Source: an uncultured Omnitrophica bacterium
GTDB lineage: Bacteria > Omnitrophota > Gorgyraeia > JACQQV01
Length of the DNA stretch: 64,000 nt
NCBI GenBank assembly: GCA_947085655.1
Contig: CAMTXH010000013.1
Span: 23,513-87,512 of the forward strand
Direction: 5' to 3'
The position numbers were made by a program, and so were the translations under genes. How positions within the stretch are numbered: the first letter of the stretch is position 1; every line of letters begins with the position of its first letter. The notes beneath the pieces were generated by a model. That model ran no database searches. It was not told the DNA's origin and saw only the letters and a list, made by a program, of their open reading frames with translations. Below are positions 1-64,000 of this stretch, piece by piece.

Positions 1-757
1 TCCCTATGGTGGCGCCAATCTCGGCTCAAACGGAGATGTCGGCACCAATGCCACCGGTCCCGATTCGATTCACCTGGACAGCAACGCCAGGGTGAACGGC
101 GATGCGTTTGCCGGACCGGGTGCCGATCCTGACGAAGCGATTACCACGGACAGCAACGCAGATATCACTGGGCAGGAGACCGCCTTGTCGAGCCCGGTTG
201 TGCCGATTTCGATGGTCCCGCCGGTTCTTCCGCTGTACTCGGCGATCAACTTAAACGGCAACAATACGCTGACCATCAGCACAAGCGGAAAGTATCCGTC
301 CATTACGCTGAACAGCAACTCCGAGTTGATTATTAACAGCAGCGTTACCCTCCATGTGACGGGCGGCGTTGAGTTGAACAGCAACAGCGAATTCACCATT
401 ACCAACGGGGCAAAGGTGGAGATCTACATTGACGGATGGCTCGTGCTGAACAGCAACACCCAGGTCAATAACCTCAGTCAGGATCCGACGAAACTCCTTA
501 TTTATGGGACGGATAACATGACAACGCAGCCGAACGGAGACCCCGGCGTGGAATATAACTCCAACTCCGACTTTTTCGGGTTGATCTATGCGCCGACCGC
601 CGATATCGATATTGACAGTAACGCCGGAGTCTTCGGCGCGGTCTTTGGGAAGACGGTGAACCTTGATTCGAACGCGAGAGTCCATTACGACGAGGCGCTG
701 GCCGATTTGGACGATTTTGAAACGGACCTTCAGGTAATCGCCTGGCAGGAAAAATAG
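1..757 (+). CDS. C-terminal fragment of a repeat protein (degenerate 'L/V-x-L-[ND]-S-N-[SA]-x' repeats, beta-helix-like); the ORF is open to the window start
   Basis: The reading frame from position 2 has no stop before the ORF-track GTG at 92 (translation ...PYGGANLGSNGDVGTNATGPDSIHLDSNARVNGDA...). Short motifs recur: LNSNSE, LDSNARV, IDSNAGV. A rho-independent terminator follows. Confidence 0.5.
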   Translation, partial: PYGGANLGSNGDVGTNATGPDSIHLDSNARVNGDAFAGPGADPDEAITTDSNADITGQETALSSPVVPISMVPPVLPLYSAINLNGNNTLTISTSGKYPSITLNSNSELIINSSVTLHVTGGVELNSNSEFTITNGAKVEIYIDGWLVLNSNTQVNNLSQDPTKLLIYGTDNMTTQPNGDPGVEYNSNSDFFGLIYAPTADIDIDSNAGVFGAVFGKTVNLDSNARVHYDEALADLDDFETDLQVIAWQEK

Positions 758-852
758 CCCTTTGTCAAGGTCAATAATATAAGAGTTGACCTGATGAGGA
801 TTGTATGATACGCTACTCCTGTGTTAGCTTGGTTTAGCGATAAGCGAAAGCA

Positions 853-889
853 ACCGTTTAGGCCGGGCTCGGCCTAAACGGTTTTTTTG
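853..889 (+). terminator. Rho-independent terminator (GC-rich hairpin ccgtttaggccg-ggct-cggcctaaacgg followed by TTTTTTT)
   Basis: Perfect inverted repeat plus a T7 run directly downstream of the repeat-protein stop and immediately upstream of the desaturase start. Confidence 0.65.
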
Positions 890-898
890 GATGGAAAA

Positions 899-1720
899 AT
901 GACGCAACCACAACTATTACAAAGGATTAAATGGCCGACGCTGATAGCGATTAGCGCCATTCACATCGGGGCGCTCTTCGCCTTTTGGACGTTCAGCTGG
1001 AAAGCACTTTTACTCTGCCTTGTGCTTTATTGGCTGACGGGCAGTATCGGTATCACCTTTGGATTCCACCGCCTGTTTGCCCATTCAAGTTTCAAAGCCC
1101 CCAAGATCATCGCCTATCCTGCCGCGTTTCTCGGGACCCTTGCCGGCCAATCGGGACCGATGTGGTGGGTGGCGGGACACAGAACCCATCACAAATATTC
1201 CGACAAAGAAGGGGATCCGCATACGCCGGAGGACGGCTTCTGGTGGTCCCACATGGGATGGCTTTTTGTCCGTTCGGAACTGGACGATCCCAAGGTCTAT
1301 CAAAAACTTGTCCCGGACATGATGCGGGATCCTTTTTACCGGTTCCTGGACCGATACCACCCGCTCCTGGTCATTCTACTTGCCGGTCTTCTGTACTGGT
1401 GGGGAGGGGCTCCGTTTTTGGTGTGGGGGATAGGAGTTCGGATGGTCCTTTTGTATCACGCCACCTGGTTTGTCAACTCGGCCACCCACAAGTGGGGTTA
1501 CCGCAGTTACAAGACGGATGATAATTCCCGCAATCTCTGGTGGGTTTCTCTCCTTTCTTTCGGGGAGGGATGGCACAATAATCACCACGCCTTTCAGGGC
1601 TCGGCCCGACACGGGTTCAGATGGTGGGAGATTGATCTCACCTACCTTCAGATCCGTCTTCTTTCGCTCCTCGGTCTTACTCGCGATATCAAGCTTCCGC
1701 TTTCTTCCTCCCTTCGGTAA
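899..1720 (+). CDS. desC: Acyl-lipid/acyl-CoA delta-9 fatty acid desaturase (membrane di-iron, stearoyl-CoA desaturase family)
   Basis: Three His boxes are present (HRLFAH, HRTHHKYSD, HNNHHAF), and the N-terminus is a hydrophobic TM region. The ORF-track start at 887 is a TTG; the first ATG is at 899. Confidence 0.85.
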   Translation: MTQPQLLQRIKWPTLIAISAIHIGALFAFWTFSWKALLLCLVLYWLTGSIGITFGFHRLFAHSSFKAPKIIAYPAAFLGTLAGQSGPMWWVAGHRTHHKYSDKEGDPHTPEDGFWWSHMGWLFVRSELDDPKVYQKLVPDMMRDPFYRFLDRYHPLLVILLAGLLYWWGGAPFLVWGIGVRMVLLYHATWFVNSATHKWGYRSYKTDDNSRNLWWVSLLSFGEGWHNNHHAFQGSARHGFRWWEIDLTYLQIRLLSLLGLTRDIKLPLSSSLR

Positions 1721-1833
1721 ATTCTTCGAAGATCCCCTTCAGGGAGACCCCGTAAAGATGCACTCATAGGAAGTCTTCCTTAATTTTCATCAAAATTGAT
1801 TTATTTGTTGCATTTCTCCCGGAGAGGAGTAAA

Positions 1834-3573
1834 ATGAATATTTGCCTCAAGAAGGGGGATGACACGATGAAAGAGTTCGGGGAATCCCGCTATCCGGTGA
1901 CCGAGCGCCGATTGGTCTCGGACCTTATCCGGTACACCCTCGTCCAGAAAGAGGCGGAGGAGACCCTCAAAGCGCGCACTGAGCGGATCATCCGCCTTCA
2001 AACAGCCCTCCTCGGTCTTGCCAAGGAAAACTACACGACTCGAGAAGAGGCCTTCCGGAAAATCACGGAGACAGACGCCAAGACGCTTTCTGTGAAACGG
2101 GTCAGCATCTGGTTTTTCACAGAGGACCGCTCGGAGATTGTGTGCGAAGATCTCTATATCCTGGACCGCAACTCCCACGAAAAAGGGATCCGGCTCCAGG
2201 CCGAAAAATACCCCAACTATTTCAAGGCCCTCGAGGAATCCCGTACCGTTGCCGCGGATGACGCGCAACAGGATCCCCGGACAAGCGAATTTACCCTGGA
2301 TTATCTAAAACCTCTCGGGATCACCTCGATGATGGATGTGTCGATCTGGCATCAGGGGAAATTGGTCGGGATCGTCTGTCATGAGCATGTCGGGCCCAAA
2401 AGACAATGGCAGCCGGAGGAACAGGATTTTGTAGGATCCATTTCCGATATGGTCTCTCTCGCCTTGGAATCTTCCGAACGTCAATCGGCGGAGGAGCGGT
2501 TTCGGCTTATGGCCCAGGCGACAAATGATGCGGTGTGGGACTGGAACTTGGTGACGAACGGCGTCTGGTGGAATGAAGGAGTTCGCTCCCTGTTCGGATA
2601 TACAGAAGAGGAAATCGGGCCGGAGGCCACATGGTGGTATGAGCATATCCACCCCGAAGAGAAGGAGCGGGTCGTCGAAGGAATCCACCGCCTCATCGAA
2701 AGCGACGGGCGGTTCTGGTCGGATGAATACCGGTTCGCCCGCGCGGACGGAAGCTATGCGCATGTTTACGACCGCGGTTATGTCATCTGCGACGAAGAAA
2801 GAAAGCCGGTCCGGATGATCGGCGCGATGATGGACATCACCGAGCGGAAACTCCTTGAGAAAATGAAGGATGACCTTTTTCGGGATGCGGCTCATGAACT
2901 GAGGACCCCCTACGCCATGATTCAGATGGGACTGGACCTGATGGAAAGGGGATTCCGTCAGAATAACCGAAGAAAAATCTTCACCGGCAAAAAAATTATC
3001 GGCATCAATGTGGATCGGTTGGAGCATGACGTGGAAAATCTTCTCGACATTTTTAAACTCGAAGCGGGCGTCCAGCAGACAAAAGAGGAAACTTTGACGG
3101 TGGCCGCCAACGGCTTTTTCAAAGAAGCACTCCGGCTGTATCAGCCGCAGATTCAGGAGAAAAAACTGAAACTTGAATTGAAAATCCGGCGGGGACTTCC
3201 CCCCTTGAGGATCCCGCGAACCGACCTTCTGCGGGCGTTTCGGAATGTACTGGACAATGCCGTTAAATTCACCGACCGGGGATCCATCACGGTCTTTGTC
3301 CGCAAACAGGAAAATTTCGCGGCCATCCATGTTCAGGATACGGGAAGGGGAATCCGGAAAGAAGACCTTGGCCGCGTGTTTGAAAAATTCTTCAAGGCCT
3401 CTGCCGGTGTTCAGGGGGTGGGATTGGGTCTTCCCATTGCCAAGCTTCTCGTTGAAAAGGCGGGGGGAAGAATTGCGGTTCATTCGGGGGGACTCGGCCG
3501 TGGCACGGAGGTAACCCTTTTTGTCCCGCTTGCAGAGAGAAAATTGGTTGCCAAAGGGAGGGAAGCGGCATGA
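1834..3573 (+). CDS. Sensor histidine kinase (GAF - PAS - HisKA - HATPase_c)
   Basis: GAF-like N-terminal region; PAS (AVWDWNLVTNGVWWNEG...); H-box HELRTPY; G-boxes DTGRGI and GLGLPIAK. An alternative ATG lies at 1864. The stop overlaps the downstream regulator gene (ATGA). Confidence 0.85.
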   Translation: MNICLKKGDDTMKEFGESRYPVTERRLVSDLIRYTLVQKEAEETLKARTERIIRLQTALLGLAKENYTTREEAFRKITETDAKTLSVKRVSIWFFTEDRSEIVCEDLYILDRNSHEKGIRLQAEKYPNYFKALEESRTVAADDAQQDPRTSEFTLDYLKPLGITSMMDVSIWHQGKLVGIVCHEHVGPKRQWQPEEQDFVGSISDMVSLALESSERQSAEERFRLMAQATNDAVWDWNLVTNGVWWNEGVRSLFGYTEEEIGPEATWWYEHIHPEEKERVVEGIHRLIESDGRFWSDEYRFARADGSYAHVYDRGYVICDEERKPVRMIGAMMDITERKLLEKMKDDLFRDAAHELRTPYAMIQMGLDLMERGFRQNNRRKIFTGKKIIGINVDRLEHDVENLLDIFKLEAGVQQTKEETLTVAANGFFKEALRLYQPQIQEKKLKLELKIRRGLPPLRIPRTDLLRAFRNVLDNAVKFTDRGSITVFVRKQENFAAIHVQDTGRGIRKEDLGRVFEKFFKASAGVQGVGLGLPIAKLLVEKAGGRIAVHSGGLGRGTEVTLFVPLAERKLVAKGREAA

Positions 3574-3941
3574 AAAAGGAAATCTTGGTCGTCGAAGACG
3601 ATCCCCAAATGCATGATATTTACCGCGACATGCTCGGGGAGCAACAGTTTAATCTGACCGTCACCGATGAGCCGCTTCGGGCCCTTCAGATGATTCAACG
3701 GAAGGAGAAGCGCTTTGATTTGATTCTCCTGGATATCCTCATGAAGGAGAGTCTTCTGGACGGGAGGGTCTTTTTTGTGCAGCTCCGGGAGGCGCTTCAG
3801 GATAAAACCCCGGTGATTGTCGTCAGTGTCTTGAACGAGGATCAGGTGGGTGATTTGAAACAGATTAACAATATCTCTTTCCTCCATAAACCGATCAAAC
3901 GCCAGGAACTCCTTTCGGAAATCCGCAAAACGCTCTTTTGA
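3570..3941 (+). CDS. Single-domain response regulator (CheY-like receiver)
   Basis: ILVVEDDP...DLILLDILM receiver motifs; 4-nt overlap with the kinase stop indicates an operon. Confidence 0.85.
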   Translation: MKKEILVVEDDPQMHDIYRDMLGEQQFNLTVTDEPLRALQMIQRKEKRFDLILLDILMKESLLDGRVFFVQLREALQDKTPVIVVSVLNEDQVGDLKQINNISFLHKPIKRQELLSEIRKTLF

Positions 3942-4001
3942 ATTGACAGAGCCAAAGAAGCCGGGGTATAATGAAGCAACTTTTTTTGAAAGGAGTCATC
4001 C

Positions 4002-4442
4002 TTGGCAAAGGACAAACAGGGTTTTCTCACCGATATCAAAGAACTCCGGCGAAGGGCAAGAAAACACATTTATAAGCGGCACTACTTCATGGCCCAGGGG
4101 ATTCATGCCGAACCGGTTGCCCAGGAATTTCTCCAGCATGCCAATGACGAACAAACCCATGCGGACCAGATCGCAGCCCGGATTACCCAACTGGGGGGAG
4201 AGCCGGATTTCAGCCCGGAGGGATTGACGACCGGAAGCCATGCCGAATACGCCGAAGGGGATTCCTTGATTGATAGGGTGAAGGAAGACCTGGTTGCGGA
4301 GCGGATTGCGATTGACTCCTACGGAGAGAAGGATCCCACCACGCGCCGGATGCTCGAAGGGATTCCCGCCATGGAGGAAGAGCATGCGGACGACCTTGCC
4401 AATATCCTCTCAACGCTTGACCCGCGAAAAACCCCCTCTTGA
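4002..4442 (+). CDS. Ferritin-like di-iron protein (bacterioferritin/Dps superfamily)
   Basis: E-x-x-H di-iron ligand pattern (FLQHANDEQTHADQIAARI...EEEHADDLANIL) of the ferritin-like four-helix bundle; TTG start. Confidence 0.55.
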   Translation: MAKDKQGFLTDIKELRRRARKHIYKRHYFMAQGIHAEPVAQEFLQHANDEQTHADQIAARITQLGGEPDFSPEGLTTGSHAEYAEGDSLIDRVKEDLVAERIAIDSYGEKDPTTRRMLEGIPAMEEEHADDLANILSTLDPRKTPS

Positions 4443-4470
4443 TCCGAAGGCCTATCTCGGAACCCGGACG

Positions 4471-5718
4471 ATGATCGAGTTTATTGAGCACCTTGGAGAA
4501 AAGATAGACGCCTCATGGGGAAAGAAGGGGTACGCCCTGGAGGCCTTTTCGCAGATTGCTTTTCAAACCCTTCAGCAGGCCGGACTGCATAGGGTATTTA
4601 CGGTCGAAAAACTTCTGGATTCCCTCTGGACGAAGAAGGACCTTCCCAAACAGCTTTCCCTATTTAACGGATTCGGACAGCCCCCCATTACGCTCTATCG
4701 CAATCAGCAACACAACTTTCTGATCGATCTTTATTTCTGGATTCAGCCCGAAATCTCCATCCACTCACACGGGTTTCGGGGCGCGTTTACAGTCCTGGAG
4801 GGTAGGAGCTTCCAGTGCCGGTACGATTTTTCCATCCGTGATAACCTCGAAAATACCATTTTATTCGGTGACCTGACGCTTCGGGATACGACACTCCTTC
4901 ATCCGGGGGATGTTCAGGAGATTTTGGCCGGACCGTCCTATATTCATCAGGTCTGGCATCTCAGTTTTCCGACCCTCTCGCTGGCGGTCCGTACCCTTGA
5001 ACCACAACAGACCCAGTACGTCTATTTGAGGCCCCATATGGCCTTCTTGGCCCGTTCGAACGCGATGTCTTTGACAGAAGAGAATACAGCCTATTTCCCT
5101 CTTCCAAGTAAAAAGATCGATACCCTCGTCTGTTTGAACGCGACCCGGTATCCGCTAGAGGGCCGCAGCCCCCGCGCATGGCTGAAAGCGTTGATTGCAG
5201 AAACCCCTCCCCACGAAGGGTTTCTTCATCTCATAAAGTATTATGACCTCACCCGCGATATCGAGGCGATTCAGGATGTTCTAAACAGTGCCCCATCACT
5301 CGGAAAGTGGGCTCCGGAATTTCTCGCCACCTTGAGCCGGATGCATGGGGTGCAGATCAAGTGGACCCAGATCCGGGAGGAGGGGGAGCGGTTTCTCCTG
5401 GCGCTTCTTTTCTCCCTTGAAGAACAAAGTGATATCATGCGGTTGGTTCGGGCCTACAACCCTGCGGAAGCACCCGAGGCCCTCATCGTCAAGTGGTTGG
5501 CCGGTCTGATGCACCGTCGGGATGTGAATATTCAGATGAATCATACCGCGCTCACAGTCCTGGAACGGTTCCTTTACGGCGATTCCGAGGAGGAAGTTTG
5601 CAGACATCTTTCCCGGATCTACAAGGGGACGGATCCGCAAATCTTAAAGGAAGATGTCCGACAGATCCGGGATCGACTCCGTTCCGACGGACTGCTGAAG
5701 GCATTACAAAAAGGTTGA
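4471..5718 (+). CDS. Hypothetical protein with an N-terminal cupin-like domain
   Basis: The ORF-track ORF (4294) overlaps the ferritin-like gene; the first in-frame ATG after that gene's stop is at 4471 (MIEFIEHLGEK). It carries a cupin-like H-x-H...E motif (IHSHGFRGAFTVLEG) and a second His-containing motif (IHQVWH). Confidence 0.5.
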   Translation: MIEFIEHLGEKIDASWGKKGYALEAFSQIAFQTLQQAGLHRVFTVEKLLDSLWTKKDLPKQLSLFNGFGQPPITLYRNQQHNFLIDLYFWIQPEISIHSHGFRGAFTVLEGRSFQCRYDFSIRDNLENTILFGDLTLRDTTLLHPGDVQEILAGPSYIHQVWHLSFPTLSLAVRTLEPQQTQYVYLRPHMAFLARSNAMSLTEENTAYFPLPSKKIDTLVCLNATRYPLEGRSPRAWLKALIAETPPHEGFLHLIKYYDLTRDIEAIQDVLNSAPSLGKWAPEFLATLSRMHGVQIKWTQIREEGERFLLALLFSLEEQSDIMRLVRAYNPAEAPEALIVKWLAGLMHRRDVNIQMNHTALTVLERFLYGDSEEEVCRHLSRIYKGTDPQILKEDVRQIRDRLRSDGLLKALQKG

Positions 5719-5816
5719 GCGAATACCCATCAGGAATTATTCAAAAATCTTTCGTTCCGGCCCTTATTTTGTTCGGTTCCGCCTTGGGTATGGCGCTGAC
5801 GTTTGCGGGGGAAGGC

Positions 5817-6350
5817 ATGAAGAAAGAGGATCTCGGAAAAGCGACTTTTGCCGGCGGATGCTTCTGGTGTATGCAGCCGCCGTATGATGAACTGGAGGGC
5901 GTCGTTTCCACGACGGTCGGCTATACCGGGGGAGCCAAGAAAAATCCGACCTATGAGGAGGTCTCTTCCGGCACCACCGGGCATGCGGAGGCGGTGGAAA
6001 TCACCTACGACCCCTCAAAGATTTCCTACGAGGCGTTATTGGAGGCCTTCTGGAAAAATATCGACCCCACCACCCAGAACCGGCAGTTCGCCGACATCGG
6101 GACGCAGTACCGGACCGCCATCTTTTATCATGATGAAGAACAGAAGCGGCTCGCGCTCGCCTCAAAGGAAGGATTGGAGAAGTCCGGAAAATTCAAAGGC
6201 CCCATTGTCACCGAAATCGTTCCCGCCTCCGTCTTTTACCCTGCCGAGGACTATCACCAGGATTACTACAAGAAATGTCCCGTCCCCTACAACCTTTATA
6301 AAGTCGGTTCGGGAAGAGCGCAGTTTTTGAAAAAACAGTGGGGGAAATGA
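5817..6350 (+). CDS. msrA: Peptide-methionine (S)-S-oxide reductase MsrA
   Basis: GCFWC active-site motif. The protein is near-collinear with short MsrA proteins of the MSEKKEIATFAGGCFWC type, including TGHAEAV, QF-DIG, YR-AIFY and DYHQ-YY motifs. The ORF-track start (5493) overlaps the upstream gene; ATG at 5817 (MKKEDLGKATFAGGCFWC) is preferred, with ATG at 5790 as an alternative. Confidence 0.9.
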   Translation: MKKEDLGKATFAGGCFWCMQPPYDELEGVVSTTVGYTGGAKKNPTYEEVSSGTTGHAEAVEITYDPSKISYEALLEAFWKNIDPTTQNRQFADIGTQYRTAIFYHDEEQKRLALASKEGLEKSGKFKGPIVTEIVPASVFYPAEDYHQDYYKKCPVPYNLYKVGSGRAQFLKKQWGK

Positions 6351-6658
6351 TGTCTGTCGAGAAATGGGAGCCGAAGAAGGACGGGCCATTTTCGGAAAAG
6401 GCCCTTCGCCGGAAACTGGAATCCCGCGGATATCAAGTTTATCAGTATACGTATCCGCCGGGAACCGTTTTTCCGAATCATACGCATGGGATCGACAAAA
6501 TCGATGGGGTGGTCTCCGGCCGCTTCCGGATGAAGATGAAGGGACTGGATGTCATCCTGGAGGCGGGGGATTGTCTGGCGGTGCCGCGCGGTACGGTCCA
6601 TTACGCAGAAGTGGTGGGGGATGAACCGGTCGTCAGTCTGGATGCGACCCGGGAATGA
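6338..6658 (+). CDS. Cupin-domain protein (cupin_2)
   Basis: PGTVFPNHTHGIDKIDGVVSG...GDCLAVPRGTVHYAE cupin motifs. Its start is coupled to the msrA stop (ATGGGGGAAATGATG; alternative ATG at 6347). Confidence 0.65.
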   Translation: MGEMMSVEKWEPKKDGPFSEKALRRKLESRGYQVYQYTYPPGTVFPNHTHGIDKIDGVVSGRFRMKMKGLDVILEAGDCLAVPRGTVHYAEVVGDEPVVSLDATRE

Positions 6659-7545
6659 GCCGGGCTACGCTCATTTATAATCCGGTTGCCGGAGATCCGC
6701 AAGGCAATCTTCTCCAAAAGGTCCGGCATGTTCTTGAAGAAGAGGGAATCTCCCATCTCTTTAAACCGACCCGTGAAGCGCGGGAGGGAACCCGGCTTGC
6801 CAAAGAGGCGGCTCAAGAGGGAAGTGACCTTGTGATTGCCGCCGGCGGGGACGGCACAGTGAATGAAGTGGTGAACGGTCTCGTCGGGACCGAGGCGATA
6901 CTCGGCATCATTCCGATGGGAACCGGGAACCTTGCCGCTTATGAATTCGGCGTTCCCCTTGATCCGTTGGAGGCGGCTCGCGCCATTCCGAAAAGCCGGG
7001 TTGAACGGATTGACGTCGGAAAGGCGAACGACCGTTATTTTTTGATGATGACAAGTGTCGGTCTGGACGCCAAAGCCCTTCGGGATGCCCCCCGCTGGGG
7101 ATACAGGGCGCTTCACTGGTGGGCTTTTTTTTGGACCGGGTTTCTCAATCTTTTTGTGACAAGGCCGTTTCCCCTCCGGCTTCAGACCGCACAGAGGGAG
7201 ATGGCCTATACGACCCGCCTTCTGGTTGTTTCCAACATTAAAGGATACGGCCTTCCGGGATGCGAATTTCTTTCGAATGCGGATACCGCCGACGGATTTT
7301 TGGATGTCGGTTTTTTCAAATCGGAGAATCTTTGGTGTTACCTTCGGGGACTTTCCGCTCTCGGGCGGCGCAGGCCGATATCGCCGCATCTCGTCCAGCG
7401 AGGCCGGGTGGAAAAAGTCCGGATTGCGGCGGATATCCCGGTCCCGGCACAAGTCGACGGCGATTTCTACGGCTACACACCGCTTGAGGTTTCTGTGGTT
7501 CCAAAGGCCCTTTCCATTTTAATTCCCCAGAAAGATGTTCCGTAA
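6655..7545 (+). CDS. Diacylglycerol-kinase-family lipid kinase (YegS/BmrU-like, DAGK_cat)
   Basis: [10 protein letters not shown]...[19 protein letters not shown]...[11 protein letters not shown] motif set. Confidence 0.8.
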
Positions 7546-8275
7546 GATTGTCGTCCTGACCGGCGCCGGGATTTCGGCCGAATCCGGCATCAAAACATTC
7601 CGGGATGCCGGAGGGCTTTGGGAGAATTACCGGATTGAAGATGTGGCGACCCCCGAAGGATACGCGCGGAATCCGGAACTTGTCCTCAATTTTTATAATG
7701 AAAGGCGGAGACATCTTCTCGGGGGAACGATCCGGCCGAATCCGGGGCATTTGGCGCTTGCAGAACTTGAGAAAAATTTCCCGGGGGGATTTCTCCTTGT
7801 CACCCAGAACGTGGATAACCTTCACGAACAGGCCGGAAGCCGGAATGTTCTACATATGCACGGGGAGCTTCTAAAAGTCCGGTGTGCCCGGTCAGGGAAG
7901 GTATTTCCGGCGGAGGAAGACGTTCACACGGAGGATCGTTGTCCCTGCTGCAACCTGGCCGGCGCCTTGAGGCCCCATGTCGTCTGGTTCGGGGAGATCC
8001 CGCTTGAGATGAACCGGATTTTCGAAGCCCTGAGCCGTTGTGACCTTTTCATCTCGGTTGGCACCTCAGGCGTTGTCTATCCGGCGGCCGGGTTTGTGCA
8101 GGTGGCGCGGGAGGCAGGGGCGCATACGGTGGAATTGAATCTTGAACCCTCCGCAGTTCAGTCCCTTTTTGCCGAAAAAATCTACGGTCCGGCGAGCCGA
8201 GCGGTCCCGGAATACGTTCAGAAATTTTTTGCCAACAAGCACCACGTCGCAGACGAGACCTCCGAAAAGGCGTAA
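7535..8275 (+). CDS. cobB: NAD-dependent protein deacylase (sirtuin, Sir2/CobB family)
   Basis: [26 protein letters not shown], Zn ribbon C-x2-C...C-x-C (CARSG...CPCC), and [12 protein letters not shown]. Confidence 0.85.
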
Positions 8276-8310
8276 ATTCCTCTTCGAGATGGCTTTGATG
8301 AAAGTCCCCC

Positions 8311-8339
8311 TTGCACTCATGATGACATCCTTGTATAAT
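8311..8339 (+). promoter_or_regulatory. Sigma70-type promoter, TTGCAC-17 nt-TATAAT, upstream of the yceI/DUF2282 operon
   Basis: Near-consensus hexamers with an exact 17-nt spacer, about 70 nt upstream of the yceI-like ATG at 8411. Confidence 0.5.
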
Positions 8340-8410
8340 ATCATTCCGTCCTGAAACCTTTGGGTTTTTCCCGCATCTATACCAGCAGAACAAGAAGGGC
8401 GGTGTTTCTC

Positions 8411-8998
8411 ATGCGTCGTGTTGGCTGGATGTCTGCTTTGCTCCTATTGTACTTATTGGTTTCTCCCCTTTGGGCGGCCACCTATAAAGTGGATCCCCAC
8501 CATACGACCGTCGGTTTCAAAATCCGCCATCTTTTTTCATGGGTGCACGGCACGTTTAACGAATTTGAGGGAACCATTGAATATGAACCGGCAAAACCGG
8601 AAAGTTGGTCCGCCTCGGGCACCATTCAGGCGGCCAGTATTGATACGCGGGTTGCCCCGCGGGATAAACACCTTCGCTCCGGTGATTTCTTCGATGTGGA
8701 GAAGTATCCGACGATTGACTTCCGGACAACCCGGATCGATGATGTCGGCGCCAACAAGGCCAAGCTGCACGGCTTTCTCACGATTCACGGTGTTGAAAAA
8801 GAGGTGGAGTTGGATGTGGAAGTCCTCGGAATTGCCAACGATCCATGGGGAAACACCGTGGCGGGATTTTCCGCCACGACCACCTTTGACCGTCGGGACT
8901 TTGGATTGACATGGAATGAGACGTTGGAGACCGGAAGTGTCCTCGTAGGGAACGAGGTTCAGATCACCCTCGACATCTCCGCGCTCCTTCAAAAGTAA
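8411..8998 (+). CDS. YceI-family periplasmic (polyisoprenoid-binding-like) protein
   Basis: Signal peptide MRRVGWMSALLLLYLLVSPLWAATYKV, then YceI motifs (HTTVGFKIRHL, HGTFNEFEGTIEY, YPTIDFRTT). The ORF-track start at 8360 has no RBS; ATG at 8411 is preceded by GAAGGG. Confidence 0.8.
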   Translation: MRRVGWMSALLLLYLLVSPLWAATYKVDPHHTTVGFKIRHLFSWVHGTFNEFEGTIEYEPAKPESWSASGTIQAASIDTRVAPRDKHLRSGDFFDVEKYPTIDFRTTRIDDVGANKAKLHGFLTIHGVEKEVELDVEVLGIANDPWGNTVAGFSATTTFDRRDFGLTWNETLETGSVLVGNEVQITLDISALLQK

Positions 8999-9008
8999 GA
9001 TAAAGGAG

Positions 9009-9311
9009 GTGAACATGGCGTCGGTGAAACCAAAACGGAACAAAAGACAAACGCTGGTGGCCGCGTCTGTCGCGGGCCTTCTCGCTTTGGCGGCTGTCCC
9101 CGGCATGGTGCAGGGGCATCTGGAAGCGGCCGAGGAAGGGAAGACGAAGTGTTACGGCGTCAACAAGTGTAAGGGCACCGGTGACTGCGGTGGAAAGGGT
9201 CATTCCTGTGCAGGACTGAATGCCTGTCAGGGGCAGGCGTGGATTTATCTTCAGGAAAAGGACTGCCTTCGGATCCAGGGCGGGCGCTTGACTCCCGAAG
9301 AAGAAGGATAA
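9009..9311 (+). CDS. DUF2282-family secreted Cys-rich small protein (bufferin BufA-like RiPP precursor candidate)
   Basis: Sec signal peptide (LVAASVAGLLALAAVPGMVQG), then KCYGVNKCKGTGDCGG-HSCAG-NACQGQAW...DC, matching the conserved Cys-containing DUF2282 core as I recall it. An AAGGAGG RBS lies 7 nt upstream. Its stop codon overlaps the downstream ATG (TAATG). Confidence 0.7.
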   Translation: MNMASVKPKRNKRQTLVAASVAGLLALAAVPGMVQGHLEAAEEGKTKCYGVNKCKGTGDCGGKGHSCAGLNACQGQAWIYLQEKDCLRIQGGRLTPEEEG

Positions 9312-11002
9312 TGTGGCCTCTTCTCGGGTGCGGGGTCGGTCTTCGGACGGATCATTATGACCTGATTACCCGCGAATGGCCCGGGATGGACTGGTTTGAG
9401 GCTGTCTCCGAGAATTTTATTGATTCTGGGGGACGGCCTCTTTCTGTTTTGGAGAAGGTCCGGGCCCGTTATCCGGTGGCCCTCCACGGCGTCTCTCTTT
9501 CCATCGGTTCGGCCGATCCGCTGGATGAAACATATCTCAAAAAATTAAAAACGCTTGCGGATCGGATCGAACCGGTCTTGGTAACGGACCACCTTTGTTG
9601 GAACGGTGTAGCGGGGGAGTGCCTGCACGATCTTCTGCCCCTTCCATTTACGGAAGAGGCGATCCGGCATGTGGTACGGCGGGTCCAAAAGGTCCAGGGG
9701 TTTCTTGGCCGGCGGATTCTCCTTGAAAATATCTCCACTTACATTACGTACAAACATTCGGAGATGCCGGAATGGGTTTTTCTTTCGGAAATTGCCCGCC
9801 GTTCCGGATGCGGCATCCTTCTTGATTTGAACAACCTCTATGTCAATTCCGTCAATCACCGTTTCGAGCCGGAGGAAACCCTCCGGAATATTCCGGGAGA
9901 ATTCGTCGGACAGTTCCATCTGGCCGGGCATACCGACAAGGGAAAATACCTTTTTGATACCCATAATAGCCGTGTGATCGAGCCGGTCTGGGAGTTGTAC
10001 CGGAAGGCCCTTTGTCAGTGGGGGGCGGTGGCTACCCTGATTGAATGGGACGAGGCGATCCCCGATTTTCCAGGTCTTTCGGAGGAGTCGAAAAAAGCGC
10101 GGGCGATTTATGAGGAAGTGACGAAAGGCAAAAAAGATGCTTTAGAAGCAGCTCCTTCCCAAAAACCGGTCATCCGCCCCCGGCCGCCGGAGGGGCCAGA
10201 TCTTGCAACGCTTCAGTGTTGGATGAAATCCCAGATTCGGCCGAGCGGCGGTGGGAAAGAAACTTTTTCCGAATCTCCCCTGAATCCGCAGGGGGGAGAC
10301 CCGGGAATAGTCCGGATGGAGGTGTACGCATCCGGGTATCTGGCGAGGATGAAAGAAGCGCTTGAAGAGGTTTATGAGGCGGTGCACCACCTGACGGGCG
10401 AGGGGGTCTTTTCACGCCTTGCAACCGACTACGCGAAACAATTTCCCTCCCGGCATTACAATTTAAGCGCGGCCGGGGTCCATTTCAGCCGTTTTTTGGA
10501 GATGGCGGAAATCACCGAAAAGCTTCCCTTTCTGCCGGATCTTGTACGGCTTGAGTGGAAGGTGAATCAGGCCTTTCACGCTTTTGAAAAACCGCCCCTC
10601 TCACCGGAGATCTTTCAATCCGTTCCGGAGGAAAAGTGGGATGACTTGGTTTTTGAGTTTCAACCCTCCGTCGGCATCGTCTCCTCCGGGTGGCCTATTC
10701 TGGACCTTTGGCAGGCGCGGAAAACTCCTCGCAAGGAAATCGATATCCAGGTCGTGGACCGCCCCCAGACAGTGCTTATTTTCCGGAAGGGTTTTCAGGT
10801 CCGGTGCGAAAATCTTGAAAGAGGAGAGGCCGCGCTTCTTGAGGGGCTTCTTGCCGGCCGAAGCCTCGGCGATGTCTGCGGTTCGCTTGCCGACTTTTCA
10901 AAAGATCTGTTGCCCGATCTCACCGGAACTTTCCGCAATTGGATGCAAAAAGGCCTTCTGATATGTTACAATGCAGGTAGGATTGGGCACGATGCAAAAT
11001 AG
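9311..11002 (+). CDS. Fused DUF692 (MbnB/BufB-like TIM-barrel di-iron enzyme) and DUF2063 (MbnC/BufC-like) protein
   Basis: The N-terminal ~280 aa show DUF692 hallmarks (GVGLRTDHY, FEAVSENF, HGVSLSIGS, VTDHLCW, LLPLPFTEE, ILLENISTY, GCGILLDLNNLYVNS, FHLAGH). After a Pro-rich linker the C-terminal ~250 aa are DUF2063-like. It is one uninterrupted ORF. The ORF-track start (9239) overlaps bufA; ATG at 9311 (MWPLLGCGVGLRTDHY) is preferred. Confidence 0.75.
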   Translation: MWPLLGCGVGLRTDHYDLITREWPGMDWFEAVSENFIDSGGRPLSVLEKVRARYPVALHGVSLSIGSADPLDETYLKKLKTLADRIEPVLVTDHLCWNGVAGECLHDLLPLPFTEEAIRHVVRRVQKVQGFLGRRILLENISTYITYKHSEMPEWVFLSEIARRSGCGILLDLNNLYVNSVNHRFEPEETLRNIPGEFVGQFHLAGHTDKGKYLFDTHNSRVIEPVWELYRKALCQWGAVATLIEWDEAIPDFPGLSEESKKARAIYEEVTKGKKDALEAAPSQKPVIRPRPPEGPDLATLQCWMKSQIRPSGGGKETFSESPLNPQGGDPGIVRMEVYASGYLARMKEALEEVYEAVHHLTGEGVFSRLATDYAKQFPSRHYNLSAAGVHFSRFLEMAEITEKLPFLPDLVRLEWKVNQAFHAFEKPPLSPEIFQSVPEEKWDDLVFEFQPSVGIVSSGWPILDLWQARKTPRKEIDIQVVDRPQTVLIFRKGFQVRCENLERGEAALLEGLLAGRSLGDVCGSLADFSKDLLPDLTGTFRNWMQKGLLICYNAGRIGHDAK

Positions 11003-12464
11003 AGAATCACTGCAAGCCATTATCAGAGAAAGAGTCAGCAACGAGCTCTTTGTCGTTGTTTCAAACCGCGAACCCTATATCCATCAATTTAAAGGGGAGG
11101 AGATTGTCTGTCAGGAGGCGACCAGCGGACTGATCACCGCACTCGACCCGGTGATGCAGGCCTCAAGCGGTATCTGGATCGCGCACGGAAGCGGGGATGC
11201 GGATCAAAAGGTGGTCGATCAAAAAAATCATGTCCGGGTGCCGCCAGAAAACCCCTCTTACACCCTTCGCCGTGTCTGGCTCACCAAAGAAGAGGAGGAC
11301 GGCTACTATTACGGCTTTTCGAATGAAGCCCTCTGGCCCCTTTGCCATGTGGCCTATACCCGTCCGGTTTTTAACGATGCGGATTGGAAAACGTACTGTG
11401 CCGTCAATCAGAAATTTGCGGATGCGATTCTTGAAGAAGTGGGAAGCCGGAAGGCCTTTGTCTTTATCCAGGATTATCACTTCACGCAACTGGCGCGACT
11501 CCTCAAGCGGCCGAATATCCGGACCGCGCATTTCTGGCACATCCCCTGGCCGAATCCCGAGGTTTTCCGGATTTGCCCCTGGGCGACCGAAATCCTCGAC
11601 GGGCTTTTAGGAAACGACCTCCTCGGTTTCCACACGCGGCTTCACTGCCAAAATTTTCTGGACAATGTCTGGACGATGCTCAAGGCAAAGGTAGATTATG
11701 AGCGGTTTGAGATCAGCCGGGATGGAGCCACCACATCGGTCCGTCCCTTCCCGATCAGCATCGATTTTGAAGCGACCTCCGAGGACGCCCGGAGCGCCGA
11801 GGTGGAAACGGAGATGGAAAACCTCCGGAAAAAATACGGGCTTCGGAATATGTTGATCGGGCTCGGGGTGGACCGGGTTGACTATACGAAAGGGATTCCG
11901 GACCAATTCCGGGCGCTGGACCGGTTTCTGGAGCGGTATCCGGAGTATCAGGGGCGGGTGATGATGGTGGAAATCGGCGTTTCCAGCCGGGCGCGAATCC
12001 CGACGTATCAGAGAGTGAACGACGAAATCGACCAGATTGTGGAAGAGGTCAACTGGAAATATCAGAAGGGGGGATGGAAGCCGATTCTCTATCTGAAGGA
12101 AAGGGCTCCGGCGACAACACTGCACGCCTGGTACCGGCTGGCAAACTTCTGCGTGGTCAGTTCCCTGCACGATGGAATGAATCTGGTGGCCAAGGAGTAC
12201 GTTGCTTCCCGCAATCAGGAGGACGGCGTTCTTCTCCTCAGCCGCTTTACGGGGAGCGCCCGCGAACTGACCGACGCCATTTTGATTAATCCCTATGCCA
12301 TCGACCATATGGCGGAGGCCTACCGCGAAGCCCTGACCATGCCGCTGAAGGAGCAAAAAAATCGGATGCGGCAACTCCGCGCGCATGTGCAGGATCACAA
12401 TATCTACCGGTGGGCCGCTCAGGTCCTCTCATCCCTCTTTCAGTTTGAATTTGCGGAGAAATGA
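10992..12464 (+). CDS. otsA: Alpha,alpha-trehalose-phosphate synthase (GT20)
   Basis: GT20 motifs (VVSNREPY, GGL..AL, WIAHGSG, GFSNEALWPLCH, FIQDYHF, FFLHIPWP, HDGMNLVAKEY). An ATG at 10992 overlaps the bufBC stop (ATGCAAAATAG), indicating translational coupling; the ORF-track start is 10971. Confidence 0.85.
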   Translation: MQNRESLQAIIRERVSNELFVVVSNREPYIHQFKGEEIVCQEATSGLITALDPVMQASSGIWIAHGSGDADQKVVDQKNHVRVPPENPSYTLRRVWLTKEEEDGYYYGFSNEALWPLCHVAYTRPVFNDADWKTYCAVNQKFADAILEEVGSRKAFVFIQDYHFTQLARLLKRPNIRTAHFWHIPWPNPEVFRICPWATEILDGLLGNDLLGFHTRLHCQNFLDNVWTMLKAKVDYERFEISRDGATTSVRPFPISIDFEATSEDARSAEVETEMENLRKKYGLRNMLIGLGVDRVDYTKGIPDQFRALDRFLERYPEYQGRVMMVEIGVSSRARIPTYQRVNDEIDQIVEEVNWKYQKGGWKPILYLKERAPATTLHAWYRLANFCVVSSLHDGMNLVAKEYVASRNQEDGVLLLSRFTGSARELTDAILINPYAIDHMAEAYREALTMPLKEQKNRMRQLRAHVQDHNIYRWAAQVLSSLFQFEFAEK

Positions 12465-12467
12465 TTT

Positions 12468-13265
12468 TTGAAGCATCCCCCGAAATTTTTCCTTTTCGCC
12501 GATTATGACGGAACCCTCACCCCGATTGTCTCCCACGCCAAAAAAGCGCGCCTTTCCAAAAAATTACGGCGCCTTTTAAAAAAACTTTCCCGAAAGCCGG
12601 GATGCATCCTCGGGATTGTGAGCGGCCGCGCGCTCCCGGAACTGAAGCGCTTCGTCGGAGTCCCCGGCCTTGTCTATATCGGAAACCACGGATTTGAACT
12701 TGAGTCCAGCCGGTTTTCCTTCGTTCATCCTTCCGCACGCCGCGCACGCCCCCTCATGGAACGGATTGCCGATACCTTGGAGGAGTCTCTCAAAGAGTTC
12801 CGGGGGGCATGGGTGGAGCGGAAGGGATGGACGGTGAGCGTTCACTGGCGGGGCGTTTCTCCGCGGAAGCAAAGCCGTTGCCGGCGCCGGATTCTGGTCG
12901 CTGTGGCCTCCGCCCGCAGAGCGCACAAAATCCGTCTGACGCATGGGAAATGCGTCACAGAAATCCGTCCACCGGTCCTTTGGAATAAAGGGACGATGAT
13001 TGAATGGGCGGTGAAACGGCTTGCGGGAAGAAACAGGCGTTTTGGGTCATGTTATCTGGGGGATGACCGGACGGATGAAGATGCGTTCCGGGTCGTCAAT
13101 CGTCTCGGGGGGATTTCCATTTTTGTTGGAAAAGACAAGAAACATTCCCGGGCGTGTTATTCTTTGAAGAATCCCAACGACGTCCAAGTGTTTTTTAAGC
13201 ATCTTCTCGATGATTTACCCGTCGCCGAGGCCGTTTGTCAAGGCGGCGGCGTTCTGTTACCATAG
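12468..13265 (+). CDS. otsB: Trehalose-6-phosphate phosphatase (HAD-IIB)
   Basis: FLFADYDGTLTPIV (DxDGT HAD motif I); later motifs S/T and K-x(n)-GDD (YLGDDRTDEDAF); only a 3-nt gap after otsA. Confidence 0.8.
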   Translation: MKHPPKFFLFADYDGTLTPIVSHAKKARLSKKLRRLLKKLSRKPGCILGIVSGRALPELKRFVGVPGLVYIGNHGFELESSRFSFVHPSARRARPLMERIADTLEESLKEFRGAWVERKGWTVSVHWRGVSPRKQSRCRRRILVAVASARRAHKIRLTHGKCVTEIRPPVLWNKGTMIEWAVKRLAGRNRRFGSCYLGDDRTDEDAFRVVNRLGGISIFVGKDKKHSRACYSLKNPNDVQVFFKHLLDDLPVAEAVCQGGGVLLP

Positions 13266-13289
13266 AAGAAGCGGACGAGGAAGGAGCCT

Positions 13290-13691
13290 ATGACAGCGAA
13301 GGAAAGATTGCTGAATGTGGGGCTATTGTGGCTTCGGGTGCTGGTGGGACTCGGAATCGCATCCCACGGCTACCAGAAAATTTTCGGCGGGCAGTTGAGT
13401 TTGTTAATCAACAGCGTGACGGAAATGGGGTTTCCCCAGCCGGTCCTCCTTGGCTGGGCAGCGGCTCTCTCGGAATTTGCCGGAGGGATTCTGATCGTGC
13501 TCGGGCTTGGCACCCGTGTCGCCGCCTGCTTTGTCTTTGCCACGATGAGCGTTGCCGCATTTATCGCGCATGCTTCGGATCCTTTCCAAGTAAAGGAGTT
13601 GGCTCTCGCCTATTGGACGATGGCCGGCTTTTTGATTTTAAGCGGAGGAGGCATATTTTCGTTGGATGCGAAGTGCTTCCGGGAGGGATAA
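13290..13691 (+). CDS. DoxX-family membrane protein
   Basis: Four TM segments, WLRVLVGLGIASHGYQKIFGG, and an overall DoxX pattern. Confidence 0.8.
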   Translation: MTAKERLLNVGLLWLRVLVGLGIASHGYQKIFGGQLSLLINSVTEMGFPQPVLLGWAAALSEFAGGILIVLGLGTRVAACFVFATMSVAAFIAHASDPFQVKELALAYWTMAGFLILSGGGIFSLDAKCFREG

Positions 13692-13850
13692 ATGGTCGGC
13701 GTGATCATGGGGATCGTCGTATTGACGATGGTGGTCTTGGCTTTTACACTGGATCCGCAGGTCAAGCGCTGCGAACATTGCGAGGGTCCGGTCACGCTGA
13801 AGGAATTCTGGTCGCATTTTAAGAGGTGTTCTGAAACCAAAAAGAAATGA
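13692..13850 (+). CDS. Unannotated 52-aa micro-ORF: single TM helix plus C-x2-C...C cluster (MVGVIMGIVVLTMVVLAFTLDPQVKRCEHCEGPVTLKEFWSHFKRCSETKKK)
   Basis: An ATG sits immediately after the DoxX stop, and the ORF's TGA overlaps the sigma-factor ATG (ATGA), so it would be coupled on both sides. It is below the 60-aa cut-off of the ORF track. Confidence 0.4.
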   Translation: MVGVIMGIVVLTMVVLAFTLDPQVKRCEHCEGPVTLKEFWSHFKRCSETKKK

Positions 13851-14470
13851 ACCGCATCTCAACAGGAGACCAAGCACTGATTCGCCGGCTGAAAGTGCGT
13901 GACGAAACGGCGGTGGGGGAGCTCATGACCCAGTATCACGCGAAGGTGATGGGCCTCGCCCTCCGGCTCACCGGCAATCGTCAGGACGCGGAAGAAGTGC
14001 TCCAGGACGTTTTTTGGACGGTGGTTCAAAAAATCGGGGGCTTCCGGGAAGAGTCGAGTCTTTCCACTTGGATTTACAGGATTGCCACGAATGTCGCATT
14101 GATGAAACTCCGCAAACGCCCCAAAATCGAGGAACTTCCCCTTGACGAAGAACTCGGCCCCAAGATAACCGGAGAAGGGATGATTGCCGAGACGGTGACG
14201 GATTGGTCCAATCTTCCGGATGGTGCCGCATCCCGCAAGGAATGGATGCAGCATCTGGAGGAGGCGGTCCGGAGACTCCCTCCGGAATACCGGACTGTTT
14301 TTGTCCTTCGGGATGTGGAAGGACTCTCTGCCGAAGAAGCATGCAAGATCCTGAATCTTTCTATTCCGGCCCTGAAAAGCCGGCTGCACCGGGCGCGGCT
14401 TTTCCTTCGAAAGGAGATGGCGGATGTGGCGGAGACCCGGCCGATCGGAATGAGGTCACCCCATGCTTAA
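13847..14470 (+). CDS. ECF-type RNA polymerase sigma-70 factor
   Basis: Sigma70 region 2 (VLQDVFWTVVQKIGGFREESSLSTWIYRIATNVALMKLRKR) and region 4 (YRTVFVLRDVEGLSAEEACKILNLSIPALKSRLHRAR). Confidence 0.85.
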   Translation: MNRISTGDQALIRRLKVRDETAVGELMTQYHAKVMGLALRLTGNRQDAEEVLQDVFWTVVQKIGGFREESSLSTWIYRIATNVALMKLRKRPKIEELPLDEELGPKITGEGMIAETVTDWSNLPDGAASRKEWMQHLEEAVRRLPPEYRTVFVLRDVEGLSAEEACKILNLSIPALKSRLHRARLFLRKEMADVAETRPIGMRSPHA

Positions 14471-14750
14471 ATGCAGGGACATCAACGGATTGCTTCATGA
14501 TTATGCGGAAGGGCTCTTGGAGCTCTCCGTTCACAAAGAGCTGGACCGGCATCTTTCGGATTGCCCCGGCTGTCTCGCTTTTGTGAAGACCTATAAAGAA
14601 ACCATCCGCCTTTCGAAAGACCTTCGCACCGGGGAGATGCCTCCCGAACTTCAAGAGAAGCTCGAGAGTTTCCTCAAAGCCAAACTCGCTGAAAAACCCA
14701 AAACCCTCTGGGACCGGCTCCGCTCCCGCTTCGGCCGGGGCTGTTGTTAG
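14463..14750 (+). CDS. Anti-sigma factor, zf-HC2 type (soluble, ChrR/RsrA-like)
   Basis: H-x3-C-x2-C motif (HLSDCPGC); its start overlaps the sigma stop (ATGCTTAA). Confidence 0.7.
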   Translation: MLKCRDINGLLHDYAEGLLELSVHKELDRHLSDCPGCLAFVKTYKETIRLSKDLRTGEMPPELQEKLESFLKAKLAEKPKTLWDRLRSRFGRGCC

Positions 14751-14790
14751 AGTTTCCCTTGAGCCGGGGCCGTAAACGGCCTATAATGGA

Positions 14791-15876
14791 ATGGAGATGA
14801 ATAAAGAACTTTTTCAGGAATTTCTTGCAAAAGAAGTCTTCGGAAACACCGCTCAGGCCTACCTGGTCTCGCTCTGTGTCTTTTTCGGTTTCCTGGTGGG
14901 ACTCCGGATCTTCAAGGTGATGGTGATTCACCGGCTCCGCCAATATGCCAAGACCACGACCAGCGATATTGACGATTTCCTCGTCCAACTTCTTGACCAG
15001 ATCAGTCCCCTTGTCTATTTTTTCCTGCCGCTTTACGTAGCAACCCGCTCCCTGACTCTGAATCAGAGTCTTGCAGGCATTCTCCATACCGCTTTTGTGA
15101 TTGTCCTCACCGTCAAAGCCATTCATGTCCTCCAGGCGGTCTCCACCTTTTTCCTGAACCGGTGGGCTTCTAAAACCGAGGAAGACGACCTGACCAATGC
15201 GATGGTGGTCCGGAATGTGAGCAAGGTGCTGAACATCGTCCTTTGGGTCGTCGGCATTATCTTCATCTTGGACAACGTCGGTGTGAATATCGCCTCGATC
15301 GTTGCGGGCCTTGGGGTCGGCGGGATCGCGGTGGCGCTTGCCGCCCAGTCCATCCTGGGGGATGCCTTCAGCGGGTTTCTGATTTTTGTGGACAAGCCCT
15401 TCAAGGCGGGGGATTTTATCATCGTCGGGGATCTTCTCGGGACAGTGGAGCATATCGGTTTCAAGACGACCCGGATCCGGAGTCTTCACGGAGAGCAGCT
15501 GATTTTCTCCAATACCGATTTGACCTCCAGCCGGATCCGAAACTACAAGCGGATGGAGACCCGCCGGATCCTCTTCAAAATCGGGGTGATCTACCAGACG
15601 CCGCTCGAAAAACTTAAGACAATCCCAAAAATGATTGAAAACATTGTCCAGGAAAACAAACTGGCCAAGTTCGACCGGGCCCATTTCCAGAGTTACGGCG
15701 ATTTCGCCCTGATTTACGAAATCGTCTATTACGTGCTGACGGCGGACTACAATCAATACATGGATGTCCAGCATTTCATCAATGTCCGGATCAAGGAGGA
15801 GTTCGAAAAGGCGGGAATCGAATTTGCCTACCCGACCCAACAACTTTTTGTCACCCAGGTGGGATCGCCTCAGTGA
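14791..15876 (+). CDS. Small-conductance mechanosensitive channel (MscS family)
   Basis: TM region followed by the MscS beta-domain (AGDFIIVGDLLGTVEHIGFKTTRIRSLHGEQLIFSNTDL). Confidence 0.85.
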   Translation: MEMNKELFQEFLAKEVFGNTAQAYLVSLCVFFGFLVGLRIFKVMVIHRLRQYAKTTTSDIDDFLVQLLDQISPLVYFFLPLYVATRSLTLNQSLAGILHTAFVIVLTVKAIHVLQAVSTFFLNRWASKTEEDDLTNAMVVRNVSKVLNIVLWVVGIIFILDNVGVNIASIVAGLGVGGIAVALAAQSILGDAFSGFLIFVDKPFKAGDFIIVGDLLGTVEHIGFKTTRIRSLHGEQLIFSNTDLTSSRIRNYKRMETRRILFKIGVIYQTPLEKLKTIPKMIENIVQENKLAKFDRAHFQSYGDFALIYEIVYYVLTADYNQYMDVQHFINVRIKEEFEKAGIEFAYPTQQLFVTQVGSPQ

Positions 15877-17552
15877 GTCTCTTCTGGGTTGCGATTCTGG
15901 CCTTGGGCCTTTTTGTCGCGGCCTATTTCCTTTACGGCCGTCTCGTTTCCCGGCTATTCGAGTTATCTCCCGAAAGAACCACCCCCGCCCACCAGATGCG
16001 CGACGGAATGGACTATGTTCCGGCGAAAGCGCCCCTCCTTTTGGGTCAGCACTTTTCCGCCATTGCGGCCGCAGGCCCGATTGTCGGGCCGATTTTGGCG
16101 GGACTTTGGTTCGGGTGGCTTCCGGCGCTTCTCTGGATCGTCCTCGGAGCCATTTTTTTCGGGGCGGTGCATGATTTCTCAAGTCTCGTCGGTTCCATCC
16201 GGCATCAGGCCCGCTCCATCGTGGAGATTGTGCGGGATCACCTCGGGCGGAGAGCGCACCTCTTTTTCATGGGATTTGTGTGGCTTTCGTTGGTCTATGT
16301 CATCATCGCCTTTACCGATTTAACCAGCAGTTCCTTTGCGGGGGTCGGATACGGCGGAGGGATTGCGACGTCGTCGCTCTTGTATCTTTTCGTCGCGGTG
16401 GCGATGGGGATCGCCCTCTATCGGTTCCGGATGCCGCTTTGGGTTGCGACACTCCTCTTTGTTCCTGTCGTCGGTGGCGTCATCTGGTTCGGACAGAAAG
16501 TGCCGATCGTTCTTCCTGAGGGGGGAGCGATCCGGCCGCAACTGGTATGGAACGGGATCATCCTCTCGTATTGTTTTATTGCCTCCATTATTCCGATGTG
16601 GATTCTCCTTCAGCCCCGCGGATACCTCGGCGGTTTTTTTCTTTATATTACTTTGGCCGGCGGCGTCGTCGGCCTTTTTTTGGGAGGGGATACCATTCAG
16701 TACCCCGCTTTTCTCGGATGGACGAGCCAGCGGGGATTTCCGCTCTTCCCGATGCTCTTTGTGACAGTGGCCTGCGGTGCCTGTTCCGGATTCCACGGGA
16801 TTGTCTCTTCCGGCACCACCTCCAAACAGATCGACGGGGAGCCGGACTGCCGTCTGGTCGGATACGGCGGGATGCTTCTTGAGGGACTGGTGGCGGTCAT
16901 TGCCCTTGCCACCGTGATGGTGCTTGCGCCGGGCGATCCGTTGACCCGGCAGTCCCCGGATCGGATTTATGCCAGCGGCCTCAGTCACTTTGTAGAGCGA
17001 TTCGGCATCCACCGCGAATTTGCCATGGCCTTTGTCCTTTTGGCCTTTGCCACCTTTATCTATGACACGCTCGATGTGGCGACCCGGCTGGGCCGCTATC
17101 TTTTTCAGGAACTGACCGGATGGAAGGGGAGAAGCGGCAGAATCGGCGCAACGCTCTGCACCCTGGCGCTTCCCGCCTTTTGCGTGAGTCTGACGGTCAA
17201 AGATTCCTCCGGCAACATCATTCCCGCCTGGAAAATCTTCTGGACAATTTTCGGAACTTCCAACCAGCTCCTTGCAGCCCTGACGCTCCTCACGGTCACG
17301 GTCTGGCTCAAGCGGAGCGGGAAACCTTGGTGGATCAGTGCCGTCCCGGCTTGCTTCATGCTGACGATGACGCTCTGGTCGCTTCTGTTTCTGATGTGGC
17401 CGTGGCTTTCCACTGTTGTTCAAGAAGGGCGGTGGACGGTCGACTGGGTCGCCCTGATCGCCTTTGTCCTCTTTGGTCTTGCGCTTTTAGTCATGATCGA
17501 AGCGCTCAAGACCTTTTCGCATCTCATTCCCTCCTCCCGCCCCGCTCCTTAA
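15873..17552 (+). CDS. cstA: Carbon starvation protein A (CstA peptide/pyruvate transporter family)
   Basis: DYVPAKAPLLLGQHFSAIAAAGPIVGPILA... matches the E. coli CstA N-terminus closely, and the protein is polytopic. Confidence 0.85.
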   Translation: MSLFWVAILALGLFVAAYFLYGRLVSRLFELSPERTTPAHQMRDGMDYVPAKAPLLLGQHFSAIAAAGPIVGPILAGLWFGWLPALLWIVLGAIFFGAVHDFSSLVGSIRHQARSIVEIVRDHLGRRAHLFFMGFVWLSLVYVIIAFTDLTSSSFAGVGYGGGIATSSLLYLFVAVAMGIALYRFRMPLWVATLLFVPVVGGVIWFGQKVPIVLPEGGAIRPQLVWNGIILSYCFIASIIPMWILLQPRGYLGGFFLYITLAGGVVGLFLGGDTIQYPAFLGWTSQRGFPLFPMLFVTVACGACSGFHGIVSSGTTSKQIDGEPDCRLVGYGGMLLEGLVAVIALATVMVLAPGDPLTRQSPDRIYASGLSHFVERFGIHREFAMAFVLLAFATFIYDTLDVATRLGRYLFQELTGWKGRSGRIGATLCTLALPAFCVSLTVKDSSGNIIPAWKIFWTIFGTSNQLLAALTLLTVTVWLKRSGKPWWISAVPACFMLTMTLWSLLFLMWPWLSTVVQEGRWTVDWVALIAFVLFGLALLVMIEALKTFSHLIPSSRPAP

Positions 17553-17666
17553 AAAAGCGCATGAAACCCCCTGACATTCGGAAAGATTTCTCCCTCCGAC
17601 CGCGCCCAATATATTGCCACTGTCGAAAAGGTCGTGAAGATTTTCTCGGAGAAAAAGTCCTTATGA

Positions 17667-17858
17667 ATGAATTTCTGGAAACGCTTCTGTCTCACACTGA
17701 TATTTATTGCACTCGGCCCCCTTTTTCTGGCGGAAGGGAATGAGCCGCTCACGCTTTCCGACTGCTATAGGCTGACGCTCCGGCAGAGTGAAAAGGTGGC
17801 CCTTCAAAAAGAATTGATCGAGGAGCCGAGACGCGCGTTCCGATGGCCATTGCGGTGA
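17667..17858 (+). pseudogene. 5' remnant of a TolC-family outer-membrane efflux protein gene (signal peptide plus the first helix only)
   Basis: MNFWKRFCLTLIFIALGPLFLAEG is a signal peptide; EPLTLSDCYRLTLRQSEKVALQKELIEE resembles the conserved N-terminal motif of OMF proteins. The ORF ends after 63 aa. Confidence 0.45.
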
Positions 17859-17965
17859 TCGGAGGGATAGCGCTCTCAACCCTCCTCACGCTTTTCGTCG
17901 TCCCCTGCGCCTACAGTCTCCTTGCAAAATTCGAGCATAAACACTATACTCCGGTTAAAAGCTGA
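17843..17965 (+). pseudogene. 3' remnant of an RND efflux permease gene (last TM helix, MAIAVIGGIALSTLLTLFVVPCAYSLLAKFEHKH...)
   Basis: Near-exact match to the conserved C-terminal TM12 of AcrB/CzcA-type RND pumps (IGGM..STLLTLFVVP..Y). It directly abuts the OMF remnant in another frame. Confidence 0.45.
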
Positions 17966-18044
17966 AGGAGATTAAAGGAAAAAAAGTGGGCAAAAAAGAA
18001 GTGTGTTGTTTTAGAGGGAGAGAGCGCCGGTGAGAAACGTCAGG

Positions 18045-18272
18045 TTAGGTCTTGCCCGCTTTAACAAGTTTTTCTGCCTGGAGCCAGTCCTCGAGATCGT
18101 AGCCGTCGATACGGCCTCTTTTCTCGTACAGTTCGTACGCCTTTTTCTGGATCTCTTCCTGAGAGACCTTTCGGAAGGCGGGTTTTTGAGGGGTGGAGAT
18201 CATCTCGAAGAACCCTTTCGTGGACGGACCCTGTCGGGTGTTTTTTGACCGTTTGTTCATACGGGTCAACAT
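18045..18272 (-). CDS. DUF2934-family small protein
   Basis: KKAYELYEKRGRIDGYDLEDWLQAEK is the DUF2934 signature as I recall it. Confidence 0.55.
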   Translation of the reverse strand: MLTRMNKRSKNTRQGPSTKGFFEMISTPQKPAFRKVSQEEIQKKAYELYEKRGRIDGYDLEDWLQAEKLVKAGKT

Positions 18273-18381
18273 CGTATCTCCTTTATTTCAAACCGGATAC
18301 CTAAAGGGGGCTTTCACTTCGAAAGGCAAACCCTTTTCGGCCTATCCGGAAATAGTTTATCCGAAAAAAGGGAAATGTCAA

Positions 18382-19260
18382 GTGATATTCCGAAGGTTTC
18401 TTTTTCTTTCAGGGGCGTTACTGGTGTGGGCAGGCACCGTCTCGGCAGAGCCGGTCGGAATCGCCTCGGCCACAAGCGAAGCAGGTGGACATGAAGCCCG
18501 AAACGGATATGACGGCTCCCTCGCCACAAGCTGGAAAGCCGAAACCGGAAGCGGCCCTGTTTCTCTTTTGTATCTTTTTCCTGAATCCCGGCCGCTTCAA
18601 AGTATCCGGACCGCTTTCCCGGTCGGGAGGGCCTACCTTTACCGGATTGATGTGACCCAAGAGGATCCCCGAGAAAAGGGGGAGGCAACCTCCTGGCTTC
18701 CGGCGGTTCCTGAAAAAATCGGGGAAGGGGTGGTAACCGATTCATTCGGGCCGATCCAGGTTAAGGCGGTGAAGACGACCCTCCGGAATCTTTTGAAAAA
18801 CAGCGGATTCGAGGAAGGGAAGGAGCTGTCCGTGTGGCATCTCGCCGACGGAAAAATCATTACGGAACTGACCAAAGTCCACACCGGAAGGCGTGCCGTC
18901 GGAGCCGAAAGCGGTTATGTCGTCATGGTCTATCCCCTCGAGCTGGAATTCGAAGAGCGGAAAACGTTCACCTTTTCATTTTACGGCATGTCGCCCGACA
19001 AGGGAACCGGGTATCTTGTCCTTTTTGCCGAAAAACAGGATGGGACACCGGTGACGCTGGAGAAATCACTCGGCATGTTCCGCCCGGAGTACACTTTTCA
19101 CCGGGCCAGTTTCTTCCTCGACCCTGAAATCGTCTATCTGAAACGGGCCAATTTCTACCGCTTTGCTCCCCAGGGTTCGGTTTACTACGACGATATCTTT
19201 TTGACGGAGGGATGGACACCGACCGATATCCCCGAGATCCGGGAACAGCATTTCGAATAA
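18382..19260 (+). CDS. Secreted protein with a discoidin/F5-8 type C-like and a CBM4/9-like carbohydrate-binding domain
   Basis: The ORF-track start (18193) overlaps the minus-strand gene. GTG at 18382 (RBS AAGGGA) gives the signal peptide MIFRRFLFLSGALLVWAGTVSA. Domain hints: GYDGSLATSWKAETGSGPVSL (discoidin-like) and LLKNSGFEEG...WHL (CBM4_9-like). Confidence 0.55.
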   Translation: MIFRRFLFLSGALLVWAGTVSAEPVGIASATSEAGGHEARNGYDGSLATSWKAETGSGPVSLLYLFPESRPLQSIRTAFPVGRAYLYRIDVTQEDPREKGEATSWLPAVPEKIGEGVVTDSFGPIQVKAVKTTLRNLLKNSGFEEGKELSVWHLADGKIITELTKVHTGRRAVGAESGYVVMVYPLELEFEERKTFTFSFYGMSPDKGTGYLVLFAEKQDGTPVTLEKSLGMFRPEYTFHRASFFLDPEIVYLKRANFYRFAPQGSVYYDDIFLTEGWTPTDIPEIREQHFE

Positions 19261-19265
19261 AAAAC

Positions 19266-19294
19266 TTGTTATGAGTTCCCATCTGTGTTATACT
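19266..19294 (+). promoter_or_regulatory. Candidate sigma70 promoter TTGTTA-17 nt-TATACT upstream of the DUF47-pit operon
   Basis: Hexamers with a 17-nt spacer, about 60 nt upstream of the ATG at 19352. Confidence 0.4.
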
Positions 19295-19351
19295 GTCTCC
19301 GGTTTGTGTCGGATTACCCCACGTTTTAGATAGAACCGCGGTGAAGGACAG

Positions 19352-19975
19352 ATGGCATTCACACTGATTCCGAAAGAAGAAGCATTTCTTGACCTGTTTG
19401 AGAAGGCGTCCAATACGCTCCTGACCGCGGCGCATCTTTTTGTCGAAACGATGAAGGCCTTCGATAAAGTGACGGAGAACGCACAGCGGATGGAGCGGCT
19501 GGAGCACGATGGCGATCAGCTCGTCCATGACATCATGGCCCGCCTCAACCGCACCTTCATCACTTCGCTGGACCGGGAAGACATTCATCGGCTTGCCTCC
19601 GCCCTCGATGATGTGCTCGACTACATTGAGGCGACGACGGAACGGTTTGTTCTTTTCAAGGTCAAGGCAGTGACTCCTGCCGCCGTAGAAATGGCAGAGA
19701 TCGTTGCGAAACAGGTAGAGGAGATTCATTCGGTCATTCCGCGCCTTCGGGACATGCGCCACCAGGATATCCTGAAGCACTGCATCGAAATCAACCGCCT
19801 CGAGAATGCAGGAGACCGTGCCCTGCGGAAGGCGGTCACGGAGTTGTTCGACACCCAAACCGACCCCCTTTATGTCATCAAATGGCGGGAACTCTATGAA
19901 CTGATGGAGATGGCGACCGATGCCTGCGAGGATGTGGCGGTCGTCATTGAGGGGATCGTCCTCAAGAATGCTTAA
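19352..19975 (+). CDS. DUF47 (PhoU-like, TIGR00153) phosphate-transport regulator homolog
   Basis: Helical protein with DUF47 motifs; immediately followed (1 nt) by a PiT transporter gene, the canonical pairing. Confidence 0.8.
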   Translation: MAFTLIPKEEAFLDLFEKASNTLLTAAHLFVETMKAFDKVTENAQRMERLEHDGDQLVHDIMARLNRTFITSLDREDIHRLASALDDVLDYIEATTERFVLFKVKAVTPAAVEMAEIVAKQVEEIHSVIPRLRDMRHQDILKHCIEINRLENAGDRALRKAVTELFDTQTDPLYVIKWRELYELMEMATDACEDVAVVIEGIVLKNA

Positions 19976-20968
19976 TTGGAAATTTCCACCGCAACGCTGA
20001 TCGTCCTCATGCTGGTGCTGGCCGCGGAATTCGTCAACGGCTGGACCGATGCCCCGAACGCCATCGCGACCGTCGTTTCGACCCGTGTTCTTTCCCCCGG
20101 CAAGGCCGTCCTTCTTGCAACGATCCTGAACGCTGTCGGTACGCTTTCGGGGACAGCCGTTGCCGCAACCATCGGAAAGGGCATCATACAGTCTGACTTT
20201 ATCACCGTCCACACCGTCGGTGCGGCGATGGTGGGCATTGTCTTCTGGAGCACCCTGGCGTGGTATTACGGCTTGCCGACAAGTGAATCCCATGCGCTTA
20301 TCGCGGGCCTCACCGGAGCGGGGTTGGCCACTGCGGGACCGACTGTTCTGATCTGGTCGGGCTGGAAAAAGGTCTTGATCGGTCTTCTCTTTTCAACCTT
20401 TCTCGGGTTTGGCGGCGGACTTTTGCTCATGGGACTCATCTATAACCTCTTTGCCAGGCAGACCCCTTCCTTCATCAAACGCCTCTTCGGCAAACTTCAA
20501 ATTCTCTCCGCCGCCTTTATGGCATTCAGCCACGGTTCAAACGATGGGCAGAAATTCGTCGGCGCCTTCTGCCTGGTGTTGCTCCTCGGGGGTATCCTTC
20601 CCGCATTTCAGGTGCCGCTCTGGGTCATTCTCCTCTGTGCCACGGTGATGGGTTGCGGGACAGCGATCGGGGGATGGCGGATCGTCAGAACCATGGGACT
20701 CCGCCTCACCAAGTTGGAGCCGGTTCACGGGTTTGCGGCGGAAACCAGTGCTGCGCTTACCATTGAACTTGCGTCACGTCTCGGAATCCCTTTGAGCACC
20801 ACTCACACCATTAACACCGCCATCATGGGGGTGGGTGCCACCCGCCGCCTCTCCTCTGTCCGCTGGGGCGTCAGCCGGAACATCATCATCGCCTGGATCT
20901 TGACCTTTCCGGTCTGCGGTTTGATTGCGTTCTCTGTGACTAAACTCATTCTTTTGCTCCTTCCGTAA
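19976..20968 (+). CDS. pit: Inorganic phosphate transporter, PiT (PHO4) family
   Basis: [21 protein letters not shown], and the duplicated PHO4 motif [10 protein letters not shown]; TTG start. Confidence 0.85.
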
Positions 20969-20999
20969 CTTTTCTGACGACCTCTTCCGTTGTGCTATA

Positions 21000-23018
21000 A
21001 TGATAGGCCTGAAACGGCCCGACAAGGAAAGACAGATAACAGCGAAGCCAACCTCCTCCATCGAAGTCCTTCTTCGGGAAGGACGCAGCTTTCCACCCCC
21101 AAAGGCGTTTCGTGAAAGCGCCTATGTTCAAGACGAGTCTGTCTACGAGAAGGCCGCCAGGAATCCGGAGTCTTTCTGGGCAGAGTGGGCCCATGCGCTC
21201 GACTGGATCAAGCCCTGGAACAAGGTCCTGGAGTGGAATCCCCCGCATGCCAAGTGGTTTATCGGGGGAAAAATTAACGCCTGCGTGAACTGCGTTGACC
21301 GGCATGTTTTTCCTAGGGAGGGAAAACCCTCCCGACGGAATAAGGCGGCCATTGTCTGGGAGGGGGAGCCGGGGGATGCCCGGACATTGACCTACTGGGA
21401 CCTTTACCGGGAGGTGAACCGGTTTGCCAATGTTCTCAAGAAACTCGGCATCCGAAAAGGGGACCGGGTGGCGCTTTATCTTCCGATGGTGCCGGAGTTG
21501 GTGGTTGCCTGCCTTGCCTGCGCCCGGATCGGGGCGGTCCACAATGTGGTCTTCGGGGGATTCAGTGCGGAGGCCCTCCGCGACCGGATCAACGATGCCG
21601 GCGCCAAACTTTTAATCACCGCCGACTTTGGCTGGCGGAGGGGAAAACAGATTCTTCTCAAGAATGCGGCGGATGAAGCAATCACCGGGTGCCCCTCGAT
21701 TCAGAATGTTGTTGTGGTGAAACGGCAAGAGGCGGCATCGGCCCAATGCCATATCCGGGAGGGGCGGGATCATTGGTGGCACCGCCTGATGCAGGATGCC
21801 GAACCTTATTGCGAACCGGCAGTCACTGACGCGGAGGATATGTTGTATGTCCTCTACACCTCCGGAACGACCGGGAAACCGAAGGGGATTGTTCATACCA
21901 CCGGCGGGTACCTGACCGGCGTGTATGCCACCATGAAGTGGGTCTTTGATTTAAAAGAGGAAGATCTTTTCTGGTGCACCGCCGATATCGGATGGGTGAC
22001 CGGCCATAGTTACATCGTTTACGGTCCGCTCGCCAACGGGGCGACGGTTCTCATCTATGAAGGGGCACCGGACTGGCCGGAGAAAGACCGTTTCTGGAAG
22101 CTCATCGAAAAATACGGCGTCACGATTTTCTATACCGCCCCGACCGCGATCCGTGCCTTTATGAAATGGGGAACCGAATGGCCGAAGAAGGCAAATCTTT
22201 CTACACTCCGTCTTCTGGGGACCGTGGGAGAACCGATTAATCCGGAGGCCTGGATCTGGTACCACGAAAATATCGGAAGAAAAAAATGTCCCATTGTGGA
22301 TACCTGGTGGCAGACGGAAACGGGCATGATCCTCATCACTCCTCTCCCGGGCCTTACCACCACCAAGCCCGGCTCTGCCACAAGGCCCTTCCCCGGAGTT
22401 TTCGCGGAGGTTCTGACGGAAAAAGGGGAACGGGTCAAGGTGGGAGGGGGATATGTGGCGATCGCCAAACCCTGGCCTTCGATGCTCCGGACCATTCTGA
22501 ACGACGACGAACGGTATGTGCAGCAGTACTGGACCAAATGGGAAAACGGTTTTTATTTTCCCGGAGACGGGGCCAAGCGGGACGAGGACGGCTACTTTTG
22601 GTTTTTGGGGCGGGTGGATGACGTTATGAATGTGGCGGGACACCGGATCGGGACGATGGAGGTGGAGAGTGCTTTAGTGGACCATCCATCGGTTGCGGAG
22701 GCGGCGGTGGTCGGGAAAGTTCATGATATCAAGGGTCAGGCGATCATTGCCTTTGTCACGCTGAAAGAGAGCGTCAAAAGCTCTCCGGCGATAGTTGAGG
22801 AGTTGAAGGGGCATGTGGTAAAGAAAATCGGTGCCTTGGCCAGACCCGAAGATATTCTTTTTTCGGCCGATCTTCCCAAGACCCGTTCCGGGAAAATCAT
22901 GCGGCGTCTTTTGCGGGACATCGCCGAAGGGAAAGCCCTCGGAGACACCACAACACTTGCCGACCCGGCCGTTTTGGAGCGGCTGCGTCAGCAGTATGAA
23001 GAAGTGGAAGGGGTATAG
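21000..23018 (+). CDS. acs: Acetyl-CoA synthetase (acetate--CoA ligase, AMP-forming)
   Basis: Full-length ANL-superfamily collinearity with Acs: [41 protein letters not shown] and the Lys of the A10 motif. The annotated ATG lies inside a TATAAT-like element, so the true start or transcription start is uncertain. Confidence 0.9.
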
Positions 23019-23020
23019 AC

Positions 23021-23851
23021 ATGAAAAAGCTCATTTCAGTTATTTTGATCGTCTTTGTTGTATTCATCGGCCTTTCCATTGCAAAAAATGCGATCGCCAA
23101 GACGGCCATCTCAAGCAGTGTGAACCTCATGACCGGCATGCGGCTCAATATCCGGACCATGAATGTCGGCGTCTTGAGGACATTGGTGGCGATCAAGGAC
23201 CTCACGGTTTTTAATCCCGCCGGCTTTCCCGATAAGATCATGGTTGACCTCCCGGAAGTGTATGTGAATTACAAACTCGGGGCATTCTTGAAGGGAAAAG
23301 TGCACCTCGAGGAAGTCCGGCTTCACCTGAGGGAATTGACCATCGTCAGGAACGAAAAAGGAGAATTGAACGTGGATGCGCTGAAGCGGTCCCAGGAAGA
23401 AGGGGAAAGGAATGCCGCCTCTTCCGGAAAAAAGGGAACCGTCCCCTCGGTCCAAATCGACCTTTTGGACCTTAAAGTGGGGAAAGTCATCTATAAGGAT
23501 TATACGGGAAAGGGAACTCCGAGAGTCATGGAATTCAACGTGAATCTCCACGAGCGCCATCGGAACATCACCAATCCTTATCTTTTGGCAGGACTGATTG
23601 TCACCCGTGCGACGTACAATACCGCCATTGCCCAGTTGGCTTCCTTCGACCTTGAGAAACTTCAGGCCTTAAGCGGACAGATGACCGGAATGGTCAAAGG
23701 TTACAGTGACCAAGTAACCCAAGTTGCGAGTCAGACCACCCTCATCGGGAAGGAAACGGTCGGCACCGCGAAAGAAGCAGCCGGCAAGGCAAAAGAAGCG
23801 GCTTCAGAGACCGTGGACGCCCTCAAAAAAATCATTCCCTTCGGAGAATAA
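23021..23851 (+). CDS. Hypothetical membrane-anchored protein (N-terminal TM; AsmA/DUF748-like is only a guess)
   Basis: N-terminal TM helix MKKLISVILIVFVVFIGLSIA. Good codon structure and coupling to acs (2-nt gap). No motif I can assign firmly. Confidence 0.5.
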   Translation: MKKLISVILIVFVVFIGLSIAKNAIAKTAISSSVNLMTGMRLNIRTMNVGVLRTLVAIKDLTVFNPAGFPDKIMVDLPEVYVNYKLGAFLKGKVHLEEVRLHLRELTIVRNEKGELNVDALKRSQEEGERNAASSGKKGTVPSVQIDLLDLKVGKVIYKDYTGKGTPRVMEFNVNLHERHRNITNPYLLAGLIVTRATYNTAIAQLASFDLEKLQALSGQMTGMVKGYSDQVTQVASQTTLIGKETVGTAKEAAGKAKEAASETVDALKKIIPFGE

Positions 23852-23864
23852 CGAAAATCTTTCC

Positions 23865-24809
23865 ATGAAAGTTGTGCTGGCCGGCGGGACCGGATTCATC
23901 GGAAAAGCCCTTCTCCATCGCCTCATCGAAGAGGGGCATCGGGTTGTCCTTCTCACCCGGAGCCCCTCGGCGCACAAAGAGCTGGCTACCGACAAGGTAC
24001 AGCTTGCCAAGTGGGATGCGAAATCAGTCGGCGCCTGGGCCGATTTCGCGGAAGGGGCGGAGGCGGTTTTGAATTTGGCGGGGGAGCCGCTCGTCGGGAA
24101 ACGGTGGACCAAAAAACAAAAGGCAAGACTTCTCGAAAGCCGCCTCTCTGCAACGCGGGCCATCACCTCCGCCATTGCTCAGGCAGGAAAACGTCCTTCC
24201 GTTTTCATCAATGCCTCCGCGGTCGGATTCTACGGGGATGTCCCGCAGGGAGAGGTGACCGAATCTCATCCCAAAGGCCGAGGATTCTTGGGTGACGTTT
24301 GTGAGAGGTGGGAAGTGGAGGCGCGCCGGGCGGAAGAAAGAGGGGTCCGGGTAGTCTGTCTTCGCATCGGCATTGTCCTTGAGAAAGAAGGAGGCGCCCT
24401 TTCCCGGATGATCCCCCCTTTTCAATATTTCATCGGCGGGCCGCTCGGGAGCGGCCGTCAGTGGGTGCCCTGGATCCATCGGGAGGATTTGCTAAGCATC
24501 ATTCTTTTTTTAATGGCGCGTCCCGATATCAATGGGGCGGTGAACGGGACCGCCCCGAATCCGGCCACCATGAAGGAATTTTGCAAAGCGGTCGGAAGCG
24601 CCCTGCATCGTCCTTCCTGGGCCCCGGTTCCGGCGTTTGCCCTTCGGGTTCTTCTCGGTGAAATGGCGGAGGTTCTTTTAACCGGTGCCCGTGTTGTTCC
24701 GCAAAAGCTCGAAGAAGCCGGTTTCCCTTTTCGTTATCCCGCCTTAGACGGCGCATTAACCGCCATTTTATCCTCCCCGAACCCAGGGACATCTAAGGGG
24801 ACATGCTAA
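23865..24809 (+). CDS. NAD-dependent epimerase/dehydratase family protein with C-terminal DUF1731 (YfcH/TIGR01777-like)
   Basis: MKVVLAGGTGFIGKALLHRL Rossmann motif; C-terminal conserved region; the ORF-track start at 23724 overlaps the upstream gene. Confidence 0.8.
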   Translation: MKVVLAGGTGFIGKALLHRLIEEGHRVVLLTRSPSAHKELATDKVQLAKWDAKSVGAWADFAEGAEAVLNLAGEPLVGKRWTKKQKARLLESRLSATRAITSAIAQAGKRPSVFINASAVGFYGDVPQGEVTESHPKGRGFLGDVCERWEVEARRAEERGVRVVCLRIGIVLEKEGGALSRMIPPFQYFIGGPLGSGRQWVPWIHREDLLSIILFLMARPDINGAVNGTAPNPATMKEFCKAVGSALHRPSWAPVPAFALRVLLGEMAEVLLTGARVVPQKLEEAGFPFRYPALDGALTAILSSPNPGTSKGTC

Positions 24810-24907
24810 GTGCCAGTCTATAGCGTGTCCCGGTCGGTTAGACGAGACAATATTTAGAAATTGACCTTGTATTCCCCCTCAAGATGGGGTATACTTATAT
24901 ATAGAAA

Positions 24908-26134
24908 ATGCGAATCCGAACGAAGAATTGGGGTTTTTTGGGATCTGTCTTCCTCGTCTGTCTCCTTTGGAACGGGTCTGCCTGGGGGGCTTATCCCTAT
25001 TCGGACGACGAGCTTCGGACAAAAAGGACGGAGGCGCTTACCTGGGTCGATGCGCGGCGGAACGGGGGAGACTGGGTTGCGGCCACCGAGACGGCCGATT
25101 TCGGATACACCTATGACAATGCCCTTATGGTCATTGCCTATGTCATGGGCGGGGATGCCGGGAGTGCCGTGCCGATTCTTGATTTTCTGGCAGCCCATCA
25201 GCTTCCGGACGGCTCCTGGTATGATGCCGTGCGTCAAGCCACCGGCGCCGGCATTGTATTGGCGAGGAGCAGCGGCAACCAAGCCTGGGCCATTTATGCC
25301 ATCTGCGTGTATACCGATCAAACGGGCGATTTCACCTATCTTCCGGTGGCCCACAAGGCCGCCTCCTGGCTCATCGCCCGTCAGGATTTGAGCGACGGGG
25401 GAGTCACTGGCGGATTGAATTCAGATGGAACGGTACGGCCCTGGACAAGCACCGAACATAATATCGACGCCTATTTCGCCTTAAAACTCCTTTATCGTCT
25501 CAGTCGGCGTTCCGAGCACTGGTATGCAATGAACCGGTGCAAATCGTGGCTTCTGAATGTTGCCTGGAACGCCGCAGAGGGACGCTTTAACCGTGGCGAA
25601 AATGACACTCTCCAAGCCTTGGATGCCAACACACTCGGCTCGCTCTTTTTGCACGATATCGGCGAATATGCAAAAGAAGCAAGTGCCATCGCCCACCTGG
25701 ACACCTATTGGCTTTTGACAGAGCGCTTCCGGCGGGGAAAACGGGTCCGCTATGAAGGATTTAAAGACCATGTCCTCGATGAGGAAGGAAACCCCGGCCG
25801 TCATTGGCAGGAGGGGACGGAACAGGCCGCTGTGTCTTATCTCCGGCGGGGACAGGGTCCCGCCCGTTATTACATCCAGGAAGTGGTCAAAAGCGACGAT
25901 CCCAATTTTTTGATCGGTCATTCGGACGATGACAATGACGGAGACAGAGGCCTTCTCTATTACATGACAGGGGATGAGGCAACAGGCCTCGTCGAAAAAC
26001 CGGCTCCGGGCATCTGGATGATTTTTGCCATCAACGAATATCTGGGCGACCGTGAAAAGATTTTTTACCCTGTCACGGTGACCCCTCCGCCTAGCGGTGG
26101 CGAGGGAAAACTCCCCTTTAAACTCACCCCCTGA
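24908..26134 (+). CDS. Secreted hypothetical protein (possible alpha/alpha-toroid, prenyltransferase/terpene-cyclase-like repeats)
   Basis: Signal peptide; LPDGSWYD- and 'GGW'-like repeat motifs. The function call is weak. Confidence 0.45.
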   Translation: MRIRTKNWGFLGSVFLVCLLWNGSAWGAYPYSDDELRTKRTEALTWVDARRNGGDWVAATETADFGYTYDNALMVIAYVMGGDAGSAVPILDFLAAHQLPDGSWYDAVRQATGAGIVLARSSGNQAWAIYAICVYTDQTGDFTYLPVAHKAASWLIARQDLSDGGVTGGLNSDGTVRPWTSTEHNIDAYFALKLLYRLSRRSEHWYAMNRCKSWLLNVAWNAAEGRFNRGENDTLQALDANTLGSLFLHDIGEYAKEASAIAHLDTYWLLTERFRRGKRVRYEGFKDHVLDEEGNPGRHWQEGTEQAAVSYLRRGQGPARYYIQEVVKSDDPNFLIGHSDDDNDGDRGLLYYMTGDEATGLVEKPAPGIWMIFAINEYLGDREKIFYPVTVTPPPSGGEGKLPFKLTP

Positions 26135-26200
26135 CTTTCCATTGACCCTTTTCCATTTGCTGCTAAAATAAGAGGAAACCCGCATCCAAAAAAGGGAAAG

Positions 26201-26524
26201 ATGCCTATGTCGGATGAATTAACCGTACAGCACAAGCCGGCAGAAAACCGCTTCTCGGTCTTTTTGGAAGGGTATGAGGCCTGTCTGATGTACCGCCTCA
26301 AAGGGAAGGAGATCGACCTTTACCATACGTATGTCCCGGGAGTCTTCCGCGGACGGGGACTCGCAGAGCGGCTCTGTAAAGCCGCATTTGAACATGCGAA
26401 GCAAGAGGGTCTCACCGTGATTCCTTCCTGCTCTTATATTTCCGACTATTACCTGAAGCGTCACCCCGAGTACAAACCGCTGACAAGGTCCGGCGGAACC
26501 TCCAATCCGATTGTCTCCGGATGA
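26201..26524 (+). CDS. GNAT-family N-acetyltransferase (small YjdJ/Acetyltransf_CG type)
   Basis: HTYVPGVFRGRGLAERLCKAAFEHAKQEGLTVIPSCSY pattern. Confidence 0.65.
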   Translation: MPMSDELTVQHKPAENRFSVFLEGYEACLMYRLKGKEIDLYHTYVPGVFRGRGLAERLCKAAFEHAKQEGLTVIPSCSYISDYYLKRHPEYKPLTRSGGTSNPIVSG

Positions 26525-27333
26525 CGCGGCGCGAACTTGCCGCGCGGATTGCGGAACGCCTCGCGCGCGAGAAACCAGCCCTGACCCAAAAGTGGCAGAG
26601 AGAGAAAAACCCGTTCCGTCATCTGGTGATCGACCGGGTCCTTCCGGATGACGCGGCGCGCGCGATTTATGAGGCGTTCCCGGAGCCGGAGGCGATGGTT
26701 CTGAAAAAGGACCTTCGGGAGAAAAAACGGATTGCGGTCCAGATGGACCGATTCCACCCGCTTCTTTCCGAAACGATCTATGCGTTTCAGGACCCTGGAG
26801 TCATCGACATCCTTTCGGAGATCACCGGGATCAGGCGGCTTTTTCCGGATGAGACGCTGTATGCGGCCGGATTGAGTCTCATGTCCCAAGGGGACTTTTT
26901 GGCGCCCCATATCGACAACTCCCATGACGAGGCAAGGCAACGTTACCGCGTGCTGAATCTTTTGTATTATGTTTCTCCGGAGTGGGAGGGGAATTTCGGA
27001 GGGAATCTGGAGCTTTGGGACGGGCGGGTGACGACTCCCAAAACAGTCGTGCCGGCGTTTAACCGGGTTGTCCTCATCGAGACCCACACCGCTTCATGGC
27101 ATTCGGTGAGTCCGGTCCGGGCGGACCGGAACCGTTGTTGCGTCTCCAACTACTATTTTTCGGACCAAAGCCCCGTCGGGAGGGAGTATTTCCAAGTGAC
27201 CAGTTTCACCGGATGGCCCGGCGAGAGGTGGCGGCGCGCCATTCTGGCCGGCGACCGGATGTTGCGGAACGGTATCCGCTTCATCCTTCCGAAGGGAATC
27301 GTCAAAACAGAGCATGTCTTCAGGAGGCGTTGA
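26521..27333 (+). CDS. 2OG-Fe(II) oxygenase superfamily protein
   Basis: HxD...H facial triad (APHIDNSHD ... THTASWHSV) and a jelly-roll consensus region; 4-nt overlap with the GNAT gene. Confidence 0.7.
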   Translation: MTRRELAARIAERLAREKPALTQKWQREKNPFRHLVIDRVLPDDAARAIYEAFPEPEAMVLKKDLREKKRIAVQMDRFHPLLSETIYAFQDPGVIDILSEITGIRRLFPDETLYAAGLSLMSQGDFLAPHIDNSHDEARQRYRVLNLLYYVSPEWEGNFGGNLELWDGRVTTPKTVVPAFNRVVLIETHTASWHSVSPVRADRNRCCVSNYYFSDQSPVGREYFQVTSFTGWPGERWRRAILAGDRMLRNGIRFILPKGIVKTEHVFRRR

Positions 27334-27358
27334 ATTCTGAAAAGAAAGGAAGAAAGGA

Positions 27359-27898
27359 ATGCTGAAAAAAAGCGTGTTTGTTTTGGGAGCCATTTTTCTT
27401 TTTTTGGGGGTGTCGTCAGGACAAGCGGAGGAGACCGTGAAGATTATCCTTAAAACGACCGAAGGGGAGATCCAGGCGGAGTTATATCCGGAAGAAGCGC
27501 CGAAGACGGTGGAGAATTTTTTGACCCTGAGCCGGAAGGGGTTCTATGAGGGGGTCATCTTTCACCGGGTGATTCCGAATTTCATGATTCAGACCGGAGA
27601 TCCGACCGGCACCGGCAGGGGCGGTCCCGGTTATTCCTTTGAGGATGAATTTTCCCCGAATCTCCGGCATGACAAGCCGGGCGTTCTTTCCATGGCGAAC
27701 AGCGGCCCCAATACGAACGGAAGCCAATTTTTCATTACAGAGGTTCCGACTCCCTGGCTCAACGACCGTCATTCGATTTTCGGCCAGGTCACGGAGGGGA
27801 TGGAGGTGGTGAGTACGATTGCCAATGCCCCCCGCGACGCCGGAGATAAACCCTTGCAGCCCATTAAGATAGAAAAAATCGAGATTGTGGGGGAATAG
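27359..27898 (+). CDS. ppiA: Peptidyl-prolyl cis-trans isomerase, cyclophilin type (secreted)
   Basis: Signal peptide plus FHRVIPNFMIQTGDPTGTGRGGPGY...MANSGPNTNGSQFFIT. Confidence 0.9.
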   Translation: MLKKSVFVLGAIFLFLGVSSGQAEETVKIILKTTEGEIQAELYPEEAPKTVENFLTLSRKGFYEGVIFHRVIPNFMIQTGDPTGTGRGGPGYSFEDEFSPNLRHDKPGVLSMANSGPNTNGSQFFITEVPTPWLNDRHSIFGQVTEGMEVVSTIANAPRDAGDKPLQPIKIEKIEIVGE

Positions 27899-27974
27899 TG
27901 CCGAAAGAGGTTTTGCCGGCGTCAAGTTTTGTGATATAATATAAAGAAAGAAAGGGAAAAAAGGAGTCCAAATC

Positions 27975-28244
27975 ATGAGCGAGGAACTCAAACAGAAAGT
28001 CCAGAAGGTGATTGACGAGTTGATCAATCCGGGAGTGGCGCAGCATGGCGGCCATGTGGCTTTGGTCGACGTCAAAGACAACAAAGTCATCCTCCAATTC
28101 AGCGGCGGGTGCCACGGATGCGCCTCATCCATGATGACCTTGAAAATGGGAATCGAAACGACACTGAAGGAAGAAGTATCACCCGATCTCGAAGTGGTTG
28201 ACGCAACGGACCATTCCACCGGCACCAACCCGTATTTCACATAA
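27975..28244 (+). CDS. NifU-like Fe-S cluster scaffold/carrier (Nfu-type)
   Basis: GGHVALVDV...ILQFSGGCHGC CxxC motif. Confidence 0.8.
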   Translation: MSEELKQKVQKVIDELINPGVAQHGGHVALVDVKDNKVILQFSGGCHGCASSMMTLKMGIETTLKEEVSPDLEVVDATDHSTGTNPYFT

Positions 28245-28272
28245 GTGCTCCTCTTTGTTCGGAAAATCACCC

Positions 28273-29634
28273 GTGAAGCACGAAGCAGTTCTCGAAGCCC
28301 TTTCCTCGGTTCAGGATCCGGGAAAAGGAAGGGACATTGTCTCTCTCGGCTACGTTCAGGATTTGCGAGTCGACGGGGGAAAGGTCCGCTTTCGAATCCA
28401 GTCCCCGATTCCTCCCGGGGAAGTGCGTGACCATCTTCGGGAAGCGGCCCACGAGGCCGTTTCAAAACTTTCGGGCGTGACAGAGGTCGGCGTGGTGATG
28501 ACCTCCCTCATTCAAAAACCCGAAAGAACCGCTTCTCCTCAAGAAACCGTTTCTCCCTCTTCCGCCAAGGAACGTCTTATCCCGAACGTGAAATCGGTGA
28601 TTCCGGTTGCAAGCGGAAAAGGAGGCGTCGGAAAATCGACGGTGAGCGTGAATCTGGCGCTCGCCCTGGCCCATCGCGGCGCCCGTGTCGGGATTATGGA
28701 TGCGGATGTTTACGGGCCGACGATTCCGACCCTTTTGGGGATTGCGAAGCAGCCGGACGCACTCGACGACCATCGACTGATCCCGGTCGAACAATACGGC
28801 CTCAAAGTGATGTCCATGGGATTTTTCCTGAAAGAGGATGATGCGGTCGTCTGGCGCGGCCCGATGCTTCACAAAGCGATTGAACAGTTTCTCGGCGGCG
28901 TGGCGTGGGAAGAACTCGATTATTTAATCGTCGATCTGCCGCCCGGAACCGGCGATATCCAATTGAGTCTTTGTCAAACCATTCCCCTCACGGGTGCGGT
29001 GATTGTTTCCACGCCGCAGGATGTGGCTCTCCGGGTGGCTCAAAAAGCGATCGCGATGTTCCATAAACTGAACGCCCCGATTCTGGGGATGATCGAAAAT
29101 ATGAGTCATTTTATCTGCAGTCATTGCGGAAAGCGGGAGGATATCTTCGGAACGGGCGGCGCGCGAAAGGCGGCGGAGCGGCTCGGCATTCCTTTCCTCG
29201 GGGAGATTCCCCTTGCGACACCGGTCCGGGTTCAGTCGGACGAGGGAAAACCGATTGTGATTTCAGACCCAAACTCACCGGTCACCCAGGCCTTTATTCA
29301 GGCGGCGGAGAAATTGGCCGAAGAGGTGAAAAGCCGCGACAAAGCGCCCGAACTCCCCGACATCACCCGTCCCGACGCCCATCACATCCGGATTCAGTGG
29401 AAAGACGGCTATGAGCGTCTTTTCCCGGTGCGGGAGCTGCGCCTTGAGTGTCCTTGTGCCGGTTGTCTTGATGAGATGACCGGAAAACGGCGGTTCGACC
29501 CGGCCACCATCCCGCCGGATGTCCACCCCCTCCACATTTCTCTCGTCGGTAATTATGCGATTAATATCCGCTGGAGTGACGGCCACCAGACCGGTATTTA
29601 CTCCTTCACAAAACTTCGCGGCCCCCGCCCCTGA
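28273..29634 (+). CDS. apbC: Mrp/ApbC-family Fe-S cluster carrier ATPase with N-terminal DUF59 and C-terminal DUF971
   Basis: DUF59 (EAVLEALSSVQDPGKGRDIVSLGYV); deviant Walker A (VASGKGGVGKST); CxxC (CSHCGK); DUF971 tail (IQWKDGYERLFPVRELRLECPCAGC). The start is uncertain: GTG 28273 or TTG 28255. Confidence 0.85.
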   Translation: MKHEAVLEALSSVQDPGKGRDIVSLGYVQDLRVDGGKVRFRIQSPIPPGEVRDHLREAAHEAVSKLSGVTEVGVVMTSLIQKPERTASPQETVSPSSAKERLIPNVKSVIPVASGKGGVGKSTVSVNLALALAHRGARVGIMDADVYGPTIPTLLGIAKQPDALDDHRLIPVEQYGLKVMSMGFFLKEDDAVVWRGPMLHKAIEQFLGGVAWEELDYLIVDLPPGTGDIQLSLCQTIPLTGAVIVSTPQDVALRVAQKAIAMFHKLNAPILGMIENMSHFICSHCGKREDIFGTGGARKAAERLGIPFLGEIPLATPVRVQSDEGKPIVISDPNSPVTQAFIQAAEKLAEEVKSRDKAPELPDITRPDAHHIRIQWKDGYERLFPVRELRLECPCAGCLDEMTGKRRFDPATIPPDVHPLHISLVGNYAINIRWSDGHQTGIYSFTKLRGPRP

Positions 29635-29641
29635 GAATTCA

Positions 29642-30766
29642 ATGTCTATCGTTTTTAAAATTTGCCGGATGATCCTCTGCTGGGTTCTTATCGGGGGAAG
29701 TGTTTCTGTAGCGGCCGCGGCGGAGGAGGGAAGATTCGGCGTCATTGTCGGCGGAAAGGGGAAACTTCCCAATCTGGTGGATGTCGTCCAGGACCTCGGC
29801 GCCGATTGGGTCAGAATGAATTATTCCCTCGGTGAGAAGAATCAGGACCCGAGACGGTTCTTTGAAGCCGGGATCCATGTGGTGATGACCTTCAACAACA
29901 CGGATCCGACGAATATCGATACCTCCTATGGAACCCTTGACGCTTTTCCGAACGCCGGTTTTCCCTTTAAGTCAAAACGAATTTATCAGGAAAGCGTAAG
30001 GGCAGCGCTTAAACCCCTCCTTCCTTATCTTGCCAAAGGCGCCCAGGTCTGGGCTCAATGCGAAAACGAAGTGGGCGATGCTTCCCTCAATCCGAAATCG
30101 CGATACTGGCGAGGAACCATGGACCAATATCTGGTGCAGTTGGACGCTTTTTACGAGGCGGTGAAATCTTTGAATCCTTCGATTCCGGTGGTCCTTACCA
30201 GTTTTCCCTCGGAATCACTCGACCATGCTCTCGACAAAGGGGACGACCGCTCCAAATATGCCGCCAGCCGCATCACCGCCCTTCTCTCAAAAGGACGGTA
30301 CGATGCCGTGGACCTTCATTTCTACGGATGCGTCGAGGAGATTCCTGCAAAGGTGCGGTGGGTTAAGAGCCAGTTGGCCCCCGGCAAGCGATGGATCTCG
30401 ACGGAGAATGGGGGTCCTGATTCCCGGTGCCCCGCCACACCTTTGACGTGGGAGGAAAATCCGGGGCAATTTGAAAAAATCCAGGCCCAACAGGTGGCCG
30501 GCCGGCTTTCGGCATGCGCTGAAAACGGAGGGAGTATCTGTCTATGGTTCTCACTTTTGGATCTAAGGAAAGAAGTCGAAGTCTTCAGGCACCTGGGCCT
30601 CATCGACCAATCCTCTGTGAAAGAGACATTCGTTGGAAAAGGGGTTCGTCCGAAGAAGAAACGTCCTTCCGCGCTTCCGGCGGAGAAAACAGAGGACATT
30701 CTGAAATCGATGCGCAGAAAGCCCGCCTACCAGGCCTTCAAGACCTTCACGGCTGCCCATCGTTAA
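29642..30766 (+). CDS. Secreted TIM-barrel glycoside-hydrolase-like protein (GH5/GH39-like, tentative)
   Basis: Signal peptide (ILCWVLIGGSVSVAAAA); candidate acid/base NE (QCENEV) and nucleophile E (ISTENGG) at the spacing typical of clan GH-A. The ORF-track start at 29519 overlaps apbC. Confidence 0.5.
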   Translation: MSIVFKICRMILCWVLIGGSVSVAAAAEEGRFGVIVGGKGKLPNLVDVVQDLGADWVRMNYSLGEKNQDPRRFFEAGIHVVMTFNNTDPTNIDTSYGTLDAFPNAGFPFKSKRIYQESVRAALKPLLPYLAKGAQVWAQCENEVGDASLNPKSRYWRGTMDQYLVQLDAFYEAVKSLNPSIPVVLTSFPSESLDHALDKGDDRSKYAASRITALLSKGRYDAVDLHFYGCVEEIPAKVRWVKSQLAPGKRWISTENGGPDSRCPATPLTWEENPGQFEKIQAQQVAGRLSACAENGGSICLWFSLLDLRKEVEVFRHLGLIDQSSVKETFVGKGVRPKKKRPSALPAEKTEDILKSMRRKPAYQAFKTFTAAHR

Positions 30767-30772
30767 TCCGGT

Positions 30773-31276
30773 TTAGAGACTGCCTCTCTTCAATTTTGGA
30801 AACCAGCGGGGGATTTTTCGTTTATATTCCCGGTAGGCCTTCCCGAAGCGCCTCTCCAGCTCCGGCTCCTCAAAGAAAATAAGCCACACATTTCCGATGA
30901 TCGAAAGGATGCCGAGATACCCCAGTAGAATCTTGGAGCGGAAAAAGAGCGCTTCGGCAAGAAGGATGAGAAAGACACCTGCCATGAGAGGATTCCGCAT
31001 GATCCGGTAAGGACCTTCGGTCACGAAATGTTTCGGCGGATCGAGCGGCATGGGAGTGCCAAGGCCTATCCGGTTGAAAAGATCGACGGACCAAACCGTT
31101 AATGCGATGCCCATCGCAAAAATAAATATTGCAATCATTGCAATCGTATCCCATCTCACCACCCCTTCTTCCTTAAAAAGGAATTTAAATCCCATCGGGA
31201 TCACGACCAAGATCGATCCGAGAAAAAAGAGTGCCCAGCCGAGCGTTTTCCATCGGACCCGCGTCAGTTCTTTCAT
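30773..31276 (-). CDS. Isoprenylcysteine carboxyl methyltransferase / phospholipid methyltransferase family membrane protein
   Basis: GPYRIMRNPLMAGVFLILLAEALFF plus the C-terminal EE..L...FG..Y..Y motif. Confidence 0.7.
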   Translation of the reverse strand: MKELTRVRWKTLGWALFFLGSILVVIPMGFKFLFKEEGVVRWDTIAMIAIFIFAMGIALTVWSVDLFNRIGLGTPMPLDPPKHFVTEGPYRIMRNPLMAGVFLILLAEALFFRSKILLGYLGILSIIGNVWLIFFEEPELERRFGKAYREYKRKIPRWFPKLKRGSL

Positions 31277-31283
31277 CCGTTTG

Positions 31284-31775
31284 TTATCGCTTCAGTTTTG
31301 CCCGGAGTTTGCTTAAGTTGACGACATCTTCCTGGTTATAGGTGAGAAGTTTCCGGAGGGAGGATGCATTGCCGGCGCGGTATTGATACCAGAGTTGCAC
31401 CGCCATCCAGCCGTCCACATCCCACGTTTTCCGGGGGATACGAAGCAGCCGTTCCACCACTTTTAATCCGCCGTACAACCCCCGCTCCCAGCAAGCAAAC
31501 ATCAAGTCTTCATGGCGGCATTTTTTTTCGACTCTAACGCCGGTTTTGGCTTCGATGAAGGGAAGGTCAAAACGGGTCCCATTGTAGGTGTAGACGGTAT
31601 CGACAACCGAAAGGGTTTTCCTGAGGAGGCGCGGGGTGATCTGTCTGCCGTAAGGTTGGGTCAGAATCGCGCGGTTTCGGTCATAAACTACATAAAGGCC
31701 CACGACAGTCAGTTCTGCGCTTTCGGGACTGAATCCAGTTGTCTCGATATCAAGATAACCCGCTACTCGCACCAT
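31284..31775 (-). CDS. RNase H-like 3'-5' exonuclease-fold protein (YprB/RNase_H_2-like)
   Basis: DIETTG (Exo I), YNGTRFDLPF, and YNQEDV (Exo III) motifs. Confidence 0.6.
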   Translation of the reverse strand: MVRVAGYLDIETTGFSPESAELTVVGLYVVYDRNRAILTQPYGRQITPRLLRKTLSVVDTVYTYNGTRFDLPFIEAKTGVRVEKKCRHEDLMFACWERGLYGGLKVVERLLRIPRKTWDVDGWMAVQLWYQYRAGNASSLRKLLTYNQEDVVNLSKLRAKLKR

Positions 31776-32022
31776 AGATTCGCATTATATCACGCAAGGG
31801 ACGCTTTCACATAAATATTAGTCAAAGCAAAGTGCCGTCCCGATTCATCCTTGAACCGCTTTATTCTGATACCTACACGCTCTTCCACCCGATGGGCCAT
31901 TGTGTTCCTCTGATGAATAGTATAAGATAAAAACAGAATGTGTCACCTTCCTTAATCTTTAAAGAAAGAGGACACTTCTGGGAGCAGAACTAGAAACGTC
32001 TCCTAAAGGAGAGGGAGGGAAG

Positions 32023-32196
32023 ATGGGAACCACATTTGGAAAGAGTCAGAAAGTTGAAGAGGTCGCCAAGCAGGTTATCGATCTATTGATGGGTGAGAAT
32101 CTTGTGGCGAACGAAATTTTCGATGTCATTTCGGAAGTGCAAAAATACGCGCTTCATAAAATGATCGGGGAGGACTTCCGCGCCCTGACGGGATGA
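32023..32196 (+). CDS. Unannotated 57-aa acidic small protein (MGTTFGKSQKVEEVAKQVIDLLMGENLVANEIFDVISEVQKYALHKMIGEDFRALTG)
   Basis: A strong RBS GGAGAGGGAGGG sits 3 nt upstream of the ATG. The frame is open and the protein is below the ORF-track size cut-off. A large hairpin terminator follows. Confidence 0.35.
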   Translation: MGTTFGKSQKVEEVAKQVIDLLMGENLVANEIFDVISEVQKYALHKMIGEDFRALTG

Positions 32197-32278
32197 AGAT
32201 CCTGGTCAGGACAGGCCCTCTTCGATTGATGGTCTTCCCATCAGCGACTGGGTGCCGAATGAAATACTCCAAATCTTT

Positions 32279-32342
32279 GGGACGTTTTCGAAAGTGTCCC
32301 TTGTATCACCCTTACGCTAGGGACACTTTCTGAAAACGTCCC
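32279..32342. terminator. Long inverted repeat (22-nt arms GGGACGTTTTCGAAAGTGTCCC / GGGACACTTTCTGAAAACGTCCC, 19-nt loop): bidirectional terminator between convergent genes
   Basis: The arms are reverse complements apart from one inserted T. The repeat sits between the stop of the small + ORF and the stop of the minus-strand PCD gene. Confidence 0.55.
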
Positions 32343-32701
32343 TATTTCAATTCCTTGGGGAGTGCCTCGATCTTCGAGGCAAGGATGAAGTCGTTTTCAG
32401 AGAGCCCCTTGATCGCATGCGTGGAGAGCTCCACCCGGAGTTTCCGGTAGCCGGTAAGGTGCAGATCCGGATGGTGATCTTCCCCTTCGGCCACCTCTGC
32501 AATTTTCTGGATGAGCCGGACCGCGGACAAAAAATCCTTCATGACAAAGGTCTTCTGAATGGCATTTCCGTTTTCTCCTAAGGCCCATCCTTCCAATACG
32601 TTAAGATAACCTTTTGCGGTCTCTGCATTCATCGGTGACATGCCGCCCTCGCACGGCCTACACTTTTTTCGACACAGTTCATCCGCATTCGGAACTCCCA
32701 T
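32342..32701 (-). CDS. Pterin-4a-carbinolamine dehydratase (PCD/DCoH family)
   Basis: EGEDHHPDLHLTGYRKLRVELSTHAIKGLSENDFILASKI signature. ATG at 32701 is preceded by AAGGAGGG 5 nt upstream; the longer ORF-track version (to 32851) overlaps the divergent CBS gene. Confidence 0.8.
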   Translation of the reverse strand: MGVPNADELCRKKCRPCEGGMSPMNAETAKGYLNVLEGWALGENGNAIQKTFVMKDFLSAVRLIQKIAEVAEGEDHHPDLHLTGYRKLRVELSTHAIKGLSENDFILASKIEALPKELK

Positions 32702-32711
32702 GGCACCCTCC

Positions 32712-32740
32712 TTGTGTTTCAATTTCAACTGCGTTATAAT
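32712..32740 (+). promoter_or_regulatory. Candidate sigma70 promoter TTGTGT-17 nt-TATAAT for the CBS/korAB genes, in the divergent region shared with PCD
   Basis: Hexamers with a 17-nt spacer, about 25 nt upstream of the ATG at 32763. Confidence 0.4.
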
Positions 32741-32762
32741 ATTATAAAGGGTGCAAGCGGCC

Positions 32763-33230
32763 ATGTCAGCGAAAACATTTTTCGGAGAAGCGAAGGTCAC
32801 GGAATGTCCGATCACGACGCCGGTCGTAGTCTCCCCAACCACCTCTCTCATCGAGACGGTTGAGAAGATGCGGGAGCGGGGTCGGGGCTACGCCATGATC
32901 TGTGTCAAAAACAAGCTCCGCGGGCTCTTTACCGAAAGGGATTTTCTTTACAAAGTGATCGGGAAGGACATTCCGCCGGATACGCCCATTCAGAAACTTA
33001 TGCGGACGAATCTGATCACCATTACCAAAGAAGCGACGCTGGCGGAGGCGATTGAATTGATGGACAGGCACAAGTACCGTCGGCTGCCGCTTGTGGATGA
33101 GAAGGGAAATGCGATCGGAATGATCACCGTCTTCGACATTATCCGTTATCTGTCGGAACATTTTCCGGCGGAAGTGGGGAATCTTCCGCCGAAACTCGAT
33201 CAGAAAAGTCTCACCCCGGAGGGGGGTTGA
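32763..33230 (+). CDS. CBS-domain pair protein
   Basis: Two CBS motifs (VVVSPTTSLIETVEKM...; LITITKEATLAEAIELMDRHKYRRLPLVDEKGNAIGMITVFDIIR). Confidence 0.75.
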   Translation: MSAKTFFGEAKVTECPITTPVVVSPTTSLIETVEKMRERGRGYAMICVKNKLRGLFTERDFLYKVIGKDIPPDTPIQKLMRTNLITITKEATLAEAIELMDRHKYRRLPLVDEKGNAIGMITVFDIIRYLSEHFPAEVGNLPPKLDQKSLTPEGG

Positions 33231-33236
33231 TTCAAA

Positions 33237-35150
33237 ATGGTTCGGGGAGCACCCAGAGGAACACAGGGCAGCACCAACGAGGAGGATTCCGACCCGCACG
33301 CCCGTGCCGTTTCCAAAAAAACACGGCAGGGGATCGATCGGATCGTGGTCCGTTTTGCCGGTGACTCGGGCGATGGAATGCAGCTTGCCGGCATGCAGTT
33401 TACGGATACGACGGCTCTCGTCGGAAACGACTTAAGCACTTTTCCGAGCTTTCCGGCGGAGATTCGCGCCCCGGCCGGCACGCTTCCGGGGGTGAGCGGG
33501 TTTCAAATTCACTTTTCGGACGAGGACATCAAAACACCGGGGGACGAACCGAATGTCCTGGTGGTGATGAACCCTGCCGCACTCAGGGTGAATCTTTCCG
33601 ATCTCCCCGAAGGAGGTGTCATCATTGCCAATCGCGACACCTTCACCGAAAACAATCTCGATAAAGCGGGTTATAAGGAAAACCCCCTTACCGACGGCTC
33701 TCTTTCAAAATACCGGGTGATTTCGCTTCCAATCAGCACCCTGAATGCGGAGGCGGTGAAGGATATCCCGGAGCTGACCCGAGCCCAAGCCGACCGGTGC
33801 AAAAACTTCTTTGCCCTCGGCATTATGTTCTGGCTGTACGACCGGCCGCTGGATTATACCCTTCAGTGGATCCGGGAAAAATTTTCCAAGATGCCGAGTG
33901 TGGCGCAGGCGAACGAAAAAGCCCTTAAGGGGGGATACACCTTTGCCATCGCGACAGAACAGCTGCCGGTTCAGTATCACGTTAATCCGGCTCCCATCGA
34001 ACCGGGCCTTTACCGGAATATCACCGGAAACGAGGCGGTTGCCGTCGGTTTGATTGCGGCCGCCAAACTTACCGGCAAAACGGTTTTCTACGGGAGTTAC
34101 CCGATCACTCCGGCGAGCGACATCCTCCATGAACTTTCAAGATACAAAAACTTCCATGTTAAGACGTTTCAAGCCGAAGATGAAATCGCCGCTGTCTCTG
34201 CGGCGATCGGCGCCTCCTTTGCGGGTCAACTGGGTGTTACCGGCACGAGCGGCCCCGGATTCGCTCTGAAAGCGGAGGCGATTAACCTCGCGGTGATGAC
34301 GGAACTTCCCCTCATCGTCATGGATATCCAGCGGGGAGGGCCGAGTACGGGATTGCCGACCAAGACCGAACAGGCAGATCTGCTCCAGGCCTTTGCAGGC
34401 CGCAACTCGGAAAGTCCTGTTGCCATTGTCGCAGCGGCCACTCCCGGAGACTGTTTCTATATGATCCTGGAGGCGGTCCGGATTGCCATAACCTATATGA
34501 CGCCCGTCGTCTTCCTTTCGGACGGATATCTGGCCAGTGGTTCCGAGCCCTGGAAAATCCCGAAGGTCTCCGAACTTCCCAAATTCCATATTGTCCACTG
34601 GACCGCTTCGGAAGGTTTTTATCCGTATCTTCGGGATCCGAAAACCCTGGCCCGCCCGTGGGTCATTCCCGGAACGCCGGGCCTTGAGCACCGGATCGGC
34701 GGCCTTGAAAAATCGGATGTCACCGGAAATGTGAGTTACGATCCGTTGAACCACCAGAAGATGACGGAGCTCCGGGCAAAGAAGATTGCCGGGATCGCGG
34801 AGACGATTCCGGATCTCGAGATTTTCGGGAAAGAGGAAGGGGAACTCCTTGTCGTCGGCTGGGGTTCGACTTACGGGGCGATCTATGCGGCCGTGGACCG
34901 GGTTCAGAAAAAAGGCCGGAGCGTTTCAGCCATTCACCTGCGTTATCTGAATCCCTTCCCACGGAATTTGGGGGAGGTCCTCCGCCGCTTCAAAAAGATC
35001 CTGGTTCCGGAGGGGAACCTGGGCCAGCTCCTCCTCCTTTTGCGGGGGAAGTACCTTGTGGAGGCGACCGGCCTTCATAAGGTTCAGGGAAGGCCTTTCC
35101 AGATCCGGGAGATCGAACAGAAAATCGAGGAGATGTTGCGTTGGCGATGA
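33237..35150 (+). CDS. korA: 2-oxoacid:ferredoxin oxidoreductase alpha subunit (long KorA type, 2-oxoglutarate/2-oxoacid)
   Basis: VVRFAGDSGDGMQLAG N-terminal gamma-like domain, a second core domain, and the YPITPAS motif. Confidence 0.85.
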   Translation: MVRGAPRGTQGSTNEEDSDPHARAVSKKTRQGIDRIVVRFAGDSGDGMQLAGMQFTDTTALVGNDLSTFPSFPAEIRAPAGTLPGVSGFQIHFSDEDIKTPGDEPNVLVVMNPAALRVNLSDLPEGGVIIANRDTFTENNLDKAGYKENPLTDGSLSKYRVISLPISTLNAEAVKDIPELTRAQADRCKNFFALGIMFWLYDRPLDYTLQWIREKFSKMPSVAQANEKALKGGYTFAIATEQLPVQYHVNPAPIEPGLYRNITGNEAVAVGLIAAAKLTGKTVFYGSYPITPASDILHELSRYKNFHVKTFQAEDEIAAVSAAIGASFAGQLGVTGTSGPGFALKAEAINLAVMTELPLIVMDIQRGGPSTGLPTKTEQADLLQAFAGRNSESPVAIVAAATPGDCFYMILEAVRIAITYMTPVVFLSDGYLASGSEPWKIPKVSELPKFHIVHWTASEGFYPYLRDPKTLARPWVIPGTPGLEHRIGGLEKSDVTGNVSYDPLNHQKMTELRAKKIAGIAETIPDLEIFGKEEGELLVVGWGSTYGAIYAAVDRVQKKGRSVSAIHLRYLNPFPRNLGEVLRRFKKILVPEGNLGQLLLLLRGKYLVEATGLHKVQGRPFQIREIEQKIEEMLRWR

Positions 35151-36175
35151 ACCCAGAAACCTTGCCGAATGAACCGATAAAACTGACGCCCAAGGATTTT
35201 GTTTCGGGCCAGGACGTCCGGTGGTGCCCCGGCTGCGGGGATTACTCCATTCTTTCCCAGATGCAGAAGGCCCTTGCGGATGTGGGGCTCCCGAGGGAAA
35301 AATTTGTCTTTGTCTCGGGGATCGGCTGCGCGGCCCGTTTTCCGTATTACATGAACACCTACGGATTTCACACGATTCACGGACGCGCCCCCGCCATCGC
35401 GACCGGTTTGAAATGCGCCAATCCGGATCTCTCCGTCTGGGTCATCACCGGGGACGGGGACGGTTTGAGCATCGGCGGAAACCACCTGATTCACTGCATC
35501 CGCCGGAATCTTGATCTCAACATCCTCCTTTTCAACAACAAAATCTACGGGCTGACAAAGGGCCAGTACTCCCCAACATCCGAATTCGGGAAGAAAACCA
35601 AATCATCCCCCGACGGTTCGATCGAACATCCGATCAATCCCCTCTGCATCGCCATCGCCGCGGAGGCGACGTTTGTGGCGCGTTCGATCGATGTCTACAC
35701 CCAGCATCTTGTCGAAACGATTAAGCGGGCAGCGGCCCACAAAGGAACCTCTTTTGTGGAGATTTATCAAAACTGCATTGTTTTTAATGACAAGGCATTC
35801 GGGGACGTGACGGACCGTGCGGTCCGGGATGACCGGATCCTGGTGTTGGAGCATGGGAAACCGATGCGCTTCGGGAAAAACAAAGAATTCGGCATCCGTC
35901 TGAAAGGGCTTCAGCCGGAGGTGGTCAAGGTGGATGAAGTCGGTGAGAAGGCCCTCTTGGTCCATAATGAACAAGACCCCGAGCCGAATCTGGCGTATCT
36001 TCTGACCCAGATGCAGAATCCTGATTTTCCGGTGCCGATCGGTGTCTTTCGGTTTGTAGAGCGGCCTACCTACGACGGCATGCTGAACCAAAAAGTCACC
36101 GAGCTGATTCAGCAGCAGGGAGAAGGGAATCTGGAAGAGGTCCTTCGAGGCCCGGCCACCTGGACGGTAAAATAA
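35141..36175 (+). CDS. korB: 2-oxoacid:ferredoxin oxidoreductase beta subunit (TPP-binding)
   Basis: WCPGCGDYSIL and GIGCAARFPYY; TPP motif GDGDG-S-GGNH; 10-nt overlap with korA. Confidence 0.9.
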   Translation: MAMNPETLPNEPIKLTPKDFVSGQDVRWCPGCGDYSILSQMQKALADVGLPREKFVFVSGIGCAARFPYYMNTYGFHTIHGRAPAIATGLKCANPDLSVWVITGDGDGLSIGGNHLIHCIRRNLDLNILLFNNKIYGLTKGQYSPTSEFGKKTKSSPDGSIEHPINPLCIAIAAEATFVARSIDVYTQHLVETIKRAAAHKGTSFVEIYQNCIVFNDKAFGDVTDRAVRDDRILVLEHGKPMRFGKNKEFGIRLKGLQPEVVKVDEVGEKALLVHNEQDPEPNLAYLLTQMQNPDFPVPIGVFRFVERPTYDGMLNQKVTELIQQQGEGNLEEVLRGPATWTVK

Positions 36176-36182
36176 GGAGGAA

Positions 36183-36725
36183 ATGATGGTCCTCATCTGC
36201 CCGCATTGCGGACACGAAAATATCGCCGGCGCGGACTTTTGCGAGGCCTGTCGCCATGATTTGCAGCCCGAGTCCATTCCGCAGCCGACCGAGGGTCTTC
36301 AAAAACGGATTATGTCGGAGTCCCTTTCCCGGCTGCACCCCTCCACGCCGATTTTGGTCACAGCCGAAACACCCCTGTCGGACGTTATCCGGCAGATGCA
36401 GGAGAGACAACAGGGAAGCGCTTTAATTGTGAATGAGGAGGGGGAGTTGATCGGCATCGTTACCGACCGGGATATCATTCAAAAGGTCGGTTTTCGCTCC
36501 TCGGGATTGGAGAAACTGCCGGTTGGAGAAGTGATGACGCATGACCCGGTGGCCCTGAAAAGGGAAGACTCCATCGCCTTTGCACTCAACAAAATGTGCG
36601 TGGGAGGGTTTCGCCACATCCCGATCGTGAAAGACGGAAAACCGACCGGGACCCTCACCGTCAAGGACCTTTTCCACCACCTATGTCAACCGGAGTCAGA
36701 GGCCGAAACACCTTACCCTGACTAA
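36183..36725 (+). CDS. Zn-ribbon plus CBS-pair protein
   Basis: N-terminal CPHCGHEN...CEAC zinc ribbon, then two CBS motifs. Confidence 0.7.
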   Translation: MMVLICPHCGHENIAGADFCEACRHDLQPESIPQPTEGLQKRIMSESLSRLHPSTPILVTAETPLSDVIRQMQERQQGSALIVNEEGELIGIVTDRDIIQKVGFRSSGLEKLPVGEVMTHDPVALKREDSIAFALNKMCVGGFRHIPIVKDGKPTGTLTVKDLFHHLCQPESEAETPYPD

Positions 36726-36740
36726 CAACCGGGTCTGAGA

Positions 36741-37082
36741 TTACTTGGAGAAGAGTTGGTTGCCGTTTTCCGGAAGCGGAACATCGACGCTCGTGATCGG
36801 AAAGGTTCCCAGATGAAGCGCCCCGCCGACCGTCTGTCCCACCGTGTTGAAAATCCCCTTTCCGAACCCGACCGCAAAGTTACCCCCTTCACGGCTTTCA
36901 TCCACCGGCTGAGTGAAAATTTCTGTCCAACCGAGGGCGGTATTTTTCAACCCGAAACCGAACTTGGCATTGGCCCGGTTGACGTAGCCATACTCCTCCG
37001 TCCACGGACTTCCTGCAAACGCGGCGGTAGGAACGGCCACCAAGGCCAGGACGACCGCCAGAGTGAATATCCTCTTTAACAT
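36741..37082 (-). CDS. Small secreted protein, TIGR04073-like (exosortase-system-associated family, tentative)
   Basis: Signal peptide MLKRIFTLAVVLALVAVPTAAFAG; core KFGFGLKNTALGWTEI...GFGKGIFNTVGQTVGGALHLGTFPI resembles that family's G-rich core as I recall it. Confidence 0.45.
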   Translation of the reverse strand: MLKRIFTLAVVLALVAVPTAAFAGSPWTEEYGYVNRANAKFGFGLKNTALGWTEIFTQPVDESREGGNFAVGFGKGIFNTVGQTVGGALHLGTFPITSVDVPLPENGNQLFSK

Positions 37083-37110
37083 CCGTCACCTCCTCTTGTT
37101 GTGAACCCTT

Positions 37111-38997
37111 TTGATTTTAATACAATCTTCGATGCAGTTGCAACAAAAAAATGAAATGAGAAATAAGCCCCTCATGGTCTATGACGGCGATTGTGCTTTT
37201 TGCCGCCGCTGGATTCTCCGCTGGAACTCCCTGACAAAAGGGCGGGTCGAGTATGCTCCTTTTCAGGAAGTGGCCCAAGAATTTCCTGAAATACCGCGGG
37301 AAGCGTTCGAGAAGTCGGTTCAGTTGATTCTGCCCGACGGAAACGTCTTTTCAGGGGCAGAAGCAACTTTTCGATGTCTTGCCGAAGGAGGGAAGTGCTG
37401 GCCTTTGCGGTTCTACCGGTATCTTCCGGGCGCGGCGCTCCTTGCGGAATGGGGGTATGCTCTTGTTGCGCGCCACCGCATTTTTTTCTCAAAAGTCAGC
37501 CGGTGGCTTTGGGGAAAGGAACTCGAACCGCCCACTTTTGAAACTACACGGATGGTCTTTCTCCGGGGGTTGGGTGTAGTCTACGGCATCGCCTTTGTTT
37601 CCCTCTGGACGCAGATTGCAGGCCTCGTCGGAACAAACGGCATCCTTCCGATGAAGCCGTATCTGGAGACGGCCCGTCTTTTTCTGGGGGGTGAACGCTT
37701 TTGGTCTTTACCGACCCTTTTTTGGATGAATCAGGAGGACGTCTTTCTTCACCTTGTCTGCGGAGGAGGGACGCTTCTTTCCCTTGTTCTTATCGCCGGG
37801 ATTGCGCCGGTTCCGGTTCTCGTTTTGCTTTGGTTTTCCTACCTTTCCCTCGCGGTCGTCTCCCGAGATTTCCTTCAGTTTCAATGGGATGCTCTTCTTC
37901 TTGAATGCGGGTTTTTGGCTATTTTTCTGGCTCCCTTCGGGTGGTTGCCCCGCTCGTTTCATCGTTCTCCTCCTTCACGAGCGGTCCTCTGGCTATTCGC
38001 CTGGCTCCTTTTCCGGCTCATGTTTTCCTCCGGCATGGTGAAACTTGCAAGCCATGACCCGACCTGGCGGAACCTTACCGCCCTTCAATATCATTATGAA
38101 ACGCAGCCCCTCCCGACCTGGATCGGGTGGGCCGTCCATCAACTCCCGGCCTGGTTTCAAAAGGGATCTGCGGCCGGGATGTTTGCGATTGAACTCGGGG
38201 TCCCCTTTCTGATTTTTATGCCGAGACGGATCCGGTATTTCGGCTGTGCGGTTTTAATCGGCTTTCAGATACTCATCGCGGCAACCGGAAACTACTGCTT
38301 CTTCAATCTCATCACCGTCCTTCTTTGTCTTCTCCTTTTGGAGGATTCCTTCTGGCGGAGGTGGCTACGGCGGGGAACGCCTTTTCTCGAGAAGTCCGAA
38401 TCCTTCCGTTCGCGACACTGGCCCCGATGGATCCTGGTCCCTCTTTTCGCGCTCATCATCCTCGCGACACTGGCCCCGATGGTCGATCTTTTCCATCCGC
38501 GCTTCCGGTGGCCCAACGCGGTGATCGCACTTTATCGGGATTTGATTCCCTTTCGAAGCATCAACTCCTACGGTCTTTTTGCGGTCATGACGACCGACCG
38601 ACCCGAAATTATTGTGGAGGGCTCAAACGACGGGGAAAATTGGGTTCCGTACGCGTTCAAATACAAACCGGGCGATTTAAAAAGGCGTCCCGGTTTTGTC
38701 GCCCCGCATCAGCCGCGGCTCGACTGGCAGATGTGGTTTGCGGCACTCGGGCCTTATCAACAAAGTCCCTGGTTCCTCCATTTCTGCGAGCGTCTCCTTG
38801 AGGGGTCCCCGGAGGTCCTTGCCCTTCTTGAGACGAACCCCTTCCCGGATGCCCCTCCGCGCTATCTCCGTGCTGTCCTTTATGATTACCGCTTCACCCA
38901 CTTTGGTATTTGGCGCGAAAAGGGGCATTGGTGGCAAAGGACCCCCCGCGGTTTTTACCTGCCGCCTATCACCCTTCGTGATTCGGAATTTCCTTAA
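37111..38997 (+). CDS. Fusion of DUF393 (thiol-disulfide oxidoreductase DCC) with a lipase-maturation-factor (LMF) family polytopic membrane domain
   Basis: VYDGDCAFCRRW (DCC motif) at the N-terminus, then about 10 TM segments including a YHYETQPLP-type LMF region. The probable start is ATG 37156 (MRNKPLMVYDG). Confidence 0.7.
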   Translation: MILIQSSMQLQQKNEMRNKPLMVYDGDCAFCRRWILRWNSLTKGRVEYAPFQEVAQEFPEIPREAFEKSVQLILPDGNVFSGAEATFRCLAEGGKCWPLRFYRYLPGAALLAEWGYALVARHRIFFSKVSRWLWGKELEPPTFETTRMVFLRGLGVVYGIAFVSLWTQIAGLVGTNGILPMKPYLETARLFLGGERFWSLPTLFWMNQEDVFLHLVCGGGTLLSLVLIAGIAPVPVLVLLWFSYLSLAVVSRDFLQFQWDALLLECGFLAIFLAPFGWLPRSFHRSPPSRAVLWLFAWLLFRLMFSSGMVKLASHDPTWRNLTALQYHYETQPLPTWIGWAVHQLPAWFQKGSAAGMFAIELGVPFLIFMPRRIRYFGCAVLIGFQILIAATGNYCFFNLITVLLCLLLLEDSFWRRWLRRGTPFLEKSESFRSRHWPRWILVPLFALIILATLAPMVDLFHPRFRWPNAVIALYRDLIPFRSINSYGLFAVMTTDRPEIIVEGSNDGENWVPYAFKYKPGDLKRRPGFVAPHQPRLDWQMWFAALGPYQQSPWFLHFCERLLEGSPEVLALLETNPFPDAPPRYLRAVLYDYRFTHFGIWREKGHWWQRTPRGFYLPPITLRDSEFP

Positions 38998-39068
38998 AAG
39001 GTGGGTTGACGCATTACCCTCTTTTGTAGTAGACTAAAAAAGTCTGGATTCAAGGTCATTGAAAGGGG

Positions 39069-39401
39069 GTGCCTATGCCGAAGTATCTTATTGTCGAAAG
39101 CCGCGATTTGATGGAATACAAAGAGAGCGATTTTGCCCTGAATCTGGCCGGTTCCCTGAAGAAAAAGGGAAATGAGACAACGCTTTATCTTATTGAAAAC
39201 GGCGTCCTTGCCGCCAGAAAAGGATCCGAGGCGGCGGCCAAACTCACCGCTTTATCCAAGGAAGGGGTCAAGGTTCTGGCGGAAGACCTCTCGCTTAAAA
39301 TGCGCGGGGTCAAAGAGCGCACGGAGGGGGTTTCCGAATCGAGCATGGATGCCCTCGCGGATCTCATTTTGAACGGCGCAGATAAAGTCATCTGGTATTA
39401 A
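39069..39401 (+). CDS. DsrE/DsrF-like (YchN fold) sulfur-relay family protein
   Basis: YLIVESRD...LYLIENGVLAARKGS...ADKVIWY pattern typical of DsrE/TusD-like proteins. Confidence 0.65.
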   Translation: MPMPKYLIVESRDLMEYKESDFALNLAGSLKKKGNETTLYLIENGVLAARKGSEAAAKLTALSKEGVKVLAEDLSLKMRGVKERTEGVSESSMDALADLILNGADKVIWY

Positions 39402-39412
39402 ATGAAGACACA

Positions 39413-39459
39413 ACTTACGCCTGCCTGCCGGCAAGGCAGGGAACGTTAGTGACGTAAGT
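39413..39459 (+). other. Nested stem-loop element (outer 7-bp stem ACTTACG/CGTAAGT enclosing CCTGCC-N-GGCAGG) between two dsrE-like genes
   Basis: A perfect 7-bp outer inverted repeat with an inner GC-rich hairpin; no canonical T-run. Confidence 0.35.
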
Positions 39460-39519
39460 CGTTGTCTGAATTTATCCCGAGCGAGGCCGAAGGCCGAGTC
39501 GAGGGATCAGGAGGTTATT

Positions 39520-39945
39520 ATGACTTCAGAAACGAAACCGAAAGTTGTGACCATCGGCATCGCAACCGCCTCTTACCAAAGGGAGGCGCCGACGACGGTT
39601 CTGCGGCTTACCGAAAAACTCCTTCAAAGAGGCGCCCATGTCAATATCTGGACTTTTGAAGAGGCGGTGACCCTCACCAACAAAGACCAGAAGGATCATC
39701 AGGAGCCACCCGGCCTTCATGAGGTGGCCGGCCGCCAGCATACCTATGTCGGTAAATTTGTCGACGGAATCATGAAGGCCGCGCTCCATAGCGGTGCGCT
39801 CAAATGGGTGGTTTGCATCCTCTGTGTGCAGGAGCGGGGCGTGGACGCGCACCAGATGAACGGCGTCATTATCGGAACCTTCGGCGATTTCTGGAAATTC
39901 GCGAACGCCTCCGACCGGCTCATTATGATTCCGACCTATCGGTAA
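39520..39945 (+). CDS. DsrE-like family protein (divergent, Cys-containing)
   Basis: KVVTIGIATASY...AHVNIWTFEEAV and a conserved Cys cluster (WVVCILCVQERG); the fold assignment is inferred. Confidence 0.5.
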   Translation: MTSETKPKVVTIGIATASYQREAPTTVLRLTEKLLQRGAHVNIWTFEEAVTLTNKDQKDHQEPPGLHEVAGRQHTYVGKFVDGIMKAALHSGALKWVVCILCVQERGVDAHQMNGVIIGTFGDFWKFANASDRLIMIPTYR

Positions 39946-39964
39946 GACAAAAAAGGAGAAAGCG

Positions 39965-40354
39965 ATGATCGAAAAAGTGTTAGCAGTTTTCGAAAAACCG
40001 ATTTACTTAAGTTTCGAACCGAACGACCCGCACCTTCTCCATGTCGGATTCGGCTCCGTCTCAAGCGGCGTGAAGGTGAATGTCCTTCTCCGGGGATCTG
40101 CCGTGAACTACGCCGTGAAGGAACAACATCAGACCGATGCGAAACTTCTGGGTCAGCCCCTTGCGGAAGTGGATACCTCGCCGGCCAAGGTGATGGAACT
40201 TATCGCCAAAAACGGCGGGGAACTTTCCGTCGTGAAAGAGGATCTTGCGAAACGCGGGCTTTCACAAGCGGAACTCATCCCTCAAGCAAAGCTCGTCTCA
40301 GAATCGCAGGTTGCAGACCTTGTCGCCGCCAACGACGCCGCCTTTATATGGTAG
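39965..40354 (+). CDS. DsrE/DsrF/DsrH-like family protein
   Basis: KVLAVFEKPIY...VNVLLRGSAV pattern. Confidence 0.5.
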   Translation: MIEKVLAVFEKPIYLSFEPNDPHLLHVGFGSVSSGVKVNVLLRGSAVNYAVKEQHQTDAKLLGQPLAEVDTSPAKVMELIAKNGGELSVVKEDLAKRGLSQAELIPQAKLVSESQVADLVAANDAAFIW

Positions 40355-40608
40355 AGAGCGTGGCGAAGCCGGATAAGACCTTGGATGCGCGGGCTTTTTT
40401 CAACCCGATCGACTGCCGGAGTCTCGATGTGATCCGCGAGGAATTAAAGACGATGGCGGTGGGGAATGTCCTTGAAATCTACGCAAACGCCTTTCAAAAG
40501 CGGGAAATCGAAAGTTGGGCGAAGAAATTCCGGCACCCGATCCTCTCTGTAACCGACAACGAAGGTCTTATCACCATCCATCTTCAGAAGGGCCCGCCTC
40601 TCGGATAG
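40348..40608 (+). CDS. TusA-like sulfur-carrier-fold protein (non-canonical Cys position)
   Basis: LDARAFFNPIDCRSLDVIREELKTMAVGNVLEIYANAFQKREIESWAKKF follows the TusA layout (LDxRGL-CP-P...G-VLEV...D...W), with the CPxP replaced by NPIDC. Confidence 0.45.
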   Translation: MVESVAKPDKTLDARAFFNPIDCRSLDVIREELKTMAVGNVLEIYANAFQKREIESWAKKFRHPILSVTDNEGLITIHLQKGPPLG

Positions 40609-40614
40609 CCCTCC

Positions 40615-41028
40615 ATGAAAAAAATCGCGATCCTCGTCTCCCGCGGAAGTTACAACTCACTCGTCCAGGTCATGACCCTTGTCATGGCCTGTATGGTTTC
40701 AGAGATCAAAGTGCGCCTTTTTTTCCGCGATGAATCGGTCTTTAAACTGACCCCGAAAGAGGCAGGAAAAATTAACCTCACCGAGTTCTACAAAGGGCAG
40801 GAAGCCGCTGTTCTCGAGCGGCTCAAACAAAATAAACTGGAAAACCTCCAGTCTCTCCTTAAAGAAATCAAATCAAAAGGGGACATCCGCGTCGCGGTCT
40901 GCTCCTCTTCACTCGCCATCTGCGGCTTAAAGCACGAAGACCTCATCCCCGAAGTCGATGAGGTCCAAGGCCTCACCTCATTTCTCCTCGAAGAAATTGC
41001 CACCGCGGATCAGGTGCTTACCTTTTAA
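40615..41028 (+). CDS. DsrE-like family protein
   Basis: KKIAILVSRGSYNS...VRLFF...IRVAVCSSSLAICGL pattern. Confidence 0.5.
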   Translation: MKKIAILVSRGSYNSLVQVMTLVMACMVSEIKVRLFFRDESVFKLTPKEAGKINLTEFYKGQEAAVLERLKQNKLENLQSLLKEIKSKGDIRVAVCSSSLAICGLKHEDLIPEVDEVQGLTSFLLEEIATADQVLTF

Positions 41029-41038
41029 ATCTCCTTCT

Positions 41039-44000
41039 TTACTCAGGACCGGGGAATTCGTCCTTAGGCCGACGCGGCTTGGTTCCAAATCGGGCCGGGA
41101 TCCGCTGAGTGACCCATGTTCCGTCATAGTCTCTGACAGTCACACGGATTTCATCTGCATAGGTCTCATCTACAGGTTGGAGGGGTTCGTATCGAAACGT
41201 CCATTTAGCTTGGCTGATTCCGGGTCCATAATAAGGCGCTCCCATCGGGATAATGGTTGCTCCTGACATGGTTCGATAACTGATATAGTTGGTATGATTC
41301 TGATACCGGAAATTATTGTCAAGGTCATTTGCTTTAATGACAAAGGTGTACCCTGTAACCCCTGGCTGAACATAGATTCCCCTGGTACTTCCTCCAAGGT
41401 CAGGGACGTAATTGGCATGATGGACCCATACGTTCCGGCTTAATGTCGATATCCCCCCATCAGGGTGCATCGCCTCAAAGGTAATTGTATAGGGCCCCTG
41501 CGGGCTAGGATTGGGAGGTGGAGGGATTGGAGGATTTGCGGCAGGATCAATCGGCGCCGCTGCAATCCCTGGATCCGGGTTCCAGAGTAAACTAACGGAG
41601 GGGTTGGTGGGATCAAGAGCCACCCAATCCCATATACTGACACCCCCTCTACTCCACAAGGCATCTGGCGTTAAGGGAGCCGTGGTGGTGGAAGCGACTC
41701 GCACCCGAACTGTCTCAGAGACTGCAGGATTCCGAGCGATCGGAAAGGTTGCAGTAATATCTTCTGTAACATCAAAGGGGGAAGGAGTATTGTTGGTAAT
41801 GAGTTTGACATCATTCACATAAATGGAAATGCCGACCATACTCACACTGTGTCCATCTGAAATATTTACCGAGAGATTAAATCTTCTGGGAGCGGCTCCA
41901 TCCGCCACGATACTGTAAGTTGGTTGCCAAGTGAACTCTGCCGTAGCAGGCCGGGCTGTCCCCGAGCCGGTGCTTCTAAACTGGGCTCCAAGGGTGGGAT
42001 GAGGAGTGCCGTCGGAAGGAAGGAGGTCTCCGTCTAAATAAACCCAGAAGGAGAGATTGTCGACACATTCTGGTGCCGATCCACTATTGGGCTCATTTCC
42101 CTCAAACCGAAGGATAAAGCTTTCTCCTTCGTTCCTTGTTGTGGAGCCGGAGACAAACCTCACTCTCGGATAATGGGGCTCACATCCTGCGAGGGCTGTC
42201 CGTGTCGGATTTCCGCGGAACATCGGCCAAGATGCCTCGCCAGAAAGATTTTGAGGCAACTCACCGATCTTTAAAGATCCTTCTTTTCCGATAAAGACGA
42301 ACTCATCTTTTGGATCAGCGTCGATATTCCCCCAGAAATAGCCTTTTGCAGCAGGGAGATGCCCTCCCAAAATCAGGGAAGAAAGATTATCGTTATTGAG
42401 TAGTCGTAAGCCAAACGAGGAAACCTTGATAGGGTCGTAACGGGCATAGGGATGATAGAGTCGTGAAGGTGCAACAAAACCGATGGGGCCGATTGGGGTT
42501 GCAATGGGAGAAAAATCTTCTCCAAAAAACCTCTCCATCTCAATTGTGGGTGGTTGGAAATAGGTATCAAACTTCTCAATAAAACTGCTGTATCGTGTCC
42601 TGCTCCAGTTGTAGCTATCCGGACCGTTTGAGGCAGTTTCATAGCATTTAAGATACCAGCCCCAATGGGGGTACTCGAAATCGCAAGGACTCGCGGGACA
42701 GAAACCGGTGAGCCAATCCCAAAAACCGCAATCTCTCTCGCAACCGGTCCATACCCCTTCGTATGCCATGAGGAGTACCGACATCCTTCCGTCTGAATTT
42801 CTCATGAGGATCGGAGAACCATAATAGACTTCATAAATATAGTTGCTATTCCCATAGGTTACCGAATGTTCAATTTCTCCTGCATTGCCTCGGTGTGTCA
42901 AAATATAAAGGATTGAGGAACCAGCTCGGCTACCGTCGAAGCCTGAGGGGACAGCCACTACCACTTCAAGTGTTCCATCGTTGTCAATGTCCCCAATGAC
43001 CGGTGCGGCATCAACTTTTGCATAGGGATTTGTATATGAAACTAACCAATCATTTGGATTAGGTGGATTATAACTATAAGAAATCCCCGGGAAGGGGCCC
43101 CACCCGGGGAGGGGTTGACTATTCCATTGAAGCGCAAAGAGGCCTTGGTCAGTGGCCGCAACTACTTCCCTCGTCCCATCTCCGTTCAAATCGGCCACGG
43201 CGGGGCTCGAGATGGCTTTAACCGGCTGGGCTGTATGAAAATCTACAGGCCCCCAACCAGAGACAAAGGTTCCATCCGCACGGAAGGCATAGAGTTGATC
43301 GCCGACAGACACGATGACTTCCGGACGCTCTTCGGCATCATAATCGATATCAGAAATGACAGGGGCTCGATAATATTCCCATCCCCAATATTGATGCGGT
43401 ATCCTTTGTGGCCAACCTGGAAGAACGTCGTCTGTCCCAAGGGTGAGTGCATACAATAAAGTGTTTGGCTCGCGGCCCGCTTGCACGACAATTTCTTTTA
43501 CTCCATCTCCATTCAAATCCCCTGCGGCTGGAATTCCAACCGGATCTCCTAAAAATTTCCATTCTTTTAAAAGGACTCCATTCTGTTGCCACGCTTCGAT
43601 ACCGGGAACCGGGCTTTTAATAGAGAGTACAATCTCCTGGTTTCCATCGTTATCCAGATCGACGAGTAAAGGATTGTGCTTATGGAGTTCCCCATGTTGC
43701 GCGACCCATCCCGGCTGCGCCCCGATGAATATTTTTGCGATGTCTACTTTTATCTGGGGTTGACCTTGGACCGTAAGCCTTATTGTAAATTCTCCCCACG
43801 GAGGAAGGCCATCCGCTGGCCATCCCATTGTGCTTCTGCTTAAAATTCCCAATAAAGGTGTTGCCGAGGGAGTTGTAGAATGGACAATGGTCTGCCAGGG
43901 AATCGCTTCATCTTCCCATCCCCGACGGTACTCCAATGTATATCCTTGAAAGTTTCCACCCAAAGCCATGCCAAATATCGGAATTCCCGCCTCAATTTCA

Positions 44001-45532
44001 TCAACCGAAAACAAGCCCTTTTTAAAGGAAGATAAGAACGTTGCCATAATTGGGCTATTGCGCAAATCGCTTGGACCGCTAACAGTCGCAGTAAAAGTAG
44101 AGAAGAATGTCGCCTCATTTCCGGCTACATCGACCGCCTTGACTGTGATTACCCATTCGCCCGAAGGGATGTTAAATTGGTAATAAGGATTCCCAATAAG
44201 CCCTGAGTTTAATATCGTGATGTTATCTTCGCTGGTGAAAGGACTCCCTGCGAAGTCGAATGTCCATCTGTAGTGAAGGATATATTTTTCGACCTCTGTT
44301 TCTGCATCGTCGGCTTGTGGCCACCTGAGAGTGAAAGAGCCGGATGTAACATCTCCAATCGTTTCAAAAGTCCCTAGGCGGAATGTGGGGGGATTTCTAT
44401 CTGTTACAATATGGATTTGCCCAGGATAGATGAGAACATCGTTACTGCTATCTGTGTCACGAGGTTCGATGACTCTTTGAAGGAGGTAGTAAGTCCCCTC
44501 TGGAACATCCTGTGTTTCAATTACCAATTCATGCGTTCTTGTCTCATTTGAACCCACAATTGGGAAAGGAATATTGGTTCTGCCCACAAACTCGTCAGAG
44601 AGATCCCACAGCTCGTCTTCAGAAAGGTAGAATTGCACTTCGGGATTAGCGATGTCAAAAAGGGGACCTTGGTTGTCGACACTGAATCTAAAACGGGATC
44701 GTCTGCCCTGAGGAAGACGTCTGTCATCAGGGGGTAGGCCTTCGATAGTTGGTATGATCCCGAGCGATCTGGAATCACCCTCTGGATCCGCATACTCATA
44801 ATTCGTCATCGAGAAGTCCCACTGGGGGAGATTATTGGGATCATCGGAAGGATACATCATCAACATGGCCTCGGCGTCATCCCCGTAAGTCCGCTCAGGA
44901 TTTCCAGCGTGCAACCCTCTAACGGACATAATGGAAAGGATTGGATCTCCAAAGGTTCCTTGATCGGAATGGCTGAGCCCAAGGGTATGGCCGATTTCAT
45001 GAATTGCGACGTGCCGAAAAGAAGCTACTCCATAGAAATTGGGCCATTCCTCAAATCCCGGGTAAATATTTGATGGATGTGGGTCGTAGAATTCTATGAA
45101 CCAATGTTTCCTCGTATTAAAATAAAGAAAGGCATAATCGATAAATCCATTGTTATCACCATCAATAGAAGGTGAGTACCCCGCGGCATCAGGATTAAAA
45201 CCCCGCTCCTCAAAATCAGCGAAGCCAACGACGATATCCCCGTCACGAGCTTGGTAGTTACAATTTTCGATGGTAAATCCAAACGTGAAGAAGGTGGGGG
45301 GAGGAGCATACCAACGTGATCCCTTGACTGCCCACTGAGGAATCGACTCTGTAAAGGCATTGATAAACTCATTGCGCGTTGGGTTTCCGGAAGGCCAACC
45401 GCAATCCACTATCCGGAAATTAGGTATAACTCCCTCAGGCCAAGGGATGTCCTCCTCGAAGGCCTCTCCTTTGGAGACTCCCAAAAGAAACACCAAGCAT
45501 GCAGTTAAGATGACTCGCTTTGCCATGGTCAC
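41039..45532 (-). CDS. Giant secreted zinc metalloprotease (metzincin, matrixin/M10-like HEIGHTLGLSHS) with FG-GAP beta-propeller repeats and Ig/Fn3-like beta domains
   Basis: Signal peptide MTMAKRVILTACLVFLLGVSKGEA. The motif HExxHxxGxxH+S is followed by a Met-turn (SIM). At least four DxDxDG FG-GAP repeats are present (DLDNDGNQEIV, GDLNGDGVKEIV, ADLNGDGTREVV, GDIDNDGTLEVV). It is 1497 aa, and the gene's GC looks lower than in neighbouring genes. Confidence 0.8.
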   Translation of the reverse strand: MTMAKRVILTACLVFLLGVSKGEAFEEDIPWPEGVIPNFRIVDCGWPSGNPTRNEFINAFTESIPQWAVKGSRWYAPPPTFFTFGFTIENCNYQARDGDIVVGFADFEERGFNPDAAGYSPSIDGDNNGFIDYAFLYFNTRKHWFIEFYDPHPSNIYPGFEEWPNFYGVASFRHVAIHEIGHTLGLSHSDQGTFGDPILSIMSVRGLHAGNPERTYGDDAEAMLMMYPSDDPNNLPQWDFSMTNYEYADPEGDSRSLGIIPTIEGLPPDDRRLPQGRRSRFRFSVDNQGPLFDIANPEVQFYLSEDELWDLSDEFVGRTNIPFPIVGSNETRTHELVIETQDVPEGTYYLLQRVIEPRDTDSSNDVLIYPGQIHIVTDRNPPTFRLGTFETIGDVTSGSFTLRWPQADDAETEVEKYILHYRWTFDFAGSPFTSEDNITILNSGLIGNPYYQFNIPSGEWVITVKAVDVAGNEATFFSTFTATVSGPSDLRNSPIMATFLSSFKKGLFSVDEIEAGIPIFGMALGGNFQGYTLEYRRGWEDEAIPWQTIVHSTTPSATPLLGILSRSTMGWPADGLPPWGEFTIRLTVQGQPQIKVDIAKIFIGAQPGWVAQHGELHKHNPLLVDLDNDGNQEIVLSIKSPVPGIEAWQQNGVLLKEWKFLGDPVGIPAAGDLNGDGVKEIVVQAGREPNTLLYALTLGTDDVLPGWPQRIPHQYWGWEYYRAPVISDIDYDAEERPEVIVSVGDQLYAFRADGTFVSGWGPVDFHTAQPVKAISSPAVADLNGDGTREVVAATDQGLFALQWNSQPLPGWGPFPGISYSYNPPNPNDWLVSYTNPYAKVDAAPVIGDIDNDGTLEVVVAVPSGFDGSRAGSSILYILTHRGNAGEIEHSVTYGNSNYIYEVYYGSPILMRNSDGRMSVLLMAYEGVWTGCERDCGFWDWLTGFCPASPCDFEYPHWGWYLKCYETASNGPDSYNWSRTRYSSFIEKFDTYFQPPTIEMERFFGEDFSPIATPIGPIGFVAPSRLYHPYARYDPIKVSSFGLRLLNNDNLSSLILGGHLPAAKGYFWGNIDADPKDEFVFIGKEGSLKIGELPQNLSGEASWPMFRGNPTRTALAGCEPHYPRVRFVSGSTTRNEGESFILRFEGNEPNSGSAPECVDNLSFWVYLDGDLLPSDGTPHPTLGAQFRSTGSGTARPATAEFTWQPTYSIVADGAAPRRFNLSVNISDGHSVSMVGISIYVNDVKLITNNTPSPFDVTEDITATFPIARNPAVSETVRVRVASTTTAPLTPDALWSRGGVSIWDWVALDPTNPSVSLLWNPDPGIAAAPIDPAANPPIPPPPNPSPQGPYTITFEAMHPDGGISTLSRNVWVHHANYVPDLGGSTRGIYVQPGVTGYTFVIKANDLDNNFRYQNHTNYISYRTMSGATIIPMGAPYYGPGISQAKWTFRYEPLQPVDETYADEIRVTVRDYDGTWVTQRIPARFGTKPRRPKDEFPGPE

Positions 45533-46164
45533 TCCGAAATCTCCCCTTTCCCTCCCCCTTGAGGTAAAAGATTGCGGATAAGACGGTGGAATTGATCACG
45601 GCTCATCAAAAGAACCGGTTTTGAAAGACTCTCCTGGGTCGTATAGAAATTCAGTTCCCCCGTTGAGTCATCGAATTCTCTTGCAACCAGCTCCCCAGAG
45701 GCATTTTCAAGGACAGTCGCTTGAGGTATGGGCAGAACCTGTTCCCTCACTTTAAACGCCCCCTCCCATACGCCCATAATGGTGTTATTAGAGTTCAGAA
45801 AGAGAATTATCTTCTCCCCAACTTCGACTTGAGGGGTTCCTGGGGCACTCATCCTCATCGTGCCAACCGTCCCTCCGGGAAGGCTTATGGTGAAGGGATC
45901 TGTTCTCTCTCCTTTAATCACGGTGAGATTTGTCAACACAACATCTGTCACAATCATACCCGGGAAGCCACCACTACCAGGGATAAGTCTAGGATTCTTC
46001 GACGCCACCGTCCCCTCCACAATCGCATCCGCCTCCCGGCACATCTGGGCGAAGGGGGTATGGATGATGGTGGTGGCGTGGGTGATTGTTTGAGCGGTAA
46101 GGAGGGAAATACCCAATAGAACCGCAACCAGGGAAGGCAATCTAACCGAGAAAAGTTTCTTCAT
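45529..46164 (-). CDS. Secreted hypothetical protein co-transcribed with the metalloprotease
   Basis: Signal peptide MKKLFSVRLPSLVAVLLGISLLTAQT; its stop overlaps the protease start by 4 nt (ATGA). Confidence 0.6.
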   Translation of the reverse strand: MKKLFSVRLPSLVAVLLGISLLTAQTITHATTIIHTPFAQMCREADAIVEGTVASKNPRLIPGSGGFPGMIVTDVVLTNLTVIKGERTDPFTISLPGGTVGTMRMSAPGTPQVEVGEKIILFLNSNNTIMGVWEGAFKVREQVLPIPQATVLENASGELVAREFDDSTGELNFYTTQESLSKPVLLMSRDQFHRLIRNLLPQGGGKGEISE

Positions 46165-46422
46165 CTTGAAGGCACCTCAAATGATTTATAAACCTCTAAA
46201 GAATCGGGCAAATAAAAAACCCAACCCCAGGGAGCCGGGTTAGTTATAACCATTTTAAAGTATACCCCAAGAGGGCAAAAAATCAATATAGAGATTTACT
46301 TATCTTTTACAAATATTTAAAGTTATGGAAACTTCCAATTGTTAAAAAGCACAACTTTAGGGGACCTCCATTGTTTTTTATCTCTTTTTGTGGTATGATC
46401 TTAGGAGGAAAGGAAGTGTTGC

Positions 46423-55673: not shown

Positions 55674-56470
55674 CCCGCCGTCTCCTTTTGATTTTTCTGC
55701 CGGTCGTTCTGGTCAGTTTGGGTCTGGCCTGGATCATCACCCCGTTTGTTCCTTATCCTTATTTCCGCGTCTTCAACCGGTGCCTTTACGTTCTCGGATT
55801 CTTCGCGATCCTTTTTTTCCAGCGGCGGATCCGAAAAAAAAGTTTCCTGGATCTGGGTCTTGGGGGACGCGGGAAGGCCCTTTCCGATATTTCAGCCGGC
55901 GTCTTGTTGAGCCTCGTTTTCTTTACGGCCGTTACCCTTTTCAGTCTTTATGCCGGATTCAGTGAACTTCATTACCATCCTCCCCTAGCGCGAAAACTGA
56001 TGAATTATGTCCTGGGGAGTATCTTGATCGCTTTTTTTGAGGAAGTAGTCTTTCGCGGCCTCTTCCTCCAGACCCTCATGGATGATTTTTCAACCACGGT
56101 GAGCGTTCTGGTTTCAAGTGCCATCTATGTGCTGGTTCATTTTGTCCGCCCTCTCTTAACCCAACCGGAGGACCTCTCCCAGTTTCCGATGGAGTCCGCC
56201 GGTCTTTTCCTCTTCGGGCTCCTCCTCTGTTACGCCTTCCTTCGAACCGGCTCCCTCTACCTCTCCATGGGACTCCATGGGGGATTTGTCCTCTTGCTCA
56301 AGTTGGACGGCATTGTCGTAGACCGGCTGATGCACCCCCCTGTCTGGCTCTTCGGAGAAGAGCGCCTTGTGGGGGGAGTCGTGACTTGGCTTGGGCTCCT
56401 TCTGATCTTCCCCTTGATCTACTGGTTGACCCGAAAACGGCACCCAAGCAGGATTCGGGTTAGTTTCTAA
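55670..56470 (+). CDS. CPBP-family intramembrane metalloprotease (CAAX protease/Abi)
   Basis: EEVVFRGLF (motif 1), YVLVHF (motif 2), and polytopic topology. Confidence 0.75.
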   Translation: MTRRLLLIFLPVVLVSLGLAWIITPFVPYPYFRVFNRCLYVLGFFAILFFQRRIRKKSFLDLGLGGRGKALSDISAGVLLSLVFFTAVTLFSLYAGFSELHYHPPLARKLMNYVLGSILIAFFEEVVFRGLFLQTLMDDFSTTVSVLVSSAIYVLVHFVRPLLTQPEDLSQFPMESAGLFLFGLLLCYAFLRTGSLYLSMGLHGGFVLLLKLDGIVVDRLMHPPVWLFGEERLVGGVVTWLGLLLIFPLIYWLTRKRHPSRIRVSF

Positions 56471-56586
56471 CGCTCTTAAAACAAAAAAGTTGTGGACTTT
56501 TCCACAATTTTTTGCTATAATTAATCCCAATGTCGTAGACCCTGCAAACGTGTCTGTGGGGTCGAAAGTAAGGGAGGTATGGCCGA

Positions 56587-57258
56587 ATGAGCGATTTAAA
56601 CGCGTTGTTGAGGGAACCGGTGGTGGCAATGCTGACCAAGGTCTGGAGCTATGTTCCGAACCTGGTGGCAGCCATAGTCATCCTTTTGGTAGGGTGGCTT
56701 TTGGCGAAGGTGATTGCAAGCATTGTCGAGAGGGTTCTGGAGGTCGCCCGGGTGGACATGGCGGCAGAGAAGGCCGGCTTGAATGACATCCTGGCCAAGG
56801 GGGATGTGAAGAAGTCGTTTTCCGAAATCCTGGCTGCAATCGTCTATTGGCTCATTATCCTGGTGGTGATCGCAACCGCTGTGCAACCCCTCCGGCTGAC
56901 CGTAGCCGCGGATTTGATGTCCCGCTTGATTGACTATATCCCGAACATCGTCGCTGCCATCTTCGTGCTGATTTTCGGAGGGCTTCTTTCAACTTTTTCG
57001 GGAAGCATTGTGCAGACGGCGGCCGGTAATGCCAAGCTCCGTCATGCGAGGACCTTCGGACAACTGGTCCGGGTCGTTATCATGATCCTGGCGATTGTGG
57101 TCGCCCTTGAGCAGCTCGGGATCGGGCGGACCATCAGCGTCGCACTCAACATTCTCCTCTGGAGTATAGGGCTCGGATTCGCGATTGCGGTCGGGCTGGG
57201 GTGCAAGGACCTGGTGGCCAAATGGGTCAATAATTTCGTCAATAGCCTGAAGCCGTAA
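56587..57258 (+). CDS. Membrane protein made of 'conserved TM helix' repeats (MscS N-terminal-like) without a channel domain
   Basis: Three repeats of a TM helix plus a short amphipathic segment (YVPNLVAAIVILLVGW..., YIPNIVAAIFVLIFGG..., ALNILLWSIGLGFAIAVGLG). Confidence 0.55.
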   Translation: MSDLNALLREPVVAMLTKVWSYVPNLVAAIVILLVGWLLAKVIASIVERVLEVARVDMAAEKAGLNDILAKGDVKKSFSEILAAIVYWLIILVVIATAVQPLRLTVAADLMSRLIDYIPNIVAAIFVLIFGGLLSTFSGSIVQTAAGNAKLRHARTFGQLVRVVIMILAIVVALEQLGIGRTISVALNILLWSIGLGFAIAVGLGCKDLVAKWVNNFVNSLKP

Positions 57259-57389
57259 CCCCAGAAATGGCCCATTGAAGGATAGGGGGTAGGGAGGACC
57301 GGCGGAAAGACCGGTCCCCCCTTTTTTTGTCCTGTTTTTCTTGACAGACCGTCGCTGGCGTTGTATACTGAATAGTGAAGGAGGTTTTC

Positions 57390-57701
57390 ATGCCCTACGT
57401 GATTACCGAGAAATGTCTGGGTGAGCGCTATGGGGTTTGTGTGGGGGTCTGTCCGGTTGACTGCATCCACCCCGGAGAGTATAAAGGCGAAGTCTTTATG
57501 ATTATCGATCCGGAAACCTGCATCGACTGCGGGGCATGCCTTCCGGAGTGTCCCATCGAGGCGATTGTTGACTCGGCGGACAAGGACCCTGCTTACGCGA
57601 AGATCAATGCGGAATTAACTCCCACATTCAAAAACAATCCCAAAGCCGAGGAGCGGCCAAAGAACGATCCGCCTCGCAAGCCGACGAATAAACTGGTCTA
57701 A
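57390..57701 (+). CDS. fdxA: Ferredoxin, 7Fe (3Fe-4S plus 4Fe-4S) FdxA type
   Basis: PYVITEKC...CVGVCPVDCI...CIDCGACLPECP. ATG at 57390 has AAGGAGG 6 nt upstream; the ORF-track ATG at 57375 lies within the RBS. Confidence 0.85.
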   Translation: MPYVITEKCLGERYGVCVGVCPVDCIHPGEYKGEVFMIIDPETCIDCGACLPECPIEAIVDSADKDPAYAKINAELTPTFKNNPKAEERPKNDPPRKPTNKLV

Positions 57702-57726
57702 TCGGTCATTATTTTTCACAGTCTTT

Positions 57727-59190
57727 TTGGGAATTGCCCTCGGACTGTATGCCAACAGTCTCGGGGGCGATTTCATTTGGGACGATGAGTTTCTGATCCA
57801 AAAAAACCGCTTCCTGGAAGGATGGCATCAGCTTCCGGAAATCTTCCGCAGTCCCCTCCATCTCTTTTCCCCCATCCCAAGCCCTTATTACCGGCCGCTT
57901 GTGACAATCAGTTTTTTGATGGACCGGACGTTGTGGGGCGGTGCGGCGTGGGGGTTTCATTGGACCAACGTCCTCCTCCACGGGACCGCCGGTTTTCTGG
58001 TTTTCCGGCTTGCCCTTGCTTTGGGTCTCGGGGGAGGGATCTCTTTTTGGGTGGGGCTTTTTTTTCTGGTTCATCCCCTTCACACCGAGGCGGTCAGTTA
58101 CCTTTCAGGGCGGGCCGATCCCTTGGTTGCCTGTTGGCTTTTTCTGGGGTCCCTTTCGTTCCTTCGCTTCCTGACCCGTCTCTCCTGGATTAGTTATGGC
58201 GCTTCTCTCGGCTTTTTCGCACTTGCCCTCCTTTCCAAGGAGATTGCTGTCCTTTTCCCCCTTTTTCTGGCGCTTTTGTTGTGGTATAGGGGTTCCCGGG
58301 AGGTCCGTTACCTTTTTCCCTTCGCAGCCCTTTTAGTCCTTTATGGGCTCTTCCGTCTGACACTGCAGGGATTTCCTCCTTTTCCTGAAGGGGACGCTGC
58401 GTTCCTTCAGAGAGGAAAAGTCAGCATTCAGAGTCTCCTTTTATATTTGAAACTGATTTTGTTTCCGTTTCCGCTCTATATGGAGCGGCGGCTTCCCTAT
58501 GACGGCCCTTTCTGGCGGGGAGAGACGATCATGGGTGGGGTGGCGGCGATTCTTTTTTTCATCCTTTGCCTTCGCTCCGGAAGGAAAAGAACGATCCTTT
58601 TCGGATGGGGGTGGTTCGCCGTCACGGTTTTTCCGACGCTGGGTCTTTTCCTGAGAACAAACCGCGTTGCGGAACATTTTTTGTATCTTGCCCTTTTTGG
58701 AATGGCGGTGGCGGTTGTCCCGGCGGTAAGGGAAGTTTTCGGACGGAGTGCCCTTTGGGTGGGGGTGTTTTTTGTCTTTTGTTTTTCAGTCTTGACCTAC
58801 CAGCAAAACCGAATCTGGGAAACGCCGGAGCGGTTTTACCGGCATCTTTTGGCCCATAATCCAGAAAGCGTTGTCGGACTCAATAATCTGGGCACGCTTC
58901 TTCTTGAGAAAGGAAAGTATGAAGAGGCGGTTCGGATGTTTGAGGAGGGACTGCGCCAAGCTCCAAACCATCCCCGGCTTCGTCATAATCTTGCCAACGC
59001 CTATCGGATGGCCGGAAATTGGGAAAAAGCGGTTTCTCTCTTTCAGGAGGCGCTTAAATGGAATCCTGATTCGGTGGAGAGCCGCTATTTTTTGGGGAAG
59101 ACGTACGAAGCGATGGGAAGAAGGTCTCTGGCCGAAGAACAGTATCGCATGCTCGAGGAACGCGGCATCCGCGTCAAAGAGCGCCCCTGA
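57727..59190 (+). CDS. TMTC/PMT-like polytopic membrane protein with C-terminal TPR repeats
   Basis: YANSLGGDFIWDDEFLIQKN plus the SPYYRPLVTISF motif, typical of bacterial TMTC-like proteins. The C-terminal TPRs include NNLGTLLLEKGKYEEAVRMFEEGLRQAPNH. The in-frame region upstream of the TTG start still encodes hydrophobic residues with no canonical start, so the N-terminus is uncertain. Confidence 0.65.
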   Translation: MGIALGLYANSLGGDFIWDDEFLIQKNRFLEGWHQLPEIFRSPLHLFSPIPSPYYRPLVTISFLMDRTLWGGAAWGFHWTNVLLHGTAGFLVFRLALALGLGGGISFWVGLFFLVHPLHTEAVSYLSGRADPLVACWLFLGSLSFLRFLTRLSWISYGASLGFFALALLSKEIAVLFPLFLALLLWYRGSREVRYLFPFAALLVLYGLFRLTLQGFPPFPEGDAAFLQRGKVSIQSLLLYLKLILFPFPLYMERRLPYDGPFWRGETIMGGVAAILFFILCLRSGRKRTILFGWGWFAVTVFPTLGLFLRTNRVAEHFLYLALFGMAVAVVPAVREVFGRSALWVGVFFVFCFSVLTYQQNRIWETPERFYRHLLAHNPESVVGLNNLGTLLLEKGKYEEAVRMFEEGLRQAPNHPRLRHNLANAYRMAGNWEKAVSLFQEALKWNPDSVESRYFLGKTYEAMGRRSLAEEQYRMLEERGIRVKERP

Positions 59191-59547
59191 TTATTTAACC
59201 GCTTCTTTGACCCCTTCAACCGGAGCCATGACGGCATCCCGGGTTGTCTCGTAGGTGGTGGTGGCTGCCCCCTTTACCGGTTCGACCACGATTCCGACGG
59301 CTGCCTCTTTGCTTCCTGTCAAGGCCTCGCCCACATTCTCAACCTCACCGGTTCCGATGGCAACAGTCTTGGTCGTCGCTTGTGTGGCAACGCCGACCGA
59401 CTTCTCCGTTGTTTTGGCAGGAGCGCGGAAAAGTCCCCGGAAGAAACGGGTAAAGGCGTTTTCAGACTGTTCCGCCGCCTCCGCGGCCACCGTCAGCGCC
59501 AGGAAACCGACAACGACAAGCCCAATCAACCATTTGTGACGACGCAT
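59191..59547 (-). CDS. Small secreted/anchored Ala-Thr-rich hypothetical protein
   Basis: Signal peptide MRRHKWLIGLVVVGFLALTVAAEAA; low-complexity mature part. Confidence 0.45.
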   Translation of the reverse strand: MRRHKWLIGLVVVGFLALTVAAEAAEQSENAFTRFFRGLFRAPAKTTEKSVGVATQATTKTVAIGTGEVENVGEALTGSKEAAVGIVVEPVKGAATTTYETTRDAVMAPVEGVKEAVK

Positions 59548-59619
59548 TGCAATGCCTCCTTTTGGCTATTCATTCTACCACAAGTTGGCTCATTTTGTTA
59601 GAATACAATTAATTGTTCC

Positions 59620-60225
59620 ATGAAGAAAGACGCCCTTCTTTTGGTTGATGTTCAGAATGATTTCTGTCCCGGCGGGGCCCTGGCCGTTCCGGAAGGGGAC
59701 CGGGTCATCCCTGTCCTGAATCAGTATGTGGCACAATTTCAGAAAGCGGATCTTCCCATTTTTGCCTCCCGCGACTGGCATCCCGCCGTCACCAAACATT
59801 TCAAGGCCTATGGCGGACCCTGGCCGCCCCACTGCATCCAGGGAACAAAAGGGGCGGACTTTCATCCCGGACTCAAACTCCCCAAGGGTGCGGTCGTGAT
59901 TTCGAAGGGGATGGATCCTGAAAAGGACAGTTACTCCGCCTTTCACGGTTATACCGAGGGCGGAACCGATTTTGAAAAGGCGTTGAAAAAAGAAGAAATC
60001 ATCCGGATTTACATCGGCGGCCTTGCGACCGATTACTGCGTGAAGCATAGTGTGCTGGATGCTCTGAAAAAAGGCTTTGAGACTTTTTTGTTGGAAGATG
60101 CGGTCCGTGGCGTGGAGGTTCATCCGGGAGATTCGGAGAAGGCGGTCAAGGAGATGGTGGGTGCAGGGACAGGAAGGATTCGTCTTCAGGATTTAACGTT
60201 TGACCGACACAATTTAAAACGCTGA
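59620..60225 (+). CDS. pncA: Nicotinamidase/pyrazinamidase (isochorismatase family)
   Basis: ALLLVDVQNDFCPGGAL...HCIQG; catalytic Cys in the ATDYCVKHS region. Confidence 0.85.
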   Translation: MKKDALLLVDVQNDFCPGGALAVPEGDRVIPVLNQYVAQFQKADLPIFASRDWHPAVTKHFKAYGGPWPPHCIQGTKGADFHPGLKLPKGAVVISKGMDPEKDSYSAFHGYTEGGTDFEKALKKEEIIRIYIGGLATDYCVKHSVLDALKKGFETFLLEDAVRGVEVHPGDSEKAVKEMVGAGTGRIRLQDLTFDRHNLKR

Positions 60226-61188
60226 TTTGTAGAAGTTCCGGACCCAGGCATGTTTTTTTGCTTCCCGGAGTTCCTCCACCGTAAAATACCTTCCATCGGA
60301 GACCGCTGTATTTTCCTCCACATGTTCCGGGCGGCGCATGCCGGGAATCACGGCCGTCACAGCGGGGAAACTCAGGCAGAATTTGAGCGCGGCCTGCGCC
60401 ATTGTTTTGATCTCACCGCGGATTAAAAACTTCATCCCCTCCACCCGTTCGCACGTCTCCAAAAGCCGCTCACCGGCAAAATAACGGCTTCGGAAATCAT
60501 TCCGATGGAAACGGGTTCCGGGAGTCAGTTTGCCTGAGAGCCCCCCTTCATCCAGCGGCACCCGGACAATCACGGCGGTTTTTGTTTTTTGGCAGAGGGG
60601 AAAGAGTTTTTCGGCGGGGGAGTGGTCGAAGAGGTTGAAAATTACCTGGACGCTGTCCACCATCCCGCTTTCCACGATCCGAATGGCCGAGTCGGGATCA
60701 TGGTCATTGATGGAGATTCCGAAGGCGCGGATTTTTCCGGAGCGTTTCAGTTTGTCGACCCCTTTTTTCCATTCCTCTGCATCCGTCCACCGGTCCGACC
60801 AGACATGGAGTTGCTGGAGATCGATCGTATCGGTCTTTAGATTTTTTAGACTTTTTTCCGTGCATTGAAGGATCCAATCTTCGGGAAAGGACTTTTGGCA
60901 GGGGACATCCTGCGCCGGCCAGGTTTTGTTCTTGGGGGGAATCTTCGTGGCAATGAAAAGATTCTGCCTTTCTTTCTTGAAGGCCTTGGCGATCAACCGT
61001 TCACTGTGGCCCTCTCCATAGACAAGGGCGGTGTCGTAGAAATTGATGCCGCATTCGAACGCCCGTTTCAGCGCCTTCAGGGAACGGGAATCCCACGTCG
61101 GTCCCCACCACCTTTTTCCGATTCCCCAGGCGCCGTAGCCGATTTCGGAAACAGACCAACCGGTTTTTCCGAAGATTCGTTTTTGCAT
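60214..61188 (-). CDS. Aldo/keto reductase
   Basis: GKTGWSVSEIGYGAWGIG...INFYDTALVYGEGHSE; 12-nt convergent overlap with pncA. Confidence 0.85.
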   Translation of the reverse strand: MQKRIFGKTGWSVSEIGYGAWGIGKRWWGPTWDSRSLKALKRAFECGINFYDTALVYGEGHSERLIAKAFKKERQNLFIATKIPPKNKTWPAQDVPCQKSFPEDWILQCTEKSLKNLKTDTIDLQQLHVWSDRWTDAEEWKKGVDKLKRSGKIRAFGISINDHDPDSAIRIVESGMVDSVQVIFNLFDHSPAEKLFPLCQKTKTAVIVRVPLDEGGLSGKLTPGTRFHRNDFRSRYFAGERLLETCERVEGMKFLIRGEIKTMAQAALKFCLSFPAVTAVIPGMRRPEHVEENTAVSDGRYFTVEELREAKKHAWVRNFYKSAF

Positions 61189-61241
61189 AACCCCACGCTA
61201 ACAGACAGGGACAGCGAAGTCAATTCTGTTATAATTGATCC

Positions 61242-62111
61242 ATGTGGGTTGCCCTGGCACTCCTATGTGCGCTTTTCATCGGGACAGGGGATGTCCTTTC
61301 AAAATTCGCCCTCCGGAAATCGGATGAGGGAATCGTGGGACTGGGGCGGCTCCTCTTTTCCATCCCCATTTTGGCAGGGGTGGCCATGGTGAAGGAGTTT
61401 CCCACCTTTCCCCCTTCCTTCTGGCGGATCTTCCTTTTTCTGATTCCCTTTGAACTCGCTGCCTATTTACTCTATCTTCGCGCAATCCGGGTGGCTCCCC
61501 TTTCCCTCGCCGTTCCCTTTTTGACGTTCACGCCGGTCTTCACCATTGTCACTTGCTGGGTCCTTCTCGGAGAGAGGGTTTCCCGCACAGGGGCTCTCGG
61601 CATCGTGATCATTACGGCCGGGGCCTATCTTCTATATCTGGAGACGGCCGAGGAGGGATGGTTTTCTCCGATCCGCGCCATTTTCCGGGAACGGGGAAGC
61701 CGTTACATGGTCACCGCTGCTTTTCTCTACAGCATTACGTCCAATTTGGGAAAACGGGCCATTCAGCTTTCCGATCCCTATGCCTTTGCTTTTTTCTACC
61801 AACTGAGTGATTCGGTGATTCTTTGGCTTGTGATGTGGAGGGTCTTTGGGCGGCGTTCCATTGGGAGGGAGGTCCTATCTCAGTGGCGCATTTATATTCT
61901 ATTGGGATCGGTGATGGCGTGCGCTTTTCTCGTTCATTGTATCGGGATCGTTCAGGCGCCGGTTCCGTACTTCCTCGCCATCAAACGGACGAGTCTTTTA
62001 ATCGGCGTCCTTTATGGGGGATTGTTGCTGAAGGAGGAAAGACTGGCACAGCGGCTTACGGCCGCCGTCCTCATGGTGTTGGGAGTGGGACTGATTGCTT
62101 TTTTAGGGTGA
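61242..62111 (+). CDS. EamA/DMT-family transporter
   Basis: Ten TM segments with a duplicated EamA domain. Confidence 0.75.
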   Translation: MWVALALLCALFIGTGDVLSKFALRKSDEGIVGLGRLLFSIPILAGVAMVKEFPTFPPSFWRIFLFLIPFELAAYLLYLRAIRVAPLSLAVPFLTFTPVFTIVTCWVLLGERVSRTGALGIVIITAGAYLLYLETAEEGWFSPIRAIFRERGSRYMVTAAFLYSITSNLGKRAIQLSDPYAFAFFYQLSDSVILWLVMWRVFGRRSIGREVLSQWRIYILLGSVMACAFLVHCIGIVQAPVPYFLAIKRTSLLIGVLYGGLLLKEERLAQRLTAAVLMVLGVGLIAFLG

Positions 62112-62283
62112 ATCTTTCAGCAGACAGTGAATTTGTCTGCGCTGCGCCATCGCGAAGGCGAGATCTTTTGGTTTGGTCTTTCGGGAACTTCCGCCTTTCG
62201 CGCACTTCACCCGCCTGACGGCGGCTTTTTCCGTCGTCACGGCCGCGGCCGTAACCCTTTGATCGGTCATGTTAAGATCTGAA

Positions 62284-62622
62284 TCAGACCGCTTCTTCGG
62301 CGATGAAAGGGTCCTGAAGACGGCGCGAGAAGAAGCGAATTTCTACCGTCCTTTCGAGATGGTCGATATTGTAGGAAAGAGGCCCGTCGTAGTCGCCGCA
62401 GACCACCGCGCAATCAGCCTGTTTTTCTTCTAACGCGGTAAACATCTGATCAAGAGCCGAATCTTCATCATACTCCGCGGTCTCGCTTTCAAAGAAACGG
62501 AGGAGCTCCATCCGCCGCTTGCGACAGAACCGCCGGATCGCCAACCGCTGGGCCTCGAGCCACGCCGCGTTGTGGGCCGTATCGAGCGTCGGCTCCCGGC
62601 GCAGGTATCCAAAGGCTTCCAT
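62284..62622 (-). CDS. Hypothetical protein; weak resemblance to a serine-recombinase catalytic-domain layout without the nucleophilic Ser
   Basis: The call rests on a positional analogy only (FGYLRREP vs IGYARVSTxxQ; a distal D...R-rich segment). It is adjacent to an AT-rich segment. Confidence 0.35.
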   Translation of the reverse strand: MEAFGYLRREPTLDTAHNAAWLEAQRLAIRRFCRKRRMELLRFFESETAEYDEDSALDQMFTALEEKQADCAVVCGDYDGPLSYNIDHLERTVEIRFFSRRLQDPFIAEEAV

Positions 62623-62949
62623 CTGCCACCCCCCTTCGTTGATCAGGCCGCGGTGGACGGCACGGGGGTGCGCCGTCCTTACCGTGGCCGATTGAATCCG
62701 CCTTTTGATGGCGGACCCGCTAAGTACTGGCAGGAAACTTACACGACTTGCTTCTCAAGCATTAAAAGTTTAGCATGAATTTTAGGGAGTGTGTGACAAA
62801 TTAATATTTGAGAAAATGGAAAATTGGCATATTATATCTTTTTTATTTACAAATAGTTAAGTATATATGAGGGGCTTGTAAATAAAAGTTAGTAGGTGTA
62901 AAACGATGCAAAAATTTTTAAAAGTTTTTAAAATGTTTGGCGCAAAATC

Positions 62950-62978
62950 TTGCCTAATTTGACAAAGCATGTTAGAAT
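62950..62978 (+). promoter_or_regulatory. Candidate sigma70 promoter TTGCCT-17 nt-TAGAAT in an AT-rich ~240-bp intergenic region upstream of lacD
   Basis: Hexamers with a 17-nt spacer; GGAAGGAG RBS and ATG about 36 nt downstream. Confidence 0.4.
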
Positions 62979-63013
62979 ACTCCGAATCTTTCAGGGAAGG
63001 AGAACCGGCGATC

Positions 63014-64000
63014 ATGCGAATTACCGAAGGAAAATTAAGAGGACTCCAAGCGGTTTCAACCAACAAAGGAATCATTGCGGCCGCCGCCATGGACCAGCGG
63101 GGATCCCTGAAAAAATCAATTGCCAAGGAAAAGGGAGTCGATCCGAAAGAGGTGACACCGGCGATGCTTGCCGAGTTCAAGATAACCGTTTCCAGGATCC
63201 TCACCCCTTATGCGAGCGCCATTCTTCTGGATCCCGAGTACGGTCTCGAGGCGGTAAAGGTCCGGGCGAAAGGGACCGGCTGTCTTTTGGCTTATGAGTC
63301 CACCGGCTACGACCAGACACAGGAGGGCCGGATTCCCCAACTGATTCCAGGGTGGTCAGTCAAAAAGTCGATCGAGGCGGGAGCGGACTGCATTAAAATT
63401 TTGATGTACTACACCCCTTTTGAGAAGGAAGAAGTCAATCAAATCAAGCATGACATTGTCAGGCAAGTCGGCGAGGAATGCGCACGCGAGGATATCCCTT
63501 TCTTCCTTGAATTTGTCGGATACGAACCGGAAAGGGGCGATGAAAAGGGACTTGCGTTTGCGAAAAAAAAGCCCGAGGTGGTTCGGAAGAGCATGCGGGA
63601 ATTTTCCAAACCGGAATACCAAGTGGATGTGTTGAAAGTGGAAATCCCGGTGAATCTCCAGTACACCGAGGGAACGGAGGCCTCCCGAAGCAGAAAAGAA
63701 GAGGGATTCGCCTACACGCGGGAGGAGGCAAAGGCCCATTATCGCGCATGCGCCGAGGCGTCGAGCAAACCGTTTATTTATTTAAGCGCCGGGGTGAGCG
63801 ATGAGCAGTTCCGGGAGAGTCTCGCGCTTGCCATCGAAGCCAATATTCCTTTTAATGGCGTTCTTTGCGGTCGGGCCACATGGAAGGACGGCATCCCTCA
63901 TTATGCCAAAGGGGGTGTGGCCGCCTTTGAAAAGTGGCTCCGGGACCGCGGCGTCAAGAATATCCAGGCCTTGAACAAAATACTCGAGCAGGGCGCCCAG
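63014..64000 (+). CDS. lacD: Tagatose-1,6-bisphosphate aldolase (class I, LacD family); 3' end lies beyond the window
   Basis: Collinear with LacD: ALAFDQRG-like (AAAMDQRGSL), SAILLDPEYGL, LLAYESTGYD, EAGADCIKILMYY, EDIPFFLE, DVLKVEIPVN, YLSAGVS, FNGVLCGRATW. The frame is open to the window end, and this ORF is absent from the six-frame track. Confidence 0.8.
   Translation, partial: MRITEGKLRGLQAVSTNKGIIAAAAMDQRGSLKKSIAKEKGVDPKEVTPAMLAEFKITVSRILTPYASAILLDPEYGLEAVKVRAKGTGCLLAYESTGYDQTQEGRIPQLIPGWSVKKSIEAGADCIKILMYYTPFEKEEVNQIKHDIVRQVGEECAREDIPFFLEFVGYEPERGDEKGLAFAKKKPEVVRKSMREFSKPEYQVDVLKVEIPVNLQYTEGTEASRSRKEEGFAYTREEAKAHYRACAEASSKPFIYLSAGVSDEQFRESLALAIEANIPFNGVLCGRATWKDGIPHYAKGGVAAFEKWLRDRGVKNIQALNKILEQGAQ

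Follow-up and report, generated by a model that had tools for sequence, protein, structure and literature searches.

The window analysed here is a 64-kb stretch of DNA from an uncultured Omnitrophota bacterium. Between positions 8311 and 14750 it contains a closely packed series of genes which lie on the + strand throughout, from yceI to the gene of an anti-sigma factor, and which are followed by an mscS gene:

8411–8998, + strand: yceI, periplasmic protein of the YceI family, with signal peptide (Pfam PF04264, 6e-50)
9015–9311, + strand: bufA, bufferin precursor of the BufA2 type (NCBIfam NF050166 BufA2, 64.4 bits; cut-off 60)
9311–11002, + strand: bufBC, fused MNIO (BufB) and DUF2063 (BufC) maturase of 563 aa (PF05114 (MbnB_TglH_ChrH), 7e-104; PF09836, 3.5e-14)
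10992–12464, + strand: otsA, probable trehalose-6-phosphate synthase, GT20 (Pfam GT20, 1.5e-125)
12468–13265, + strand: otsB, trehalose-6-phosphate phosphatase with a TTG start (Trehalose_PPase, 9.5e-48; TIGR00685 (T6PP), 172 bits versus 68)
13290–13691, + strand: doxX, DoxX-family membrane protein (Pfam DoxX, 2e-19)
13692–13850, + strand: small membrane protein of 52 aa, one transmembrane helix followed by KRCEHCEGP...H..KRC
13847–14470, + strand: ECF sigma factor (Pfam Sigma70_r2 and r4_2)
14463–14750, + strand: zinc-finger (ZAS-type) anti-sigma factor of 95 aa, soluble (zf-HC2, 3e-6)
14797–15876 (start at 14791 or 14797), + strand: mscS, MscS-type mechanosensitive channel (three MS_channel Pfam domains)

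All gene calls of an earlier sequence-only reading, in content and in order, hold in the Pfam and NCBIfam searches, and the HMM check that it proposed assigned DUF2282, DUF692, DUF2063, DoxX, GT20 and Trehalose_PPase to the translated ORFs. The yceI gene starts at 8411, the program-listed ORF opening at 8360, and otsA starts at 10992 rather than at 10971, as its homologues are 490–491 aa long and the alignment with the closest otsA locus (L016) begins at residue 1. The junctions from bufA/bufBC to sigma/anti-sigma, read from the sequence, measure –1, –11, +3, +24, 0, –4 and –8 nt, with the bufBC start overlapping the bufA stop (TAATG), otsB starting 3 nt past the otsA stop and the sigma and anti-sigma genes sharing 8 nt.

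Its precursor gene, MNIO maturase and DUF2063 domain make the 5′ part of the locus, as had been proposed, a genuine bufferin-type RiPP cluster. The precursor is a six-Cys bufferin of the BufA2 type. It has a Sec signal peptide, judged by eye from a basic N-terminus, a hydrophobic stretch and VQG then H, followed by a core of ~64 aa with six Cys; all six are kept in each of the seven orthologues read out, the BufA2 cut-off is passed by eight of ten orthologues, and the four-Cys pattern of Buf1 precursors was not found in the core. The precursor also passes PF10048/DUF2282 (BufA1; 30.3 bits, cut-off 22.4). The logic by which DUF2282 together with DoxX is the hallmark of such clusters is that of Buf1, and this precursor is of the six-Cys Buf2 type. 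The maturase reaches 359.3 bits with NF050167 MNIO_BufB (cut-off 310); its DUF2063 domain scores 53.3 bits (cut-off 27.2), and the whole-partner HvfC model gives only 22 bits (cut-off 142). The two domains are found together in more than 120 clusters of 550–600-aa proteins, with a linker that varies in both length and sequence. The best full-length relative of the fused protein has 58% identity; 70% is reached by a fragment of 466 aa from a contig of 2.6 kb (P0017).

The YceI-BufA-BufB(C) module is also present in L007, L008, L011, L012, L013, L014, L103 and L104, in each of which YceI (32–71% identity) is encoded directly 5′ of bufA. YceI is present in 8 of 11 informative bufferin loci of relatives; its gene is the conserved first one of the module and probably encodes an accessory to it. 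DoxX follows the maturase in none of the eight related modules with downstream sequence, as judged by gene calls and by tblastn plus ORF inspection, the latter being the only basis in four relatives. ECF genes adjoin the bufferin modules of L011 and L103.

The top NCBIfam matches of OtsA are OtsA-type models (489 and 441 bits), whose equivalog cut-offs of 634 and 565 it does not reach; a model for glucosylglycerol-phosphate synthases scores lower (309 bits). Homologues of OtsA share 60–71% identity. Across 84 otsA loci (L016–L099, 51–71% identity), otsB was found in 74, nearly always directly 3′ of otsA, and an MscS homologue adjoins otsAB in 20. The neighbourhood check gave no support to an embedding of otsAB in DUF2282 clusters of relatives: none of the 84 otsA loci contains bufBC, bufA or yceI, and otsA lies beside the bufferin module in none of 12 bufferin loci. 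The closest otsA locus, L016, has the order otsA-otsB...DoxX...MscS as in the window, with identities of 71, 49, 67 and 69%, and no bufferin genes lie near its DoxX, between otsB and mscS, within the contig stretch read. This order and these identities argue that DoxX belongs to the otsAB/MscS neighbourhood. The earlier picture, in which otsAB had been inserted between the modification enzyme and the DoxX gene of one cluster, is not supported by the comparison, since the eight related modules with downstream sequence are without DoxX and, at L016, DoxX pairs with otsAB/MscS.

The ECF sigma factor has SigW types as its best specifically named NCBIfam models, below their cut-offs; its homologues are abundant at 56–71% identity, and all taxon-named ones are Ca. 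Omnitrophica. C4, H30, C34 and C37 (HxxxCxxC) of the anti-sigma factor are kept without exception by its L100–L102 orthologues (53% identity). No hydrophobic or membrane segment is visible in the 95-aa sequence, the RsrA model gives 20.5 bits (cut-off 62.5), and NrsF was not matched in Pfam and NCBIfam searches. Orthologues of the pair (sigma 65–68%, anti-sigma 53% identity) occur in Omnitrophota-named MAGs beside DsbD/thioredoxin, MerT/CopZ or AhpC; the pair is a conserved regulator that has other neighbourhoods elsewhere. The sigma factor of the L103 bufferin locus is only 31% identical and therefore differs from the window regulator. For the 52-aa protein, three small homologues (45–58 aa, 50–62% identity) were found among 1.84 billion representatives; the helix and C-x2-C are common to all three and the later His and Cys to two of them. 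It has no family match in Pfam and NCBIfam, and gene calling picked up its ORF in just one of the four identical contigs.

Promoter-like elements, all of which are sequence matches and not mapped start sites, lie at the following positions:

8311–8339, + strand: sigma-70-like promoter candidate TTGCAC-17-TATAAT, read from the sequence
8352–8379, + strand: candidate promoter of the ECF type, TGAAAC-N16-CATCTA, with yceI starting 32 nt downstream
10964–10972, + strand: promoter-like element of the extended –10 type, TGTTACAAT, within the bufBC 3′ end, with otsA starting 20 nt downstream
13235–13263, + strand: promoter-like site TTGTCA-17-TACCAT with TG, extended –10 TGTTACCAT, listed by the scan, 27 nt upstream of doxX
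13832–13859, + strand: second copy of the ECF-type motif, TGAAAC-N17-CATCT, over the sigma start codon
14759–14787, + strand: promoter-like site TTGAGC-17-TATAAT, 5′ of mscS, top site of the scan (10/12 positions)

The gap 5′ of yceI measures 135 nt, the widest from msrA to mscS and among the widest same-strand gaps in the 21.7-kb locus L001 (widest few 113–147 nt). The site at 8311–8339 had been called near-consensus; its –10 is perfect, but its –35 matches at just 3/6 positions, and the consensus scan, which returned 7 promoter-like sites in the surroundings versus 3.9 expected by chance, did not list it. The pattern TGAAAC-N16/17-CRTCT has 2 matches in the window versus 0.09 expected, and similar motifs, TGTAAG-N16-CGTCTA in L103 and TGAATC-N17-CGTCTA in L104, stand 5′ of the bufferin modules there. 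Because the pattern was chosen after the sites had been seen, the motif 5′ of yceI is suggestive only as a promoter; together with the ECF genes at L011 and L103, it suggests a regulatory link between ECF factors and the bufferin module. A start site at the second copy would truncate the sigma factor, since its N-terminus is conserved in homologues.

Extended –10 sites of the form TGNTANNNT number only 35 on the + strand of the window, and 5′ of the L016 otsA the corresponding position reads TGgTAAAAT. L016 likewise has counterparts 5′ of doxX, where TTGGGC-17-TACACT with TG occupies the corresponding position and the gene preceding doxX is convergent, and 5′ of mscS, with TTGAGT-17-TATAAT. 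The site at 14759–14787 appears to mark the downstream edge of the unit. The L100–L102 sigma orthologues have a –10 element 6–7 nt before the ATG; the window sigma gene is without one and must therefore be transcribed from further upstream. The scan for intrinsic terminators gave no convincing candidate in 8400–14750. Given this, the very tight spacing and the single strand, co-transcription from yceI to the anti-sigma gene by read-through is quite possible.

Among known systems, the Buf2 cluster of Caulobacter vibrioides (bufA2-bufB2-bufC2; BUF_6/12Cys family; PMC11626156) resembles the window module in the Sec signal peptide and six conserved Cys of the precursor, in the MNIO maturase with a DUF2063-domain partner and in having DoxX outside the module; the window proteins pass both the NCBIfam BufA2 and the MNIO_BufB model. 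Unlike that cluster, the window module has BufB and BufC fused into 563 aa, opens with a conserved YceI gene, encodes a precursor that passes Pfam DUF2282/BufA1 as well and has no SigF/NrsF pair, and its host is uncultured and probably related to Omnitrophota. Buf2 clusters are without DoxX and sigma genes (PMC11626156; PMC12452194, section 14), and their central Cys bear –4 Da shifts (PMC11626156). Buf1/gig operons, in turn, have the order DUF2282-DUF692-DUF2063-DoxX, often with ECF sigma and NrsF (PMC11626156, PMC12452194). They share with the window the enzyme family and its partner, an ECF sigma factor in the vicinity and a nearby DoxX gene, but their precursors have four Cys rather than six, their anti-sigma factor is the membrane protein NrsF rather than a soluble HxxxCxxC protein, and in the window otsAB separates the maturase from a DoxX gene that appears to be part of another neighbourhood. 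The otsAB operons with mechanosensitive channels agree with the window in the placement of otsB and, at L016, in the order through DoxX to MscS; only in the window does a bufferin module abut otsA and does a sigma/anti-sigma pair stand between DoxX and MscS.

SigR-RsrA is a zinc-finger anti-sigma (ZAS) system. The window anti-sigma factor is similarly short and soluble, with HxxxCxxC and an N-terminal Cys, and the orthologues of the pair neighbour thiol-redox and metal genes; unlike in such systems, the cut-off of the RsrA model is not reached. In Neisseria, the sigma-E/MseR locus reportedly places an ECF/ZAS switch beside DUF692 (MNIO) and DUF2063 genes.

The absence of the yceI-bufA-bufBC-otsAB-doxX order from all 84 otsA loci and all 12 BufBC loci bears on whether the stretch is a single integrated operon, running from yceI to the anti-sigma gene from one promoter region, in which a copper peptide, a compatible solute and a redox/zinc sigma factor would be deliberately coupled and the sigma factor would feed back on the yceI promoter. 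We consider this unlikely. It is in keeping with the single strand, with codons that overlap or nearly abut, with the lack of a strong terminator inside the stretch, with the presence of both a sigma-70-like and an ECF-type site in the gap 5′ of yceI, with a sigma gene that lacks the –10 of its orthologues and with the ECF genes that adjoin two bufferin modules elsewhere. However, every module has its own conserved context elsewhere, otsA and doxX are preceded by extended –10 elements as in L016, and the L103 sigma factor beside a bufferin module is not the same regulator. The codon overlaps equally join plainly unrelated genes of the contig (msrA/cupin, cupin/DAGK, DAGK/sirtuin and mscS/cstA) and are the background style of the contig. 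One functional transcription unit joining copper peptide, trehalose and sigma switch, as the sequence-only reading had it, is possible but not indicated.

Much less probable is a canonical Buf1-style cluster split by a recent otsAB insertion, with DoxX (BufD) still a bufferin-associated oxidoreductase. DoxX accompanies about 40% of all MNIO genes (PMC12452194, Table S1), the window DoxX has HvfX, a RiPP-associated (bufferin-type) DoxX family, as its best NCBIfam match and the precursor clears the Pfam DUF2282 threshold, but the HvfX score of 55.6 bits falls short of the cut-off of 80, the precursor and its orthologues are of the six-Cys BufA2 type, whose published clusters are without DoxX, and none of the eight related modules with downstream sequence has DoxX. 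We rejected DoxX as a displaced BufD on the HvfX score, on the intervening otsAB and on the 67%-identical counterpart that follows otsB in the non-bufferin L016. That the modules are not true genomic neighbours but were joined by chimeric assembly or binning is hardly credible: the source is a metagenome-assembled genome, but the same arrangement was assembled independently in four records of different runs (NCBI MAG, ERR4904390, ERR3478686 and ERR4904392; contigs of 10–173 kb) and the GC content is even over the region.

What reads best is that bufferin, trehalose and sigma/anti-sigma modules are packed next to one another in a poorly sampled lineage, a new integrated biosynthetic operon being disfavoured. 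With a probability of roughly 0.68, these 6.4 kb form a mosaic in which three stress modules, conserved separately elsewhere, stand head to tail in one lineage. As no close relative of the lineage has been sampled, the absence of the order elsewhere implies that it is not ancient, rather than that it is functionless. As had been supposed, the gene order is absent from the bufferin literature read (PMC11626156, PMC12452194), and it is absent from every other locus examined. Trehalose is not mentioned in the main texts of these two papers, the otsA/otsB Pfam names are absent from the PMC12452194 supplements, and YceI is mentioned once in this literature, in a supplement legend.

Under the mosaic reading, yceI-bufA2-bufB::C would form a Buf2-type bufferin cluster. 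By analogy with published Buf1 and Buf2 work, the fused MNIO/DUF2063 enzyme would turn four of the six precursor Cys, the central ones, into thiooxazoles in the cytoplasm; the modified product would be exported via its Sec signal peptide, the first and last Cys may pair as a disulfide, and the small folded product would buffer copper in the periplasm, with YceI as a putative lipocalin-like, conserved periplasmic accessory. The second module, otsA-otsB (with doxX ... mscS), would provide trehalose synthesis within an osmotic-stress neighbourhood and, in this best explanation, has no role in bufferin biosynthesis. The third, preceded by the small CxxC membrane protein, would comprise the ECF sigma factor and its soluble HxxxCxxC anti-sigma factor as a thiol or zinc redox switch. 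The tandem sigma-70-like and ECF-like promoters 5′ of yceI are the most likely origin of transcription, which may read through, and the extended –10 elements 5′ of otsA and doxX probably permit separate expression too.

New at this locus are the recurrent YceI/fused-maturase variant of Buf2, the candidate ECF-type promoter motif 5′ of yceI and the predicted 52-aa CxxC membrane protein, which is rare and conserved. An alternative still more doubtful than the integrated operon weighed above is a single stress operon that runs from yceI to the anti-sigma gene, is driven by the encoded ECF sigma factor through the TGAAAC-N16-CATCTA site and has YceI as a dedicated periplasmic Buf2 partner. If this were so, YceI would fill the place held by DoxX in Buf1 clusters, sensing would fall to the soluble anti-sigma factor, perhaps jointly with the small CxxC membrane protein, and a thiol, zinc or copper signal would switch on a copper-buffering periplasmic peptide and cytoplasmic trehalose together.

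All ten genes named by the sequence-only reading, which took yceI through the anti-sigma gene as a single operon with otsAB inserted inside a bufferin cluster, were recovered on the + strand, at equal or closely similar coordinates. The start of yceI was corrected to 8411 and that of otsA to 10992, the latter because OtsA homologues are 490-491 aa long and alignment with the closest of them begins at residue 1.

Genes of the locus (window coordinates, strand, identity and family match)
8411-8998, +, yceI (PF04264, 6e-50)
9015-9311, +, bufA, bufferin precursor (PF10048/DUF2282, 30.3 bits, cut-off 22.4)
9311-11002, +, bufBC, fused maturase (MbnB_TglH_ChrH, 7e-104; DUF2063, 3.5e-14)
10992-12464, +, otsA (GT20, 1.5e-125)
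12468-13265, +, otsB, TTG start (Trehalose_PPase, 9.5e-48)
13290-13691, +, doxX (2e-19)
13692-13850, +, 52-aa ORF (no family match)
13847-14470, +, ECF sigma factor (Sigma70_r2, r4_2)
14463-14750, +, anti-sigma factor (zf-HC2, 3e-6)

The junctions from bufA to the anti-sigma gene, read from the sequence, are in order a TAATG overlap, -11, +3, +24, 0, an ATGA overlap and -8 nt. Four independently assembled records, with contigs of 10-173 kb, show the same arrangement, which excludes an assembly artefact as its source. The bufferin papers (PMC11626156, PMC12452194) describe no such gene order, in keeping with the sequence-only reading, to which no description of it was known. Across window positions 1-39000, nearly every ORF of at least 200 aa that is not nested in a longer + strand ORF is itself on the + strand; at 41039-45532 a 1497-aa ORF occupies the - strand. 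Neither tRNA genes nor Rfam families turned up in the 64 kb, the Rfam scan for leader RNAs or riboswitches giving zero matches at gathering thresholds.

The module is a bufferin cluster of Buf2 type: the precursor is assigned to the BufA2 family (NCBIfam; 64.4 bits, cut-off 60) and the maturase, which also carries a DUF2063 domain, to MNIO_BufB (NCBIfam; 359 bits, cut-off 310). All six cysteines of the precursor core (C-YGVNK-C-KGTGD-C-GGKGHS-C-AGLNA-C-...-C) are kept in 7/7 orthologous precursors drawn from related loci, and eight of ten precursor orthologues pass the BufA2 cut-off. Fusion of MNIO and DUF2063 is common: the two domains occur together in at least 120 clusters of proteins some 550-600 aa long, and the linker joining them varies in length. 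By extension from published Buf1 and Buf2 work, the bufferin would be exported by Sec, carry four thiooxazoles and buffer periplasmic copper. A read-through origin for the last 12 BufBC residues, from sequence that once lay upstream of otsA, was considered and rejected, because the C-terminal tails of homologues vary in length just as much. A 9-bp hairpin followed by GGATTTATCT (9220-9240) lies within bufA, 70 nt short of its stop codon; it may reflect the Cys/Gly codons, or it may dampen read-through into the maturase gene.

Comparison with relatives does not sustain a single biosynthetic cluster that includes otsAB and DoxX. Among the 12 related maturase loci inspected, as against more than 2,000 fused BufBC matches at E <= 1e-30, otsA is present in none (0/12), and DoxX follows the maturase in none of the eight with downstream sequence (0/8). 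No close relative of the maturase was found in the genome collection scanned, and the best match there is 56% identical, so that a fine-scale synteny series could not be built. A YceI gene immediately precedes the precursor gene in 8 of the 11 loci with enough upstream sequence (L007, L008, L011, L012, L013, L014, L103 and L104), and this YceI/fused-maturase Buf2 variant occurs in Omnitrophota-named and several other MAGs. In two further loci, L005 (9204-9989) and L006 (5916-6710), a secreted thioredoxin-like DUF1223 gene takes the YceI position upstream of precursor and fused maturase; no precursor was detected by similarity in L005. The DoxX-free modules fit published Buf2 descriptions (PMC11626156, PMC12452194), the Caulobacter buf2 cluster likewise being without a DoxX gene (PMC11626156). 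In the bufferin surveys consulted YceI comes up a single time, in passing: a supplementary legend of PMC12452194 names it for one Legionella cluster. In that survey YceI, GT20, Trehalose_PPase and zf-HC2 are all missing from the table of domains co-occurring with MNIO genes at 5% or more.

The otsA set comprised 84 loci (80 from a metagenome scan with OtsA and four from look-ups; OtsA 51-71% identical to that of the window), each queried by tblastn with all window proteins. otsB was detected in 74/84, almost always directly downstream of otsA, an adjacent MscS homologue in 20/84, and BufBC, BufA or YceI in 0/84. Embedding of otsAB in the bufferin clusters of relatives was thus found from neither side, and the evidence favours placing otsAB outside the bufferin biosynthetic logic. 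In the closest otsA locus, L016 (OtsA 71% identical), two alpha-amylase-family genes are followed by otsA, otsB, a convergent CLC channel, DoxX, GreA, pirin, a hypothetical gene and MscS. The order otsA, otsB, DoxX, MscS is common to L016 and the window (DoxX 67% and MscS 69% identical), and the window DoxX scores 55.6 bits against the bufferin-associated HvfX model (cut-off 80); DoxX is therefore best assigned to the otsAB/MscS neighbourhood rather than read as a displaced BufD. Genes for msrA (PMSR) and MscS recur near bufferin modules or otsAB in differing orders, with msrA-cupin-DAGK-sirtuin just upstream of yceI in the window (5790-8275), MscS-PMSR...PMSR-Usp-YceI-BufA-BufBC in the bufferin locus L104 (1-3812) and otsAB...MscS-PMSR in the otsA locus L017 (13675-15125), suggesting a loose stress-gene neighbourhood in these lineages.

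The sigma/anti-sigma pair makes up a third module with conservation of its own. Homologues of the ECF sigma are many (56-71% identity), and all that carry a taxon name are Ca. Omnitrophica; its best specifically named NCBIfam models are SigW types, with scores under their cut-offs. In three orthologous loci (L100, L101 and L102) the gene after the sigma gene invariably encodes a zf-HC2 protein of 93-94 aa, which shares 53% identity with the window's and has C4, H30, C34 and C37 invariant. Neighbouring genes there encode MerR/MerT/CopZ, DsbD-thioredoxin and AhpC, with no bufferin or otsAB genes beside the pair; this context suggests that it regulates a response to thiol or metal stress. The 52-aa ORF is a genuine gene, though a rare one: a search of 1.84 billion representatives gave three small homologues (45-58 aa, 50-62% identity), sharing a membrane helix and a KRCE[YH]C-x-GP motif, with the later His and Cys kept in two of the three, and tblastn detected none in other sigma loci. 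A 36-aa ORF after the orthologous anti-sigma gene of L101 (8112-8222; membrane helix, then C-SS-C-G-C) is of the same build but has no detectable sequence similarity to it.

Non-orthologous ECF genes adjoin YceI/Buf2 modules in two loci, L103 and L011, making some regulatory tie between ECF sigmas and the module plausible. The L103 order is ECF, zf-HC2, BufA, YceI, BufA, BufBC, its sigma being 31% identical to the window's. In L011, an Oligoflexales MAG (8164-13205), YceI, BufA, a YHS-like protein (sub-threshold, 26.6 bits, cut-off 30.3), a second BufA and separate BufB and BufC are followed by an ECF sigma gene overlapping the end of bufC, a thioredoxin and a CMD/AhpD-like gene. The Buf2-type modules of L011, L103 and the window adjoin sigma genes, whereas a 2025 survey places sigma and NrsF genes in Buf1 and not Buf2 clusters (PMC12452194, section 14).

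Whether the locus is transcribed as one unit was weighed from its promoter-like and terminator-like elements. Counting for read-through are the tight spacing, the absence of any convincing terminator between 8400 and 14750, and a sigma gene without the -10 element that its orthologues have 6-7 nt before the ATG. Little weight falls on the codon overlaps, because other genes of the same contig overlap likewise (msrA/cupin, -1; cupin/DAGK, -4; DAGK/sirtuin, -11; mscS/cstA, -4). For a terminator after the anti-sigma gene, 14690-14800 was folded; the structure is no better than that of shuffled sequence (z = -0.32) and lacks a U tract. The promoter at 8311-8339, previously described as near-consensus, is TTGCAC-17-TATAAT, with a perfect -10 but only 3/6 matches in the -35, and falls below the scan thresholds; it sits in the 135-nt gap before yceI, one of the largest in the locus and, between msrA and mscS, the largest of all. 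The promoter scan found seven promoter-like sites in the region against 3.9 expected by chance. Internal promoter-like elements comprise TGTTACAAT, 20 nt before otsA, and TGTTACCAT, 27 nt before doxX with TTGTCA 17 nt upstream; only 35 TGNTANNNT sites occur on the window + strand, and such a site lies no more than 60 nt from only 4 of the 24 gene starts examined. Matching elements precede otsA, doxX and mscS in L016, where doxX must have its own promoter because the gene upstream is convergent. The mscS site TTGAG(C/T)-17-TATAAT is conserved (window 14759-14800; L016 10845-10912). In the window only 3-9 nt separate the end of its -10 from the candidate ATGs, a spacing that suggests an mRNA with little or no leader; a -10-like element is similarly found 6-7 nt ahead of the ATG in the sigma genes of L100-L102.

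Upstream of yceI, a candidate ECF-type motif, TGAAAC-N16-CATCTA (8352-8379), resembles the SigW consensus of Bacillus, TGAAAC-N16-CGTA. Two matches to TGAAAC-N16/17-CRTCT lie in the window, where 0.09 would be expected, the pattern having been chosen after the sites were seen. The second exact match (TGAAAC-N17-CATCT, 13832-13859) spans the sigma start codon (13847) and was rejected as an autoregulatory promoter, since transcription starting there would truncate a sigma factor conserved from residue 1. L103 and L104 have similar motifs ahead of their bufferin modules; since the shared pattern was itself drawn from the sites in the window, L103 and L104, the predicted promoter motif is a lead rather than a test. 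In L103, three + strand copies of TGTA(A/C)(G/C)-N16-CGTCTA lie within 15.7 kb (5198-5225, 5618-5645 and 13053-13080), one just upstream of the first bufA, directly after the ECF/zf-HC2 pair; this is likely the promoter motif of L103's own sigma.

The observation of a bufferin cluster in an undescribed gene order essentially stands, and its interpretation is right in part. Rather than one integrated cluster, the more likely reading is that three stress modules, each conserved separately, came to lie side by side in this lineage; they resembled one exotic biosynthetic cluster because of tight same-strand packing in a compact genome. The main practical point is one of caution, as comparison with relatives separates the three modules. 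For the bufferin field the value is modest: what is new is a recurrent Buf2 variant with conserved YceI and a fused BufB/BufC maturase, possibly under ECF control, and the predicted ECF-type motif upstream of the module offers a testable regulatory hypothesis. Should YceI prove to act together with the bufferin, the pathway, for which precursor, enzyme and partner are at present regarded as sufficient, would gain a periplasmic component.

What the first reader, a model, noticed from the sequence alone, without database searches (positions are those of the whole stretch)
9311..11002. BufB-like (DUF692) and BufC-like (DUF2063) domains encoded as a single 563-aa fusion protein
In methanobactin and bufferin systems the TIM-barrel iron enzyme (MbnB/BufB) and its partner (MbnC/BufC) are, as far as I know, separate polypeptides forming a heterodimer. 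Here one uninterrupted frame carries both, joined by a Pro-rich linker (PVIRPRPPEGPD). This is Rosetta-stone evidence for their obligate partnership, and a single-chain enzyme like this might be useful for biochemistry.
Basis: partly seen in the sequence, partly recalled or inferred. Interest (0 to 1): 0.65.

Follow-up and report, generated by a model that had tools for sequence, protein, structure and literature searches.

The report
Natural single-chain BufB–BufC bufferin maturase
The gene is a genuine natural fusion of the iron enzyme and the helper protein that together mature a copper-binding peptide (a bufferin); such fusions are common in uncultured bacteria and sit unremarked in public databases, so it is a useful example but not a discovery.

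Summary
Observation confirmed. Window 9311..11002 (+) is one uninterrupted 563-aa ORF. Residues 7-267 are an MNIO/BufB TIM barrel (Pfam PF05114, E=6.5e-104; NCBIfam BufB, 359 bits against a cutoff of 310). Residues ~298-556 are a DUF2063 + RRE-type partner (PF09836, E=3e-14; best PDB fold matches TglI and NGO1945). A ~25-residue non-conserved linker joins them.

It is not an assembly artefact. The identical protein occurs on 6 contigs, including one MAG and two independent read-set assemblies. All 120 listed homologues (50-58% identity) carry both domains. In a 50%-identity representative library, 112 of the top 150 hits are fused. AlphaFold gives pLDDT 94 and pTM 0.91, which implies a fixed inter-domain interface.

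The context is a bufferin cluster: yceI, a 6-Cys Sec-signal precursor (bufA, stop overlapping the fusion's ATG), bufBC, then otsAB, doxX and an ECF sigma/anti-sigma pair.

Novelty is limited. The DUF692–DUF2063 architecture was noted in 2009, the B–C partnership is experimentally established, and a 2026 preprint engineered an HvfB–HvfC fusion that was more active than the co-expressed pair. The MNIO papers I could read do not discuss natural fusions. The practical value is a ready-made single-chain enzyme. Interest is modest.

The parts
8411..8998 (+). yceI-like periplasmic protein gene (195 aa as called; the longest ORF starts at 8360). It lies directly upstream of bufA with a 16-nt gap, so it is probably co-transcribed.
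   Evidence: Pfam PF04264 YceI, E=6.3e-50; gene call. A YceI ORF sits immediately upstream of bufA in 7/7 fused-clade genome loci and in L084 and L085.
9015..9311 (+). bufA: 98-aa bufferin precursor with an N-terminal Sec-type signal peptide and six Cys (core CYGVNKCKGTGDCGGKGHSCAGLNACQG...DC). AGGAGG lies 6 nt upstream of the ATG. Its TAA stop shares one base with the ATG of the fusion gene (TAATG, 9309-9313).
   Evidence: Pfam PF10048 (DUF2282/BufA1), 30.3 bits against 22.4; NCBIfam NF050166 BufA2, 64.4 bits against 60. Sequence. Six Cys positions are conserved across relatives.
9311..11002 (+). bufBC: single 563-aa ORF encoding the MNIO enzyme fused to its PME-type-1 partner.
9329..10111 (+). 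MNIO / BufB TIM-barrel domain (aa 7-267). H59, H94, E139, D172, N175, H203, D216 and H218 are invariant and E245 is nearly invariant.
   Evidence: PF05114 E=6.5e-104. Foldseek: 3BWW TM 0.89, TglH 8HCI_B, MbnB 7FC0_B. Invariant columns. The same residues are aligned in 3BWW, TglH and MbnB.
10133..10201 (+). Interdomain linker (aa ~275-297, includes PVIRPRPPEGPD). It is not conserved in sequence or length.
   Evidence: Non-helical segment between helices 253-274 and 298-309, pLDDT ~75-78. The aligned segment corresponding to aa 262-300 is 27-86 residues long in 118 homologues; the linker proper is rich in A/S/P/E/K.
10211..10498 (+). DUF2063 (HvfC_N) helical domain of the partner half (aa 301-396).
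   Evidence: PF09836 E=3.1e-14. Invariant R335, R346 and F367.
10628..10978 (+). C-terminal RRE-type (winged-helix-like beta/alpha) domain of the partner half (aa ~440-556).
   Evidence: Strands and helices at aa 446-555 in the model. The C-terminal-only model matches TglI (8HCI_A, E=7e-6) and NGO1945 (3DEE, E=3e-5, TM 0.65); the RRE protein TbiB1 is a weak hit. Weak NCBIfam HvfC hit over aa 335-551.
10971..13265 (+). otsA-like (GT20) and otsB-like (trehalose phosphatase) genes lying between bufBC and doxX. They probably do not belong to the bufferin system.
   Evidence: PF00982 E=1.5e-125; PF02358 E=9.5e-48. Not detected next to bufBC in relatives.
13290..13691 (+). doxX (bufD-like membrane protein), 2.3 kb downstream of bufBC.
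   Evidence: PF07681 E=2.1e-19. The HvfX-family hit of 55.6 bits is below its cutoff of 80.
13847..14750 (+). ECF sigma factor (13847-14470) and zf-HC2 anti-sigma factor (14463-14750), a possible regulator pair.
   Evidence: Sigma70_r2/r4_2 and zf-HC2 hits. Sigma/anti-sigma genes are reported in Buf1 clusters (PMC12452194).

Best explanation
bufBC encodes a genuine cytoplasmic single-chain bufferin maturase. The N-terminal TIM barrel is the multinuclear non-haem iron oxidase (BufB). The C-terminal half is the DUF2063 + RRE-type partner (BufC) that is normally a separate subunit. A flexible, non-conserved linker of about 25 residues tethers the partner's N-terminus to the barrel's C-terminal helix, so the usual 1:1 heterodimer forms within one molecule.

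Inferred by homology: the enzyme acts on the co-translated 98-aa precursor BufA before Sec export. It uses O2 and a mixed-valent di-iron site to convert some of the six Cys into 5-thiooxazoles. After signal-peptide cleavage the periplasmic product chelates copper or a related metal.

Shown here: the ORF, the domains, the folds, conservation of the metal-site residues, the recurrence of the fusion, and the operon layout. Inferred only: the chemistry, the metal specificity, the intramolecular interface geometry, and regulation by the nearby ECF sigma factor.
For: - ORF and domains.
- The identical protein is found in independent assemblies.
- All 120 listed nr90 homologues are 466-625 aa with PF05114 + PF09836. 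112 of the top 150 50%-identity representatives are fused, at 31-54% identity, so the fusion is maintained over deep divergence.
- The AF2 full-length model has pLDDT 94.2 and pTM 0.91. A pTM that high for a two-domain chain means the inter-domain packing is confidently predicted.
- N-terminal half matches 3BWW, TglH and MbnB. C-terminal half matches TglI and NGO1945, the known MNIO partners.
- Invariant H59, H94, E139, D172, N175, H203, D216 and H218, with E245 nearly invariant, align with the conserved motifs of 3BWW, TglH and MbnB. N175, D216 and H218 correspond to HvfB N175/D242/H244, which are essential for activity.
- There is no second BufB, BufC or BufA anywhere in the 64-kb window.
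- bufA has a signal peptide and six conserved Cys, and is translationally coupled to bufBC.
- Other fused lineages sit in canonical contexts: small ORF-bufBC-DoxX in L087, and ECF sigma/anti-sigma plus YceI in L086.
- An engineered HvfB-HvfC head-to-tail fusion is active, which shows the B-then-C topology is compatible with catalysis.
Against: - No biochemical data exist for any natural fusion.
- Model coordinates could not be obtained, so the predicted interface was not superposed on the MbnBC or TglHI heterodimers.
- The HvfC equivalog score is far below its cutoff (22 against 142), and sequence profiles do not reach 3DEE. The partner half is assigned by Pfam and by fold only.
- The precursor has six Cys and hits both the 'BufA1' Pfam model and the 'BufA2' NCBIfam model, so which Cys are modified is unknown.
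- In Caulobacter the signal peptide is dispensable for modification, so what the RRE domain recognises is unclear.
Confidence: 0.85

Rival explanations
1. The fusion is an artefact. A sequencing or assembly frameshift, or a lost stop codon, in the bufB-bufC junction has joined two normally separate, overlapping genes.
For: Separate, often overlapping bufB and bufC genes are the rule in 69 of the 80 best GTDB genome loci. The close relative L011 has two overlapping ORFs in different frames, which shows that a single indel can switch between the two states.
Against: The exact 563-aa product is found on 6 contigs from a MAG and two independent Logan assemblies. All 120 listed homologues are fused, as are 112 of the top 150 representatives. 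The linker is 20-70 in-frame residues, not a short overlap. No long homopolymer lies in the junction.
Confidence: 0.02
2. The ORF is real, but the protein works as two pieces. The disordered linker is cleaved, or translation also starts internally near M305, giving a conventional BufB + BufC heterodimer.
For: The linker is non-conserved with lower pLDDT. A GGAGG-like motif (10189-10195) precedes the in-frame ATG at 10223.
Against: The GGAGG-to-ATG spacing is about 28 nt, far from a functional Shine-Dalgarno distance. A Met at this position is not among the conserved columns. Persistence of the fused frame across more than 100 clusters at 50% identity argues that the covalent link itself is selected, or at least tolerated. 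The engineered HvfBC fusion works uncleaved.
Confidence: 0.07
3. It is a single-chain MNIO-partner enzyme with a different chemistry or role from characterised bufferins. For example, it might make oxazolone/thioamide or another Cys modification, or bind a metal other than copper. It may work with the conserved YceI protein rather than with DoxX.
For: The precursor has six Cys, not the four of BufA1, and straddles two family models. YceI is upstream in 7/7 fused-clade loci but in only 3/73 split loci. DoxX is not adjacent in the two relatives whose neighbouring genes carry Pfam annotation. MNIOs are chemically diverse.
Against: The enzyme half passes the BufB equivalog cutoff. The precursor passes the BufA2 cutoff, and 6-Cys BUF_6/12Cys bufferins are an established copper-responsive class. 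HvfB-type and BufB-type enzymes characterised so far all make 5-thiooxazoles.
Confidence: 0.15

Closest known systems
BufB1/BufC1 and BufB2/BufC2 of Caulobacter vibrioides (bufferin maturases; PMC11626156)
   Same: It has an MNIO (DUF692) enzyme plus a DUF2063/RRE partner, a Sec-signal Cys-rich precursor encoded immediately upstream, DoxX and an ECF sigma factor in the neighbourhood, and it passes the NCBIfam BufB equivalog cutoff.
   Different: The enzyme and partner are one polypeptide here. doxX is separated from bufBC by otsA-otsB. The anti-sigma factor is of zf-HC2 type. yceI is part of the cassette. The precursor has six Cys but also carries a DUF2282 signature.
HvfB/HvfC of Haemophilus influenzae and the engineered HvfBC fusion (PMC11252979; bioRxiv 10.64898/2026.07.17.739211)
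   Same: The domain order is the same (MNIO, then partner). The closest solved structure, 3BWW, is an HvfB homologue (TM 0.89). The engineered fusion shows that a covalent B-C link gives an active enzyme, more active than the co-expressed pair.
   Different: The HvfBC fusion is man-made and has no linker. This one is natural, with a ~25-residue linker. The HvfB and HvfC equivalog cutoffs are not reached (243 against 360; 22 against 142). The precursor is not an EGKCG-repeat oxazolin.
MbnB/MbnC (methanobactin) and TglH/TglI (3-thiaglutamate) heterodimers with solved structures (7FC0, 7DZ9, 7TCR, 8HCI, 8HI7)
   Same: It has the same TIM-barrel fold and the same conserved metal-site motifs. The partner half resembles TglI in fold.
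   Different: Those are two-chain complexes. The MbnB equivalog is not met (48 against 325). MbnC is only a marginal fold match (E=1.4). The substrates and products differ.
MovX (an MNIO with its own C-terminal RRE-like domain, needing no partner; cited in PMC11252979 and the 2026 preprint)
   Same: It is a precedent for an MNIO that carries its substrate-recognition module in the same chain.
   Different: As those papers describe it, MovX has only an added RRE-like domain, not a complete DUF2063 + RRE partner. I did not compare sequences.
The DUF692-DUF2063 Pfam architecture noted by Das et al. 2009/2010 (PMC2954202)
   Same: It is exactly this architecture, with DUF692 N-terminal to DUF2063. 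One of 216 PF09836 proteins had it at that time.
   Different: It was reported only as a database observation, when both domains were of unknown function. There was no link to RiPP maturation and no survey.

Membership tests
MNIO / BufB (Pfam PF05114; NCBIfam NF050167 MNIO_BufB) | Score above the curated family cutoffs | tested here: met
   PF05114: 347.3 bits against 25. NF050167: 359.3 bits against 310.
MNIO / BufB | TIM-barrel fold like solved MNIOs | tested here: met
   Foldseek: 3BWW E=2.7e-17, TM(target) 0.89; TglH 0.76; MbnB 0.84. The model has pLDDT 94.
MNIO / BufB | Conserved His/Asp/Glu/Asn metal-site residues | tested here: met
   H59, H94, E139, D172, N175, H203, D216 and H218 are invariant and E245 is nearly invariant in 118 sequences. 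They align to the same motifs in 3BWW, TglH and MbnB. N175/D216/H218 are equivalent to the essential HvfB residues N175/D242/H244. Assignment of the remaining residues to Fe sites 1 and 2 rests on my knowledge of the MbnB structures.
MNIO / BufB | Binds 2-3 Fe and oxidises precursor Cys to 5-thiooxazole | not testable with these tools
   This requires expression, Fe analysis and MS/UV of modified BufA.
PME-type 1 partner (DUF2063 + RRE; BufC/HvfC/NGO1945) | PF09836 DUF2063 signature | tested here: met
   53.4 bits against a gathering score of 27.2, aa 301-396.
PME-type 1 partner | Two-domain fold (helical DUF2063 followed by an RRE-type domain) like NGO1945 / TglI | tested here: met
   The C-terminal-only model (pLDDT 91.5) matches 8HCI_A (E=7.3e-6, TM 0.58-0.60) and 3DEE (E=3.3e-5, TM(target) 0.65). 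These are the only matches below 1e-3.
PME-type 1 partner | HvfC-family equivalog (NF050145) score | tested here: not met
   22.3 bits against a cutoff of 142. It is therefore not an HvfC orthologue in NCBI's sense; it is a divergent PME1.
PME-type 1 partner | Stand-alone protein of ~250-260 aa encoded after the MNIO gene (the typical form, PMC12452194) | tested here: not met
   Here it is the C-terminal half of the MNIO polypeptide. This is the variant feature.
Bufferin biosynthetic gene cluster | Adjacent Cys-rich precursor with a Sec signal peptide (DUF2282 or BUF_6/12Cys) | tested here: met
   bufA at 9015-9311 passes PF10048 and NF050166. The signal-peptide-like N-terminus and six conserved Cys were read from the sequence and alignment. 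No signal-peptide predictor was run.
Bufferin biosynthetic gene cluster | DoxX (bufD) gene in the operon | tested here: inconclusive
   A DoxX gene is present at 13290-13691 but lies 2.3 kb downstream, behind otsA-otsB, and scores below the HvfX cutoff. No DoxX is annotated next to bufBC in the two close relatives whose neighbours carry Pfam annotation. My phmmer screen for DoxX in the other loci was too insensitive to count.
Bufferin biosynthetic gene cluster | Product binds copper and protects against copper stress | not testable with these tools
   Needs experiment.
Methanobactin MbnBC | MbnB equivalog (TIGR04159) and an MbnC partner | tested here: not met
   TIGR04159: 48.1 bits against 325. 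MbnC (7DZ9_C) gives only E=1.4, TM 0.26-0.35. No MbnA-like precursor is present.

The most novel reading that the evidence does not exclude
Natural BufB-BufC fusions may form a large set of single-chain MNIO-PME1 maturases that has gone unrecognised, because annotation names only the BufB half. Fused and split forms are interleaved on a rough tree, which hints at repeated fusion or fission. In the Omnitrophota-centred clade to which this gene belongs, they may define a distinct minimal bufferin cassette, yceI-bufA(6-Cys)-bufBC. In that cassette a periplasmic YceI protein, rather than DoxX, would be the conserved accessory. If so, this clade would offer a naturally optimised single-chain enzyme for structural and mechanistic work, and a new accessory component whose role in bufferin function is unknown.
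Probability: 0.3. Interest if true: 0.5.

Novelty: new member of a known kind. Interest (0 to 1): 0.35.

Why it matters
MNIO enzymes need partner proteins that often bind weakly or cannot be purified alone. This has hampered spectroscopy and structural work. In 2026 one group resorted to engineering an HvfB-HvfC fusion and obtained higher activity with defined 1:1 stoichiometry.

This window, and at least 112 fused representatives at 50% identity, show that nature has made the same construct many times, with native linkers of 20-70 residues. These are ready candidates for crystallography, cryo-EM and mechanistic study of how the partner tunes the di-iron site.

There is also an annotation issue. 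Current names ('DUF692 family protein', 'MNIO family bufferin maturase') hide the partner half. Genome-mining pipelines that look for a separate DUF2063 gene after the MNIO gene may therefore classify these clusters as lacking a partner.

Biologically this is an ordinary bufferin-type metal-homeostasis locus.

Tried and rejected
- **No model coordinates.** They are not exposed, so I could not superpose the predicted intramolecular interface on MbnBC or TglHI. pTM is only an indirect indicator.
- **Sequence searches against PDB.** Sequence and profile searches found the MNIO half only, never 3DEE, TglI or MbnC. The partner half needed a separate C-terminal model and Foldseek.
- **RNA and promoter scans.** The Rfam and tRNA scans of the window found nothing, so there is no rRNA-based taxonomy. 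Placement near Omnitrophota rests only on the names of the best homologues. The promoter/terminator scan was uninformative.
- **phmmer context screen.** Screening with the window's DoxX, sigma and anti-sigma sequences is too insensitive to judge their presence in distant loci. Only the YceI and BufA counts are used, with caution.
- **N-domain tree.** The NJ tree gives about 19 fused/split state changes. It has no support values and its sampling is biased towards fused hits. I use it only to say the two states are interleaved, not to count events.
- **Literature.** Searches for natural MNIO-partner fusions found only the 2009 Pfam note, MovX, and the engineered HvfBC. Subscription papers are not covered, so a published mention may exist elsewhere.
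- **Rejected readings.** A methanobactin-type assignment and an artefactual frameshift.
Full report
**1. The observation**

The window has one open frame from 9239 to 11002 on the + strand. The ATG at 9311 gives 563 aa. Three independent gene calls use this start, and it matches the N-termini of the homologues. It overlaps the TAA stop of the upstream gene by one base (TAATG).

Pfam places PF05114 (MbnB_TglH_ChrH, i.e. MNIO/DUF692) at aa 7-267 (E=6.5e-104) and PF09836 (DUF2063) at aa 301-396 (E=3.1e-14, above the gathering score). NCBIfam's BufB equivalog is passed (359 bits against 310). The HvfB, ApyH, MbnB and ChrH equivalogs are not passed.

The DNA there is in frame, without stops or long homopolymers. 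The description is therefore accurate.

**2. Artefact or real?**

The identical 563-aa product is recorded on six contigs. Three were read here: the MAG GCA_964374045.1 (contig CAYJWX010000001.1, 172,949 bp, evidently the source of the window) and two separate Logan assemblies (ERR4904390 and ERR4904392). All three have the same neighbouring genes.

A search of 5.8 billion clustered proteins gave 2,255 hits at E<=1e-10. All 120 listed (50-58% identity apart from the query itself and one 70%-identical fragment; 466-625 aa) carry both Pfam domains. In the exhaustive 50%-identity representative library, 112 of the best 150 representatives contain both halves in one chain, 14 more have a partial C-terminal half, and 24 are stand-alone BufB. 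Many fused representatives are only 31-46% identical to the query.

The fusion is therefore real, old and diverse.

In 118 aligned homologues, the segment corresponding to aa 262-300 of the query varies from 27 to 86 residues. The linker proper has no conserved sequence and is rich in Ala, Ser, Pro, Glu and Lys. This is the signature of a flexible tether, not of a read-through accident.

**3. What the two halves are**

AlphaFold2 with the 118-sequence alignment gives pLDDT 94.2 and pTM 0.91 for the whole chain. Only the linker (pLDDT ~75-78) and the last four residues are less confident.

The full model matches the HvfB-like structure 3BWW (TM 0.89), TglH and several MbnB chains. A separate model of aa 288-563 (pLDDT 91.5) has only three PDB matches below E=1e-3. 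They are TglI (8HCI_A and 8HI7_A) and NGO1945 (3DEE), which are the known MNIO partner proteins. MbnC is marginal (E=1.4), and the RRE protein TbiB1 appears weakly. The C-terminal half is therefore a PME-type-1 partner (DUF2063 + RRE) as defined in PMC12452194.

In the barrel, H59, H94, E139, D172, N175, H203, D216 and H218 are invariant and E245 is nearly invariant across the family. They align with the equivalent motifs of 3BWW, TglH and MbnB. N175, D216 and H218 correspond to HvfB N175/D242/H244, which are essential for activity.

No other BufA, BufB or BufC-like ORF exists in the 64-kb window, so the fused protein is the only maturase available.

**4. Context**

The fusion gene is preceded by bufA (9015-9311). 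BufA is 98 aa, with an AGGAGG ribosome-binding site, a basic and then hydrophobic N-terminus typical of a Sec signal peptide, and six Cys in the motif CYGVNxCKGxGxCGGKGHxCAGxNxCKG...C. This motif is conserved in relatives. BufA passes both Pfam PF10048 (DUF2282/BufA1) and NCBIfam BufA2.

A yceI-like gene sits 16 nt upstream of bufA. Downstream lie otsA, otsB, doxX, an ECF sigma factor and a zf-HC2 anti-sigma factor.

In relatives of the same clade the cassette yceI-bufA-bufBC is conserved (7/7 GTDB loci, plus L084 and L085), while the downstream genes differ. More distant fused lineages sit in other canonical bufferin contexts:
- a small ORF, bufBC and DoxX in L087;
- a divergent ECF sigma/anti-sigma pair, bufBC, a small ORF and YceI in L086.

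**5. Distribution**

In one genome per GTDB species, the 80 best loci comprise:
- 7 fused genes, from MAGs labelled Omnitrophota (including Candidatus Taenariivivens baikalensis), 'Planctomycetia' or simply uncultured bacterium;
- 69 with adjacent separate bufB and bufC, mostly Pseudomonadota, Nitrospirota, Bdellovibrionota and similar groups;
- 4 truncated or unclear.

L011 belongs by score to the fused clade but has two overlapping ORFs in different frames (BufB 293 aa, BufC 279 aa). This is either a genuine fission or a MAG frameshift.

Deposited names for other fused representatives include 'Deltaproteobacteria' and 'Pseudomonadota' MAGs and 'Verrucomicrobiae'. A rough NJ tree of the barrel domain interleaves fused and split forms (about 19 state changes). 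This hints at repeated fusion or fission but is not robust.

**6. Mechanism**

The best-supported reading is a cytoplasmic single-chain BufB-BufC. The tether enforces the 1:1 complex that normally forms between two subunits. The enzyme modifies Cys residues of the translationally coupled precursor into 5-thiooxazoles before Sec export, and the periplasmic product chelates copper.

The ORF, domains, folds, conservation, recurrence and context are shown here. The chemistry and biology are inferred from BufBC (PMC11626156), HvfBC and FonBC. That an engineered HvfB-HvfC head-to-tail fusion is active, and more active than the co-expressed pair, shows the B-then-C topology is catalytically competent.

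Rivals:
- An artefact, essentially excluded.
- Processing or internal initiation into two chains. No positive evidence; the SD-like motif is ~28 nt from the only candidate ATG.
- Different chemistry or metal. Possible, given the 6-Cys precursor and the yceI linkage.

**7. Comparison and novelty**

The system is a member of the bufferin family by the enzyme and precursor equivalog cutoffs. It is not a methanobactin system.

The fused architecture is a variant of the usual two-gene arrangement, but it is not new. Das et al. (PMC2954202) recorded one DUF692-DUF2063 protein among 216 PF09836 members in 2009, and hundreds now sit in public databases.

The MNIO papers I could read do not mention natural fusions. 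These were the 2024 bufferin paper, the 2025 landscape paper with its supplements, the HvfB papers and the FonBC paper. They list MovX and ChrH as the exceptions to the two-protein rule.

The Rosetta-stone inference adds nothing, since the partnership is already established experimentally. The practical point stands: natural single-chain enzymes could serve the purpose for which the HvfBC fusion was engineered.

I rate this a new member of a known kind, with modest interest (0.35).

Noticed in passing
window 8411-11002; L004-L010, L084, L085, L086: yceI-bufA-bufBC is a conserved cassette. A YceI-like gene is directly upstream of bufA in 7/7 fused-clade genome loci and in two further relatives. 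One also lies beside a distant fused homologue (P0121). Only 3 of 73 loci with separate bufB/bufC (or unclear) have a YceI hit within 6 kb. In the MNIO papers I read, YceI appears only once, in a supplement.
   Followed up: partly
window 10971-13265: otsA-like and otsB-like trehalose synthesis genes lie between bufBC and doxX and the ECF sigma/anti-sigma pair. This looks like an insertion into a canonical bufABC-doxX layout. The otsA ORF overlaps the end of bufBC by 32 nt. The arrangement was not seen in relatives.
   Followed up: partly
L011 5950-7594 (CAZXLF010000005.1, MAG labelled Planctomycetia): This is the closest relative with separate genes: BufB 293 aa and BufC 279 aa, overlapping by 77 nt in different frames and with almost no linker left. 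It is either a natural fission of the fused gene or a frameshift error in that MAG.
   Followed up: partly
window 9015-9311: The precursor has six conserved Cys and passes both the Pfam model now named BufA1 (DUF2282, described as four-Cys) and the NCBIfam BufA2 model. It straddles the two published bufferin classes.
   Followed up: partly
P0044, P0031, P0089, P0094, P0123 (database names): Public annotations call the fused proteins 'DUF692 family protein' or 'MNIO family bufferin maturase', with no mention of the partner half. Mining pipelines that expect a separate DUF2063 gene could score these clusters as lacking a partner.
   Followed up: no
window 37111-38997 (+): A 628-aa ORF combines an N-terminal DCC1-like thiol-disulfide oxidoreductase domain with lipase maturation factor (LMF1 and LMF1_C) domains.
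   Followed up: no
window 41039-45532 (-): A 1,497-aa ORF with FG-GAP repeats lies on the minus strand, in a region of lower G+C (0.48-0.49, against ~0.53-0.56 elsewhere).
   Followed up: no
window ~4090-8275 (+): Upstream of the cassette, on the same strand and tightly spaced, are ferritin-like, unknown (415 aa, no Pfam hit), MsrA, cupin, YegS/DAGK-like and SIR2 genes. This is a stress-flavoured neighbourhood that may be co-regulated with the bufferin genes.
   Followed up: no
window 1-64000: No tRNA gene and no Rfam family at gathering threshold were found anywhere in the 64 kb.
   Followed up: yes

What the first reader, a model, noticed from the sequence alone, without database searches (positions are those of the whole stretch)
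9009..9311. Candidate RiPP precursor with six Cys residues in its core, four of them in two pairs spaced C-x5-C (CYGVNKC, CAGLNAC)
After a Sec signal peptide the mature ~70-aa peptide carries KCYGVNKCKGTGDCGG-HSCAGLNACQ...DC. Bufferins are reported to carry Cys-derived thiooxazole heterocycles installed by the DUF692 enzyme. The number and spacing of Cys here may define a distinct subfamily, and they are the candidate modification sites.
Basis: partly seen in the sequence, partly recalled or inferred. Interest (0 to 1): 0.6.

Follow-up and report, generated by a model that had tools for sequence, protein, structure and literature searches.

The report
Ordinary BufA2-type bufferin precursor gene
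This small gene encodes a typical member of the known "bufferin 2" family of secreted, cysteine-rich peptides that a neighbouring iron enzyme converts into copper-binding molecules, so its six-cysteine pattern is the family's standard signature and not a new subtype.

Summary
The ORF is real. Its likely start is ATG 9015 and its stop is 9309-9311, giving 98 aa. It has a Sec-type signal peptide and six Cys (C46, C52, C58, C65, C71, C84). It passes NCBIfam's BufA2 equivalog model (64.4 bits, cutoff 60) and weakly passes Pfam DUF2282. Its stop overlaps (TAATG) the start of a fused BufB(MNIO)-BufC(DUF2063) maturase.

The spacing C-x5-C-x5-C-x6-C-x5-C-x12-C is not special. 115 of 120 close homologues have it, as do 72 of 88 peptides in related genome loci and most distant representatives. 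These include the Cys-Lys-rich sequences that score 100-114 bits on the BufA2 model. The "distinct subfamily by Cys number and spacing" idea is therefore not supported, while the bufferin-precursor reading is.

By homology with Caulobacter Buf2, the four central Cys probably become 5-thiooxazoles and C46-C84 forms a disulfide. This is inferred, not shown.

Two further points:
- The BufB-BufC fusion is common, with at least 120 fused homologue clusters.
- This clade is tightly linked to a secreted YceI protein, which sits next to BufA in 60 of 80 loci but in only 1 of 80 canonical BufA2 loci. The bufferin papers I could read do not describe YceI as a conserved partner.

Verdict: new member of a known kind, low to moderate interest.

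The parts
8411..8998 (+). yceI: secreted YceI-like (lipocalin-fold) protein, 195 aa. Its stop lies 16 nt before the bufA start. It is the clade-specific neighbour of BufA.
   Evidence: Pfam YceI 169.9 bits. Gene call as in L001. Adjacent to BufA in 60/80 related loci against 1/80 canonical BufA2 loci.
9003..9009 (+). Shine-Dalgarno AAGGAGG, 5 nt upstream of the bufA ATG.
   Evidence: Read.
9015..9311 (+). bufA (BufA2-type bufferin precursor), 98 aa plus stop. Signal peptide is residues 1-34 or 1-38 (9015-9116 or 9015-9128). The core holds six Cys at codons 9150, 9168, 9186, 9207, 9225 and 9264.
   Evidence: NF050166 64.4 bits, cutoff 60. PF10048 30.3 bits, cutoff 22.4. 641 homologues. Cys invariant.
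9168..9227 (+). Segment holding the four central Cys (C52, C58, C65, C71), the inferred 5-thiooxazole sites.
   Evidence: Inference from C. vibrioides Buf2, where the central Cys carry -4.03 Da each (PMC11626156). This region has low AlphaFold2 confidence.
9311..11002 (+). bufBC: fused MNIO maturase (residues 7-267) and DUF2063/RRE-type partner (residues about 300-563), 563 aa. Its start ATG overlaps the bufA stop (TAATG).
   Evidence: PF05114 347 bits and PF09836 53 bits. NF050167 359 bits, cutoff 310. The same ORF occurs in four assemblies. At least 120 fused homologue clusters. Metal-ligand and catalytic Asp positions are conserved.
10971..13265 (+). otsA (10971-12464) and otsB (12468-13265), trehalose synthesis genes lying between bufBC and doxX. 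Probably co-transcribed but not part of the bufferin system.
   Evidence: Pfam Glyco_transf_20 420 bits. Trehalose_PPase. Absent at this position in all 80 related loci.
13290..13691 (+). doxX: DoxX-family membrane protein, a possible BufD equivalent. Membership in the system is uncertain.
   Evidence: Pfam DoxX 70.4 bits. The HvfX model gives only 55.6 bits against a cutoff of 80. No DoxX homologue lies near BufA in the related loci.
13847..14750 (+). ECF sigma factor (13847-14470) and a 95-aa zinc-binding (HxxxCxxC) anti-sigma factor (14463-14750). Candidate regulators.
   Evidence: Sigma70_r2/r4_2 and zf-HC2 hits. Homologous sigma/anti-sigma pairs sit directly after BufA in L055 and L073, and a sigma homologue alone in L083.

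Best explanation
Window 9015-9311 encodes the precursor of a BufA2-type bufferin (Buf_6/12Cys family, also called 'captophorin'). A bufferin is a ribosomally made periplasmic metal-binding peptide.

Proposed course:
1. The 98-aa precursor is translated together with the downstream fused BufB-BufC protein. The stop and start codons overlap.
2. In the cytoplasm the DUF2063/RRE-type BufC part holds the precursor. The multinuclear non-haem iron (MNIO) BufB domain oxidises Cys residues to 5-thiooxazoles, a loss of 4 Da each.
3. By homology with Caulobacter Buf2, the four central Cys (C52, C58, C65, C71) are converted and C46 and C84 are left alone.
4. The Sec machinery exports the peptide. Signal peptidase cuts after G34 or A38.
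5. C46 and C84 form a disulfide that ties the first beta-strand to the C-terminal helix.
6. The mature peptide of about 60-64 aa binds copper through the thiooxazoles and buffers periplasmic metal stress.

Shown here: family membership by HMM, the conserved Cys pattern, the signal-peptide features, the gene coupling and the intact MNIO catalytic residues. Inferred from relatives: which Cys are modified, the chemistry, and copper as the ligand.
For: - NF050166 BufA2 equivalog: 64.4 bits against a cutoff of 60. All 21 aligned relatives match it.
- PF10048: 30.3 bits against 22.4.
- Six Cys are invariant. The spacing 5,5,6,5,12 is shared with the highest-scoring BufA2 sequences.
- The downstream gene scores 359 bits on NF050167 'MNIO family bufferin maturase' (cutoff 310) and also hits DUF2063.
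- bufA and bufBC overlap in TAATG.
- BufA sits next to BufB and BufC in about 70 of 80 related genome loci.
- In my alignment 56 BufB positions are at least 97% conserved. They include H59, H94, E139, D172, N175, H203, D216, H218 and E245, which by my recollection of MbnB correspond to its iron ligands, and D247, which aligns with the FonB catalytic Asp249 (PMC13097082).
- The AlphaFold2 model with 120 sequences gives strand 43-47 (with C46), strand 76-80 and helix 81-86 (with C84) at pLDDT of about 70-81. This matches the published description of bufferin models, in which a disulfide joins the first strand to a short helix (PMC11626156).
- Chemistry and copper function are established for C. 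vibrioides Buf1 and Buf2 (PMC11626156; 10.64898/2025.12.15.693703).
Against: - There are no experimental data for this peptide or for any member of its clade.
- The BufA2 model score is only just above cutoff. Cys-Lys-rich BufA2 sequences, the type to which C. vibrioides BufA2 is assigned in PMC13097082, score 100-114 bits, so this is a peripheral member.
- The residues after the four central Cys are K, G, A and Q here. The characterised BufA2 type has Lys after its Cys (PMC13097082; representative sequences), so the number of Cys converted could differ.
- The central loop is modelled with low confidence.
- I could not obtain the C. vibrioides BufA2 sequence. The paper's numbering for the first and last Cys (Cys24, Cys50) does not fit the 38-residue span seen here, so residue-level correspondence rests on the family HMM and on representative sequences.
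- No copper-handling genes lie nearby. The neighbours are general stress genes: msrA, a ferritin-like gene, otsAB and mscS.
Confidence: 0.8

Rival explanations
1. Buf1-like maturation. Only the two Cys that align with the modified Cys23 and Cys31 of Caulobacter Buf1 (here C58 and C65) become thiooxazoles. The two extra Cys (C52, C71) form a second disulfide alongside C46-C84. The expected mass shift is -12 Da instead of -18 Da.
For: - The peptide also passes Pfam DUF2282/BufA1.
- Its C46/C58/C65/C84 spacing (12, 7, 19) is close to Buf1's Cys12/23/31/52 spacing (11, 8, 21).
- The central motif GGKGHSCAG and the lack of Lys after C58 and C65 differ from the Cys-Lys context of characterised BufA2.
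Against: - NCBIfam places it and all 21 relatives in BufA2, while only 5 of 21 relatives reach PF10048.
- C52 and C71 sit in the same C-x-G-x-N-x-C motifs as in canonical BufA2, where the four central Cys are modified.
- The BufB residue at the FonB Phe250 site is acidic (Glu), resembling the Asp of Cys-Lys-type MNIOs.
Confidence: 0.13
2. A bufferin-type peptide whose physiological role is not copper buffering. It could handle another metal, or take part in a periplasmic redox or oxidative-stress function together with YceI and DoxX.
For: - The neighbourhood holds msrA, a ferritin-like gene, trehalose genes, mscS and a thiol-type (HxxxCxxC) anti-sigma factor, and no copper genes.
- The clade has a conserved YceI partner that is absent from canonical BufA2 loci.
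- The literature itself suggests roles beyond copper for some bufferins, such as the MerC fusions and DoxX (PMC12452194).
Against: All characterised thiooxazole peptides bind copper, and their operons are copper- or gold-induced (PMC11626156; PMC13097082). Nothing here points to a specific alternative ligand.
Confidence: 0.15
3. An unmodified, disulfide-rich small periplasmic protein (metallothionein-like) that merely neighbours an MNIO gene.
For: Leprevost et al. note that a sizeable fraction of bufferin precursor genes are not next to MNIO genes and may be unmodified.
Against: Here the stop and start codons overlap with bufBC. The A-B-C linkage is conserved across several phyla. The MNIO catalytic residues are intact.
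Confidence: 0.03

Closest known systems
Bufferin 2 (BufA2, CCNA_03001) of Caulobacter vibrioides; Buf_6/12Cys family; NCBIfam NF050166
   Same: Both have a Sec signal peptide and a core of about 60 aa. The six-Cys spacing C-x5-C-x5-C-x6-C-x5-C-x12-C is shared with the BufA2 representatives I could read; I could not obtain the C. vibrioides sequence itself. The gene is followed by MNIO and DUF2063 genes, and it passes the family's HMM cutoff.
   Different: - About 38% identity to a canonical Cys-Lys-rich representative.
- Only one of the four central Cys is followed by Lys.
- The central motif is GGKGHSCAG.
- BufB and BufC are fused.
- A YceI gene lies directly upstream.
- An ECF sigma/ZAS anti-sigma pair lies nearby, although Buf2 clusters were reported to lack sigma factors.
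Bufferin 1 (BufA1, DUF2282/PF10048) of C. vibrioides and the gig operons
   Same: Weak but above-threshold PF10048 match. The KCYG start, the HSCAG motif and the final Cys line up with Buf1's Cys12, Cys31 and Cys52. The predicted strand-strand-helix fold is the same. A DoxX gene lies in the same gene string.
   Different: Six Cys, not four. The anti-sigma factor is zf-HC2, not NrsF. DoxX is separated from bufBC by otsAB.
EGKCG / Lys-Cys peptides (oxazolin HvfA, fontiphorin FonA, gonophorin, bulbicupramide)
   Same: The same MNIO-plus-DUF2063 enzyme pair, a signal peptide, and 5-thiooxazole chemistry.
   Different: There are no EGKCG repeats. This peptide is a folded small domain and not a repeat peptide. 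BufB has Thr and Glu where FonB has Arg16 and Phe250.
Methanobactins (MbnA/MbnB/MbnC)
   Same: An MNIO enzyme modifies Cys in a ribosomal peptide to make a copper ligand.
   Different: Methanobactins have a different partner protein (MbnC), oxazolone-thioamide chemistry, a leader peptide with dedicated export, and a copper-acquisition role. MbnB models score far below cutoff here (48 bits against 325).

Membership tests
BufA2 / Buf_6/12Cys bufferin precursors | Match to the family HMM above its curated cutoff | tested here: met
   NF050166 scores 64.4 bits against a cutoff of 60 and covers profile positions 4-76 of 79. 21 of 21 relatives match. The authors' own Buf_6/12Cys HMM was not available.
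BufA2 / Buf_6/12Cys bufferin precursors | Six conserved Cys within about 40 residues | tested here: met
   C46 to C84 has spacing 5,5,6,5,12. The same pattern occurs in 115/120 close homologues. 80 of 149 distant representatives have exactly this pattern, and 115 contain it once extra Cys and duplications are counted. It also occurs in the sequences scoring 100-114 bits on the model.
BufA2 / Buf_6/12Cys bufferin precursors | N-terminal Sec signal peptide | tested here: met
   Read from the sequence: five K/R in the n-region, a 19-residue uncharged h-region, small residues at -3/-1, no RR motif and no lipobox. No dedicated predictor was available, so the cleavage site (after G34 or A38) is uncertain.
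BufA2 / Buf_6/12Cys bufferin precursors | Genetic linkage to an MNIO (BufB) and a DUF2063 partner (BufC) | tested here: met
   The bufA stop and bufBC start overlap. The linkage is conserved in related loci.
BufA2 / Buf_6/12Cys bufferin precursors | Central Cys converted to 5-thiooxazoles, outer Cys in a disulfide, and copper binding | not testable with these tools
   This needs mass spectrometry, UV or NMR, and metal-binding assays. It is known only for C. vibrioides Buf1 and Buf2.
BufA1 / DUF2282 | Pfam PF10048 match above the gathering score | tested here: met
   30.3 bits against 22.4. Only 5 of 21 relatives reach E<=0.01, so this is a cross-match between sister families.
BufA1 / DUF2282 | Four conserved Cys | tested here: not met
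   Six invariant Cys.
BufA1 / DUF2282 | Cluster with DoxX (BufD) and a SigF/NrsF-type regulator | tested here: inconclusive
   DoxX lies 2.3 kb downstream of bufBC, beyond otsAB. It is below the HvfX cutoff (55.6 bits against 80), and the anti-sigma factor is zf-HC2, not NrsF.
EGKCG / oxazolin-type (Lys-Cys) precursors | Repeated EGKCG-like 5-mers | tested here: not met
   The sequence has no such repeat.
MNIO bufferin maturase (BufB), for the neighbouring gene | HMM above cutoff and conserved iron-ligand and catalytic residues | tested here: met
   NF050167 scores 359.3 bits against a cutoff of 310. H59, H94, E139, D172, N175, H203, D216, H218, E245 and D247 are at least 97% conserved across 190+ homologues. 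The closest solved structure is 3BWW, E = 2.5e-39.

The most novel reading that the evidence does not exclude
The peptide belongs to a previously undescribed YceI-linked clade of BufA2 bufferins. The clade is found in Omnitrophota, Planctomycetota, Myxococcota, Acidobacteriota, Elusimicrobiota and Binatia MAGs. In this clade a secreted YceI lipocalin is a dedicated fourth component that sits next to the precursor gene and takes the place that DoxX has in proteobacterial clusters. It might act as a periplasmic carrier or as a quinone/isoprenoid-linked redox partner of the thiooxazole peptide.
Probability: 0.3. Interest if true: 0.5.

Novelty: new member of a known kind. Interest (0 to 1): 0.25.

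Why it matters
The finding adds one more uncultured-lineage example to a peptide family that is already defined, modelled by NCBIfam and biochemically characterised, so on its own it changes little.

Two points have some value:
- It shows that the six-Cys spacing is a family-wide constant, which is useful for annotation.
- It shows that the non-proteobacterial branch of the family carries a conserved YceI neighbour and often a fused BufB-BufC enzyme. A single-polypeptide maturase would be convenient for heterologous expression. The YceI linkage could point to an unknown step in how these peptides work in the periplasm.

Tried and rejected
- tblastn of the peptide against PLSDB plasmids, to find annotated BufA1/BufA2 examples, gave no usable match.
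- I looked for the C. vibrioides BufA2 sequence or the authors' Buf_6/12Cys HMM in paper texts and supplements. They are not held. The text's numbering 'Cys24/Cys50' could therefore not be reconciled with the 38-residue span.
- The listing of cluster members returned no source names for representatives.
- AlphaFold2 with 21 sequences gave pLDDT 50. With 120 sequences it gave pLDDT 59.8; only the two strands and the helix are usable.
- Foldseek against the PDB found nothing, the afdb50 library was unavailable, and no solved bufferin structure was found by sequence.
- Rfam found no RNA family in the window.
- The promoter/terminator scan gave nothing convincing inside the gene string.
- A naive ORF-clustering of neighbourhoods was confounded by antisense ORFs in GC-rich loci, so I relied on BLAST with the window's proteins instead.
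- I considered and rejected methanobactin, EGKCG/oxazolin and ranthipeptide-like readings. There is no MbnA/MbnC, no repeats and no radical SAM gene.

Full report
**What is in the sequence**

The + strand carries an ORF ending at 9311. The mechanical start is GTG 9009, but that codon overlaps a Shine-Dalgarno AAGGAGG (9003-9009). The ATG at 9015 follows it by 5 nt and is the start used in four independent assemblies that carry the identical 98-aa product: one NCBI MAG, GCA_964374045.1, and three Logan assemblies.

The N-terminus has five Lys/Arg in 13 residues, then a 19-residue uncharged stretch, and then small residues at candidate cleavage sites (after G34 or after A38). The second site aligns with the AxA consensus of the homologues. 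The core is thus 60-64 aa.

The six Cys are C46, C52, C58, C65, C71 and C84.

**Family**

- Pfam gives DUF2282 (PF10048, named BufA1 in the Pfam labels) at 30.3 bits against a gathering score of 22.4.
- NCBIfam gives only NF050166, 'BufA2 family periplasmic bufferin-type metallophore', at 64.4 bits against a cutoff of 60, aligned nearly end to end.
- All 21 relatives in alignment A1 hit NF050166. Only 5 of 21 reach PF10048.

The gene is therefore a BufA2 (Buf_6/12Cys) member with a cross-match to the sister family. The cross-match makes sense: KCYG, HSCAG and the last Cys line up with Cys12, Cys31 and Cys52 of Caulobacter Buf1 (numbering from 10.64898/2025.12.15.693703).

**Is the Cys pattern special?**

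No.
- A word-indexed search found 641 homologues.
- A full HMMER scan of 1.84 billion cluster representatives found 1823 at E<=1e-3 and 446 at E<=1e-10.
- The spacing 5,5,6,5,12 occurs in 115 of the 120 close homologues and in 72 of 88 peptides in related genome loci.
- 80 of the 149 best representatives have exactly this six-Cys pattern, with a last gap of 12 or 13. Most of the rest are the same pattern with an extra N-terminal Cys, or are tandem 12-13-Cys duplications.
- Representatives rich in Cys-Lys motifs (for example [31 protein letters not shown]...C) have the same spacing and score 100-114 bits on NF050166. C. vibrioides BufA2 is assigned to this Cys-Lys type in PMC13097082.
- Waschulin et al. 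2021 already described 'six conserved cysteines ... within 40 amino acids' next to DUF692/DUF2063 genes (PMC8692599). Leprevost et al. named the family Buf_6/12Cys (PMC11626156; PMC12452194).

The window peptide differs from the best-scoring type in other ways:
- It is about 38% identical to such a representative.
- It has the central motif GGKGHSCAG.
- Only one of its four central Cys is followed by Lys.

**The partner enzyme**

The next ORF (9311-11002) starts with an ATG that overlaps the bufA stop (TAATG).
- Residues 7-267 match the MNIO family (PF05114, 347 bits; NF050167 'MNIO family bufferin maturase', 359 bits against a cutoff of 310).
- Residues from about 300 match DUF2063.
- The closest solved structure is the Histophilus somni DUF692 protein 3BWW.
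- In an alignment with 190+ homologues, 56 positions are at least 97% conserved. They include H59, H94, E139, D172, N175, H203, D216, H218 and E245, which by my recollection of MbnB correspond to its iron ligands. D247 aligns with the catalytic Asp249 of FonB.
- The neighbouring position, Phe250 in FonB and reported as Asp in Cys-Lys-type enzymes, is Glu here. It is Glu in 89 of 120 fused homologues.

The fusion is not an assembly artefact, because the same ORF occurs in four assemblies. It is not rare either: the best 120 homologue clusters are all proteins of about 540-625 aa, apart from two shorter entries, and all carry both domains. The few that have source names come from Omnitrophota and Verrucomicrobiae. 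Among 80 related genome loci, about nine showed B and C in one ORF.

**Mechanism**

For C. vibrioides the following has been shown (PMC11626156; PMC13097082):
- BufB plus BufC convert Cys to 5-thiooxazole (-4 Da each).
- In Buf2 the central four Cys are modified, and the first and last remain as a probable disulfide (net -18 Da).
- The Sec signal peptide drives export.
- The thiooxazoles are needed for copper binding and for growth under copper stress.

I transfer this to the window peptide: C52, C58, C65 and C71 are modified, and C46-C84 forms a disulfide. The AlphaFold2 model built on 120 sequences is poor overall (pLDDT 59.8). It does place C46 in a strand (43-47) and C84 in a helix (81-86), with pLDDT of about 70-81. 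This matches the published description of bufferin models. The Cys-rich loop is left undefined.

The main uncertainty is how many Cys are converted. The residues that follow them differ from the characterised Cys-Lys context, and the scaffold also aligns with Buf1, where only two Cys are modified.

**Surroundings**

All genes from at least msrA onward lie on the + strand and are closely spaced. The order is:
- msrA, a cupin gene, a DAG-kinase-like gene and a SIR2 gene
- yceI (8411-8998)
- bufA and bufBC
- otsA and otsB
- doxX (13290-13691)
- a 52-aa ORF
- an ECF sigma factor, a 95-aa HxxxCxxC anti-sigma factor, and mscS

DoxX is the usual fourth bufferin gene. Here it is separated from bufBC by the trehalose genes and falls below the HvfX model cutoff. 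No DoxX homologue was found near BufA in the 80 related loci, so its role in this system is uncertain.

**The unexpected point**

In the 80 species-representative genomes that carry a relative of this peptide, a YceI homologue lies directly next to BufA in 60. These are all MAGs of Omnitrophota, Myxococcota, Planctomycetota, Acidobacteriota, Elusimicrobiota and Binatia.
- There are three gene orders: YceI-A-B-C, B-C-A-YceI and A-YceI-B-C. YceI always touches the precursor gene.
- In a control set of 80 metagenome loci retrieved with Cys-Lys-rich BufA2 sequences, only one has a YceI gene nearby. None of the roughly 40 loci with enough upstream sequence has one upstream.
- The YceI proteins look ordinary. 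They are secreted, have no Cys, and carry the usual conserved His, Arg-Asp and Phe positions.
- The bufferin papers I could read state that no further genes are conserved. They mention YceI once, for a single Legionella cluster in a supplement.

This is a clade-level accessory gene of unknown role. Both YceI and DoxX families have reported links to isoprenoid or quinone ligands (my own knowledge, not tested here), which suggests one testable idea.

**Verdict**

The bufferin-precursor interpretation is supported. The 'distinct subfamily by Cys spacing' interpretation is not. This is a new member of a known kind that current NCBI models would name automatically. Interest is low to moderate, and is raised slightly by the YceI linkage.

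Noticed in passing
window 8411-8998 (+); related loci L005-L084: A secreted YceI-like protein is encoded 16 nt upstream of bufA. A YceI homologue is adjacent to BufA in 60 of 80 related genome loci, in three gene orders. It is adjacent in only 1 of 80 loci of the Cys-Lys-rich BufA2 type. The bufferin papers held do not describe it as a conserved partner.
   Followed up: partly
window 13692-13850 (+): A 52-aa ORF between doxX and the ECF sigma gene abuts the doxX stop (13689-13691) and overlaps the sigma gene start (13847). It has one hydrophobic helix followed by KRCEHCEG...KRCSE (a CxxC plus one further Cys). Only one of the four assemblies' gene calls includes it.
   Followed up: no
window 13847-14750 (+): An ECF sigma factor sits with a short, apparently soluble zinc-binding anti-sigma factor (HLSDCPGC, C-terminal GCC) and not an NrsF type. 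Homologous sigma/anti-sigma pairs sit directly after BufA in L055 and L073, and a sigma homologue alone in L083. Buf2 clusters were reported to lack sigma factors.
   Followed up: partly
window 10971-13265 (+): The trehalose-6-phosphate synthase and phosphatase genes (otsA, otsB) sit between bufBC and doxX, overlapping or abutting their neighbours. This insertion is seen only in this genome among the loci compared.
   Followed up: partly
window 9311-11002 (+): BufB and BufC are fused into one 563-aa protein with a Pro-rich linker. At least 120 homologue clusters share this architecture, mostly in Omnitrophota and related MAGs. The MNIO landscape paper I read does not mention this fusion.
   Followed up: partly
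related loci L005-L084 and representatives P0121-P0269: Variants of the Cys pattern exist. A 7-Cys form has spacing 5,5,4,4,5,12 (8 loci). A form with a longer central linker has spacing 5,5,11,5,12 (5 loci). There are also 12-13-Cys tandem duplications, and forms with an extra Cys in or near the signal peptide that may be lipoproteins.
   Followed up: no
for example L007 6190-7443; about 10 related loci: A Cu,Zn-superoxide-dismutase-like ORF lies about 1.8 kb upstream of BufA in roughly ten related loci.
   Followed up: no
window 8311-8339 (+): A possible promoter lies upstream of yceI: TTGCAC, 17 nt, TATAAT, with TG just before the -10 element. The scan tool did not list it because the -35 matches only 3 of 6 positions.
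   Followed up: no
PMC11626156, text on Buf2: The paper numbers the first and last Cys of C. vibrioides Buf2 as Cys24 and Cys50, a span of 26. Every BufA2-type sequence seen here spans 38-39 residues. With Cys12 as the first Cys the numbers would fit.
   Followed up: partly

Follow-up and report, generated by a model that had tools for sequence, protein, structure and literature searches.

The overlap of bufBC and otsA in an Omnitrophota genome appears to be an ordinary seam between a bufferin module and a trehalose module

The 11-nt overlap between the bufferin maturation gene bufBC and the trehalose-6-phosphate synthase gene otsA is real, and it appears to be an ordinary seam between unrelated modules in a tightly packed genome, present in one lineage only. 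It lies in a stretch of 64,000 nt (the window) from a genome whose genes have their closest named homologues in Candidatus Omnitrophota. Judged from gene neighbourhoods, the junction is the line that parts two independently conserved modules, yceI-bufA2-bufBC on one side and otsA-otsB-doxX…mscS on the other. The best explanation, to which a probability of about 0.7 is given, is that these modules are neighbours in this lineage only and that otsAB would be expressed mainly from a promoter, Shine-Dalgarno sequence and ATG of its own. The overlap is regarded as an ordinary feature because it marks a one-lineage junction of unrelated modules and because otsA has an apparent promoter of its own. 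In a preliminary description of the locus, trehalose synthesis had instead been tied to the peptide machinery by translational coupling, as part of a shared response to copper, oxidative or osmotic stress.

The otsA start codon (10992-10994) and the TAG stop codon of bufBC (11000-11002) stand in different frames, as can be read from the letters around the otsA start (...ggcacgATGCAAAATAGagaatc). Some gene callers choose an in-frame ATG further upstream, at 10971, which yields a protein of 497 aa and would lengthen the overlap to 32 nt. The ATG at 10992 is the best start, since the N-termini of 40 close OtsA homologues follow the pattern M-x-(W)T-[KR]-ESL, 2-3 residues ahead of the conserved block, and since the closest homologue aligns to 10992 from its residue 1. 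For example, the homologue N-terminus MQTRESL is matched by MQNRESL in the window. Behind the otsA stop codon (12462-12464), otsB begins with TTG after a gap of 3 nt, an arrangement also found in the closest relative (contig L001). Both placements had been given in the preliminary description and hold, and so do its identifications of bufBC, otsA and otsB, which are upheld by Pfam domain matches. A metagenome-assembled genome is the source of the sequence, and a chimeric contig or a binning error might be suspected at such a junction; however, over the 5,025 bp from yceI to doxX, one NCBI assembly and three independent Logan assemblies made from different sequencing runs agree at 100% identity. 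The identity across four independent assemblies means that the junction is not chimeric, and an artefact, effectively refuted, is next to impossible.

Table 1. Genes and sequence elements on either side of the bufBC/otsA junction (positions in the window)
Feature	Position	Strand	Basis and remarks
Predicted sigma-70 promoter of the yceI-buf module	8312-8339	+	TTGCAC, 16-nt spacer, TATAAT; read from sequence, prediction
yceI, periplasmic YceI-like protein	8411-8998	+	Pfam YceI, E 6e-50
bufA, bufferin-type RiPP precursor	9015-9311	+	PF10048, NCBIfam BufA2; signal peptide and six-Cys core
bufBC, BufB MNIO maturase fused to BufC DUF2063/RRE partner	9311-11002	+	PF05114, PF09836, MNIO_BufB
Extended -10 promoter-like element TGTTACAAT	10964-10972	+	Prediction; in bufBC (codons Cys-Tyr-Asn), 19 nt upstream of the otsA ATG
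Shine-Dalgarno-like AGGTAGGA	10975-10982	+	Sequence; 9-nt spacing between AGGA and otsA ATG
11-nt overlap ATGCAAAATAG, otsA start codon to bufBC stop codon	10992-11002	+	Sequence and homologue N-termini
otsA, GT20 trehalose-6-phosphate synthase	10992-12464	+	PF00982, E 1.5e-125, full length
otsB, trehalose-6-phosphate phosphatase	12468-13265	+	TTG start; PF02358, E 9.5e-48; TIGR00685, 172.2 bits vs 68
Further predicted promoter site, before doxX	13235-13263		
doxX	13290-13691	+	PF07681; with the ots block by synteny, though DoxX is a classic bufferin-cluster gene
Further predicted promoter site, before ECF sigma gene	13722-13750		
ECF sigma factor	13847-14470	+	Domain match
zf-HC2 anti-sigma factor	14463-14750	+	Domain match
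Predicted mscS promoter	14759-14787	+	Promoter scan; TTGAGC, 17-nt spacer, TATAAT, 10/12 positions
mscS, mechanosensitive channel	14791-15876	+	Pfam; last gene of the block syntenic with L001

The adjacency of bufBC and otsA was not met with at any other locus compared. Neither otsA nor otsB is found at any of the 66 related loci where 300 nt or more can be read downstream of bufBC, or at any of the 50 where 1.5 kb or more can be read; the closest OtsA homologues (66-71% identity) lie in six distinct neighbourhoods, all of them free of buf genes. In relatives the bufferin module ends at bufBC, with varying genes behind it. For example, yceI-bufA-bufBC is followed by DUF4912/GH57 at one locus (L100) and by DUF6941, with a 4-nt overlap, at another (L101). 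The genes upstream of otsA in the six neighbourhoods vary as well, and they encode an amylase, a fatty acid desaturase, a hypothetical protein, an Fe-S protein, a Na/H exchanger (4-nt overlap) and a NUDIX protein. The gene order of L001 matches that of the window through OtsA (71% identity), OtsB, DoxX and MscS, and the synteny starts exactly at 10992; this contig has no buf genes, and its otsA sits behind amylase genes. L001 is the one close relative from which the ancestral region upstream of otsA can be read. As the adjacency is absent from all other buf loci and otsA neighbourhoods examined, a shared, selected regulon is left without comparative backing, and the stress response that had been proposed to join the two pathways is not borne out.

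The first of the two modules is, by its domain assignments, a Buf2-type bufferin cluster, in which precursor, BufB-type maturase and BufC partner are all present. The BufA translation is hydrophobic at its N-terminus, has a six-Cys core, and scores above the cut-offs of both PF10048 (DUF2282/BufA1; 30.3 bits vs 22.4) and NCBIfam Cu_RiPP_BufA2 (64.4 bits vs 60). The MNIO (DUF692) part of bufBC, which belongs with MbnB/TglH/ChrH, is matched by PF05114 (E 7e-104) and by NCBIfam MNIO_BufB (359.3 bits vs 310), and the DUF2063 part by PF09836 (E 3.5e-14; 53.3 bits vs 27.2) over residues 325-420 of the ORF counted from GTG 9239. The bufA2-bufB2-bufC2 cluster of Caulobacter vibrioides (PMC11626156, PMC12452194) has in common with it a six-Cys precursor with a Sec signal, an MNIO maturase and a DUF2063/RRE partner, and here, too, a DoxX or NrsF gene specific to the cluster is not apparent. 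The present cluster differs in that BufB and BufC form one fusion protein of 563 aa (at least 120 fused homologues were found), in that a YceI gene is its conserved upstream partner, and in that it abuts otsAB with an 11-nt overlap. Its predicted promoter lies upstream of the array in a gap of 135 nt, the only large one there, and was skipped by the consensus scan because the -35 hexamer fits at 3/6 positions only.

The second module would be a trehalose/osmotic block running from otsA to mscS. The top NCBIfam matches of OtsA are trehalose-phosphate synthases, with scores under the equivalog cut-offs (TIGR02400, 441 vs 565), which places it in a divergent clade relative to known OtsAB; the glucosylglycerol-phosphate synthase model gives a lower score (309), and the protein is 60-71% identical to hundreds of annotated trehalose-6-phosphate synthases. 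As in OtsAB operons, the GT20 synthase is followed directly by a HAD-IIB trehalose phosphatase, and the pair is kept in all six neighbourhoods of close OtsA homologues. The proximity of a mechanosensitive-channel gene is likewise shared with the OtsAB operons of related genomes, and the MscS of the window is 68-69% identical to that of L001. Two differences stand out: in 5/6 of the neighbourhoods examined otsB is followed by DUF5752/TreT-like genes, which this block lacks, and its predicted upstream regulatory signals are embedded in a preceding, unrelated gene. The ECF sigma/anti-sigma pair is missing from L001 at the corresponding position. Stress genes are abundant around the locus, among them msrA, ferritin, yceI, buf, otsAB, doxX, ECF sigma, mscS and cstA.

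Probably otsA carries a promoter of its own, situated where the C-terminal codons of bufBC are variable. The last 12 codons of bufBC (CYNAGRIGHDAK) form a non-conserved tail, and the C-terminal tail is of typical length (24 residues; median, 23). Motifs of the extended -10 class (TGNTANAAT) occur 13 times in the window where 3.48 are expected (an approximately 4-fold excess), a number reached in 0/100 shuffles, and seven of the 13 precede a gene start by 6-65 nt (P = 1.5e-7, tested for positions within 70 nt). A comparable motif, TGGTAAAAT, stands 12 nt before the otsA ATG of L001, where no buf gene lies upstream. The earlier statement that there is no room for an independent promoter does not hold in principle and, given the enriched motif and its equivalent in L001, probably not at this locus either. 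The candidate is predicted at the level of a consensus, in a phylum with uncharacterised promoters, and its -35 region is weak (3/6 positions). It resembles the internal promoters in the 3' ends of upstream genes of compact bacterial genomes, which likewise place a -10-type element in the upstream coding sequence directly before a start; it differs from these in being predicted only and in the unusually short leader that it would give, about 12 nt with transcription starting some 7 nt past the -10 element, so that the Shine-Dalgarno sequence would fall at the extreme 5' end. Sites of the GGAG/AGGA type are common among the neighbouring genes, and no significant RNA structure was found over 10930-11050 (z = +0.99), which leaves the otsA start unoccluded.

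With two independent modules, the reading frame of bufBC would cross the -10 element, the ribosome-binding site and the start codon of otsA by way of its unconstrained tail, and would stop 8 nt past the ATG. Transcription of otsAB would most likely begin for the greater part at the extended -10 promoter, and otsA would be translated from its own Shine-Dalgarno sequence and ATG. Transcripts that read through from the yceI/buf promoter may be added to these, and some ribosomes may be handed over at the overlap, neither of which would be required.

The model of the preliminary description, in which a promoterless otsAB depends on the buf-operon transcript and is coupled through the overlap in an obligatory co-expression that serves a shared stress response, is unlikely. 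The overlap on which it builds is real, the genes lie on the same strand amid clustered stress genes, no terminator-like site was detected between bufBC and otsA on the + strand (9900-12600), and from yceI to cstA the longest intergenic gap is 40 nt. Only 8 nt separate the stop at 11002 from the otsA ATG, and reinitiation has been measured over a range of roughly 20 nt (PMC10666635). Coupled overlapping pairs are, as here, co-directional genes with a start codon inside the upstream ORF, and among long overlaps the phase-1 class of -11 ranks with the more frequent ones (Huber et al., 2019, 2023; PMC6728339, PMC10666635). However, 11 nt falls outside the window of -8 to +6 nt that is typical of coupling by termination-reinitiation (PMC10666635). 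In a typical coupled pair the two genes overlap by 4 or 1 nt, are syntenic in many species and often encode subunits of one complex (PMC6728339, PMC10666635); none of this is true of bufBC and otsA, which are neighbours at 0/66 buf loci and in 0/6 OtsA neighbourhoods. The enriched start-proximal motif with its counterpart in the buf-less L001, and an otsA with its own AGGA and an unstructured start region, argue further against coupling. The length of the overlap is also found between the unrelated DAGK and SIR2 genes of the surrounding array, in which nine of the 20 same-strand junctions overlap (two by 1 nt, four by 4 nt, one by 8 nt and two by 11 nt). Unrelated neighbours overlap throughout the array, which is the norm for this genome. 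The bufBC-otsA overlap is real, yet statistically unremarkable for this genome.

Of the proposed co-expression, the part that stands is co-transcription by read-through, which the missing terminator makes possible, whereas an obligatory linkage finds no support beside a predicted otsA promoter. A single operon without an internal promoter would agree with the missing terminator but not with the predicted element at 10964-10972. A polycistronic mRNA from yceI to otsB, or longer, is plausible with no terminator between bufBC and otsA, and counts against the reading of two independently expressed modules; the stress-gene-rich neighbourhood is compatible with loose co-regulation. It is quite unlikely that the juxtaposition has been co-opted to the extent that the 11-gene, gap-free series yceI-bufA-bufBC-otsA-otsB-doxX-orf52-ECF sigma-anti-sigma-mscS-cstA is transcribed as a single operon for envelope stress, perhaps with autoregulation through the ECF sigma factor that it encodes. 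If this were true, cytoplasmic trehalose would be induced together with a copper-buffering RiPP in the periplasm, a mechanosensitive channel and a DoxX oxidoreductase, a link between metal stress and a compatible solute that is not described for bufferins. Very unlikely, too, is an extended bufferin cluster, bufA-bufBC-[otsA-otsB]-doxX(bufD)-ECF sigma/anti-sigma, into which otsAB was inserted and where trehalose was recruited as a metallophore accessory under the ECF sigma factor. DoxX and ECF sigma/anti-sigma factors are recognised bufferin-cluster components (PMC12452194, PMC11626156) and are encoded just downstream of otsB, and the published rule of at most 10 bp would count otsA into the cluster. 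But the precursor is of the BufA2 type, and Buf2 clusters are reported without DoxX and sigma genes, with extra genes being rare (PMC11626156, PMC12452194). Neither DoxX nor a sigma factor is encoded at the yceI-bufA-bufBC loci closest to this one, and DoxX is present at only 4/66 related buf loci. The DoxX of the window is 68% identical to the one downstream of otsAB in the buf-less L001 and about 36% identical to those near buf genes, it scores under the cut-off of the HvfX model (55.6 against 80), and the anti-sigma factor is of the zf-HC2 type, not NrsF.

The overlap itself matters little: it adds one more functionally unrelated adjacent pair to those that overlap in compact genomes, nor should it be taken as evidence that places trehalose synthesis in the bufferin system; the buf and ots genes would have no functional link. 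In compact genomes, the rule of a published MNIO survey that assigns genes at most 10 bp from a cluster gene to the biosynthetic gene cluster would wrongly draw otsA into the bufferin cluster. The variable codons at the C-terminal end of an upstream gene can conceal a promoter. Of more use, as a by-product, is the yceI-bufA2-bufBC module with its fused maturase and partner, which, from the loci compared, is conserved and widespread in Omnitrophota-like metagenome-assembled genomes. YceI is unmentioned in the bufferin papers (PMC11626156, PMC12452194) and in the searched literature naming DUF692; its gene lies beside bufA/bufBC at 19 of the 56 related loci whose upstream sequence spans 1 kb or more, in addition to L100 and L101.

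The bufBC-otsA junction lies in a long co-directional array on the + strand, and the window that holds it matches contig CAYJWX010000001.1 of the MAG GCA_964374045.1, the closest named homologues of its proteins being those of Candidatus Omnitrophota. OtsA scores below the NCBIfam equivalog cut-offs; its top matches are nonetheless trehalose-phosphate synthases, and it shares 60-71% identity with hundreds of proteins annotated as such.

Gene order and annotation of the array around the bufBC-otsA junction
Feature	Position	Strand	Annotation
msrA, cupin, DAGK, SIR2, 135-nt gap, yceI		+	start of the gene order
yceI	8411-8998	+	YceI-family periplasmic protein
bufA	9015-9311	+	BufA2-type precursor, above curated NCBIfam cut-off
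bufBC	9311-11002	+	MNIO_BufB domain above cut-off, fused to DUF2063 (Pfam, NCBIfam)
otsA	10992-12464	+	GT20 (Pfam)
otsB	12468-13265	+	trehalose phosphatase, above TIGR00685 cut-off
doxX	13290-13691	+	
52-aa ORF	13692-13850	+	between doxX and ECF sigma gene
ECF sigma factor	13847-14470	+	
Anti-sigma factor	14463-14750	+	zf-HC2
mscS	14791-15876	+	
cstA	15873-17552	+	end of listed array

BufB (MNIO) and BufC (DUF2063-RRE) form a single polypeptide of ~560 aa (9311-11002), and at least 120 such fusions were found at 50-58% identity, many of them in Candidatus Omnitrophota MAGs. In two bufferin papers, BufB and BufC are instead two proteins that act as partners (PMC11626156; PMC12452194). The bufA product (9015-9311) passes both the Pfam DUF2282/'BufA1' model (PF10048) and the NCBIfam 'BufA2' (six-Cys) model, and hence the two naming schemes conflict for it. 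The 52-aa ORF begins directly after the doxX stop, with a strong GGGAGGGA site and a 4-nt overlap with the sigma gene; it has no family match and is called in only one of the four assemblies.

The junction reads cacgATGCAAAATAGag; otsA begins with its ATG at 10992 and bufBC stops with its TAG at 11000-11002, which gives an overlap of 11 nt. The preliminary description had placed the otsA start here, 11 nt within the 3' end of bufBC, and the homologues bear this out: 40 close homologues begin 2-3 residues ahead of the '[KR]ESL…VVSNREPY' block (e.g., MQTRESL), and the alignment of the closest one from residue 1 falls on 10992. The in-frame ATG at 10971 (32-nt overlap), chosen by some gene callers to give an OtsA of 497 aa, is ruled out by the same N-termini. 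The placement of otsB 3 nt after otsA was likewise correct, its start codon being TTG. The otsA-otsB junction is built alike in the window and in L001, the closest relative, as stop-TTT-TTG, a GGAG site being contained in the 3' end of otsA (GGAGAAATGATTTTTG at 12462-12470 versus GGAGAAATAGTTTTTG at 6086-6094 of L001). Four independent assemblies agree at 100% identity over a 5-kb stretch that spans the bufBC-otsA junction; hence the junction is real and a chimeric assembly is ruled out. BufBC ends 24 residues past its conserved Trp (median, 23), and the sequence is variable after 'GL[IL]'. This typical tail length rules out that bufBC was lengthened through stop-codon loss, and the overlap is one within an unconstrained tail and without abnormal extension. 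Overlaps occur at 9 of the 20 same-strand junctions of the array (1 nt twice, 4 nt four times, 8 nt once, and 11 nt twice). The second overlap of 11 nt (7535-7545) joins the DAGK-like and SIR2 (CobB) genes, a functionally unrelated pair of the same overlap class as bufBC/otsA.

The adjacency of bufBC and otsA is not conserved. A single BufBC protein used as query against representative genomes gave 7 loci and a profile from a 44-sequence BufBC alignment gave 80 from metagenomes; these 87 loci with BufBC relatives were queried with the proteins of the window. Neither otsA nor otsB was found downstream of bufBC in any of the 66 loci with at least 300 nt of downstream DNA, or in any of the 50 with at least 1.5 kb. 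The order yceI-bufA-bufBC was kept in 19 of the 56 loci with at least 1 kb upstream, all the closest loci among them, and appeared permuted as bufBC-bufA-yceI in three. Two contexts of close homologues carry different genes after yceI-bufA-bufBC, namely DUF4912/GH57 genes (Pfam) in one and, in the other, a DUF6941 gene with a 4-nt overlap at the bufBC stop, which implies that the buf module ends at bufBC and that its downstream neighbour is variable. Conversely, the closest OtsA homologues (66-71% identity) occur in six distinct neighbourhoods, where otsA and otsB are always together (6/6) and buf genes are absent (0/6). The gene upstream of otsA differs in each: amylase-family, fatty-acid desaturase, hypothetical, Fe-S assembly, Na+/H+ exchanger (overlapping otsA by 4 nt), or NUDIX hydrolase. 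In five of the six (among L002-L004 and L096-L099), a DUF5752 gene and a gene for a TreT-like GT4 glycosyltransferase come after otsA-otsB, often accompanied by genes for MscS-like channels, and some also have fatty-acid desaturase and MsrA genes close by; the ots block of the window lacks this extended trehalose/osmotic cluster.

The yceI gene adjoins bufA-bufBC in the window (8411-11002) and in L007, L012, L014-L016, L019, L022, L024, L025, L028, L029, L031, L032, L035, L059, L065, L070, L100, and L101, and stays adjacent where the order is permuted. Two bufferin papers mention neither YceI nor trehalose (PMC11626156; PMC12452194), and a literature search for 'YceI' together with 'DUF692' returned no paper naming both. 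In this bufferin subfamily, YceI may act as an accessory component that has so far gone undescribed.

The seam between the two modules is visible in L001, which reads amylase, amylase, otsA (71% identity to the window), otsB, an opposite-strand CLC gene, doxX (68%), greA, pirin, hypothetical, and mscS (69%). Both loci thus carry otsA-otsB-doxX…mscS, and the similarity begins exactly at 10992. By this synteny doxX and mscS probably belong to the trehalose/osmotic block and not to a bufferin cluster. A search of the window for counterparts of the two amylase genes ahead of otsA in L001 found none.

The preliminary description held that there was no room for an independent promoter before otsA, a view that the predicted signals contradict. 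To our knowledge, promoters of the host phylum are uncharacterised, and all promoter calls here are predictions. The bufBC tail contains, at 10964-10972, a predicted extended -10 element, TGTTACAAT (TGn plus 5 of the 6 positions of TATAAT), which ends 19 nt ahead of the otsA ATG, encodes Cys-Tyr-Asn of the tail, and would imply a leader of only ~12 nt. The window contains 13 matches to the pattern TGNTANAAT where 3.48 would be expected (~4-fold enrichment), a count attained in none of 100 dinucleotide-preserving shuffles. Of the 13, seven lie in sense orientation 6-65 nt ahead of a gene start, a zone that makes up 3.8% of the sequence and in which 0.13 chance matches are expected (binomial P = 1.5e-7; 2.2e-6 when the otsA site is omitted). 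In L001, TGGTAAAAT lies 12 nt ahead of the otsA ATG within a 60-nt intergenic spacer; hence an extended -10-type promoter directly before otsA is probably ancestral to the ots block. A consensus scan likewise predicted promoters inside the upstream genes before doxX (13235-13263), the ECF sigma gene (13722-13750), and mscS (14759-14787), and another was predicted by eye upstream of yceI (TTGCAC, 16-nt spacer, TATAAT; 8312-8339). The TGNTANAAT sites are spread window-wide (e.g., 26161, 31784(-), 59572(-), 59596, 61227, 14759-14787, and 20993); many end just 6-31 nt ahead of start codons, and one overlaps the called ATG of an acetyl-CoA synthetase gene at 21000. These short distances point either to an organism in which mRNAs often have a very short leader or none at all, or to wrongly called starts in some genes.

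The best account of the findings, with a probability of roughly 0.7, is that two independent modules lie side by side as a lineage-specific arrangement of a compact genome, in which the dispensable bufBC tail would house the promoter, SD, and start codon of otsA. Read-through from the buf promoter into otsAB would be possible because no terminator was found between bufBC and otsA, and the stress-gene-rich neighbourhood remains compatible with loose co-regulation. These two features also speak for the stricter proposal of the preliminary description, namely that otsAB is obligatorily co-expressed with, and translationally coupled to, RiPP maturation. That proposal is nevertheless unlikely, given the 0/66 buf loci with otsA/otsB and the 0/6 OtsA neighbourhoods with buf genes. 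Across the 1,695 species of one survey, coupled pairs cluster at overlaps of 4, 1, and 8 nt within a window of -8 to +6, and tend to be conserved neighbours encoding subunits of one complex; an overlap of 11 nt falls outside this window, in the rarer 'long, phase 1' class (PMC10666635), and is shared here by the unrelated DAGK and SIR2 genes. Moreover, otsA has an SD-like site of its own (AGGTAGGA, with AGGA ending 9 nt ahead of the ATG), and neighbouring genes carry sites of the GGAG/AGGA type. Coupling would be forced if the otsA RBS were hidden in an RNA hairpin; this is ruled out, as the folding of the 121 nt around the start is no more stable than that of shuffled sequence (z = +0.99). 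The Rfam scan of the window gave no match, either to rRNA or, at the junction, to a riboswitch or leader RNA. Hence, no feature was found in the sequence that would tie otsA initiation to ribosomes translating bufBC, and with an unconserved adjacency and a predicted promoter of its own, coupling of trehalose synthesis to the peptide machinery is not supported.

It is still less probable that otsAB is embedded in an extended bufferin cluster. The synteny of doxX and mscS with the ots block of L001 argues against it, in agreement with the literature, where Buf2-type clusters are without DoxX and sigma/anti-sigma genes and bufferin clusters rarely carry extra genes (PMC11626156; PMC12452194).

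From ~3400 to 17552, one strand carries a dense run of stress genes (ferritin-like, msrA, cupin, yceI, bufferin, otsAB, doxX, ECF sigma/anti-sigma, mscS, and cstA), upstream of which lie a fatty-acid desaturase gene and a GAF/PAS histidine kinase gene with its response regulator. Alongside this run may be set the related locus L017, with mscS and two msrA genes upstream of bufBC. Within the 3' part of bufA, ~70 nt before bufBC, a terminator-like site at 9220-9240 combines a GC-rich hairpin of 9 bp with a T-rich stretch behind it; this putative hairpin might serve transcription attenuation between precursor and maturase, as in some RiPP operons.
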